This document shows, in pieces, positions 1 through 64,000 of a stretch of 64,000 bases of DNA (within the stretch, counting starts at the first letter, position 1; each line of letters opens with the position of its first letter). The translations under genes were made by a program, and so were the position numbers. The DNA lies in NCBI GenBank assembly GCA_964016885.1, contig OZ024740.1, positions 407,030,001 to 407,094,000 of the forward strand, in the 5' to 3' direction. The stretch is from Eledone cirrhosa (taxonomy: Eukaryota). The notes beneath the pieces are model-generated. The model saw only the letters and a program-made list of their open reading frames with translations, ran no database searches and was not told the origin of the DNA.

Positions 1-3000
1 CACTACTACTTTACAGTGTACTGGGTGCATTTTAATGTGGAACTAACGCTACTACTTTACAGTGTACTGGGTGCATTTTAATGTGGAACTAACACTACTG
101 CCTTACAGTGTACTGCGTGCATTTTAATGTGGAACTAACACTACTACCTTACAGTGTACTGGGTGCATTTTAATGTGGAACTAACACTGCTATCTTACAG
201 TGTACTGGGTGCATTTTAACGGGGAACTAACACTACTACATTACAGTGTACTGGGTGCATTCTAAAGTGGAACTAACACTACTATCTTACAGTGTACTGG
301 GTGCATTTTAACGTGGAACTAACACTACTACTTTACAGTGTACTGGGTGCATTTTAACGTGGAACTAACACTACTACTTTACAGTGTACTGGGTGCATTT
401 TAACGTGGAACTAACACTACTACTTTACAGTGTACTGGGTGCATTTTAACGTGGAACTAACACTACTACTTTACAGTGTACTGGGTGCATTTTAATGTGG
501 AACTAACGCTACTACTTTACAGTGTACTGGGTGCATTTTAACGTGGTACTAACGCTACTACTTTACATTGTACTGGGTGCATTTTAATGTGGAACCAACA
601 CTACTACTTTACAGTGTACTGGGTGCATTTTAACGTAGAACTAACACTACTACTTTACAGTGTACTGGGTGCATTTTAACGTAGAACTAACACTACTACT
701 TTACAGTGTACTGGGTGCATTTTAATGTGGAACTAACACTACTACTTTACAGTGTACTGGGTGCATTTTAACGTGGAGCTAACGCTACTACTTTACAGTG
801 TACTGGGTGCATTTTAATCAGGAACTAACACTAATACTTTACAGTGAACTGGGTGCATTTTAATGTGGAACTAACACTACTACCTTACAGTGTACTGAGT
901 GCATTTTAATGTGGAACTAACACTACTACCTTACAGTGTACTGGGTGCATTTTAACGTGGAACTAACACTACTACTTTACAGTGTACTGGGTGCATTTTA
1001 ACGTGGAACTAACACTACTACTTTACAGTGTACTGGGTGCATTTTAACGTGGAACTAACACTACTACTTTACAGTGTACTGGGTGCATTTTAATGTGGAA
1101 CTAACACTACTATTTTACAGTGTACTGGGTGTATTTTAACGTGGAACTAACGCTACTACTTTACAGTGTACTGGGTGCATTTTAATGTGGTACTAAGACT
1201 ACTACTTTACAGTGTACTGGGTGCATTTTAACGTGGAACTAACACTACTACTTTACAGTGTACTGGGTGCATTTTAATGTGGAACTAACGCTACTACCTT
1301 ACAGTGTACTGGGTGCATTTTAACGTGGAACTAACACTACTACCTTACAGTGTACTGGGTGCATTTTAACGTGGAACTAACAGTAGTACTTTACAGTGTA
1401 CTGGGTGCATTTTAACGTGGAACTAACGCTACTACTTTACAGTGTACTGGGTGCATTTTAATGTGGAACTAACACTACTACTTTACAGTGTACTGGGTGC
1501 ATTTTAATGTGGAACTAACGCTACTACTTTACAGTGTACTGGGTGCATTTTAATGTGGAACTAACACTACTACTTTACAGTGTACTGGGTGCATTTTAAT
1601 GTGGAACTAACGCTACTACTTTACAGTGTACTGTGTGCATTTTAATCAGGAACTAACACTACTACTTTACAATGTACCGGGTGCATTTTAATGTGGAACT
1701 AACACTACTACCTTACAGTGTACTGGGTGCATTTTAACGTGGAACTAACACTACTACCTTACAGTGTACTGGGTGCATTTTAATGTGGAACTAACACTAC
1801 TACCTTACAGTGTACTGGGTGCATTTTAATGTGGAACTAACACTACTACCTTACAGTGTACTGGGTGCATTTTAACGTGGATCTAACACTACTACTTTAC
1901 AGTGTACTGGGTGCATTTTAACGTGGAACTAACACTACTACTTTACAGTGTACTGGGTGCATTTTAATGTGGAACTAACGCTACTACTTTACAGTGTACT
2001 GGGTGCATTTTAATGTGGAACTAACACTAATGCCTTACAGTGTACTGCGTGCATTTTAATGTGGAACTAACACTACTACCTTACAGTGTACTGGGTGCAT
2101 TTTAATGTGGAACTAACACTACTACCTTACAGTGTACTGGGTGCATTTTAATGTGGAACTATCACTACTATCTTACAGTGTACTGGGTGCATTTTAACGT
2201 GGAACTAACACTACTACCTTACAGTGTACTGGGTGCATTTTAATGTGGAACTAACACTACTATCTTGCAGTGTACTGGGTGCATTTTAACGTGGAACTAA
2301 CACTACTACTTTACAGTGTACTGGGTGAATTTTAACGTGGAACTAACACTACTACTTTACAGTGTACTGGGTGCATTTTAACGTGGAACTAACACTACTA
2401 CTTTACAGTGTACTGAGTGCATTTTAACGTGGAACTAACACTACTACTTTACAGTGTACTGGGTGCATTTTAATGTGGAACTAACACTACTACTTTACAG
2501 TGTACTGGGTGCATTTTAACGTGGTACTAACGCTACTACTTTACATTGTACTGGGTGCATTTTAATGTGGAACTAACACTACTACTTTACAGTGTACTGG
2601 GTGCATTTTAACGTAGAACTAACACTACTACTTTACAGTGTACTGGGTGCATTTTAACGTAGAACTAACACTACTACTTTACAGTACTGTGTGCATTTTA
2701 ATGTGGAACTAACACTACTACTTTACAGTGTACTGGGTGCATTTTAACGTGGAACTAACGCTACTACTTTACAGTGTACTGGGTGCATTTTTATCTGGAA
2801 CTAACACTACTACTTTACAGTGTACTGGGTGCATTTTAATGTGGAACTAACACTACTACTTTACAGTGAACTGGGTGCATTTTAATGTGGAACTAACACT
2901 ACTACCTTACAGTGTACTGGGTGCATTTTAATGTGGAACTAACACTACTACCTTACAGTGTACTGGGTGCATTTTAACGTGGAACTAACACTACTACCTT

Positions 3001-6000
3001 ACAGTGTACTGGGTGCATTTTAATGTGGAACTAACACTACTACCTTACAGTGTACTGGGTGCATTTTAATGTGGAACTAACACTACTATCTTACAGTGTA
3101 CTGGGTGCATTTTAACGTGGAACTAACACTACTACTTTACAGTGTACTGGGTGCATTCTTACGTGGAACTAACACTACTATCTTACAGTGTACTGGGTAC
3201 ATTTTAACGTGGAACTAACACTACTACTTTACAGTGTACTGGGTGCATTTTAACGTGAAACTAACACTACTACTTTACAGTGTACTGGGTGCATTTTAAC
3301 GTGGAACTAACACTACTACTTTACAGTGTACTGGGTGCATTTTAACGTGGAACTAACACTACTACTTTACAGTGTACTGGGTGCATTCTTACGTGGAACT
3401 AACACTACTATCTTACAGTGTACTGGGTACATTTTAACGTGGAACTAACACTACTACTTTACAGTGTACTGGGTGCATTTTAACGTGAAACTAACACTAC
3501 TACTTTACAGTGTACTGGGTGCATTTTAACGTGGAACTAACACTACTACTTTACAGTGTACTGGGTGCATTTTAACGTGGAACTAACACTACTACTTTAC
3601 AGTGTACTGGGTGCATTTTAATCAGGAACTAACACTACTACTTTACAGTGTACTGGGTGCATTTTAACGTGGAACTAACGCTACTACTTTACAGTGTACT
3701 GGGTGCATTTTAATGTGGAACTAAGACTACTACTTTACAGTGTACTGGGTGCATTTTAACGTGGAACTAACACTACTACTTTACAGTGTACTGGGTGCAT
3801 TTTAATGTGGAACTAACGCTACTACCTTACAGTGTACTGGGTGCATTTTAATGTGGAACTAACACTACTACCTTACAGTGTACTGGGTGCATTTTAATGT
3901 GGAACTAACACTACTACCTTACAGTGTACTGGGTGCATTTTAACGTGGATCTAACACTACTACTTTACAGTGTACTGGGTGCATTTTAACGTGGAACTAA
4001 CACTACTACTTTACAGTGTACTGGGTGCATTTTAATGTGGAACTAACGCTACTACTTTACAGTGTACTGGGTGCATTTTAATGTGGAACTAACACTAATG
4101 CCTTACAGTGTACTGCGTGCATTTTAATGTGGAACTAACACTACTACCTTACAGTGTACTGGGTGCATTTTAATGTGGAACTAACACTACTACCTTACAG
4201 TGTACTGGGTGCATTTTAATGTGGAACTATCACTACTATCTTACAGTGTACTGGGTGCATTTTAACGTGGAACTAACACTACTACCTTACAGTGTACTGG
4301 GTGCATTTTAATGTGGAACTAACACTACTATCTTGCAGTGTACTGGGTGCATTTTAACGTGGAACTAACACTACTACTTTACAGTGTACTGGGTGAATTT
4401 TAACGTGGAACTAACACTACTACTTTACAGTGTACTGGGTGCATTTTAACGTGGAACTAACACTACTACTTTACAGTGTACTGAGTGCATTTTAACGTGG
4501 AACTAACACTACTACTTTACAGTGTACTGGGTGCATTTTAATGTGGAACTAACACTACTACTTTACAGTGTACTGGGTGCATTTTAACGTGGTACTAACG
4601 CTACTACTTTACATTGTACTGGGTGCATTTTAATGTGGAACTAACACTACTACTTTACAGTGTACTGGGTGCATTTTAACGTAGAACTAACACTACTACT
4701 TTACAGTGTACTGGGTGCATTTTAACGTAGAACTAACACTACTACTTTACAGTACTGTGTGCATTTTAATGTGGAACTAACACTACTACTTTACAGTGTA
4801 CTGGGTGCATTTTAACGTGGAACTAACGCTACTACTTTACAGTGTACTGGGTGCATTTTTATCTGGAACTAACACTACTACTTTACAGTGTACTGGGTGC
4901 ATTTTAATGTGGAACTAACACTACTACTTTACAGTGAACTGGGTGCATTTTAATGTGGAACTAACACTACTACCTTACAGTGTACTGGGTGCATTTTAAT
5001 GTGGAACTAACACTACTACCTTACAGTGTACTGGGTGCATTTTAACGTGGAACTAACACTACTACCTTACAGTGTACTGGGTGCATTTTAATGTGGAACT
5101 AACACTACTACCTTACAGTGTACTGGGTGCATTTTAATGTGGAACTAACACTACTATCTTACAGTGTACTGGGTGCATTTTAACGTGGAACTAACACTAC
5201 TACTTTACAGTGTACTGGGTGCATTCTTACGTGGAACTAACACTACTATCTTACAGTGTACTGGGTACATTTTAACGTGGAACTAACACTACTACTTTAC
5301 AGTGTACTGGGTGCATTTTAACGTGAAACTAACACTACTACTTTACAGTGTACTGGGTGCATTTTAACGTGGAACTAACACTACTACTTTACAGTGTACT
5401 GGGTGCATTTTAACGTGGAACTAACACTACTACTTTACAGTGTACTGGGTGCATTCTTACGTGGAACTAACACTACTATCTTACAGTGTACTGGGTACAT
5501 TTTAACGTGGAACTAACACTACTACTTTACAGTGTACTGGGTGCATTTTAACGTGAAACTAACACTACTACTTTACAGTGTACTGGGTGCATTTTAACGT
5601 GGAACTAACACTACTACTTTACAGTGTACTGGGTGCATTTTAACGTGGAACTAACACTACTACTTTACAGTGTACTGGGTGCATTTTAATCAGGAACTAA
5701 CACTACTACTTTACAGTGTACTGGGTGCATTTTAACGTGGAACTAACGCTACTACTTTACAGTGTACTGGGTGCATTTTAATGTGGAACTAAGACTACTA
5801 CTTTACAGTGTACTGGGTGCATTTTAACGTGGAACTAACACTACTACTTTACAGTGTACTAGGTGCATTTTAATGTGGAACTAACGCTACTACCTTACAG
5901 TGTACTGGGTGCATTTTAACGTGGAACTAACACTACTACTTTACAGTGTACTGGGTGTATTTTAACGTGGAACTAACACTACTACTTTACAGTGTACTGG

Positions 6001-9000
6001 GTGCATTTTAACGTGGAACTAACACTACTACTTTACAGTGTACTGGGTGCATTTTAATGTGGAACTAACACTACTACTTTACAGTGTACTGGGTGCATTT
6101 TAACGTGGAACTAACACTACTACTTTACAGTGTACTGGGTGCATTTTAACGTGGAACTAACGCTACTACCTTACAGTGTACTGGGTGCATTTTAACGTGG
6201 AACTAACACTACTACCTTACAGTGTATTGGGTGCATTTTAACGTGGAACTAACAGTAGTACTTTACAGTGTACTGGGTGCATTTGAACGTGGAACTAACG
6301 CTACTACTTTACAGTGTACTGGGTGCATTTTAATGTGGAACTAACACTACTACCTTACAGTGTACTGGGTGCATTTTAACGTGCAACTAACACTACTACT
6401 TTACAGTGTACTGGGTGCATTCTAACGTGGAACTAACACTACTATCTTACAGTGTACTGGGTGCATTTTAACGTGGAACTAACACTACTACCTTACAGTG
6501 TACTGGGTGCATTTTAACGTGGAACTAACACTACTACTTTACAGTGTACTGGGTGTATTTTAACGTGGCACTAACGCTACTACTTTACAGTGTACTGGGT
6601 GCATTTTAATGTGGTACTAAGACTACTACTTTACAGTGTACTTGGTGCATTTTAATGTGGAACTAACGCTACTACCTTACAGTGTACTGGGTGCATTTTA
6701 ACCTGGAACTAACACTACTACTTTACAGTGTACTGGGTGTATTTTAACGTGGAACTAACACTACTACTTTACAGTGTACTGGGTGCATTTTAACGTGGAA
6801 CTAACACTACTACTTTACAGTGTACTGGGTGCATTTTAATGTGGAACTAACACTACTACTTTACAGTGTACTGGGTGCATTTTAACGTGGAACTAACACT
6901 ACTACTTTACAGTGTACTGGGTGCATTTTAACGTGGAACTAACGCTACTACCTTACAGTGTACTGGGTGCATTTTAACGTGGAACTAACGCTACTACTTT
7001 ACTGTGTACTGGGTGCATTTTAATGTGGAACTAACACTACTACTTTACAGTGTACTGGGTGCATTTTAACGTGGAACTAACACTACTACTTTACAGTGTA
7101 CTGGGTGCATTTTAACGTGGAACTAACACTACTACTTTACAGTGTACTGGGTGCATTTTAATGTGGAACTAAGACTACTACTTTACAGTGTACTGGGTGC
7201 ATTTTAACGTGGAACTAACACTACTACTTTACAGTGTACTGGGTGCATTTTAACGTGGAACTAACACTACTACTTTACAGTGTACTGGGTGCATTTTAAT
7301 GTGGAACTAACGCTACTACCTTACAGTGTACTGGGTGCATTTTAACGTGGAACTAACACTACTACCTTACAGTGTACTGGGTGCATTTTAAGGTGGAACT
7401 AACAGTACTACTCTACAGTGTACTGGGTGCATTTTAACGTGGAACTAACGCTACTACTTTACAGTGTACTGGGTGCATTTTAACGTAGAACTAACACTAA
7501 TACTTTACAGTGAACTGGGTGCATTTTAATGTGGAACTAACACTACTACCTTACAGTGTACTGGGTGCATTTTAAGGTGGAACTAACACTACTACCTTAC
7601 AGTGTACTGGGTGCATTTTAACGTGGAACTAACACTAATACCTTACAGTGTACTGGGTGCATTTTAATGTGGAACTAACACTACTACCTTACAGTGTACT
7701 GGGTGTATTTTAACGTGGAACTAACACTACTACTTTACAGTGTACTGGGTGCATTCTTACGTGGAACTAACACTACTATCATACAGTGTACTGGGTGCAT
7801 TTTAATGTGGAACTAACACTACTACTTTACAGTGTACTGGGTGCATTTTAACGTGGAACTAACACTACTACTTTACAGTGTACTGGGTGCATTTTAACGT
7901 GGAACTAACACTACTACTTTACAGTGTACTGGGTGTATTTTAATGTGGAACTAACGCTACTACTTTACAGTGTACTGGGTGCATTTTAAAGTGGAACTAA
8001 CACTACTGCCTTACAGTGTACTGGGTGCATTTTAATGTGGAACTAACACTACTACCTTACAGTGTACTGGGTGCTTTTTAATGTGGAACTAACACTGCTA
8101 TCTTACAGTGTACTGGGTGCATGTTAACGTGGAACTAACACTACTACCTTACAGTGTACTGGGTGCATTTTAACGTGTAACTAACACTACTACTTTACAG
8201 TTTACTGGGTGCATTTTAACGTGGAACTAACACTACTACTTTACAGTGTACTGGGTGCATTTTAACGTGGAACTAACACTACTACTTTACAGTGTACTGG
8301 GTGTATTTTAACGTGGAACTAACACTACTACTTTACAGTGTACTGGGTGCATTTTAATGTGGAACTAACGCTACTACTTTACAGTGTACTGGGTGCATTT
8401 TAATCAGGAACTAACACTACTACTTTACAGTGTACTGGGTGCATTTTAATGTGGAACTAACACTACTACCTTACAATGTACTGGGTGCATTTTAATGTGG
8501 AACTAACACTACTACCTTACAGTTTACTGGGTCCATTTTAACGTGGAACTAACACTACTACCTTACAGTGTACTGGGTGCATTTTAATGTGGAACTAACA
8601 CTACTACCTTACAGTGTACTGGGTGCATTTTAATGTGGAACTAACACTACTACCTTACAGTGTACTGGGTGCATTTTAACGTGGAACTAACACTACTACT
8701 TTACAGTGTACTGGGTGCATTCTAACGTGGAACTAACACTACTATCTTACAGTGTACTGGGTGCATTCTAACGTGGAACTAACACTATTACTTTACAGTG
8801 TACTGGGTGCATTTTAACGTGGAACTAACACTACTACTTTACAGTGTACTGGGTGCATTTTAACGTGGAACTAACACTACTACTTTACAGTGTACTGGGT
8901 GCATTTTAACGTGGATCTAACACTACTACTTTACAGTGTACTGGGTGCATTTTAACGTGGAACTAACACTACTACTTTACAGTGTACTGGGTGCATTTTA

Positions 9001-12000
9001 ATGTGGAACTAACGCTACTACTTTACAGTGTACTGGGTGCATTTTAACGTGGAACTAACACTACTGCCTTACAGTGTACTGGGTGCATTTTAATGTGGAA
9101 CTAACACTACTAGCTTACAGTGTACTGGCTGCATTTTAACGAGGAACTAACACTACTACCTTACAGTGTACTGGGTGCATTTTAATGTGGAACTAACACT
9201 ACTACCTTGCAGTGTACTGGGTGCATTTTAACGTGGAACTAACACTACTACTTTACAGTGTACTGGGTGCATTTTAACGTGGAACTAACACTACTACTTT
9301 ACAGTGTACTGGGTGCATTTTAACGTGGTACTAACGCTACTACTTTACAGTGTACTGGGTGCATTTTAATGTGGAACTAACACTACTACTTTACAGTGTA
9401 CTGGGTGCATTTTAACGTAGAACTAACACTACTACTTTACAGTGTACTGGGTGCATTTTAACGTGGAACTAACACTACTACTTTACAGTGTACTGGGTGC
9501 ATTTTAACGTGGAACTAACGCTACTACTTTACAGTGTACTGGGTGCATTTTTATCTGGAACTAACACTACTACTTTACAGTGTACTGGGTGCATTTTAAT
9601 GTGGAACTAAGACTACTACTTTACAGTGTACTGGGTGCATTTTAACGTGGAACTAACACTACTACTTTACAGTGTACTGGGTGCATTTTAATGTGGAACT
9701 AACGCTACTACCTTACAGTGTACTGGGTGCATTTTAACGTGGAACTAACACTACTACTTTACAGTGTACTGGGTGTATTTTAACGTGGAACTAACACTAC
9801 TACTTTACAGTGTACTGGGTGCATTTTAACGTGGAACTAACACTACTACTTTACAGTGTACTGGGTGCATTTTAATGTGGAACTAACACTACTACTTTAC
9901 AGTGTACTGGGTGCATTTTAACGTGGAACTAACACTACTACTTTACAGTGTACTGGGTGCATTTTAACGTGGAACTAACGCTACTACCTTACAGTGTACT
10001 GGGTGCATTTTAACGTGGAACTAACACTACTACCTTACAGTGTATTGGGTGCATTTTAACGTGGAACTAACAGTAGTACTTTACAGTGTACTGGGTGCAT
10101 TTGAACGTGGATCTAACGCTACTACTTTACAGTGTACTGGGTGCATTTTAATGTGGAACTAACACTACTACCTTACAGTGTACTGGGTGCATTTTAACGT
10201 GCAACTAACACTACTACTTTACAGTGTACTGGGTGCATTCTAACGTGGAACTAACACTACTATCTTACAGTGTACTGGGTGCATTTTAACGTGGAACTAA
10301 CACTACTACCTTACAGTGTACTGGGTGCATTTTAACGTGGAACTAACACTACTACTTTACAGTGTACTGGGTGTATTTTAACGTGGCACTAACGCTACTA
10401 CTTTACAGTGTACTGGGTGCATTTTAATGTGGTACTAAGACTACTACTTTACAGTGTACTTGGTGCATTTTAATGTGGAACTAACGCTACTACCTTACAG
10501 TGTACTGGGTGCATTTTAACCTGGAACTAACACTACTACTTTACAGTGTACTGGGTGTATTTTAACGTGGAACTAACACTACTACTTTACAGTGTACTGG
10601 GTGCATTTTAACGTGGAACTAACACTACTACTTTACAGTGTACTGGGTGCATTTTAATGTGGAACTAACACTACTACTTTACAGTGTACTGGGTGCATTT
10701 TAACGTGGAACTAACACTACTACTTTACAGTGTACTGGGTGCATTTTAACGTGGAACTAACGCTACTACCTTACAGTGTACTGGGTGCATTTTAACGTGG
10801 AACTAACGCTACTACTTTACTGTGTACTGGGTGCATTTTAATGTGGAACTAACACTACTACTTTACAGTGTACTGGGTGCATTTTAACGTGGAACTAACA
10901 CTACTACTTTACAGTGTACTGGGTGCATTTTAACGTGGAACTAACACTACTACTTTACAGTGTACTGGGTGCATTTTAATGTGGAACTAAGACTACTACT
11001 TTACAGTGTACTGGGTGCATTTTAACGTGGAACTAACACTACTACTTTACAGTGTACTGGGTGCATTTTAACGTGGAACTAACACTACTACTTTACAGTG
11101 TACTGGGTGCATTTTAATGTGGAACTAACGCTACTACCTTACAGTGTACTGGGTGCATTTTAACGTGGAACTAACACTACTACCTTACAGTGTACTGGGT
11201 GCATTTTAAGGTGGAACTAACAGTACTACTCTACAGTGTACTGGGTGCATTTTAACGTGGAACTAACGCTACTACTTTACAGTGTACTGGGTGCATTTTA
11301 ATGTGGAACTAACACTACTACTTTACAGTGTACTGGGTGCATTTTAACGTGGAACTAACACTACTACTTTACAGTGTACTGGGTGCATTTTACCGTGGAA
11401 CTAACACTACTACTTTACAGTGTACTGGGTGTATTTTAATGTGGAACTAACGCTACTACTTTACAGTGTACTGGGTGCATTTTAAAGTGGAACTAACACT
11501 ACTGCCTTACAGTGTACTGGGTGCATTTTAATGTGGAACTAACACTACTACCTTACAGTGTACTGGGTGCTTTTTAATGTGGAACTAACACTGCTATCTT
11601 ACAGTGTACTGGGTGCATGTTAACGTGGAACTAACACTACTACCTTACAGTGTACTGGGTGCATTTTAACGTGGAACTAACACTACTACTTTACAGTTTA
11701 CTGGGTGCATTTTAACGTGGAACTAACACTACTACTTTACAGTGTACTGGGTGCATTTTAACGTGGAACTAACACTACTACTTTACAGTGTACTGGGTGT
11801 ATTTTAACGTGGAACTAACACTACTACTTTACAGTGTACTGGGTGCATTTTAATGTGGAACTAACGCTACTACTTTACAGTGTACTGGGTGCATTTTAAT
11901 CAGGAACTAACACTACTACTTTACAGTGTACTGGGTGCATTTTAATGTGGAACTAACACTACTACCTTACAATGTACTGGGTGCATTTTAATGTGGAACT

Positions 12001-15000
12001 AACACTACTACCTTACAGTTTACTGGGTCCATTTTAACGTGGAACTAACACTACTACCTTACAGTGTACTGGGTGCATTTTAATGTGGAACTAACACTAC
12101 TACCTTACAGTGTACTGGGTGCATTTTAATGTGGAACTAACACTACTACCTTACAGTGTACTGGGTGCATTTTAACGTGGAACTAACACTACTACTTTAC
12201 AGTGTACTGGGTGCATTCTAACGTGGAACTAACACTACTATCTTACAGTGTACTGGGTGCATTTTAACGTGGAACTAACACTATTACTTTACAGTGTACT
12301 GGGTGCATTTTAACGTGGAACTAACACTACTACTTTACAGTGTACTGGGTGCATTTTAACGTGGAACTAACACTACTACTTTACAGTGTACTGGGTGCAT
12401 TTTAACGTGGATCTAACACTACTACTTTACAGTGTACTGGGTGCATTTTAACGTGGAACTAACACTACTACTTTACAGTGTACTGGGTGCATTTTAATGT
12501 GGAACTAACGCTACTACTTTACAGTGTACTGGGTGCATTTTAACGTGGAACTAACACTACTGCCTTACAGTGTACTGGGTGCATTTTAATGTGGAACTAA
12601 CACTACTAGCTTACAGTGTACTGGCTGCATTTTAACGAGGAACTAACACTACTACCTTACAGTGTACTGGGTGCATTTTAATGTGGAACTAACACTACTA
12701 CCTTGCAGTGTACTGGGTGCATTTTAACGTGGAACTAACACTACTACTTTACAGTGTACTGGGTGCATTTTAACGTGGAACTAACACTACTACTTTACAG
12801 TGTACTGGGTGCATTTTAACGTGGTACTAACGCTACTACTTTACAGTGTACTGGGTGCATTTTAATGTGGAACTAACACTACTACTTTACAGTGTACTGG
12901 GTGCATTTTAACGTAGAACTAACACTACTACTTTACAGTGTACTGGGTGCATTTTAACGTGGAACTAACACTACTACTTTACAGTGTACTGGGTGCATTT
13001 TAACGTGGAACTAACGCTACTACTTTACAGTGTACTGGGTGCATTTTTATCTGGAACTAACACTACTACTTTACAGTGTACTGGGTGCATTTTAATCAGG
13101 AACTAACACTACTACTTTACAGTGAACTGGGTGCATTTTAATGTGGAACTAACACTACTACCTTACAGTGTACTGGGTGCATTTTAATGTGGAACTAACA
13201 CTACTACCTTACAGTGTACTGGGTGCATTTTTACGTGGAACTAACACTACTACCTTACAGTGTACTGGGTGCATTTTAATGTGGAACTAACACTACTACC
13301 TTACAGTGTACTGGGTGAATTTTAATGTGGAACTAACACTACTACCTTACAGTGTACTGGGTGCATTTTAACGTGGAACTAACACTACTACTTTACAGTG
13401 TACTGGGTGCATTCTTACGTGGAACTAACACTACTATCTTACAGTATGCTGGGTGCATTTTAACGTGGAACTAACACTACTACTTTACAGTGTACTGGTT
13501 GCATTTTAACATGGAACTAACACTACTACTTTACAGTGTACTGGGTGTATTTTAACGTGGAACTAACACTACTACTTTACAGTGTGCTGGGTGCATTTTA
13601 ACGTGGAACTAACACTACTACTTTACAGTGTACTGGGTGCATTTTAATGTGGAACTAACACTACTACTTTACAGTGTACTGGGTGCATTTTAACGTGGAA
13701 CTAACGCTACTACTTTACAGTGTACTGGGTGCATTTTAATGTGGAACTAAGACTACTACTTTACAGTGTACTGGGTGCATTTTAACGTGGAACTAACACT
13801 ACTACTTTACAGTGTACTGGGTGCATTTTAATGTGGAACTAACACTACTACCTTGCAGTGTACTGGGTGCAATTTAACGTGGAACTAACAGTAGTACTTT
13901 ACAGTGTACTGGGTGCATTTTAACGTGGAACTAACGCTACTACTTTACAGTGTACTCGGTGCATTTTAATGTGGAACTAACACTACTACTTTACAGTGTA
14001 CTGGGTGCATTCTAACGTGGAACTAACACTACTACTTTACAGTGTACTGGGTGCATTCTAACGTGGAACTAACACTACTATCTTACAGTGTACTGGGTGC
14101 ATTTTAACGTGGAACTAACACTACTACTTTACAGTGTACTGGGTGCATTTTAACGTGGAACTAACACTACTACTTTACAGTGTACTGGGTGCATTTTAAC
14201 GTGGAACTAACACTACTACCTTACAGTGTACTGGGTGCATTTTAACGTGGAACTAACAGTACTACTTTACAGTGTACTGGGTGCATTTTAACGTGGAACT
14301 AACGCTACTTCTTTACAGTGTACTGGGTGCATTTTAATGTGGAACTAACACTACTACTTTACAGTGTACTGGGTGCATTTTAACGTGGAACTAACACTAC
14401 TACTTTACAGTGTACTGGCTGCATTTTAACGTGGAACTAACACTACTACCTTACAGTGTACTGGGTGCATTTTAACGTGGAACTAACACTACTACTTTAC
14501 AGTGTACTGGGTGCATTTTAACGTGGAACTAACACTACTACTTTACAGTGTACTGGGTGCATTTTAACGTGGAACTAACACTACTACTTTACAGTGTACT
14601 GGGTGCATTTTAACGTGGAACTAACACTACTACTTTACAGTGTACTGGGTGCATTTTAATGTGGAACTAACACTACTACCTTACAGTGTACTGGGTGCAT
14701 TTTAACGTGGAACTTACACTACTACCTTACAGTGTACTGGGTGCATTTTATTGTGGAACTAACACTACTACCTTACAGTGTACTGGGTGCATTTTAATGT
14801 GGAACTAACACTACTACCTTACAGTGTACTGGGTGCATTTTAACGTGGAACTAACACTACTACTTTACAGTGTACTGGGTGCATTTTAACGTGGAACTAA
14901 CACTACTACTTTACAGTGTACTGGGTGCATTTTAACGTGGAACTAACACTACTACTTTACAGTGTACTGGGTGCATTTTAACGTGGAACTAACACTACTA

Positions 15001-18000
15001 CTTTACAGTGTACTGGGTGCATTTTAATGTGGAACTAACGCTACTACTTTACAGTGTACTGGGTGCATTTTAATCAGGAACTAACACTACTACCTTACAA
15101 TGTACTGGGTGCATTTTAATGTGGAACTAACACTACTACCTTACAGTGTACTGGGTGCATTTTAATGTGGAACTAACACTACTACCTTACAGTGTACTGG
15201 GTGCATTTTAATGTGGAACTAACACTACTACCTTACAGTATCCTGGGTGCATTTTAACGTGGAACTAACACTACTACCTTACAGTGTACTGGGTGCATTT
15301 TAATGTGGAACTAACACTACTACCTTACAGTGTACTGGGTGCATTTTAATGTGGAACTAACACTACTACCTTACAGTATCCTGGGTGCATTTTAACGTGG
15401 AACTAACACTACTACCTTACAGTGTACTGAGTGCATTCTAACGTGGAACTAACACTACTATCTTACAGTGTACTGGGTGCATTTTAACGTGGAACTAACA
15501 CTACTACTTTACAGTGTACTGGGTGCATTTTAACGTGGAACTAACACTACTACTTTACAGTGTACTGGGTGCATTTTAACGTGGAACTAACACTACTACT
15601 TTACAGTGTACTGGGTGCATTTTAACGTGGAACTAACACTACTACTTTACAGTGTACTGGGTGCATTTTAACGTGGAACTAACACTACTACTTTACAGTG
15701 TACTGGGTGCATTTTAATGTGGAACTAATACTACTACTTTACAGTGTACTGGGTGCCTTTTAACGTGGAACTAACGCTACTACTTTACAGTGTACTGGGT
15801 GCATTTTAATGTGGAACTAAGACTACTACTTTACAGTGTACTGGGTGCATTTTAACGTGGAACTAACACTACTACTTTACAGTGTACTGGGTGCATTTTA
15901 ATGTGGAACTAACACTACTACTTTACAGTGTACTGGGTGCATTTTAATGTGGAACTAACGCTACTACCTTACAGTGTACTGGGTGCATTTTAACGTGGAA
16001 CTAACACTACTACCTTACAGTGTACTGGGTGCATTTTAACGTGGAACTAACACTACTACTTTACAGTGTACTGGGTGCATTTTAATGTGGAACTAACACT
16101 ACTACTTTACAATGTACTGGGTGCATTTTAATGTGGAACTAACGCTACTACCTTACAGTGTACTGGGTGCATTTTAACGTGGAACTAACACTACTACCTT
16201 ACAGTGTACTGGGTGCATTTTAACGTGGAACTAACAGTACTACTTTACAGTGTACTGGGTGCATTTTAAGGTGGAACTAACGCTACTACTTTACAGTGTA
16301 CTGGGTGCATTTTAATGTGGAACTAACACTACTACTTTACAGTGTACTGGGTGCATTTTAACGTGGAACTAACACTATTACTTTACAGTGTACTGGGTGC
16401 ATTTTAACGTGGAACTAACACTACTACTTTACAGTGTACTGGGTGCATTTTAATGTGGAACTAACGCTACTACTTTACAGTGTACTGGGTGCATTTTAAC
16501 GTGGAACTAACGCTACTTCTTTACAGTGTACTGGGTGCATTTTAACGTGGAACTTACACTACTACCTTACAGTGTACTGGGTGCATTTTAATGTGGAACT
16601 AACAGTACTACTTTACAGTGTACTGGGTGCATTTTAACGTGGAACTAACGCTACTACTTTACAGTGTACTGGGTGCATTTTAATGTGGAACTAACACTAC
16701 TACTTTACAGTGTACTGGGTGCATTTTAACGTGGAACTAACACTATTACTTTACAGTGTACTGGGTGCATTTTAACGTGGAACTAACACTACTACTTTAC
16801 AGTGTACTGGGTGCATTTTAATGTGGAACTAACGCTACTACTTTACAGTGTACTGGGTGCATTTTAATGTGGAACTAACACTACTGCCTTACAGTGTACT
16901 GCGTGCATTTTAATGTGGAACTAACACTACTACCTTACAGTGTACTGGGTGCATTTTAACGTGGAACTAACACTACTACCTTACAGTGTACTGGGTGCAT
17001 TTTAATGTGGAACTAACACTACTACCTTACAGTGTACTGGGTGCATTTTAATGTGGAACTAACACTACTACCTTACAGTGTCCTGGGTGCATTTTAACGT
17101 GGAACTAACACTACTACCTTACAGTGTACTGGGTGCATTCTAACGTGGAACTAACACTACTATCTTACAGTGTACTGGGTGCATTTTAACGTGGAACTAA
17201 TACTACTACTTTACAGTGTACTGGGTGCATTTTAACGTGGAACTAACACTACTACTTTACAGTGTACTGGGTGCATTTTAACGTGGAACTAACGCTACTA
17301 CTTTACAGTGTACTGGGTGCATTTTAATGTGGAACTAACACTACTACTTTACAGTGTACTGGGTGCATTTTAACGTGGAACTAACACTACTAGCTTACTG
17401 TGTACTGGCTGCATTTTAACGTGGAACTAACACTACTACTTTACAGTGTACTGGGTGCATTTTAATGTGGAACTAACGCTACTACCTTACAGTGTACTGG
17501 GTGCATTTTAACGTGGAACTAACACTACTACCTTACAGTGTACTGGGTGCATTTTAACGTGGAACTAACACTACTACTTTACAGTGTACTGGGTGCATTT
17601 TAACGTGGAACTAACACTACTACTTTACAGTGTACTGGGTGCATTTTAACGTGGAACTAACGCTACTACTTTACAGTGTACTGGGTGCATTTTAATGTGG
17701 AACTAACACTACTACTTTACAGTGTACTCGTTGCATTTTAACGTGGAACTAACACTATTACTTTACAGTGTACTGGGTGCATTTTAACGTGGAACTAACA
17801 CTACTACTTTACAGTGTACTGGGTGCATTTTAATGTGGAACTAACGCTACTACTTTACAGTGTACTGGGTGCATTTTAATGTGCAACTAACACTACTGCC
17901 TTACAGTGTACTGCGTGCATTTTAATGTGGAACTAACACTACTACCTTACAGTGTACTGGGTGCATTTTAATGTGGAACTAACACTACTATCTTACAGTG

Positions 18001-18729
18001 TACTGGGTGCATTTTAATGTGGAACTAACACTACTACCTTACAGTGTACTGGGTGCATTTTAATGTGGAACTAACACTACTACCTTACAGTGTACTGGGT
18101 GCATTTTAACGTGGAACTAACACTACTACTTTACAGTGTACTGGGTGCATTTTAACGTGGAACTAACACTACTACTTTACAGTGTACTGGGTGCATTTTA
18201 ACGTGGAACTAACACTACTACTTTACAGTGTACTGGGTGCATTTTAATGTGGAACTAACGCTACTACTTTACAGTGTACTGGGTGCATTTTAACGTGGTA
18301 CTAACGCTACTACTTTACAGTGTACTGGGTGCATTTTAATGTGGAACTAACACTACTACTTTACTGTGTACTGGGTGCATTTTAACGTAGAACTAACACT
18401 ACTACTTTACAGTGCACTGGGTGCATTTTAACGTGGAACTAACACTACTACTTTACAGTGTACTGGGTGCATTTTAACGTGGAACTAACACTACTACTTT
18501 ACAGTGTACTGGGTGCATTTTAACGTGGAACTAACACTACTACTTTACAGTGCACTGGGTGCATTTTAACGTGGAACTAACACTACTGCCTTACAGTGTA
18601 CTGGGTGCATTTTAATGTGGATCTAACACTACTACCTTACAGTGTACTGGGTGCATTTTAATGTGGAACTAACACTACTACTTTACAGTGTACTGGGTGC
18701 ATTTTAATGTGGAACTAACACTACTACTT
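1..18729. repeat. 46-bp tandem satellite, ~407 units, runs off the left edge; consensus CACTACTACTTTACAGTGTACTGGGTGCATTTTAAYGTGGAACTAA
   Basis: Unit restarts at 1, 47, 93, 231, 1381 (multiples of 46). Only point variants and two 2-bp deletions (~2685, ~4753). Degenerate units continue to ~18910. Confidence 0.98.
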
Positions 18730-19249
18730 GGCAGGGTATTGAATGCATTTTAATGTAGTACCAGCACTTTTACTTTAGTGTACGGGGGGGGGGGGGCAGT
18801 TTATCGAGGCACCAGCATCACCACATTATAGTGTACTGCATGCATGTTATTGTTGTGTCTGCATTACCACTAGACAGTGTATTGGATGACACCAGCACTA
18901 CCACATTACAGGGTGTAGTGGAGGCAAGATTATTGGAATCATTTTACTTAATCTAACTTCTAGTGGCATGGAGGGGCATTTCTCTTTGATTGCTATTTTC
19001 TTTTTATAAGTCAACAGAGGTTGAAAGGTCATATTCCACAACATTTTGCAGGTATTCCAAGATTAATGAGATTGATGAAGCTAATGGCTAGCTTGAACAA
19101 ATATATGCAGATCAATTTTGGCAGGAAAAACATAGGTGTACAAGAAATTTCTGTAGTAAAGTGAATTCATCTAAAGGCACCTAAGGTCCAGTTGATGGAG
19201 TCAATCATGGCCTTGTTGAGGCACAACTTCTTCACCCACTTAGTCATGG

Positions 19250-20079
19250 GAGGGTTGTGAGGATAGTCCTTAAGTACTTTTTCTAGTGGTTCCTTTTAGA
19301 AGCAACCATCTCCAATTGATCCAGCTATATCCCCAAGGAAGACCAGCTGAGCTCGTGGATGTTATCTAACCATCTTGCTCAGTGTCTACCCTTGGGTCTC
19401 ATGCCAGCTGGTTTTTCCCATAAAATCTGTCCTACAATTCTTTCCTGAGACATTCTAACCATATGTCTGTAATATCAGAGCTGTAATCTCTCAATTCAGA
19501 ATGTGGCAGCTCTAGCTAGAGCAACTCTCTAATATCTGAGTTACACACTCCATCAAGTAATATTACTGCAAAGATCCTTCGGAGCAACCCCATTTTGGCC
19601 GCTTGTATTCAAAATTGTATTCTTTCGGTCATTACCCAAGATTGATGACCATATGTAAGGGTTGGCACAAATACTGAATTGAAGATTGCGAGTTTGGCTT
19701 TTATACTTACCAACCTTCTTCTGGTGACTGAATTCTGAAGTTGGCACATTACTGGACCACCTTCTGCAATTCTTGCAATCAATTCAGCTTCCTGCCTTCC
19801 ATCACTTGTGAACATGGTACTGAGATACTTGAATTTCTCCACCTGCTTCAGTTGTAGAGTGTACTGTACAGGCTTCTTTGAGAAGACGAGTGTCTCAGTC
19901 TTCACAGCACTGATTTTCATTCCTACTGTACAGGACTTGGCATCAAATCTATCAAGTGCATGTCAAAGATCAGTAGAGTTAAGTAGCACGTTATCTGCCA
20001 ATTCCAGCCAACTGTTCCTACATTTGCCCCTCTTGACATCTCTTCCAGCATGGCTACAAACATCAATCCTGTCCATGAA
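19250..20079 (-). mobile_element. Decayed RTE-clade LINE, 3' part of RT ORF (from motif C to the C-terminus)
   Basis: Minus-strand translation FIIFMDRID...LADNVLL (FADD-like)...MKISAVKTE...QVEKFKYL...KAKLAIFNSVFVPTLTYGHQSWVMTER...RPKGRH*ARWLDNI matches RTE RT C-terminal motifs. Stops and frameshifts present. Confidence 0.88.
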
Positions 20080-23000
20080 TATAATGAACAGGACAGGTAA
20101 CAGCACTCTTGGCAGAGTCCAATCCCCACTATAATGAACAGGACAGGTGACAGCACTCTTGGCAGAGTCCAATCCCCACTATAATGAACAGGACAGGTGA
20201 CAGCACTCTTGGCAGTGTCCAATCCCCACTATAATGAACAGGACAGGTGACAGCACTCTTGGCAGAGTCCAATCCCCACTATAATGAACAGGACAGGTGA
20301 CAGCACTCTTGGCAGAGTCCAATCACCACTATAATGAACAGGACAGGTAACAGCACTCTTGGCAGAGTCCAATCCCCACTATAATGAACAGGACAGGTGA
20401 AAGCAATCTTGGCAGAGTCCAATCCCCACTATAATGAACAGGACAGGTGACAGCACTATTGGCAGTGTCCAATCCCCACTATAATGAACAGGACAAGTAA
20501 CAGCACTCTTGGCAGAGTCCAATCCCCACTATAATGAACAGGACAGGTGACAGCACTCTTGGCAGTGTCCAATCCCCACTATAATGAACAGGACAGGTAA
20601 CAGCAGTCTTGGCAGAGTCCAATCCCCACTATAATGAACAGGACAGGTAACAGCACTCTTGGCAGAGTCCAATCCCCACTATAATGAACAGGACAGGTGA
20701 CAGCACTCTTGGCAGAGTCCAATCCCCACTATAATGAACAGGACAGGTGACAGCACTCTTGGCAGAGTCCAATCCCCACTATAATGAACAGGACAGGTGA
20801 AAGCACTCTTGGCAGAGTCCAATCCCCACTATAATGAACAGGACAGGTGACAGCACTCTTGGCAGAGTCCAATCCCCACTATAATGAACAGGACAGGTGA
20901 AAGCACTCTTGGCAGAGTCCAATCCCCACTATAATGAACAGGACAGGTGACAGCACTCTTGGCAGAGTCCAATCCCCACTATAATGAACAGGACAGGTGA
21001 AAGCACTCTTGGCAGAGTCCAATCCCCACTATAATGAACAGGACAGGTGACAGCACTCTTGGCAGAGTCCAATCCCCACTATAATGAACAGGACAGGTGA
21101 CAGCACTCTTGGCAGAGTCCAATCCCCACTATAATGAACAGGACAGGTGACAGCACTCTTGGCAGTGTCCAATCCCCACTATAATGAACAGGACAGGTGA
21201 CAGCACTCTTGGCAGAGTCCAATCACCACTATAATGAACAGGACAGGTGACAGCACTCTTGGCAGTGTCCAATCCCCACTATAATGAACAGGACAGGTGA
21301 CAGCACTCTTGGCAGAGTCCAATCCCCACTATAATGAACAGGACAGGTGACAGCACTCTTGGCAGAGTCCAATCCTCACTATAATGAACAGGACAGGTGA
21401 AAGCACTCTTGGCAGAGTCCAATCCCCACTATAATGAACAGGACAGGTGAGAGCACTCTTGGCAGAGTCCAATCCCCACTAAAATGAACAGGACAGGTGA
21501 CAGCACTCTTGGCAGAGTCCAATCCCCACTATAATGAACAGGACAGGTGACAGCACTCTTGGCAGAGTCCAATCCCCACTATAATGAACAGGACAGGTGA
21601 CAGCACTCTTGGCAGAGTCCAATCCCCACTATAATGAACAGGACAGGTAACAGCACTCTTGGCAGAGTCCAATCCCCACTATAATGAACAGGACAGGTGA
21701 CAGCACTCTTGGCAGAGTCCAATCCCCACTATAATGAACAGGACAGGTGACAGCACTCTTGGCAGAGTCCAATCCCCACTATAATGAACAGGACAGGTGA
21801 CAGCACTCTTGGCAGAGTCCAATCCCCACTATAATGAACAGGACAGGTGACAGCACTCTTGGCAGAGTCCAATCCCCACTATAATGAACAGGACAGGTAA
21901 CAGCACTCTTGGCAGAGTCCAATCCCCACTATAATGAACAGGACAGGTGACAGCACTCTTGGCAGAGTCCAATCCCCACTAAAATGAACAGGACAGGTGA
22001 CAGCACTCTTGGCAGAGTCCAATCCCCACTATAATGAACAGGACAGGTGACAGCACTCTTGGCAGAGTCCAATCCCCACTATAATGAACAGGACAGGTGA
22101 CAGCACTCTTGGCAGAGTCCAATCCCCACTATAATGAACAGGACAGGTGACAGCATTCTTGGCAGAGTCCAATCCCCACTATAATGAACAGGACAGGTGA
22201 AAGCACTCTTGGCAGAGTCCAATCCCCACTATAATGAACAGGACAGGTGACAGCACTCTTGGCAGAGTCCAATCCCCACTATAATGAACAGGACAGGTGA
22301 CAGCACTCTTGGCAGAGTCCAATCCCCACTATAATGAACAGGACAGGTGACAGCACTCTTGGCAGAGTCCAATCCCCACTATAATGAACAGGACAGGTGA
22401 CAGCACTCTTGGCAGAGTCCAATCCCCACTATAATGAACAGGACAGGTGACAGCACTCTTGGCAGAGTCCAATCCCCACTATAATGAACAGGACAGGTGA
22501 CAGCACTCTTGGCAGAGTCCAATCCCCACTATAATGAACAGGACAGGTGACAGCACTCTTGGCAGAGTCCAATCCCCACTATAATGAACAGGACAGGTGA
22601 CAGCACTCTTGGCAGAGTCCAATCCCCACTATAATGAACAGGACAGGTGACAGCACTCTTGGCAGAGTCCAATCCCCACTATAATGAACAGGACAGGTGA
22701 CAGCACTCTTGGCAGTGTCCAATCCCCACTATAATGAACAGGACAGGTGACAGCACTCTTGGCAGAGTCCAATCCCCACTATAATGAACAGGACAGGTGA
22801 CAGCACTCTTGGCAGAGTCCAATCCCCACTATAATGAACAGGACAGGTAACAGCACTCTTGGCAGAGTCCAATCCCCACTATAATGAACAGGACAGGTAA
22901 CAGCACTCTTGGCAGAGTCCAATCCCCACTATAATGAACAGGACAGGTGACAGCACTCTTGGCAGTGTCCAATCCCCACTATAATGAACAGGACAGGTAA

Positions 23001-26000
23001 CAGCACTCTTGGCAGAGTCCAATCCCCACTATAATGAACAGGACAGGTGAAAGCACTCTTGGCAGAGTCCAATCCCCACTATAATGAACAGGACAGGTGA
23101 CAGCACTCTTGGCAGAGTCCAATCCCCACTATAATGAACAGGACAGGTGACAGCACTCTTGGCAGAGTCCAATCCCCACTATAATGAACAGGACAGGTAA
23201 CAGCACTCTTGGCAGAGTCCAATCCCCACTATAATGAACAGGACAGGTAACAGCACTCTTGGCAGAGTCCAATCCCCAGTATAATGAACAGGACAGGTGA
23301 CAGCACTCTTGGCAGAGTCCAATCCCCACTATAATGAACAGGACAGGTGACAGCACTCTTGGCAGAGTCCAATCCCCACTATAATGAACAGGACAGGTAA
23401 CAGCACTCTTGGCAGAGTCCAATCCCCACTATAATGAACAGGACAGGTAACAGCACTCTTGGCAGAGTCCAATCCCCACTATAATGAACAGGACAGGTGA
23501 CAGCACTCTTGGCAGAGTCCAATCCCCACTATAATGAACAGGACAGGTGACAGCACTCTTGGCAGAGTCCAATCCCCACTATAATGAACAGGACAGGTGA
23601 CAGCACTCTTGGCAGAGTCCAATCCCCACTATAATGAACAGGATAGGTGACAGCACTCTTGGCATGTCCAATCCCCACTATAATGAACAGGACAGGTGAC
23701 AGCACTCTTGGCAGATTCCAATCCCCACTATAATGAACAGGACAGGTGACAGCACTCTTGGCAGAGTCCAATCCCCACTATAATGAACAGGACAGGTAAC
23801 AGCACTCTTGGCAGAGTCCAATCCCCACTATAATGAACAGGACAGGTAACAGCACTCTTGGCAGAGTCCAATCCCCACTATAATGAACAGGACAGGTGAC
23901 AGCACTCTTGGCAGAGTCCAATCCCCACTATAATGAACAGGACAGGTGACAGCACTCTTGGCAGAGTCCAATCCCCACTATAATGAACAGGACAGGTGAC
24001 AGCACTCTTGGCAGAGTCCAATCCCCACTATAATGAACAGGACAGGTGACAGCACTCTTGGCAGAGTCCAATCCCCACTATAATGAACAGGATAGGTGAC
24101 AGCACTCTTGGCATGTCCAATCCCCACTATAATGAACAGGACAGGTGACAGCACTCTTGGCAGATTCCAATCCCCACTATAATGAACAGGGACAGGTGAC
24201 AGCACTCTTGGCAGAGTCCAATCCCCACTATAATGAACAGGACAGGTAACAGCACTCTTGGCAGAGTCCAATCCCCACTATAATGAACAGGACAGGTAAC
24301 AGCACTCTGGCAGAGTCCAATCCCCACTATAATGAACAGGACAGGTGACAGCACTCTTGGCAGTGTCCAATCCCCACTATAATGAACAGGACAGGTGAAA
24401 GCACTCTTGGTAGAGTCCAATCCCCACTATAATGAACAGGACAGGTGACAGCACTCTTGGCAGAGTCCAATCCCCACTATAATGAACAGGACAGGTGACA
24501 GCACTCTTGGCAGAGTCCAATCCCCACTATAATGAACAGGACAGGTGAAAGCACTCTTGGCAGAGTCCAATCCCCACTATAATGAACAGGACAGGTGAAA
24601 GCACTCTTGGCAGAGTCCAATCCCCACTATAATGAACAGGACAGGTGACAGCACTCTTGGCAGAGTCCAATCCCCACTATAATGAACAGGACAGGTAACA
24701 GCACTCTTGGCAGTGTCCAATCCCCACTATAATGAACAGGACAGGTGACAGCACTCTTGGCAGTGTCCAATCCCCACTATAATGAACAGGACAGGTGACA
24801 GCACTCTTGGCAGAGTCCAATCCCCACTATAATGAACAGGACAGGTGACAGCACTCTTGGCAGTGTCCAATCCCCACTATAATGAACAGGACAGGTAACA
24901 GCACTCTTGGCAGAGTCCAATCCCCACTATAATGAACAGGACAGGTAACAGCACTCTTGGCAGAGTCCAATCCCCACTATAATGAACAGGACAGGTAACA
25001 GCACTCTTGGCAGAGTCCAATCCCCACTATAATGAACAGGACAGGTAACAGCACTCTTGGCAGAGTCCAATCCCCACTATAATGAACAGGACAGGTAACA
25101 GCACTCTTGGCAGAGTCCAATCCCCACTATAATGAACAGGACAGGTAACAGCACTCTTGGCAGAGTCCAATCCCCACTATAATGAACAGGACAGGTGACA
25201 GCACTCTTGGCAGAGTCCAATCCCCACTATAATGAACAGGACAGGTGACAGCACTCTTGGCAGTGTCCAATCCCCACTATAATGAACAGGACAGGTGACA
25301 GCACTCTTGGCAGTGTCCAATCCCCACTATAATGAACAGGACAGGTGACAGCACTCTTGGCAGTGTCCAATCCCCACTATAATGAACAGGACAGGTGACA
25401 GCACTCTTGGCAGTGTCCAATCCCCACTATAATGAACAGGACAGGTGACAGCACTCTTGGCAGTGTCCAATCCCCACTATAATGAACAGGACAGGTGACA
25501 GCACTCTTGGCAGAGTCCAATCCCCACTATAATGAACAGGACAGGTGACAGCACTCTTGGCAGAGTCCAATCCCCACTATAATGAACAGGACAGGTGACA
25601 GCACTCTTGGCAGTGTCCAATCCCCACTATAATGAACAGGACAGGTAACAGCACTCTTGGCAGAGTCCAATCCCCACTATAATGAACAGGACAGGTAACA
25701 GCACTCTTGGCAGAGTCCAATCCCCACTATAATGAACAGGACAGGTAACAGCACTCTTGGCAGTGTCCAATCCCCACTATAATGAACAGGACAGGTGACA
25801 GCACTCTTGGCAGAGTCCAATCCCCACTATAATGAACAGGACAGGTAACAGCACTCTTGGCAGAGTCCAATCCCCACTATAATGAACAGGACAGGTGAAA
25901 GCACTCTTGGCAGAGTCCAATCCCCACTATAATGAACAGGACAGGTGACAGCACTCTTGGCAGAGTCCAATCCCCACTATAATGAACAGGACAGGTGACA

Positions 26001-29000
26001 GCACTCTTGGCAGAGTCCAATCCCCACTATAATGAACAGGACAGGTGACAGCACTCTTGGCAGAGTCCAATCCCCACTATAATGAACAGGACAGGTAACA
26101 GCACTCTTGGCAGAGTCCAATCCCCGCTATAATGAACAGGACAGGTGACAGCACTCTTGGCAGAGTCCAATCCCCACTATAATGAACAGGACAGGTGACA
26201 GCACTCTTGGCAGAGTCCAATCCCCACTATAATGAACAGGACAGGTGACAGCACTCTTGGCAGAGTCCAATCCCCACTATAATGAACAGGACAGGTGACA
26301 GCACTCTTGGCAGTGTCCAATCCCCACTATAATGAACAGGACAGGTGACAGCACTCTTGGCAGTGTCCAATCCCCACTATAATGAACAGGACAGGTGACA
26401 GCACTCTTGGCAGAGTCCAATCCCCACTATAATGAACAGGACAGGTGACAGCACTCTTGGCAGAGTCCAATCCCCACTATAATGAACAGGACAGGTGACA
26501 GCACTCTTGGCAGAGTCCAATCCCCACTATAATGAACAGGACAGGTGAAAGCACTCTTGGCAGAGTCCAATCCCCACTATAATGAACAGGACAGGTGACA
26601 GCACTCTTGGCAGAGTCCAATCCCCACTATAATGAACAGGACAGGTAACAGCACTCTTGGCAGAGTCCAATCCCCACTATAAAGAACAGGACAGGTGACA
26701 GCACTCTTGGCAGAGTCCAATCCCCACTATAATGAACAGGACAGGTGACAGCACTCTTGGCAGAGTCCAATCCCCACTATAATGAACAGGACAGGTGACA
26801 GCACTCTTGGCAGAGTCCAATCCCCACTATAATGAACAGGACAGGTAACAGCACTCTTGGCAGAGTCCAATCCCCACTATAATGAACAGGACAGGTGACA
26901 GCACTCTTGGCAGAGTCCAATCCCCACTATAATGAACAGGACAGGTGACAGCACTCTTGGCAGAGTCCAATCCCCACTATAATGAACAGGACAGGTGAAA
27001 GCACTCTTGGCAGAGTCCAATCCCCACTATAATGAACAGGACAGGTGACAGCACTCTTGGCAGAGTCCAATCCCCACTATAATGAACAGGACAGGTGAAA
27101 GCACTCTTGGCAGAGTCCAATCCCCACTATAATGAACAGGACAGGTGAAAGCACTCTTGGCAGAGTCCAATCCCCACTATAATGAACAGGACAGGTGACA
27201 GCACTCTTGGCAGAGTCCAATCCCCACTATAATGAACAGGACAGGTGACAGCACTCTTGGCAGAGTCCAATCCCCACTATAATGAACAGGACAGGTAACA
27301 GCACTCTTGGCAGAGTCCAATCCCCACTATAATGAACAGGACAGGTGACAGCACTCTTGGCAGAGTCCAATCCCCACTATAATGAACAGGACAGGTGACA
27401 GCACTCTTGGCAGAGTCCAATCCCCACTATAATGAACAGGACAGGTGAAAGCACTCTTGGCAGAGTCCAATCCCCACTATAATGAACAGGACAGGTGACA
27501 GCACTCTTGGCAGAGTCCAATCCCCACTATAATGAACAGGACAGGTGACAGCACTCTTGGCAGAGTCCAATCCCCACTATAATGAACAGGACAGGTGAAA
27601 GCACTCTTGGCAGAGTCCAATCCCCACTATAATGAACAGGACAGGTGAAAGCACTCTTGGCAGAGTCCAATCCCCACTATAATGAACAGGACAGGTAACA
27701 GCACTCTTGGCAGAGTCCAATCCCCACTATAATGAACAGGACAGGTGACAGCACTCTTGGCAGTGTCCAATCCCCACTATAATGAACAGGACAGGTGACA
27801 GCACTCTTGGCAGTGTCCAATCCCCACTATAATGAACAGGACAGGTGACAGCACTCTTGGCAGTGTCCAATCCCCACTATAATGAACAGGACAGGTGACA
27901 GCACTCTTGGCAGTGTCCAATCCCCACTATAATGAACAGGACAGGTGACAGCACTCTTGGCAGAGTCCAATCCCCACTATAATGAACAGGACAGGTGACA
28001 GCACTCTTGGCAGAGTCCAATCCCCACTATAATGAACAGGACAGGTGACAGCACTCTTGGCAGTGTCCAATCCCCACTATAATGAACAGGACAGGTAACA
28101 GCACTCTTGGCAGAGTCCAATCCCCACTATAATGAACAGGACAGGTAACAGCACTCTTGGCAGAGTCCAATCCCCACTATAATGAACAGGACAGGTAACA
28201 GCACTCTTGGCAGTGTCCAATCCCCACTATAATGAACAGGACAGGTGACAGCACTCTTGGCAGAGTCCAATCCCCACTATAATGAACAGGACAGGTAACA
28301 GCACTCTTGGCAGAGTCCAATCCCCACTATAATGAACAGGACAGGTGAAAGCACTCTTGGCAGAGTCCAATCCCCACTATAATGAACAGGACAGGTGACA
28401 GCACTCTTGGCAGAGTCCAATCCCCACTATAATGAACAGGACAGGTGACAGCACTCTTGGCAGAGTCCAATCCCCACTATAATGAACAGGACAGGTGACA
28501 GCACTCTTGGCAGAGTCCAATCCCCACTATAATGAACAGGACAGGTAACAGCACTCTTGGCAGAGTCCAATCCCCACTATAATGAACAGGACAGGTGACA
28601 GCACTCTTGGCAGAGTCCAATCCCCACTATAATGAACAGGACAGGTGACAGCACTCTTGGCAGAGTCCAATCCCCACTATAATGAACAGGACAGGTGACA
28701 GCACTCTTGGCAGTGTCCAATCCCCACTATAATGAACAGGACAGGTGACAGCACTCTTGGCAGTGTCCAATCCCCACTATAATGAACAGGACAGGTGACA
28801 GCACTCTTGGCAGAGTCCAATCCCCACTATAATGAACAGGACAGGTGACAGCACTCTTGGCAGAGTCCAATCCCCACTATAATGAACAGGACAGGTGACA
28901 GCACTCTTGGCAGAGTCCAATCCCCACTATAATGAACAGGACAGGTGAAAGCACTCTTGGCAGAGTCCAATCCCCACTATAATGAACAGGACAGGTGACA

Positions 29001-31883
29001 GCACTCTTGGCAGAGTCCAATCCCCACTATAATGAACAGGACAGGTAACAGCACTCTTGGCAGAGTCCAATCCCCACTATAATGAACAGGACAGGTGACA
29101 GCACTCTTGGCAGAGTCCAATCCCCACTATAATGAACAGGACAGGTGACAGCACTCTTGGCAGAGTCCAATCCCCACTATAATGAACAGGACAGGTGACA
29201 GCACTCTTGGCAGAGTCCAATCCCCACTATAATGAACAGGACAGGTAACAGCACTCTTGGCAGAGTCCAATCCCCACTATAATGAACAGGACAGGTGACA
29301 GCACTCTTGGCAGAGTCCAATCCCCACTATAATGAACAGGACAGGTGACAGCACTCTTGGCAGAGTCCAATCCCCACTATAATGAACAGGACAGGTGAAA
29401 GCACTCTTGGCAGAGTCCAATCCCCACTATAATGAACAGGACAGGTGACAGCACTCTTGGCAGAGTCCAATCCCCACTATAATGAACAGGACAGGTGACA
29501 GCACTCTTGGCAGAGTCCAATCCCCACTATAATGAACAGGACAGGTGAAAGCACTCTTGGCAGAGTCCAATCCCCACTATAATGAACAGGACAGGTGAAA
29601 GCACTCTTGGCAGAGTCCAATCCCCACTATAATGAACAGGACAGGTGACAGCACTCTTGGCAGAGTCCAATCCCCACTATAATGAACAGGACAGGTGACA
29701 GCACTCTTGGCAGAGTCCAATCCCCACTATAATGAACAGGACAGGTAACAGCACTCTTGGCAGAGTCCAATCCCCACTATAATGAACAGGACAGGTGACA
29801 GCACTCTTGGCAGAGTCCAATCCCCACTATAATGAACAGGACAGGTGACAGCACTCTTGGCAGAGTCCAATCCCCACTATAATGAACAGGACAGGTGACA
29901 GCACTCTTGGCAGAGTCCAATCCCCACTATAATGAACAGGACAGGTGACAGCACTCTTGGCAGAGTCCAATCCCCACTATAATGAACAGGACAGGTGAAA
30001 GCACTCTTGGCAGAGTCCAATCCCCACTATAATGAACAGGACAGGTGAAAGCACTCTTGGCAGAGTCCAATCCCCACTATAATAAACAGGACAGGTAACA
30101 GCACTCTTGGCAGAGTCCAATCCCCACTATAATGAACAGGACAGGTGACAGCACTCTTGGCAGAGTCCAATCCCCACTATAATGAACAGGACAGGTGAAA
30201 GCACTCTTGGCAGAGTCCAATCCCCACTATAATGAACAGGACAGGTAACAGCACTCTTGGCAGAGTCCAATCCCCACTATAATGAACAGGACAGGTGACA
30301 GCACTCTTGGCAGAGTCCAATCCCCACTATAATGAACAGGACAGGTGACAGCACTCTTGGCAGAGTCCAATCCCCACTATAATGAACAGGACAGGTGACA
30401 GCACTCTTGGCAGTGTCCAATCCCCACTATAATGAACAGGACAGGTGACAGCACTCTTGGCAGTGTCCAATCCCCACTATAATGAACAGGACAGGTGACA
30501 GCACTCTTGGCAGTGTCCAATCCCCACTATAATGAACAGGACAGGTGACAGCACTCTTGGCAGTGTCCAATCCCCACTATAATGAACAGGACAGGTGACA
30601 GCACTCTTGGCAGTGTCCAATCCCCACTATAATGAACAGGACAGGTGACAGCACTCTTGGCAGTGTCCAATCCCCACTATAATGAACAGGACAGGTGACA
30701 GCACTCTTGGCAGTGTCCAATCCCCACTATAATGAACAGGACAGGTGACAGCACTCTTGGCAGAGTCCAATCCCCACTATAATGAACAGGACAGGTGACA
30801 GCACTCTTGGCAGAGTCCAATCCCCACTATAATGAACAGGACAGGTGACAGCACTCTTGGCAGTGTCCAATCCCCACTATAATGAACAGGACAGGTGACA
30901 GCACTCTTGGCAGAGTCCAATCCCCACTATAATGAACAGGACAGGTGACAGCACTCTTGGCAGAGTCCAATCCCCACTATAATGAACAGGACAGGTGACA
31001 GCACTCTTGGCAGAGTCCAATCCCCACTATAATGAACAGGACAAGTGAAAGCACTCTTGGCAGAGTCCAATCCCCACTATAATGAACAGGACAGGTGAAA
31101 GCACTCTTGGCAGAGTCCAATCCCCACTATAATGAACAGGACAGGTGACAGCACTCTTGGCAGAGTCCAATCCCCACTATAATGAACAGGACAGGTGAAA
31201 GCACTCTTGGCAGAGTCCAATCCCCACTATAATGAACAGGACAGGTGACAGCACTCTTGGCAGAGTCCAATCCCCACTATAATGAACAGGACAGGTGACA
31301 GCACTCTTGGCAGAGTCCAATCCCCACTATAATGAACAGGACAGGTGAAAGCACTCTTGGCAGAGTCCAATCCCCACTATAATGAACAGGACAGGTGACA
31401 GCACTCTTGGCAGTGTCCAATCCCCACTATAATGAACAGGACAGGTGACAGCACTCTTGGCAGTGTCCAATCCCACTATAATGAACAGGACAGGTGACAG
31501 CACTCTTGGCAGAGTCCAATCCCCACTATAATGAACAGGACAGGTAACAGCACTCTTGGCAGAGTCCAATCCCCACTATAATGAACAGGACAGGTAACAG
31601 CACTCTTGGCAGAGTCCAATCCCCACTATAATGAACAGGACAGGTGAAAGCACTCTTGGCAGAGTCCAATCCCCACTATAATGAACAGGACAGGTGACAG
31701 CACTCTTGGCAGAGTCCAATCCCCACTATAATTAACAGGACAGGTGACAGCACTCTTGGCAAAGTCCAATCCCCACTATAATGAACAGGACAGGTAACAG
31801 CACTCTTGGCAGAGTCCAATCCCCACTATAATGAACAGGACAGGTAACAGCACTCTTGGCAGAGTCCAATCCCCACTATAATG
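20080..31883. repeat. 50-bp tandem satellite, 236 units; consensus TATAATGAACAGGACAGGTGACAGCACTCTTGGCAGAGTCCAATCCCCAC
   Basis: Exact 50-bp period with five 1-bp indels (net -3). Both ends bounded by TATAATG. The reverse complement encodes VGIGLCQE / VLSPVLFII, a remnant of RT motif B. Confidence 0.98.
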
Positions 31884-32190
31884 GTTTCAATTCTGCACCA
31901 TTTAACTGAACGCAAATCACAAATACTAGAATATTTCTATAGAGACTTCAGGGCAGAACCTTCCACATTGTCATTTGCCTTTTCGAGGTCTATGAAACAA
32001 AAATACACCTCTGGGCAGTTCTCCTACAATTTCTCAAAGACCCGCTACAGTGTGAATATTTGGTTGGTTGTGCTACCTCTGGGGCACAAAACCATACTGT
32101 TCTTGTTGGACTCAACTATTTTCCTACAATTTTTTGTCAGACACTTAGCATTAACTTTACCAGAGAGGCTTAACAAGTTGAGGCACCAAT
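31884..32190 (-). mobile_element. Decayed RTE-clade LINE, upstream RT part (motif A); same element as 19250-20079
   Basis: Minus strand reads LSLSGKVNAKCL...RGSTTNQIFTL*RVFEKL*ENCPEVYFCFIDLEKA...ALKSL...VQLNGAELKP and runs directly into the 50-bp unit. Confidence 0.88.
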
Positions 32191-32220
32191 ATTAAAATCA
32201 ATAATGGATAGTAATTGAGA

Positions 32221-32427
32221 TTAACTCTATTGATACCAAACTGTCTGAACCATCTCTGGTTCTATTATATAAAACTGTATTTTTAAGTGTTTATGTTTAT
32301 ATAAAATTGTATCATAATTTTATACAAGCAACTTTTGTTCCAAGCACTGGCTAATTCATTAAAGTTTTGATAATTTGGAACTCCTAGGCAGTGTCTACCA
32401 TTAGAAATATGGTGATGAAAGGGTTAA
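32221..32427. mobile_element. TTAA-bounded MITE (piggyBac-like non-autonomous family A)
   Basis: TTAActctattgatacc...gaaaGGGTTAA. Similar ends and internal sequence at 32767-32951, 34145-34393 and 40841-41102. Confidence 0.6.
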
Positions 32428-32520
32428 GTTCATGAAATAAAAAAAAATATTAATTTCTAAAAAGTGACTGTGTACTTGCTGAATAAATTTGATAGCTTCT
32501 TTTTTAAATAAAATTTTATT

Positions 32521-32740
32521 TTAACTCTTAACTTTCTGTAATGATTCAGTAGAAAATATCTAAAAGCAGCTTTGTTAATTCAAATGTTTATAATATTTTT
32601 ACTAATGGACAGATGATTATAAAAAATTATAGTATTAAAGACGTTAATTTTTAATGTCATGCTGTCATAGTGTTGTATTCATACTTTTCAAGAATGTCTA
32701 GTTAATATGGTTTCATGTGCTACAGGATGTTAAGAGTTAA
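32521..32740. mobile_element. TTAA-bounded MITE, second family
   Basis: Terminal inverted repeats TTAACTCTTAACtttctgta ... tacaggatGTTAAGAGTTAA. Confidence 0.6.
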
Positions 32741-32766
32741 TAATTTTATTTTTAATAACATTTCTG

Positions 32767-32951
32767 TAACCCTTTTGATACCAATCTGCTCTGATTCTAT
32801 GAAATAAAATCATCCATTTTAAAGGGTTCCTATTTAAATTAGAATCTTCCAACATAATTTTGTATAAGAACTATCTTAATAAAATAATCAATAATTTTAG
32901 TATCTCAAAATTCTCTTTTAATTAATTGAAATATTGTCATGGAAGGGTTAA
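32767..32951. mobile_element. piggyBac-like MITE family A copy
   Basis: TAACCCTTTTGATACC ... GAAGGGTTAA ends. Confidence 0.55.
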
Positions 32952-33040
32952 AGCCATATAAGTAATATATTGAAATCTTTTTTTCCGAAACTAAGCACTA
33001 AATTTCATGATTTCTTTGTGTTGTCTAAATTTCTTTGAAG

Positions 33041-33119
33041 GATGGATTTATTACTTTCAATGAGTTCATTCGAGCACTCTCCATCACTTCCCGAGGATCT
33101 TTGGATGAGAAACTTGACT
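33041..33119 (+). CDS. NCS1: NCS-1/frequenin-family calcium sensor, internal exon (second half of EF-hand 2): [26 protein letters not shown](W)
   Basis: AG acceptor at 33039-33040 and GTAAG donor at 33120; 79 nt, phase 0/1. Closely resembles NCS-1 [27 protein letters not shown]. The symbol denotes the family; the exact paralog is uncertain. Confidence 0.95.
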
Positions 33120-33256
33120 GTAAGTTTGTATTTTTTCTACTGTGGCACACTCATTTTCTCTGTATTGTTTTATTTTTATTTCAAACTCATTTAACAGGAT
33201 ATATAAAAAAGATTATAATTTTTTAAAAGTTATTTATATATAATACAAAAAGGTTG

Positions 33257-33370
33257 TGAATTGGCAGAGTTGTTAGGGTGTTGGATTAAAAATGTATTGG
33301 TATTTGTTCTGGCTCTCTGCACTTCAAATCCTGCTAAGGTCAATTTTGTATTTCATTCTTTAGAGTCGAT
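33257..33370 (+). mobile_element. Degenerate tRNA-derived SINE (family of 51101-51285)
   Basis: TTGGCAGAGTTGTTAG A-box-like, TTCAAATCC B-box-like, then aggtcaattttgtatttcattc..gtcgat. Confidence 0.6.
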
Positions 33371-34144
33371 TCTTCTTTTTCTCCCTCTTTCTTTCCTTCT
33401 CTGGAAGAAATCAACTGAGTTCAGACATGGAGAGGGATGGGCTTCACCAAGTTTAAAATATTCATGACATGCCATGTGTCTGGATGAAGCCTGTACAACT
33501 CCATCAGGAGTTAAGGGCTCTATACCTAGCTACCTATACATAGTACAAACATTTTATTTGATATTTAAGATAATACAAAATACTTATTTCCCTACACAAT
33601 ATTTATCCAATAATATTACTTTTTATTTTCTGTTTAGTTGGCGAGGTAAGGGTAGTGCCATAACCATTTTCAGGGCCACTAAAACAGGTGGAAGTAAGGG
33701 AAGGTGTCCTCACACTGGAGACTTGGCCCACATTCTTACAACAGAGTTAACTCTGCTAAAGGCCTTCAAGAGCCAGATAGTGAACACTGAATTAAGTCTA
33801 CCACATGAAGGAACCATAAAAGTTCCAGAAGAAATCCACAAGACATTTCGTCCAGTGTTCTAACAATTCTATTATTTCACCACTCTGGTCTGGTAATTTA
33901 TTTTGTCAGCCCCCTAAAAAAATGAAAGGTGAAATTGATCTTGGCATAGTTTGAACTTAGAGCACATTTTTTACGAAGCATTTTTGATTCTGCAAATCGT
34001 CTACCAAAAGAAAGGAATTAAATTACAGAGCCCCACCAGCTCTCGCATTCATTTCTAAAATCTTTGGAATGTTCTATTGTATGGATCTATAAAGAATTTA
34101 AATGCCAGTTTTGTTGATATCTTCTATAAGCTATTGCAGATTCT

Positions 34145-34393
34145 TTAACCCTTTCTTTACCTTATTTCTACTCAGACAGTGCCTGTGATTTCCAATTAAT
34201 TTTGAAAATAATGAAGAAATCAGAGGGATTTAGCTATATAACTCATTATTAATTTAGTGTTTGAAACATAACCTAGCAAAAGTTATTACATAAAATTATG
34301 AAGTTTTTTTAGATAAATATAAACTCTTAAAAAGAAAGTTTTCTATCATAAAATCGGGGTCAGTTTCAGTCAGTTAGGTATAAAAAGGCTTAA
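34145..34393. mobile_element. piggyBac-like MITE family A copy, reverse orientation
   Basis: TTAACCCTTT...ggtataaaaaggcTTAA. Confidence 0.5.
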
Positions 34394-36189
34394 CTAGGAT
34401 ATAGTGTGGTATTATAACTAACATCTACCTATCTAGCTAGGAATATAAAACAAAAGAAGCTTGTTGGAATCTATATATACCACATTGGTGTTGTTTAGTT
34501 GAATGATTTATTGACATAAAATATATATAGTGTAAGATACTAAAGGTATAGTCATTGAAGCATCACATTAACTATGTTTAATACTAAAATACTATTTATA
34601 ATCCAGGAAAATAAACTGAGGAGAAAATACAAATCATTTACTTTTTACTGCAATGTTTTCCAAACTAAGTTATTCACATACAAACCATAAATATTCTATG
34701 GAAGTAATTATCGCTATTATGGTTGCAGGGAATGCTATTTATATGTGGCTTTTGCTTGGGGACATTTAGTATATGGATAGATTTAGATTATATGTATTTA
34801 TTCTAAGATGTGACATTCATATTTACTTAGTAGGTATTTCTGTGAATGGAGCTATTAGTGTTGTTTTTCAGCTTGAATTTCTGCCTTTAGAGGAAACAGG
34901 AAAAGTCGATAAGGGAGCCTCTATGTGATCATTCAACATGCTAGAAATAGCAACCTAATTTCCCTCAAATAATACATTTTCAAATAAGAGATACTGGATA
35001 ATGTAGTCCTAAATATACCACATTTGAATTTAAAAGATGGGCAGAGAGAGAGTGCCAGAAGCTTAGAATTTTTTACAAAAAATTGGTGAAATATTCTGCA
35101 GGAAGGGTTGAGATACTTTAAGGATAAGAGAGCAGTGCATGAAACTAGCATAACATATAAGACACATCATGCTAGCTTGGAGGGGCAGGAACCACTGTAA
35201 TATTAGTATGGCAGGGATGAGTTAGGAGAAAAACTGGGTATGAGGAATCAAATGTAGTGTCTAACAGAGAATGGTGTGTTGGCAAAGAAGACCTGGGTAG
35301 AGGTGCTGAGAGCAAATCTCAAAATGTTGAACCTGGTATAGAAAATGACAAAGGAACACAATAAGTGGAAGGGAGCTGTGCTGAAAAAGACCTTTTCAAC
35401 CCATGCAAGCAGAGGCATAATTAGGGTATGGCAAGCATGGCTCATTTCATGGGCCCCACATGAAGAGGGGTGCCACTTGAACTAGGAGCACTTTCTATTC
35501 AAGTCAATTCAGCTATCGTCGGAGAGTGATATGTATAATCTGACTTTGATTATCATGGGTGAGAAGTACTATGATGGCTGGATCACTAAACTATTTATGT
35601 GAATTATTAAGTCCATAGTTAAAAATACAGTGCTGGGCTGTGGTACAATGTCACTGCTTGCCATAGGTGCTATTTTTCCTGGTTACACCACTGCATGCAA
35701 GCATTGAGAAATCGATGTAAAAAGATGATATATTTAGTACTTAGTCATGGAGAAAAGGGAAGGGAACCTTTTCAGGGCCTCTGAAACTAATGGGAAGTAT
35801 TTTTAAACCAGAGACAGTTCACATGTATGCACAAAGTAGAGTAGACTCTGCTAAAAGCACCCGGGGGGGGGGGGGGGGGGGTTAGTGTGGCAGATTAAGC
35901 CCACCACTTAAGTAAGCCACAACAGAGTGCAAAGAACAAAAAAAAAACTGCATGACATCTCATTTGACACTAACAATTCTGTCAATCCACTACCCTGGAC
36001 TGACACTTGATCAACCCCAGAACGATGAAAGGCAAAGTCGACTATGGCAGAATTTGCACTCAGAGAGCCATAATAAATTCCTCAAACATTTTGTCCAGTC
36101 ACTCTGATTCAACTACTTTACCTATAAACCAATTCACCTAATAGACTAAATAGCTCAAGGAAAGAGATTTTTCCGGCCTGTATAATATA

Positions 36190-36730
36190 ATTGAATATAA
36201 AAGAGAGACAAACACAGACATATACATACATGTATTCAAATCATAAGGAACCAGGCTTGCCAGGGCGAAAAAAATACTAACCATGAACAATAGGGTTTGC
36301 CAGACTCAACTTAAAGGAACAAATCAAGAAAATAAATACAAACCGATATTGGGACAACTGCCAGACACCCAGACAGCTTTGGTAATGTTGTTTCGCAATT
36401 ATAGTGAAGGGAATTACTAATTCTTTTGCTCATCAGAGGGTGTAAAATTAGTAAACCCTTCACTTCTAAGTATCTCAGAAGACTGAATAGTGTGCGTATA
36501 TAAAATAACGCACATGGCATCAGAACCTAGTGTGTCTCATAAATGCATACTACTAAAAATAGCAGCCGGTTTCTATTTATTTTCTTGATCTACTCTTCCA
36601 AACCGAGTCTGGCAAACCCTAAAACCCTATTGTTTATAGTTAGTATCTCCTTCACCCCAGCGAATCTGGTCCCTTACAATCCGAACACATATACGTATAT
36701 CTCCGTGTTCATCTCTCTTTTATACTCCAT
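36190..36730. repeat. Long imperfect inverted repeat (arms 36190-36345 and 36567-36730); MITE or foldback element
   Basis: Arms align without gaps except an 8-bp tandem duplication in the right arm. About 35 mismatches over ~155 bp by hand count. Confidence 0.9.
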
Positions 36731-36744
36731 CATATTATATATAT

Positions 36745-37805
36745 AAATAATAATGAAATATTGTGTACAGTGCTCAGGTGCACTACAACTCATCAAAAAG
36801 TGTATGTATAGTACATAGGGTAATGTACAAACATCAGGAAAATGAACAGTGCATGAGTCATGATACACACGTGTACATGTATATGGAAGGGGTACATCAG
36901 GTGTAGTTTTGGCGTACTTCGGGAAGCATGAGTGTTTTAAAGGATGCAGTGTCTTGACAGCTAACAACTGATGCAGGCAGTTTGTTCCATGCTTCAGCAA
37001 CTCTGAGCGTGAAAAAATGTCTATGAAAGTCATGGGAGCTGTGCTGTTTTCTGATTTTGTAGGCATGTCCACGTGTGTTAGACACATGGAGATCAAAAAG
37101 GTGCTCAGGGTTGCAATTGGCGAGATGGTTAATAACTTTGTGGGTATTTACCAAGTCCATTGCCAGATGTCAGAGCTTCAATGAATCCATGCCCAGGGAA
37201 GCAAGGCATTCAGAGTATGGTAGGTGTCTGATGGAGGGTATGCGCTTGGTTGCACGTCTCTGAACAGTTTCCAGGAGGTCAATGTTCTGAGCAAGATAGG
37301 GGTTCCAGACTGATGATGCGAATTCCAAGTGTGGTCGTACCATAGCTGTATACAGTTTTAAATAGATGGCTGGAGAGCGGCTAACAAAGGTCTTGCTGAG
37401 TGATGCCAAGACACCCTCGGCCGTCTTGACAATCTTAGAGACATGCTTTGTCCAACGCAAATCGCTGCTGACTGTAATACCCAGGTCACGTTCACAAGAG
37501 GACTTCTTGATATCAGTGTTGTGGAGGGAGTATGTGGACGCTGGATTTTTCCTCCCAAAATGCATGGTGGTACACTTGTCCACAGCCAGCTTCAGTTGCC
37601 AGTCTGTGATCCATTGCTGCATTGTATCCAGGTCTGATTGTAGGAAAGAGTTGTAGATTTCAGGATCAGTCCTTTTGATTTCAAGGTACAGCTTGATGTC
37701 ATCTGCATATTTCAGTACCGTGGCATTCTGTAAGTTGGCATCTACGTCATTAATATATGCCACAAACAAAAGGGGACCAAGAACAGATCCCTGTGGTACA
37801 CCAGA
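36745..37805 (-). mobile_element. 5'-truncated CR1-clade LINE (RT 3' half plus 3' UTR)
   Basis: SGVPQGSVLGPLLF, YADD, ERDLGI, RPHLEFAS, LETVQRRATK, TRGH, FFTLRV..WNKLP. One in-frame stop at ~37170; (ATT)n-like tail. Confidence 0.93.
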
Positions 37806-38849
37806 AAGGATACAGTACATTAGTTGGCTGTAGGTTAAGAGTGAATGGTATAAGTCTACTAACTAGATTGCCATTGTTTTTAAAATAGTCAAGAATGCTT
37901 GTATGTGTAACATCTGCACTGTTTCAGACATGTAAACAGTTGTTTAATGAGGATCAATCACATTTCTGCTTTGTAAAGGACCAGCTTCTATTCAAAGCTA
38001 AAATGTGATGACAAAGTCTATAAGATGAACATCATTTTTCAGCTTACTTTAGATAAACGAATGATTACCCTAGATTTGACTGTAGTAAACATTAACTGTT
38101 TTAGATATTTTCTTTAATTTTTTTTTTTATCTAGAATTTTATCCCACATTGAGTTCTACAAAAATATTCTGTTATTTTGCAAGATTTAAAAAAAAAAGTG
38201 CACTATAGGTTGTTATTTTTATGAATATATTTTCTCTTTAAAACACTTTTTGTTGTTTATTGTCTTATTAAAATTAGGGTGAAGACTGTCCATAAAACGT
38301 TGGCATGGAATCTGTAAGAATTCTAGAACCAAATAAGTTTAGGAACCACTCTTTTAGAATATTCAAACCTTCAATAATTAGTTTGAACTGCTTTTTAATT
38401 TCAACTTTTTCATTTATCCTTCTGTCAGTATTTTCTTTAGATTATTGCTGTTGTAGTTCTAGTAAACTCTGGATTAGCAGGACTATGGTAGTTAGGCGGA
38501 CAGTTAGTTTCAGTCCACAAACCTGACACTCAAAATAAATGATTCTTACACTTAGTTGAGAACCAGAATGGCCATTCCAGCATACTGCTATTTATCATAA
38601 GGGGTACAGTTTGGTATTCTATGTTGCCTTTCCACCATTGTCTTGTCCTGTATACCTGTTGTTGTGTAGCTCCAGATCAGTTCTGAGTGAACAGTCCTGT
38701 GTTATGTAGGTAGATGATTGAATGACTGGGACTGAACACAACTAATAGATCTAAGGTTTTAATTACACCAGGTATCCACTTAACTGATTGAAACCCATAC
38801 TGCTCACTCTATTAAACAGTACTAAATCATAAAGCATGTAGTATAAGTC

Positions 38850-40800
38850 TCCACAGTCCAGTCTATTTATGTATGCCTGTAAATTTTTATGGTCATCACA
38901 ATGTATTCAGACAAGGTGGATTTGGTCAGTGGAACAGTTGTTGTTTTATTGGTAGTATGGCACATTCCCTCTATTTTTTCCCAACCAGTAAACAAAACAC
39001 TTGATGCAGTAAGTGAAAATATTTTAAATTCAAAGCGCTTGCATAGCAACATTCCAAATTTTGATGTGTGTGGCATCAATACATCGAGTGCGTGGCTGCA
39101 TGTCAGTACAACTTAGAAGGAACATTGATGATGTTTGGCACTACTGATGCTGCAACTATTTCTTTTATTTGGAGGGGGATGAATCAGAGATATTATATTT
39201 TTAGGATTTTGTTCTCATTGCTCAGGGTTATTTTGTCACTTGGCATGTGTGTGTGTATAATGACAGACTGATGAAGTTAGAGGTGGTTCTGGCAACAAAC
39301 TGGTCTTCCATTTATAGTACTTTCATTGTGTAAGTAGTCTGTATGCAATGTGTTACGATAGAGAGAGCTCTGTTTTGTGTACTTTATAATTTATTGTAAA
39401 TTGTTGTAAAGGGGTTGGAAAAGTAAAACTGCTCCACTGGATATGTCACATTAATGTACATAAATAGTAAAGCACAGATAAAGTTAGAGAAAAAACAGAA
39501 TAAGAGGAGATTCAGATGTTTGCAAAAGAGAAGTCTATGCTGATATGGACATGTAATGCTTGGATATTGACATTTGAGTAAAGAAGTACCAGGTATTCAA
39601 AGTGGAAGGGAGCTGCAGAAAAGACAGACAAAGAAAACATTTGGCAGGTGTGGTAAAACCTGATTTCAAGATGCTGAATTTCACAAAAGAGATGATGACA
39701 AAGGAATGTAACAAATGGCAAGACACTGATGTTGAAAGGACCTGTCCAACCCATACAAGCATGCAAAACAGACAAAAAAATGAGGACGGTGATGATAATG
39801 TAGCGTTTGCATCTTTGAAATTCCCAGTTGCTTTTTTGATGCATGATAGCAACAAGTTGTCTAGGTTATGGTCTACGTAGATATGTTGTCTTTTGTATTT
39901 CTATCTTTTTTAGTTATATTTTTTGGTAATTGATTTTGGGAAAGTGTGTGATAAGTGTGTCTACTTACTGTTTGAGTGAAAGTAAACTCATGTATTTTCT
40001 GAAGATGTTATTGTTGTGTAATGTGGTATGGCCATTGTAAAATTTGTTGATGCTGCTAATTAATTTGTGTGGTGTATTACTGCTTATTTTCAGCCTCATA
40101 TTAGATAAAAATGTTTTCTGTATTTCTATGGCTTATTTTCTTTATTTTCTGGCTTAGTTTCTTGCTGTTGAAATTTATTTCCGTTGTGTGTTGGTGAATT
40201 TTATTTGAGGTTGTTGCTAGTTTTTATTAGGTTGGTTATTCCATTTGTTGAATATAAGAGGATTGTATTTATTCTGTTGCTTTGAGATGTTTATAGAAGG
40301 TTTCTACAATTATTTTGTTGGTTGTATGCTTTATAGTATCTATGTTGATGATTATAGTATTGCTGAATTATGTAAACGGTGAATATGTCTCTTGGTGGAA
40401 ATGGTCTCACTAGGTATTTCTGAAGTTCGTGAATATATTCTTATTTTATTCATTGCTGTGTGAATCTGTTGTGGTGGTGATAGGAAAGTGGTTGTAGAAC
40501 TAGGGGGATTGTTAGCCCCATGGTCATGATTGCAAGGTCTGTAGTGATGTTTAGTCAAGAATTGTACTTTTGCTAGATCAGTTATATGGATGTATTCTCA
40601 TGGGTTGTTCAGGATATAAAAGATGTAATGCTATTATTCCTGCTCTCGTGTTATCTGAATTATTCCATAACCAAGATGTGTTGTGAGCACTGGCGTCTTC
40701 CTCAATTATGAGATTTAGGATATTTGTTTTCGTGAAGCTATGTAATTTGATGTGACAGTTGTTTAAAAACCATATGGTTACAAAGGGAACTTCATAACCA
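38850..40800 (-). mobile_element. Possible highly decayed L1/Tx1-like LINE remnant
   Basis: Strong T/G skew on the + strand. Weak endonuclease-like peptide WLWNNSDNTRAGII at ~40620-40680. No intact motif. Interrupted by an RTE tail. Confidence 0.25.
39590..39800 (+). mobile_element. RTE-type LINE 3' end fragment (related copy at ~35280-35420)
   Basis: VEGSCRKDRQRK...EMMTKE peptide followed by acctgtccaacccatacaagcatg...gatgataatg tail. Confidence 0.55.
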
Positions 40801-40840
40801 CACATCCTGTACCTTCGCCTTCATAAGACATACTTTTCTT

Positions 40841-41102
40841 TTAACCCTTTTGATACTAAACCGCAAGAAACAACTCCTGGTTTTATTTATTATTCAAAGC
40901 TGTTCATTTTCAAGTGTTCATATTTATCTGTAAACCTTCCATGTTAGTTTTAAAAAAGAACCTGTGTTAAGTTATGCTCCGATCACCAACTTAATGTGAA
41001 AGTTAGTTATATTACTAAATCCTTCCAAATTCTTGATTATTTAAAAAATTATTTGAAAATCATAGGCAGTGTTTTTCATTAGAAATATAACAAAATAGTT
41101 AA
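40841..41102. mobile_element. piggyBac-like MITE family A copy
   Basis: TTAACCCTTTTGATAC...ttagaaatat...aGTTAA. Confidence 0.55.
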
Positions 41103-41175
41103 ATGCCTACAAGAGTGTACTTTTCTTATTTCAACTATCTAAATGAGTAAAATATTTCTTTCTCTTGAAATCTAG

Positions 41176-41342
41176 GGGCATTCCACTTATATGATCTCGA
41201 CAATGATGGATATATTACTAAGAAAGAGATGGTTGATATAGTAGGAGCAATTTATAACATGGTGGGTAACTTAATGGATTTGCCTGAAGATGAAGATACT
41301 CCAGAAAAGAGAGTTGAAAAGATATTTTCTCAAATGGATTTG
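41176..41342 (+). CDS. NCS1: NCS-1/frequenin-family exon (EF-hand 3 and linker): (W)[55 protein letters not shown]
   Basis: Pyrimidine tract and TAG acceptor (41173-41175), GTATG donor at 41343; 167 nt. Phase matches the previous exon (T+GG=Trp). Canonical EF loop [12 protein letters not shown]. Absent from the ORF track. Confidence 0.96.
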
Positions 41343-41569
41343 GTATGTTTTCAAAATACAATTCACTTCTTCTTTTATTTACTTTGTTGAATATGAAACA
41401 AAATTAATTTCTTGATATATGAGACACTGTAAATTATGATTATATTTATTTCTGAAATTACTTTAATTAACATTTATTGCATGACATATTTTAAACTGAC
41501 CTTTTTCTTTTCAATACATATACATAGTTTTTTTCTCTGCTAATAATAATTAAACATATTTACAATTGT

Positions 41570-41720
41570 AGGCGACGAATTGAGTCATTAGAACCTTGGA
41601 TAGAATGATTTGTAGTATTCACTTCTGCTCTCTGAGTTCAAATCCCGCTGAGGTCAACTTTGCCTTTCATCCATTCATGGTCGATAAAAAAAAAAGTACC
41701 AGTCAAGTATTGGGGTTGAT
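41570..41720 (+). mobile_element. tRNA-derived SINE
   Basis: GAGTTCAAATCC B-box followed by gaggtcaactttgcctttcatcc..ggtcgataaa..agtaccag. Confidence 0.75.
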
Positions 41721-42019
41721 TCTTCCTCTATATCTCTTTCTCATTTCCTTTCTATCACTTTCTCTATCCTTCTCTGGAAGAAATCGACTCTATGCAGGCC
41801 TGGAGAGGAAATGGGCTCCGGCAGGTTTAAAAAATGCCCTTGAAACACTGTCAATATGGTGCCCCTACAACTCCTCAGGAATTACAGGTCCATACCATAT
41901 TTACAATCAAACTGTGTGTCTTATAATTCAACCGTTTTTAAATATGTGCCATTTAAACTTCTTCTGCTGTTTTCTCGCCTTATTTACAAATATATTAAAC
42001 CTATTTTAGCTACTAGTTA

Positions 42020-42190
42020 TAGGCAGAGGGTCGGACGCCATGCTTTGCAGCATAGTTACGGCCCTTTATGGTCTGAGTTCAAATCCTGCCGAGGTTAACT
42101 TTGCCTTTCATTCTTACGGGGTCGATAAAATAAAGTACCAGTAATACACTGGGATAATTGCTGGCCTTGTGCCAAAAGTAGAAACAATTA
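42020..42190 (+). mobile_element. tRNA-derived SINE, slightly 5' truncated
   Basis: Highly similar to 51101-51285. Confidence 0.85.
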
Positions 42191-42198
42191 TAATTTAT

Positions 42199-42952
42199 TG
42201 AACATGACCTGGGCATTACGGTCAACAGCGATTTGCGTTGGACGAAGCACGTCTCTAAAATTGTCAAGAAGGCAGAGGGTGTCTTAGCATCACTCAGTAA
42301 GACCTTTGTCAGCCGCTCTCCAGCTATCTATTTAAAGCTGTACATAGCTATGGTGCGGCCACACTTAGAATTTGCATCACCAACCTGGAACCCCTATCTT
42401 GCTCAGAACATTGACCGCCTGGAAACTGTTCAGAGACGTGCAACCAAGCACATACCCTCCATCAGACACCTACCATACTCTGAATGCCTTGCTTCCCTGG
42501 GCATGGATACGTTGAAGCTCCGACGTCTGGCAACTGACTTGGTAAACACCCACAAAATTATTAACCATCTTGCCAACAACAACCCTGAGTACCTTTTTGA
42601 TTTCCATGTGTCTAACACACGTGGGCATGCCCACAAAGTCAGAAAACAGTACAGTTCCCATGACTTTCGGAAACATTTTTTCACGCTCAGAGTTGCTGAA
42701 GCATGGAACAAACTACCTGCATCAGTTATTAGCTGTCGAAACACTGCATCCTTTAAAACCTTCATGCTTCCTGAGATTCACCAACACTACACCTAATGTT
42801 CCCCCTCCATACACATACACACATGTATATCATGACTCATACACTATTCACTTTGCTGACATTTGTATATTATTCTATGTACTATACATGCACCTTTGAT
42901 GAGTTATAGTGCACCTGAGCACTTTACACAATAATTTCATTATTATTATTAT
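42199..42952 (+). mobile_element. 5'-truncated CR1-clade LINE, same family as 36745-37805, opposite orientation
   Basis: ORF 42233-42796 (RPHLEFAS, LETVQRRATK, WNKLP). 3' UTR gatgagttatagtgcacctgagcac and (ATT)n tail. Confidence 0.93.
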
Positions 42953-43147
42953 ATACTTTTTGTATTTTTAATAAGTTTAAATAACTACAACAGAGGTATT
43001 GAGATCTAAAATAAAAATAAACCCAGATTAAACAACTATTGTTTCTAACTAAACTTACTGGAAAAAGTATATCTCAAACCCCTATCTTCAGCCTTCTTTA
43101 TGGTTATCTAACACTCTTTCTTTCATTCATTGTTGATATCCATCACC

Positions 43148-43215
43148 CTCTCTCTCTCTCTTTCTATCTCTCTCTCTTTCTATCTATCTCTCTTTCTATC
43201 TGTCTCTTTCTATCC
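43148..43215. repeat. (TC)n/(TATC)n microsatellite; further pieces at 44068-44115, 49894-49951 and 49994-50035
   Basis: Direct reading; these tracts bound each Tx1-like insertion. Confidence 0.9.
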
Positions 43216-43220
43216 ATATC

Positions 43221-44066
43221 AAGCGATCCATTCGACAGGGATGCCCTCTCTCCTCCCTTCTGTATGTATTGACTCTCGAGCCACTACTGCGGAAGTTGGA
43301 GCTATTGCAGGGCATCCCTCTGGAACCGGGACTGCAGAAAGCGGCGTCGGCCTACGCCGACGACATGACAGTAATGGTGTCGAGTGCCTCGCAAATCGAG
43401 GAACTCGGCACCTTACTGAAGGAATATGAAAGGTTCACAGGAACTGGGACAAGTCCATCGGTTTGCAACTCAGATCGTGGAGAGGCAAACCGATGCCTTC
43501 CGATGGCGTCATCGGACGCTGGACGGAAGGACCAGTAAAGCTGTTCGGGGTCTGGTTTGGTCTGGACCTCCAGGTGGAGAAGAACTGGAACGAGGTGTCG
43601 GCCAAGGTGTTTGCACTCACCCAGAAGTGGGCCGAGTGCAAACTATCCTTGAAAGGTCGAGCGGAGGTGGCGAACACTTTTATAGCGTCCGCCATCTACT
43701 ACCGCTTGACCATCGTGCCTTGTCCAGCCAAAACGCTCGCCAAAATGGAGCGCGCGCTCTTCCAATTCCTTTGGAAGAGGCGGGCTCCTTTGGTGAGAAG
43801 ATCCATCTGCTGCCAACGCCCTTCCAACGGAGGGCTGGGGATGCCGTGGCTGACGATGCGCAAACACGCGCTCAGGCTGCGGCATCTCTACGTATTCCTC
43901 ACTGGACAACCAGTGTGTTACCCATATGAAATGTCTCCCCCTATTGGGGAAAATCGACTAATTTTTAAATTACATTTGTGATAATATTTTACACGTTTTT
44001 ATTGTATGTAAACTTCCCCCTTTGTATTTGTCCCCTTCTTTTGTGCCCCTGTGGCTAATAAAGAAA
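43221..44066 (+). mobile_element. 5'-truncated, internally deleted Tx1/L1-clade LINE copy
   Basis: 43221-43917 aligns to 48143-48852 (RQGCPLS, YADD, GGLG), then jumps to the 3' UTR (CCCCTATTGGGG...GTGGCTAATAAAGAAA). Confidence 0.9.
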
Positions 44067-44300
44067 CATATCTATCTCTCTCTATCTCTCTTTCTATCTA
44101 TCTCTCTTTCTGTCTAACGTGTGGAATATCGCCGGTAAGTTTTTTGTTAATTTCTATGCAAAAGAACCGATCTAATTGTTTGAAAAAAATACAACACTTT
44201 GTAGATTAACCCCCAAGCTGAATTGTCAGCTGGGTGGTAATCCCATTTTATTTAAAAGTTTGTTTTAAAATATCAAATTTTACAAAGTAAAAAAAAAAAC

Positions 44301-46172
44301 TTGAGCAACACTAGAACGCTGGAGAACGTTAATAGAGAAAAGAGAGAGAAAGAGGCAGATATTAACGTTATATCTGCTTCTGCTGCTATGGACGTTGCCA
44401 TAGATACTGTCACAAAAGAAAAAAATATATCAACATTTGAAAATGTTACAATTTCTACCGCCGAAGCAGAGAAAAATGACAATAACACACGGGAAAACAC
44501 GGCAAGAAAACCCATTGACATACATACACATGAAAAAGACATCAACAACTCTACAGATACATCTACACATAAAATTTCCAACAACGATAACATCATTATT
44601 AACAACAACATCACACAAAAAAAGAAAATGTCTTTTGCTGACACAGTCAACAAGAAACAAGATTTTATAAATCTTGATATCTCCAACGCAAGAGATATGC
44701 TCCAGCAAGGGAGAAAATTTGTAACTTTCGAAGAAAGAGGTGGGTTTAGAATTAACTCACCCCTTGAAATAAAGGAAGACACAAACCGCCGATCAGTCAC
44801 TTTTAGGACTGTGTCAAATTCGTCAAGAAAACCGACATTTGTTAATCAGTCAGATATAGAAGATTCTTTCAAGGAGATTCTAGGAAATGTCGATTTTCTC
44901 CAGCGAGGAAGACAGTACGGAAGTGTTTCCGTACTGTTTAAAAGCGAGGCACTGGCCCAAAAAAACTCTGTGACACCAATAGTGTCAAAAGCATACACCT
45001 TTTTCCCTACATACATGGGGAAAAGGACACAAAAAATAAAAATAAAAAACATACCTCCAAGCATTAACATCTGGTGGATCTTGGCTGGCTTCGTAGAGCC
45101 AGAAACAGACATAATACTTTCGATATGAAAATCCATTCGACAAAGGTGGGCGGGCACCGATTTGGAGATTCTGTTGCAAATGAAACCGGAGAGAATCTCC
45201 AAAATACCCGAAAGAGTCGTTATTGATAATAACAACAAAATAAACATTTCGGTAGAAGGAAGAAAATTTCACTGCTTTCGCTGTGGTAGCACATCTCACC
45301 TAAAAGCCTCTTGTCCACAAGCACACAACAGCAACATCATAAAAAAAACGCTATTACCAACACCAACACCAAAACAACCACCACCACCACCACAAGTACA
45401 ACGACAGACGAAACGAGCAACCACACCAAAACAAACAGACACTCAACCAACAACAACAGAAAAAACAGAGACAACACCCCTGAAGAACACATCCCCACTC
45501 CATCCCACTCCATCAAACACTACCACAAACACACATACCGAAACACCACCACCACCACACAACATACCTTTACCCCACACACCTGACGATGATTATTCAT
45601 CGACGGATGAAGCTGCTTCTCCTTCTTTAAGTGAAGAAGAGGGAGAACCGCGGAAATCCAAAAAACAAAAAAAGAGACACCACAAAACCCCCAAAACTCC
45701 AATCACCAACACACAACCACAGACACAAACAACAACACAAACAACACCACAGTCAAACATCCCCCTATCAGCAAAACCAGCACCAACACCACCCCAAACA
45801 CAAGCACCCACCATAAAAAGAAAACTCCCGGATGAACAACAAACTAAAACAATACAACAAAAACACAAACAACAATACGCATACATCAACACAAACAACA
45901 AGAGTTTGATGGAGGTCATCTCCCAAAACCCCAAGGTGGAGACGGAGGGCAAAACTTTCGTCAAGGCAGAATCGTCTCCACACCTTAAACTTATAAGGGT
46001 TTCTATGGAAACCTATAAAGACCTGAAAATTAAATTTTCACAGGACGTGGGCAACCCCTGCCACAAACCCATCAACCGCGTCCTGTTGAAAGGTTTCCCC
46101 ACCCCAGCCAACACCCCATCCAGCACCCAAATGGAGATTGAGCAACCCGATCTCCAGGAAACGAAAAGGTAA
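44301..46172 (+). pseudogene. LINE ORF1 (gag-like, zinc knuckle CFRCGSTSHLKASC, P/T/Q-rich tail) with one in-frame TGA at 45126-45128
   Basis: Track ORFs 44301-45128 and 45162-46172 are in the same frame, separated only by the TGA. First in-frame ATG is at 44388. Confidence 0.85.
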
Positions 46173-46213
46173 GTGCACCTTTCGTCCTTTTTCTCCAACT
46201 TTTCTTCACCAAC

Positions 46214-49200
46214 ATGGCTGGTTTACGAGTTGGAACCGTGAATGTGCGTGGCCTAGGGATGCACTGGAAACAGGACCAACTTTTAAACGACCTTAGGTCA
46301 CACAGTATGGATGTGATAGCCATCACCGAGTCCAGAATCCACAACAGGCAGCAACTAACCCCCATCTTCGACGACTTTGAGATCTACGCATCTCTCTGTC
46401 AGCCAGGAGGTGGAGGTAGAGTGGCTGTTATGTTTCGGAAGAACCTGGACATCGGAGTACAGCAAGTACACTTGGACCCGGAGGGTAGACTGGTAGTCCT
46501 AGACGTGAACAGTATCGGAGGTGGAGCCTTCAGACTGGTGGCCGTTTATGCCCCGACCGGGCAATCGCAATCACGGCCAGACTTCTTTAAGCGTCTAGAG
46601 TCTTTTCTGGGAACGTCTCGCTCCTTACTTTTAGTGGGGGACTGGAATGGTATCCTAGATGCACGATGGGACTATGTGGGAGCATGTCCCAGTAGAGCGG
46701 GGTGCAACAGCCTCAAAACTTTAATCGGCCAATTCCAACTGGCCGATAGGTATCGACTGGATTTCCCGACTGCACCACAGTGGACGTGGGTAAACCGCAG
46801 TGGGACATCTAGATCGTATTTAGATAGGTTTTTCATTAGAGAAAGGGACAAGGATATGTTAAGCTGTCCACGAATGCACATGGTTGCCTATTCAGATCAC
46901 AAGTTAGTCGTCTGCTTAGTCAACCGTGATAGAATACATAGACAGGGTCCCGGATACTGGAAGCTGAACGTGTCGTTGCCGGCACGTAAAGCTTACAGTG
47001 AACGGATAAGTAAACTAGTCAAGCAACAGTTAACGGGAGCCATCGTCAACAATAGATGGTGGTACTCTCTCAAGAAAGCAATTAGAATAGAATCGATAGG
47101 GTATAGCAGAGAGTTAGCCTTAGAGAAAAACAGAATAGAAAGAGAACTAGTAGCCAAGGTAGAGGAGGCACTTAGAAGTGGCAACGCGGCTAGAGTGTTA
47201 GCGTCGAGAACGGCACTGGACCAGTTCTTCGATGCAAAACACGAAGGCTGCGTGGTCAGAAGCAAAACACGTGCTCTAGGAAACGAAGGAGCGAAAGCTG
47301 TCAGCTGGGCCCGAGTGGCGGAGGCAAAAAGTGGCAACAAGTCCACGATTCGGTCTTTGAAAGACCAAAACGGACGCGTGCTACTTGACCCCAAGCAAAT
47401 GTGCGCGGCCTTTCAGCGGCACTTTGCGCGACTGTTTGAGCAGAACGACGGTGAGCCGAACGGGGCAATGGACTTTAGTTCATACCTCGACGGCCTGCCG
47501 CGTCTCTCGAACACGGACGCCGAGTTCTGCGAAAGACCGATCACGGACACTGAGATACGGGACGCTCTGGGCCGCTGCGGGAAACGCAAGTCACCCGGTC
47601 TAGATGGTCTACCCTACGAATTTTACATAGGCATGCCGGACTTGTTCTCTGGCGTCCTCGAAGCCATCTACTGCAATTGGCAGCAGAACGGGAGAATTCC
47701 CAGTTCTGCAGGCAAGGGCGTAGTAACGCTGATCAGGAAAGACGAGAACAAGGGGGACGAAATTAACAACTTCAGGCCCATAACTCTGCTCAACACAGAG
47801 TTAAAGATTTTGGCCAAGGTGCTAGCGACAAGGTTGGCGCTTGTCGTCGAGAACCTGGTAGGGAAAGCGCAAATGTGTGCAATCCCGACCAGGTCCATAC
47901 ACGACAACCTCCACCTCATGCGATACATCATAGAGGGGGTGGGTAGTAAACCCGGCTTCGGTGGGGCTCTGATCAACTTGGATCAGTCTAAGGCATTCGA
48001 TAGGGTCGATCATCGATACTTGGAAGCGGTTCTCAAGGCGGCCGGTTTCGGTCCCGTGTTCAGAGGATGGATCGAGGCGATGCACACCAGCATCTGCTCA
48101 AGGGTCAAGGTGAACGGCTACCTATCGGAGCCGTTCGCAATCACGCGTTCCATTCGACAAGGGTGCCCTCTCTCCTCCATTCTGTATGTATTGACTCTAG
48201 AGCCACTACTGCGGAAATTGGAGCTGTTGCAGGGCATCCCCCTAGAACCGGGACTGCGCAAAGCGGCGTCGGCTTATGCCGACGATGTGACAGTAATGGT
48301 GTCGAGCACCTCGGAAATCGGGGTGATCGGCAACATACTGAAAGAATACGAAACGCTGACGGGAGCAAAACTAAACCCAGACAAGTCTGTCAGTTTGCAA
48401 CTCGGTACGTGGAGAGGCAAACCGATGACATCCGACAGCGTCGTTGGACGCTGGACGGACGGACCGGTGAAATTGCTCGGGGTCTGGTTCGGTCCAGACC
48501 TCCAGGTGGAGAAAAACTGGAACGAGGTCACGGCCAAGGTGTTTGCACTCACTCAGAAGTGGGCAGAGTGCAAACTGTCCTTGAAAGGTCGAGCGGAGGT
48601 GGCGAACACTTTCATAGCGTCCGTCATCTACTACCGCTTGACTGTCGTGCCTTGTCCCCGTGAACACCTCGCCAAGATGGAACGCATGCTCTTCCAGTTT
48701 CTGTGGAAGAAGCAGGCTCCGCTGGTGAGGAGATCCGTCTGCTGTCAGCACCCTTCCAACGGAGGGCTGGGAATGCCGTGGCTGATGATGCGCAAACATG
48801 CGCTGAGGCTGCGGCATCTCCAGGTATTCCTCACCGACCCCCAACCGGTGTGGGCACCGTTTGTGAGACAGGCTTTCCCACAGCTCGTCTCGCTAACGGA
48901 GCTGCAGTCCTGGGTGAAGAAAAGACCGAAAACGATGGGCGCCTGGCACATTGAATGCGCTCAGGCGCTCACAGTCCTCTGGCAAGCGGGCGCAGCAATC
49001 AGTGGAGACTCCACTCGACATTCTATAGAGGGATTGTACGTTACAAGGGCGACGACGTGCTCGGAGAGACTCTGGGCGTCGAAGACGATGAGCTCACCAG
49101 TATGTTTGGTAGGACTTTCCGCCCGGGACCTATGGACAACTTCCAGAGGTCCCTGGCCTGGCAGTGCTACCGAGGAGCTCTACCGGTTCGTGACAAGATC

Positions 49201-49659
49201 TACAGGCACGGACGCCCTGGCAGGGATCCTTCCAAGAGGACGTGTCCAAGATGTGCGCAGGACATTGAAACAGTTCTGCACGCAATTGTACACTGCCCGG
49301 GCGTAAGCGACCTGTGGAACTATGCAGAACAACTGCTGTCGCGTATGGGACAAATACAGTTGACTGCCGAGTCCATAGTAAGGATCAAACCGCCAGACTC
49401 TTTCAAAAACGAAAGAGAGGCGGTTTTCCTCTGTACGGTGGCTATGGTGAAAGAAATTATATGGTGGACGAGGTTGAGAGGACTGAGGACAGATGCCTTT
49501 CTCTCCGGACAACAATTGATTCCCTTCTTTAAGTATCACTTTAGAAGGAGAATCAGGGTGGAGAGAGAGGCACTGCACCCCAGTAAATTTACTGAAAGGT
49601 GGGTGAATGAAGCAAAAATAGCCCGAGTGATTGGGCCTTCTCTGTTTATAAGCCTGTAG
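46214..49659 (+). CDS. LINE ORF2: AP endonuclease, reverse transcriptase and C-terminal zinc finger; one 1-bp frameshift near 49017
   Basis: TVNVRGL, ITES, VYAPT, GDWN, SYLDRFF, SDHK (APE); KSPGLDG, FRPITLLN, LDQSKAFDRVDH, RQGCPLS, YADD (RT); CPRC..ETVLHAIVHC in the shifted frame (ORF 48955-49659). Confidence 0.93.
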
Positions 49660-49909
49660 GTTGAGGAAGAGAGCAAAAGGAAGAAAGGAGCACTTGCACA
49701 ACACGCTCCTCGAGTTGAGGGTTGTTCTATCGACGGGGTATTAAACAACCCATTTGTGGCGCCTCCCCCCTATTGGGGATTTCGATTGTTGAAATTGTTT
49801 GTTTTTATATTTTTTACACGACTGTATGTAAAATCCCTGGCATGTCTTTGTATTGTCCCCTTTCTTGTTGCGCCCTTGTGGCTAATAAAGAAATCTATCT
49901 ATCTCTCTT

Positions 49910-49940
<31 letters not shown>

Positions 49941-49951
49941 ATCTATCTTTC

Positions 49952-49994
49952 TATTGTCCCCTTTCTTGTTGCGCCCTTGTGGCTAATAAAGAAA
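49952..49994 (+). mobile_element. Exact repeat of the terminal 43 bp of the Tx1-like LINE
   Basis: TATTGTCCCCTTTCTTGTTGCGCCCTTGTGGCTAATAAAGAAA is identical to 49851-49893. Confidence 0.9.
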
Positions 49995-50099
49995 TCTATC
50001 TATCTTTCTCTCTCCTCCTCTCTTTCTTTCGCTCTGTCAACACTTTTCAGTTTTGTCATTGATAAGAGAACTTCTCTAGTGTTGACACCATGTAAAATA

Positions 50100-50290
50100 T
50101 ACCCAGTGCACTGTGTAAAGTGGTTAGCATTAGGAAGGGCATCCAATTATAGAAACCATACCAAAAATGGAACATAGGAGTGAGACATGGTCCCTGACTC
50201 ATCTTTGAGTGTAGTAACTCGCAAAAAGAACCGATTCAGACTATAACAACCTGTCCAACCCATATCTGCATGTAAAAGTGAACATAAAAT
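50100..50290 (+). mobile_element. Dispersed SINE-like repeat with GGAAGGGCATCC core and RTE-like tail
   Basis: cccagtgcactgtgtaaagtggttagcattaggaagggcatcc...acctgtccaacccat. Minus-strand relatives at 51655-51905, 53750-53980, 54585-54730 and 59517-59682. Confidence 0.7.
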
Positions 50291-51100
50291 TGTAATATTA
50301 CCAAACAAATCTTTATCATCTATTTTAAGCATTTATTTCTTTGTTACTCTGTCTTCATTATCAATTTTATTTCTTTTTAAATCTCGGAAAGTATTTAAAA
50401 TATTAAAAAATTTGTTCAATGATTCTAAACTGGTGGCTACTGTATATTATACACCTAGTCAAAAGAATCCTTATACATGGTTCAATTTCTAACATGATAC
50501 TTCTTGTATTTTGGTTTCAATTAATTATGAAATATATATAACATATCTTTGGAACAGTAAAATAAGTTTTCAGTAGTGATAACACCTATAAATGTTATCA
50601 CAAAACAGGTGGAACCTACTCTGTTTATAGAATGAAAAGTCCTCCAGCAAAAATTACACTTCACTTTCTGTAAAGCAGCTGCCATTTTGATCCCTCCTCA
50701 GAAATAAGTAGTTTGCTTTATCCTTCTTTTTTTTATTTATTTATTTTTGAATAACATCTCAGGATAATCTTTTGAAAGTACATTTTTCTCTTTTCCTCTT
50801 TTATCATTTTTTATAATTTTTTTCATATGTAATTCAGAATCTTTTAAAATCAAAATGTTATTCATGTAAAAAAATTATTTCTACATTCCAGAAGCCAGAT
50901 AAAAAAATGTTGCTTTAGCTTTTAAAACCATCTCTATTCTCCATTGAATATTTTCTGTATCACATTCTAATGTTTGGAATTAGATGCATTGGGTGCTGAT
51001 TTTTTTTTTCAGAAAAAGTAACTTGACTGGTGTGACATAGAAAATAGTGAGAATGAATACTTCATAGAATTTGTGAATAACTGTCATTATATTTCACTAA

Positions 51101-51285
51101 GGGCGGTGGATTGGCAGTATCGGTAGAGGGTCGGAAGCCATGCTTTCCAGCATAGTTACGTCCCTTTACGATTTGAGTTCAAATCCCGCCGAGGTTGACT
51201 TTGCCTTTCATCTTTACGGGGTCGATAAAATAAAGTACCAGTAATGCACTGGGTAATTGCTGGCCTTGTGCCTAAAGTAGAAACA
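51101..51285 (+). mobile_element. Complete tRNA-derived SINE with 15-bp target site duplication ATTATATTTCACTAA
   Basis: A-box TGGCAGTATCGG and B-box GAGTTCAAATCC. TSD at 51086-51100 and 51286-51300. Confidence 0.92.
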
Positions 51286-51654
51286 ATTATATTTCACTAA
51301 ACTTTGAAGGAATAGGGTAAAGCTTACAGCGAAGTATTTTTATTATAAATGGATTCATAGATATTAGTCTGATATTGTTACTTACAATCTTTCTGTACAT
51401 TCTGAAATATTCAAGAAGTTTAAGGAAGTTTGATACACAGCAGTAATGCTTCAGATATTTCTCAAAACCTTCAAAGAATATCTCGTTCCTTCCCTAACCT
51501 AACTTCATGTTGATTGATTCACTCAAAACATAAGAATGAAAAATTGAAATGATATCGGATCTTCATAACCATAAAATTAGAAAAATTTCAGAATTTGATA
51601 TTACATGTCCTTCATAATATTTATTATAAAAACTGATAAATTTGAAGGGCATCA

Positions 51655-51905
51655 TCGGCATCACCATTTATTATCTATTTTCCATGATTGCATGGCTTAG
51701 ATGTGTTGCCATATACTGAGACTAGATTGATTAGGTGATCACAACTTGCTCATACACTCCACTTTTGTTTTATGTCTGGATGCCCTTCTTAATGCCAACG
51801 ACTTTACAGCATGTACTAGGAGCGTATCATTGTGACACCAGCACTACCACTTTACAGGTTGGACTGGATGCTTTTTATTGTAACTCCATCACTACCACTT
51901 TACAG
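51655..51905 (-). mobile_element. GGAAGGGCATCC-family repeat carrying about two degenerate units related to the 46-bp satellite
   Basis: ggatgcccttc..gactttacagcatgtactagg...ccagcactaccactttacagg...atcactaccactttacagg. Confidence 0.65.

Positions 51906-64000: not shown

Follow-up and report, generated by a model that had tools for sequence, protein, structure and literature searches.

The origin of a tandem repeat is hard to study, since the parent sequence has usually been lost. Among the human minisatellites derived from transposons that were described by Ahmed and Liang (2012), 300 of 7,276 were flanked by direct repeats of 5–20 bp, mostly of 7 bp; the Haber–Louis model was described for such flanking repeats, and longer repeats were attributed mainly to gene conversion (PMC3389668). 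Minor variants of the squamate SINE-derived satellites are described as retaining both element termini around the array, with longer arrays being more uniform (Vassetzky et al., 2023; PMC10702118). Satellites listed as related to LINEs include PROsat and Pvc 20 (L1 ORF2), HinfI (CR1) and the common cetacean satellite (L1 3′ end) (Zattera and Bruschi, 2022; PMC9659126), and the Ogre-derived satellites of Lathyrus are given as short arrays within retrotransposons with occasional expansion at a single site (Vondrak et al., 2020; PMC7004042). A microsatellite-like 3′ tail has been described for LINEs of the RTE clade (PMC6007223).

The array described here still has its parent and both junctions, and the family is represented by many copies, which allows the order of events to be tested. 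It spans 11.8 kb of the window (the whole stretch of 64,000 nucleotides of Eledone cirrhosa DNA that was analysed, to which all plain coordinates refer) and lies in the middle of the reverse transcriptase (RT) gene of a dead LINE within an intron of NCS-1. It is, in our judgement very probably, a minisatellite of a single locus, formed in place by amplification of the motif-B segment of one decayed LINE copy, which likely belonged to the RTE clade; the amplification was likely recent. The array and the two parts of the LINE copy are as follows.

20080 to 31883, minus strand: tandem array of 236 units of 50 bp, the unit being the motif-B segment without 4 nt
31884 to 32191, minus strand: 5′ part of the LINE copy, comprising the RT region to motif A (FIDLEKA) and the start of motif B (tblastn with P0012, residues 619–750; family profile)
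19139 to 20079, minus strand: 3′ part of the same copy, comprising motif C, the remaining RT, the C-terminal region and the start of the 3′ UTR (P0012 residues 750–1030; profile to 2839)

The family set consisted of 44 other loci, retrieved by using the unit and the right flank as queries (initially 2,522 candidates). On the DNA profile of these loci, 32177–31828 (the right flank and first unit) corresponded to positions 1370–1774, the inner units to 1722–1774 and 20129–19139 (the last unit and left flank) to 1722–2839, the two flanks overlapping in profile coordinates by one unit. P0012, an intact relative of 1,049 aa, was matched by tblastn at residues 619–750 (32191–31847), 750–968 (20106–19489) and 962–1030 (19495–19289), and the array broke its match within RT motif B. 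The original prediction, that removal of the array joins the flanks into one colinear RT and that the unit is the motif-B segment, was thus borne out at the DNA and the protein level. The two mappings together show that the flanks belong to one colinear LINE copy with the array unit as its missing middle, and they rule out different elements on the two sides. The progenitor and both junctions are preserved as predicted, the parent copy still flanking the array.

The LINE copy is 5′-truncated and decayed, its 5′ part carrying several stops and deletions. The 5′ part differs by about 17–18 % from the family majority and the 3′ part by 19 %. The element continues to about 19139, past the 19250 first given as its limit, and motif C was found where it had been placed but reads LADN, as opposed to FADD in the relatives. 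Judged by its stops, its deletions and this motif, the copy is dead. At about 31911–31924, some 27 nt from the right junction, it carries a 7-nt insertion relative to the family that resembles a local tandem duplication.

Three translations from the window flanks gave no match to an RT family in Pfam, and a faint match of a window translation to a viral RdRP (E 0.1) was disregarded. A better-kept family paralog (locus L080) matched Pfam RVT_1 with E 1.1e-9, above the cut-off, and the RT assignment of the window copy rests on this match and on the mapping of motifs A, B and C by P0012. The better-kept copy lies at L080:4930–6461 (about 79–80 kb in window coordinates), just past the last exon found of the host gene. 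All six of the nearest long relatives that were checked had lengths of 1,037–1,066 aa and PF14529/PF03372 together with PF00078, with no match to the CCHC pattern; the architecture of endonuclease and RT in about 1,050 aa is thus that of the long relatives, the window copy itself being truncated. In LINEs of the RTE clade, a single protein of about 1,050 aa combines an AP endonuclease and an RT and lacks a C-terminal CCHC. Membership of the RTE clade, which had been predicted outright, is likely by fit to this general architecture rather than by comparison with named references, none of the 77 protein matches being named RTE.

Two further features describe the surroundings of the array.

33041 to 33119, plus strand: exon of the host gene, of NCS-1/frequenin type (PDB match to NCS-1 residues 76–101, E 1.1e-8; flanking exons and splice sites)
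1 to 18753, plus strand: 46-bp satellite in the same intron, about 745 units over about 34 kb in all, extending to the left of the window, of separate origin and belonging to a multi-locus family

NCS-1 is a neuronal calcium sensor gene, and the array lies antisense to it in the intron that precedes the exon at 33041–33119. Located by their motifs, the previous exon ends 31.2 kb to the left of the window and later exons lie near 41.2 and 56.4 kb. Together, the 46-bp satellite (34.3 kb) and the 50-bp array make up 72 % of the array-bearing intron, which measures 64.3 kb. On the sense strand of the gene (plus), each array unit contains CAG and then GT, with no pyrimidine tract. The 46-bp satellite begins 15.5 kb to the left of the window (G000:C1:407014503 onward) and has relatives on at least ten contigs. 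A dispersed single-copy repeat (L017, L036, L037) is similar to the left flank and unit of the satellite, which may therefore also be transposon-born. An AT-rich simple repeat of 4.9 kb (57825–62716) stops at a gap of 200 N (62720–62919).

Tandem Repeats Finder reported the array at 20080–31883 with a period of 50, 236.1 copies and 98 % matches. When it was cut into its 236 units, 231 were of 50 nt, four of 49 nt and one of 51 nt, with a mean divergence from the array consensus of 1.2 %. There were 26 distinct unit types: 108 of the 236 units equalled the consensus, and the rest comprised three common one-base variants (47, 37 and 31 units) and rare singles. The common variants were interspersed along the array, and three units carried two of them. 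Unit order appeared non-random across the 26 types, the autocorrelation of unit labels having peaks at lags 48–49 (0.38 and 0.35 versus about 0.27).

A pattern of 28 bases across the unit junction, with one mismatch allowed, had 233 matches in the 3.0-Gb assembly, all 233 within the window array, and none was found elsewhere; the array is therefore single-locus. A genome-wide or multi-locus satellite with a 50-bp unit and unrelated flanks, which had been named beforehand as the competing view, is ruled out by this count. The DNA similarity search with the unit skips very common words and missed the array itself, and was not used for the locus count. Against the genome, the unit gave 38 dispersed single matches of 82–87 % identity, each with 4 extra bases.

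The length of the array is known here from the assembly and from contig depth rather than from spanning long reads, which gives some room to the idea that the assembly inflated a few units or that a satellite was inserted from elsewhere. We regard this as very improbable given the 26 unit types in non-random order, a depth excess of the unit of 100-fold or more, the lack of a junction copy elsewhere in the assembly and the exact match of the unit to the segment absent between the flanks. In X3 the contig depth of the unit was 528 versus 4.6 for the unique flank, which is 115-fold where 152 was expected; in X2 it was 810–1106 versus 5.5–6.1, and X4 had an excess similar to or higher than that of X3. 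Contig depth is not copy number and the comparison is rough, and X2–X4 are one sample that does not differ from the window and may be the source of the assembly itself. At that level, contig depth roughly supports the array length. One contig crosses the right junction and reaches only 30 letters into the array, and the left junction was absent among the contig pieces listed. A RAD run of one other individual (X5) had almost no cover of the 50-bp unit.

The relation of the unit to its family was examined in 34 aligned paralogs, 10 of the 44 loci having been excluded for low alignment score. The distance from the Q codon to the L codon was 12 nt in all 34 and 8 nt in the array copy, and the unit segment was 54 nt long in 31 of the 34 and 50 nt in the array. 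None of the 34 had the 4-nt gap of the array unit, and the predicted loss of about 4 nt in every unit was thereby confirmed. Compared with the majority of 19 paralogs picked by their flanks, 9 of 50 sites differed in the terminal unit and 8 in the consensus unit, against 22 of 132 and 12 of 49 sites in the flanks, so that unit decay was about equal to flank decay (16–18 %). A lower unit decay (8–10 %) was an effect of paralogs chosen for their likeness to the unit, and was gone with the flank-picked paralogs. The equal divergence indicates that the unit was already about as decayed as the flanks when it was amplified. Death of the element before amplification had been deduced from the frameshift shared by all units, which alone is no proof, as a frameshift acquired later could also have been spread by homogenisation; the decay load of the unit is the better argument and speaks for the same conclusion.

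The alternative is an old array kept uniform by concerted evolution, the 4-nt loss and the substitutions having spread to all units only once the first duplication had taken place. Since fixation in a homogenised array proceeds at roughly the neutral rate, such an array could show the same decay in its units as in its flanks; it would also fit the interspersed variants, partly recombined in the three units with two common variants. An old array is nevertheless unlikely, for its edge units are not degenerate, eight substitutions and the deletion would have to have spread to both terminal units and the related species X1 lacks a deep unit signal. At the array edges the match falls from 48–50 to a background of 5–8 in one step, with no degenerate units found at either end; by contrast, the edge of the neighbouring 46-bp satellite (its right edge) fades across about four units. 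The terminal units at both ends (20081–20130 and 31778–31877) share the derived variant 19G>A, the commonest unit having the family base, and turnover may thus reach the array edges. In X1 the unit signal was 1–38 versus 12.6 at the exon; over about 300 positions there, X1 had 7 gaps and 11 substituted letters relative to the window. A long orthologous piece was absent among those listed for X1, positions 18955–19209 had no cover and paralogs swamped the matches, so its lack of an array may be loss of the region. The decay, the unit spread of 1.2 % and the one-step edges make a recent expansion of a long-dead copy the simplest and likely reading, in agreement with the young expansion first proposed.

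A 7-bp word marks both edges of the array.

20080 to 20086, plus strand: TATAATG at the left edge, one base off the family word
31877 to 31883, plus strand: TATAATG at the right edge, where only the CATT part (minus strand) is present in the family

The original prediction held that this word, found 50 bp apart in a reconstructed ancestor, had seeded the first duplication. The word is present at both array ends, but its ancestral role found no support in the family. The family has CATTCAATGTG at the upstream site (14 of 34 paralogs) and CATTATTTWC at the downstream site (21 of 34). Between the two sites, 14 of the 34 paralogs have 4 nt in common and one has 5 nt, and none of the 34 carries a 7-mer shared by both sites, so the word is private to the window copy. 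The reconstructed ancestor had been built from the array's own edges, whilst the family shares only CATT. A short word at both ends of an array is thus not readable as an ancestral seed without a check against the family.

To make the pair of words, four derived changes are required, of which three fall within 4 nt of one arm, and the word could therefore also be a product of the array's birth; to this we give a substantial minority probability. It concerns the first duplication only, the in-place origin being the same. The duplication would have come first with little or no microhomology, from a pre-array state that retained CATTCAAT upstream, and the edge of the original first unit would later have received the downstream word, either through a crossover or deletion at the ancestral CATT or through a template switch. 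Where the family has CATTCAATGTG, the window has CATT with the downstream letters ATA and is one base shorter, a single templated event would substitute for three point changes, and the further 7-nt insertion resembling a local duplication lies about 27 nt upstream. Such a history, however, requires a blunt junction almost in register with CATT, and pairs of this kind also arise by decay: 42 decayed paralogs yielded 205 natural 7-bp pairs, of which 51 would require at least four derived changes and 53 have three or more in one arm, counts that are inflated by poorly aligned stretches. In decayed copies, the density of 7-bp pairs with a spacing of 30–100 bp is 5.2 per kb. Since 51 of the 205 natural pairs need as many changes, seeding by TATAATG stays plausible, and the view that the word is necessarily a rearrangement product is weakened. 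The feature expected for Haber–Louis seeding, a direct repeat of 5–10 bp at both ends, is present with 7 bp. No one-unit allele was found in any of the sequences examined, X1 included. On balance, we lean modestly towards TATAATG as the seed of the first duplication rather than its product.

With the word as seed, the history would run as follows. The LINE would have inserted 5′-truncated into the NCS-1 intron, decayed to about 18 % from its family and lost 4 nt in motif B. Private mutations would then have turned the 4-bp CATT pair of the family into a 7-bp direct repeat with its arms 50 bp apart, and mispairing at this repeat may have given the first duplication. Unequal exchange or conversion at several scales would have led to 236 units, spread the three one-base variants and copied a block of about 48 units. 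The interspersed variants, the units with two variants and the order at lags 48–49 favour unequal exchange or conversion over one-unit slippage alone. Slippage had been proposed as the means of amplification to 236 units; the unit number stands, and the data suggest that slippage alone does not account for an apparent repeated block of about 48 units. The effect of the array is most likely neutral, with no sign of function.

Other arrays in the genome stem from the same LINE family. A 65-bp multi-locus satellite has as its unit the C-terminal coding segment of this family (window 19437–19500). Its junction had 14,841 exact genome matches, its loci include L053, L063, L064, L066–L070 and G000:C1:2887266 onward, and a matching joint was also found in the related species X1. 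At L063, 27 units of 65 bp lie between colinear LINE flanks, both of which are kept. Arrays of 99 and 123 bp come from the same C-terminal segment with different junctions, at L055 (G000:C4:211210173–211213235), L056–L062 and L052 (C26). Tandem duplications of at least 20 bp in the LINE body were found in none of the 44 family loci, so array births are rare per LINE copy. A stretch of 20 kb (L071–L072, G000:C26:11340001–11360000) holds many unrelated minisatellites with periods of 21, 31, 61, 82, 103, 117 and 123, and parts of the genome are therefore very prone to tandem expansion.

There is, in our estimate, a nearly even chance that this one LINE family serves as a satellite nursery, its coding segments repeatedly giving rise to arrays, with a whole series present in the genome: a newborn single-locus array of 236 units of 50 bp with its parent intact, the 99- and 123-bp arrays as separate cases, and about 1 Mb of 65-bp satellite spread over many chromosomes, with some copies inside both LINE flanks and a similar joint in a related species. 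If this is true, the birth, growth and spread of a satellite would be datable within one clade.

No paper on this locus was found in literature searches. An in-place transposon-derived minisatellite is recognized by a unit that is one segment of a dispersed element and by flanks that continue the element in order, and both were found here. Like the human transposon-derived minisatellites, the array is a tandem repeat from part of an inserted element with flanking repeats of 7 bp; unlike that set, in which most unexplained cases are described as having only two units, its unit is LINE RT coding sequence and it has 236 units (PMC3389668). With the squamate satellites it shares the amplification of an internal retroposon piece to hundreds of units, whereas those are described as SINE-derived, mostly multi-locus and subtelomeric, and this array is LINE-derived, single-locus and intronic (PMC10702118). 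PROsat, Pvc 20, HinfI and the cetacean satellite likewise have monomers homologous to LINEs, ORF2 included, but as presented they are linked to LINEs by similarity, whereas here the parent copy and both junctions are in place (PMC9659126). The Ogre-derived satellites are closest to the 65-bp family found here; Ogre arrays, as described, pre-exist in the LTR element, whereas the 50-bp array is absent from its LINE family (none of 44 loci) (PMC7004042). The process is therefore already in print and is recurrent in this genome, and the array is an unusually complete new example of it.

What the first reader, a model, noticed from the sequence alone, without database searches (positions are those of the whole stretch)
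43148..50035. Three Tx1-like LINE 3' ends stacked head-to-tail in one TC/TATC microsatellite: candidate microsatellite-targeting element
Seen order: (TC/TATC)n, truncated copy, (TATC/TC)n, full-length copy, (TATC)n, 43-bp 3' end, (TATC/TC)n. All are on the same strand. All end GTGGCTAATAAAGAAA and run into TATC repeats with no poly(A) tail. The first copy is clearly diverged from the full-length one, so these are independent insertions. Known: some Tx1-clade elements (Kibi and Koshi in fish) target TC or TTC repeats. Inference: a sequence-specific APE retrotransposon family in this genome, possibly undescribed.
Basis: partly seen in the sequence, partly recalled or inferred. Interest (0 to 1): 0.7.

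Follow-up and report, generated by a model that had tools for sequence, protein, structure and literature searches.

The report
Repeat-seeking LINE caught switching targets
A jumping gene of the LINE kind, probably from an octopus-like animal, inserts mostly into TATC repeats, which explains the stack seen here, and one young branch of it moved to AT-rich sites with no shared change in its DNA-cutting domain, so its RNA tail likely helps choose where it lands.

Summary
Three same-strand 3' ends lie in one TATC/TC array: a truncated copy of sister family B, a full-length but broken copy of family A (APE + RT + zinc finger, L1 group), and a 43-bp family A end.

Targeting is real. Genome-wide, 1012 of 1228 family A ends run into TCTATCT. 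20 of 27 truncated copies have TATC repeats on their 5' side, against 0 of 25 for a CR1-like control. Duplications with unique sequence show the site pre-exists and needs only about 5 bases. This scan noted the TATC habit on four other pieces before; I found no paper on it.

New here: 125 ends read TCAAT instead. Most belong to one young sub-lineage nested among TATC copies. It inserts at AATAT sites outside microsatellites, and its endonuclease domain carries no shared change. This favours site choice by pairing of a read-through RNA tail with the nicked DNA; ORF2 D932Y is the rival. No RNA was seen, and Tx1 membership could not be tested against named references.

The parts
43148..43217 (+). 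Left part of the host array, a compound TC/TATC repeat of period about 16
43218..44066 (+). 5'-truncated copy of sister family B, with an internal deletion of about 890 bp near 43915
44067..44106 (+). Family B linker CA, then TATC/TC repeat; holds the left copy of the likely target duplication of the full-length element (44095-44111, overlapping the element's repeat-like first bases)
44107..49893 (+). Full-length family A LINE, 1.0% from the intact copy L067; ends AATAAA-GAAA with no poly(A)
44388..46172 (+). ORF1 (596 aa in L067), here broken by TGA at 45126-45128; one weak CCHC knuckle near 45270-45320
   Evidence: (zf-CCHC E 0.071)
46214..49659 (+). ORF2 (1148 aa in L067): APE endonuclease, reverse transcriptase (YADD), C-terminal zinc finger; 1-bp deletion near 49014
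49371..49371 (+). Silent marker site: G here and in the main lineage, A in the AATAT-targeting sub-lineage
49884..49889 (+). AATAAA signal, 6 bases before the target repeat begins
   Evidence: its use as a polyadenylation signal is inferred
49894..49951 (+). Family A linker TC, right copy of the likely duplication (49896-49912), and array spacer
49952..49994 (+). 43-bp 3' end of family A, likely a separate, heavily truncated insertion with a 13-bp duplication (49940-49952 and 49997-50009)
49995..50035 (+). Linker TC and right part of the host array

Best explanation
This is a stack of three insertions of a young L1-group LINE clade that inserts, in one orientation, at pre-existing TATCT sites, and the site is likely chosen by a loose endonuclease nick plus pairing with the element's own read-through RNA tail. 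Shown: copies sit between duplications of about 9-22 bp that start right after a family-specific 2-base linker; most copies sit in TATC repeats; one young sub-lineage uses AATAT sites, with no shared change in the endonuclease domain. Inferred steps: (1) the enzyme nicks the strand opposite TATC, at a step reading 5'-AGATA^R or 5'-ATATT^R. (2) Because AATAAA lies at the very end, the transcript would run a few bases into the parent copy's flank before it is cut and tailed. (3) The nicked end pairs with these bases, not with poly(A), and reverse transcription copies the linker, sometimes with an extra TATC unit. (4) A second cut about 10-20 bp downstream makes the duplication. Each insertion leaves TATC on both sides, so later copies of any sister family can land beside it, which gives head-to-tail stacks. 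A parent copy with a different flank would pass a different target to its daughters.
For: 1012 of 1228 exact family A ends are followed by TCTATCT. Truncated copies with two or more perfect TATC units within 30 nt on the 5' side: 20 of 27, none in the opposite orientation; CR1-like control 0 of 25 (p 7e-9); background 2 of 3332 windows. A sample taken by position gives 11 of 18; family B gives 12 of 19. Duplications with unique sequence occur at L013, L014, L020, L099, L100, L166, L187, L223, L228 and L237. Paralogous sites: 28 of 30 empty. A contig of another organism crosses the L013 site without the element. Extra TATC units absent from the target occur at L014 and L187. Sub-lineage: marker in 7 of 9 TCAAT copies against 0 of 49 others; 22 of 22 young marker carriers end TCAAT; 0 of 17 have TATC repeats on the 5' side; duplications of 9 nt or more in 17 of 27, shuffled mean 0.08; clade of 10 of 10, support 0.92, nested in TATC-tailed copies; no shared endonuclease change in 8 copies, two equal to the family majority. 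Priming of L1 by as few as 4 paired bases is published (PMC3649969, abstract).
Against: No transcript was examined; read-through and the position of the nick are inferred from DNA junctions. The sub-lineage also shares ORF2 D932Y and ORF1 Q449R, so a protein cause is not excluded. 7 of 27 truncated copies lack a two-unit repeat on the 5' side, and 10 of 27 TCAAT copies show no duplication of 9 nt or more. About six of the 17 duplications lie in short tandem arrays, where a match is expected anyway (by eye). At least one main-lineage copy (L285) also ends TCAATAT. The parent copy of the sub-lineage was not identified. The empty allele of the window's own locus was not seen.
Confidence: 0.62

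Rival explanations
1. Protein-coded specificity, as assumed for Kibi, Koshi and Tx1L: ORF2 itself reads TATC, and the sub-lineage changed target through D932Y (or ORF1 Q449R). The tail merely mirrors the target.
For: D932Y is in 9 of 10 TCAATA copies and 1 of 36 others, that one being a TCAATG member of the same lineage; 18 of 20 typed TCAAT copies carry it. Endonuclease-led choice is the published default (PMC4494074 and PMC8869645, passages).
Against: The endonuclease domain, including its hairpin loop, has no shared change. Residue 932 lies in a short loop far from that domain in sequence, and varies among relatives: D, D, D, E in own families, A, S, S in close relatives. One insertion (L318, duplicated as L319) has the marker and a TCAAT tail but D932; this is a single case.
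Confidence: 0.28
2. TATC is only the element's own tail and 5' extra sequence, and insertion is random or merely AT-biased.
For: Full-length copies carry a repeat-like 5' end of their own even at non-TATC sites (L086, L090, L279), so their 5' flanks overstate the preference. Tails can hold extra units.
Against: Truncated copies, which lack that 5' end, still have TATC upstream (20 of 27). Duplications with unique sequence begin with TATCT on both sides. One host repeat was hit three times at its TATC run: L017, L024 and L163.
Confidence: 0.04
3. Targeting is real, but the 43-bp piece is not a third insertion: it comes from re-priming during the insertion of the full-length copy, or from a local duplication.
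For: It is identical to the neighbour's end, and its 13-bp flanking repeat occurs once more in the spacer.
Against: Only about 54 of the 101 bases of a tandem unit are repeated, which is not a simple duplication. Lone ends of 54-100 bp with their own duplications occur elsewhere (L223, L228, L237).
Confidence: 0.3

Closest known systems
Kibi (TC)n and Koshi (TTC)n, Tx1-clade LINEs of teleost fish (PMC4494074 and PMC3812793, passages)
   Same: APE-type non-LTR retrotransposons inserted into a pyrimidine-rich microsatellite.
   Different: The target unit is TATC, the host is probably a cephalopod, sites with only a 5-base core are used, and a sub-lineage has left the repeat. Kinship was not tested.
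Crocodilian Tx1 families on (TTCC)n or (TTTC)n, such as Tx1-1_Crp and Tx1-2_AMi (PMC4494074, section 15)
   Same: Several sister families preferring one tetranucleotide repeat.
   Different: Other repeat unit and other phylum; the passages I read report no switch within a family.
Human LINE-1 ORF2p and its priming rule (PDB 8sxt, 9k6i; PMC3649969 abstract; PMC1950540 passages)
   Same: Best sequence and fold match; duplications of similar length; inferred nick before a purine; RNA-DNA pairing of a few bases helps select sites.
   Different: L1 pairs poly(A) with T-tracts. Here the DNA copies have no poly(A), and the pairing sequence would be the parent copy's own flank.
R2 elements with a short 3' homology to the target (PMC13708176, passages)
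   Same: A few target-derived bases at the RNA 3' end aid priming; engineered homology arms can redirect insertion.
   Different: R2 has a restriction-like endonuclease and one fixed rDNA site; here the redirection appears natural and in an APE element.
L1-Tx1 families of Octopus vulgaris (13 young families, 421 insertions; PMC13282606, passages)
   Same: Possibly the same clade: young L1-Tx1 LINEs in an octopus genome.
   Different: The word 'target' does not occur in the main text; the sequences were not compared.

Membership tests
L1 group of non-LTR retrotransposons (L1 and Tx1 clades) | ORF2 with N-terminal APE endonuclease and RT domain | tested here: met
   PF03372 E 3.7e-13 and PF00078 E 2.7e-27; catalytic E39, Y112, D143, N145, D204, H229 conserved
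L1 group of non-LTR retrotransposons (L1 and Tx1 clades) | C-terminal cysteine/histidine zinc finger | tested here: met
   PF13966 E 1.6e-5, just under the curated cut-off; C1011, C1014, H1023, C1028 invariant in 29 relatives
L1 group of non-LTR retrotransposons (L1 and Tx1 clades) | Closer to L1 ORF2p than to other solved retroelement proteins | tested here: met
   L1 ORF2p E 5.7e-54 against R2 9.3e-23; Foldseek 1.5e-54, TM 0.63. Few clades have solved structures.
L1 group of non-LTR retrotransposons (L1 and Tx1 clades) | 5' truncation and target duplications near 13-15 bp (PMC4245944, passage) | tested here: met
   27 truncated copies; duplications of about 9-22 bp
Tx1 clade | RT phylogeny groups it with Tx1L, Keno, Mutsu, Kibi, Koshi | not testable with these tools
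   No named Tx1 protein was returned. The tree holds only unnamed relatives, two cuttlefish proteins and plant L1-like proteins.
Tx1 clade | ORF1 with a gag-like CCHC knuckle (recalled, from no call) | tested here: inconclusive
   One knuckle motif, zf-CCHC E 0.071, below cut-off
Tx1 clade | Target preference: one sequence type in over 20% of flanks (rule in PMC4494074, passage) | tested here: met
   20 of 27, 11 of 18, 12 of 19
Kibi / Koshi | Target (TC)n or (TTC)n | tested here: not met
   Duplications start with TATCT or AATAT; 1012 of 1228 ends read TCTATCT
Kibi / Koshi | Phylogenetic membership | not testable with these tools
   No reference proteins available; the original paper (PMID 12949131) is not held
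Vertebrate-type L1 clade | Poly(A) tail and TTTT/A target | tested here: not met
   None of the 60 ends has poly(A)

The most novel reading that the evidence does not exclude
The element carries its target as heritable RNA: the poly(A) signal at its very end makes each transcript take along a few bases of the parent's landing site, and these act as a short guide. One parent with a changed flank thereby reprogrammed about a tenth of the family from TATC microsatellites to AT-rich unique DNA with the same endonuclease. This would be a natural target switch caught within a family whose copies differ by under 1%.
Probability: 0.5. Interest if true: 0.8.

Novelty: new variant of a known kind. Interest (0 to 1): 0.64.

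Why it matters
How microsatellite-targeting APE retrotransposons pick their sites is described as not well understood (PMC3812793, passage), and new specificities are usually put down to the endonuclease. Here two groups about 0.7% apart, with the same endonuclease domain, use different sites, and copies with long open ORF2 frames exist in both. That makes the protein-versus-RNA question directly testable with one tail swap and one residue swap. It also offers a simple route by which Tx1-like elements could change targets often. In practice, TATC/GATA markers in this genome often adjoin these elements.

Tried and rejected
Named Tx1 references: three protein searches, a cluster look-up and the Atlas gave no clade names, so no Tx1 tree could be built. 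Flanks of relatives in other animals were not obtained, so the age of the TATC habit is open. Expression: no RNA holder listed, which is no evidence either way. The empty allele of the window's own locus was not examined in reads. The protein tree is the quick version; the careful search did not finish. Some short duplication calls (8-9 nt) are probably chance. Using full-length copies to test the target was rejected, because their 5' end is itself repeat-like. 'Stacking shows self-recognition' is not needed: 27 of 60 copies have a sister 3' end within 150 nt upstream, but only about 27,700 starts of (TATC)4 were counted in one phase genome-wide, against thousands of clade copies, so element tails are probably a large share of the available targets. 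Papers not held: PMID 12949131, PMC85248.

Full report
Observation. The window lies at G000:C1:407030001-407094000 of a 3.0-Gb genome. The parts are a compound TC/TATC array, a truncated copy (43218-44066), a full-length copy (44107-49893) and a 43-bp end (49952-49994), separated by repeat spacers and without poly(A). The full-length copy has ORF1 and an ORF2 with APE, RT and zinc-finger matches. It is broken by a stop in ORF1 and a 1-bp deletion in ORF2, and is 1.0% from L067, a copy with both frames open at 596 and 1148 aa. The best solved relative by sequence and by fold is human LINE-1 ORF2p. The nearest named proteins are from the cuttlefish Acanthosepion pharaonis, 52% and 47% over RT, so the host is probably a cephalopod; this is inferred.

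Families. The truncated copy is not an old family A copy. It belongs to family B, up to 98% identical to its kin, with 1099 first-look candidates for its 3' end and an internal deletion of about 890 bp. Neighbours of family A copies yielded two more families. Families A, B, D and E form one clade (SH-aLRT 99, quick tree), within a larger group that includes the cuttlefish proteins, and all seven sister-family ends printed run into TATC. Each family puts a 2-base linker between its end and the repeat: mostly TC in A; CA in 28 of 30 and TA in 2 of 30 in B.

Is TATC a target or only a tail? Family A has 1228 exact 27-base ends, of which 1012 continue TCTATCT. I examined 60 high-scoring copies with both ends in view; duplicates, the window copy and one copy without a 3' end were left out. 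Of 27 truncated copies, 20 have two or more perfect TATC units within 30 bases on the 5' side, 23 have TATCT, and none has the repeat in the opposite orientation. A CR1-like LINE from the same window served as control: 0 of 25 and 2 of 25, with 25 of 30 loci having the junction in view (p 7e-9). Background windows gave 2 of 3332. The first 30 copies by position gave 11 of 18 visible junctions, and 4 of the 7 negatives are TCAAT copies. Family B gave 12 of 19, with rougher boundaries. Full-length copies (31 of 33) are not a fair test, because their own 5' end is repeat-like. Duplications that run into unique sequence show that the site pre-exists and can be short: L013 has a 13-bp duplication that starts TATCT and then leaves the repeat, and L014, L020, L099, L100, L166, L187, L223, L228 and L237 are similar.

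Empty sites. L017, L024 and L163 are three insertions at the TATC run of one host repeat. Of 30 paralogues of that repeat, one is L024 itself, one has an older relative nearby, and 28 are empty; 10 of the 28 read TATCTATCT there (counted by eye), and the rest have TC or TA runs. In run X7 (another organism and study), one 512-base contig matches both flanks of L013 with only 64 letters between them where the reference has about 900. The element and a neighbouring short repeat are therefore absent there; the letters were not shown. The window's own empty allele was not seen.

Stacking. 27 of 60 copies have a sister 3' end within 150 bases upstream, and many have one downstream. About 27,700 starts of (TATC)4 were counted in one phase, so tails and duplications of earlier copies are probably a large share of all targets; no self-recognition is needed. 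In the window, the full-length copy lies between 17-bp repeats (44095, 49896) and the short piece between 13-bp repeats (49940, 49997). Both motifs recur once more in the array, so these are likely, not certain, duplications.

A target switch inside family A. 125 of the 1228 ends continue TCAAT. A silent marker at window position 49371 is carried by 7 of 9 such copies and 0 of 49 others (p 1.2e-7). In 30 TCAAT loci, partly overlapping that set, 17 of 20 typed copies carry it and 0 of 17 visible 5' junctions have two TATC units; four of those loci are one duplicated array. Selecting by marker instead gave 77 exact sites. Of 30 read, 28 have a 3' end: 22 read TCAAT, and the other 6 are old copies (88-96.5% to L067) that lack the linked change where typed (5 of 6). 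All 22 young carriers read TCAAT. In 17 of 27 TCAAT copies a duplication of 9-20 bases starts exactly after the TC linker (shuffled pairings: mean 0.08, maximum 2), always after a pyrimidine (17 of 17). Three of the 27 are main-lineage copies, and about six duplications lie in tandem arrays. Ten long copies form one clade (support 0.92) nested among TATC-tailed copies, with 0.48% mean divergence against a median of 0.87% in the main group. Their shared changes are ORF1 Q449R, ORF2 D932Y and two silent ones. Across endonuclease residues 1-245, none is shared by the 8 copies that cover them, and two copies equal the family majority. Against a clean picture: L285 is main-lineage yet ends TCAATAT, and L318/L319 is sub-lineage without D932Y.

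Mechanism. Shown: the junction anatomy, the duplications, and the link between lineage and target. Inferred: a loose nick on the strand opposite the motif; a transcript that runs past AATAAA-GAAA into the parent's flank; priming by pairing with those bases; and a second cut 10-20 bp downstream. Extra TATC units in the tails of L014 and L187 that are absent from their targets fit an RNA that extends into the repeat. Published support for the principle: L1 primes with 4 paired bases, and this helps shape its insertion sites (PMC3649969, abstract); nicking is necessary but not sufficient for L1 site choice (PMC1950540, passages); short 3' homology aids R2 priming (PMC13708176, passages). The rival is a protein cause through D932Y, a loop residue outside the endonuclease domain that varies among relatives. 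I put targeting of pre-existing sites at about 0.95, and tail-led choice above protein-led choice at about 2 to 1.

Comparison and novelty. Known microsatellite targets of APE elements are ACAY, AC, TC, TTC and TAA (PMC3812793, passages), and TTCC or TTTC (PMC4494074, passages and section 15; supplements not readable). Searches listed no paper on a TATC/GATA-targeting element of this kind. Searches listed none on a natural switch through the tail. Most hits were seen as listings only. I also read passages of PMC13282606, PMC10294476, PMC4640811, PMC4245944 and PMC8869645. Repbase, Dfam, subscription papers and the supplements of PMC13282606 were not seen and may describe these families. This scan noted the TATC habit four times before, which is a lead and not support; it holds no note on the switch. 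The element works like Kibi, Koshi and the crocodilian Tx1 families. It is an L1-group member, it is not Kibi or Koshi by target, and Tx1 membership is untested. Verdict: new variant of a known kind, interest 0.64, most of it due to the sub-lineage switch.

Noticed in passing
window 1-18753 and 20080-31883: Two long satellite arrays, of 46-bp units (about 408 copies, 94% matches) and 50-bp units (about 236 copies, 98% matches).
   Followed up: no
window 57825-62716: About 4.9 kb of degenerate (AT)n repeat.
   Followed up: no
window 42194-42950, and 36677-37862 on the minus strand: Young CR1-like LINE 3' end with an (ATT)n tail (3126 candidates), used as control; a second, longer piece of a similar element lies on the minus strand.
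   Followed up: partly
L013:1531-2156, runs X4 and X6: Two other organisms hold the family A 3' part at 97-100% identity and low depth, with no long piece of the unique flanks listed. This could be recent transfer between species or carry-over of DNA; the two could not be told apart.
   Followed up: no
L083 5' junction: The extra bases before the element's 5' end match a stretch inside the element just before the ORF1 start (about window 44371-44387), suggesting a template jump (by eye).
   Followed up: no
G000:C1 near 35.25 Mb and 36.18 Mb (L086, L090, L247, L298): One tandem array whose unit holds both TATC-like and AATATT motifs was hit several times by the TCAAT sub-lineage; a candidate place of origin for the switch.
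   Followed up: partly
L079, L257/L284, L265: Main-lineage copies ending TCAATCT, a possible halfway tail between TATCT and AATAT.
   Followed up: no
L131-L160: An unclassified host repeat with internal inverted arms ends in a TATC/TA run (84 candidates) and was hit three times by this clade.
   Followed up: partly
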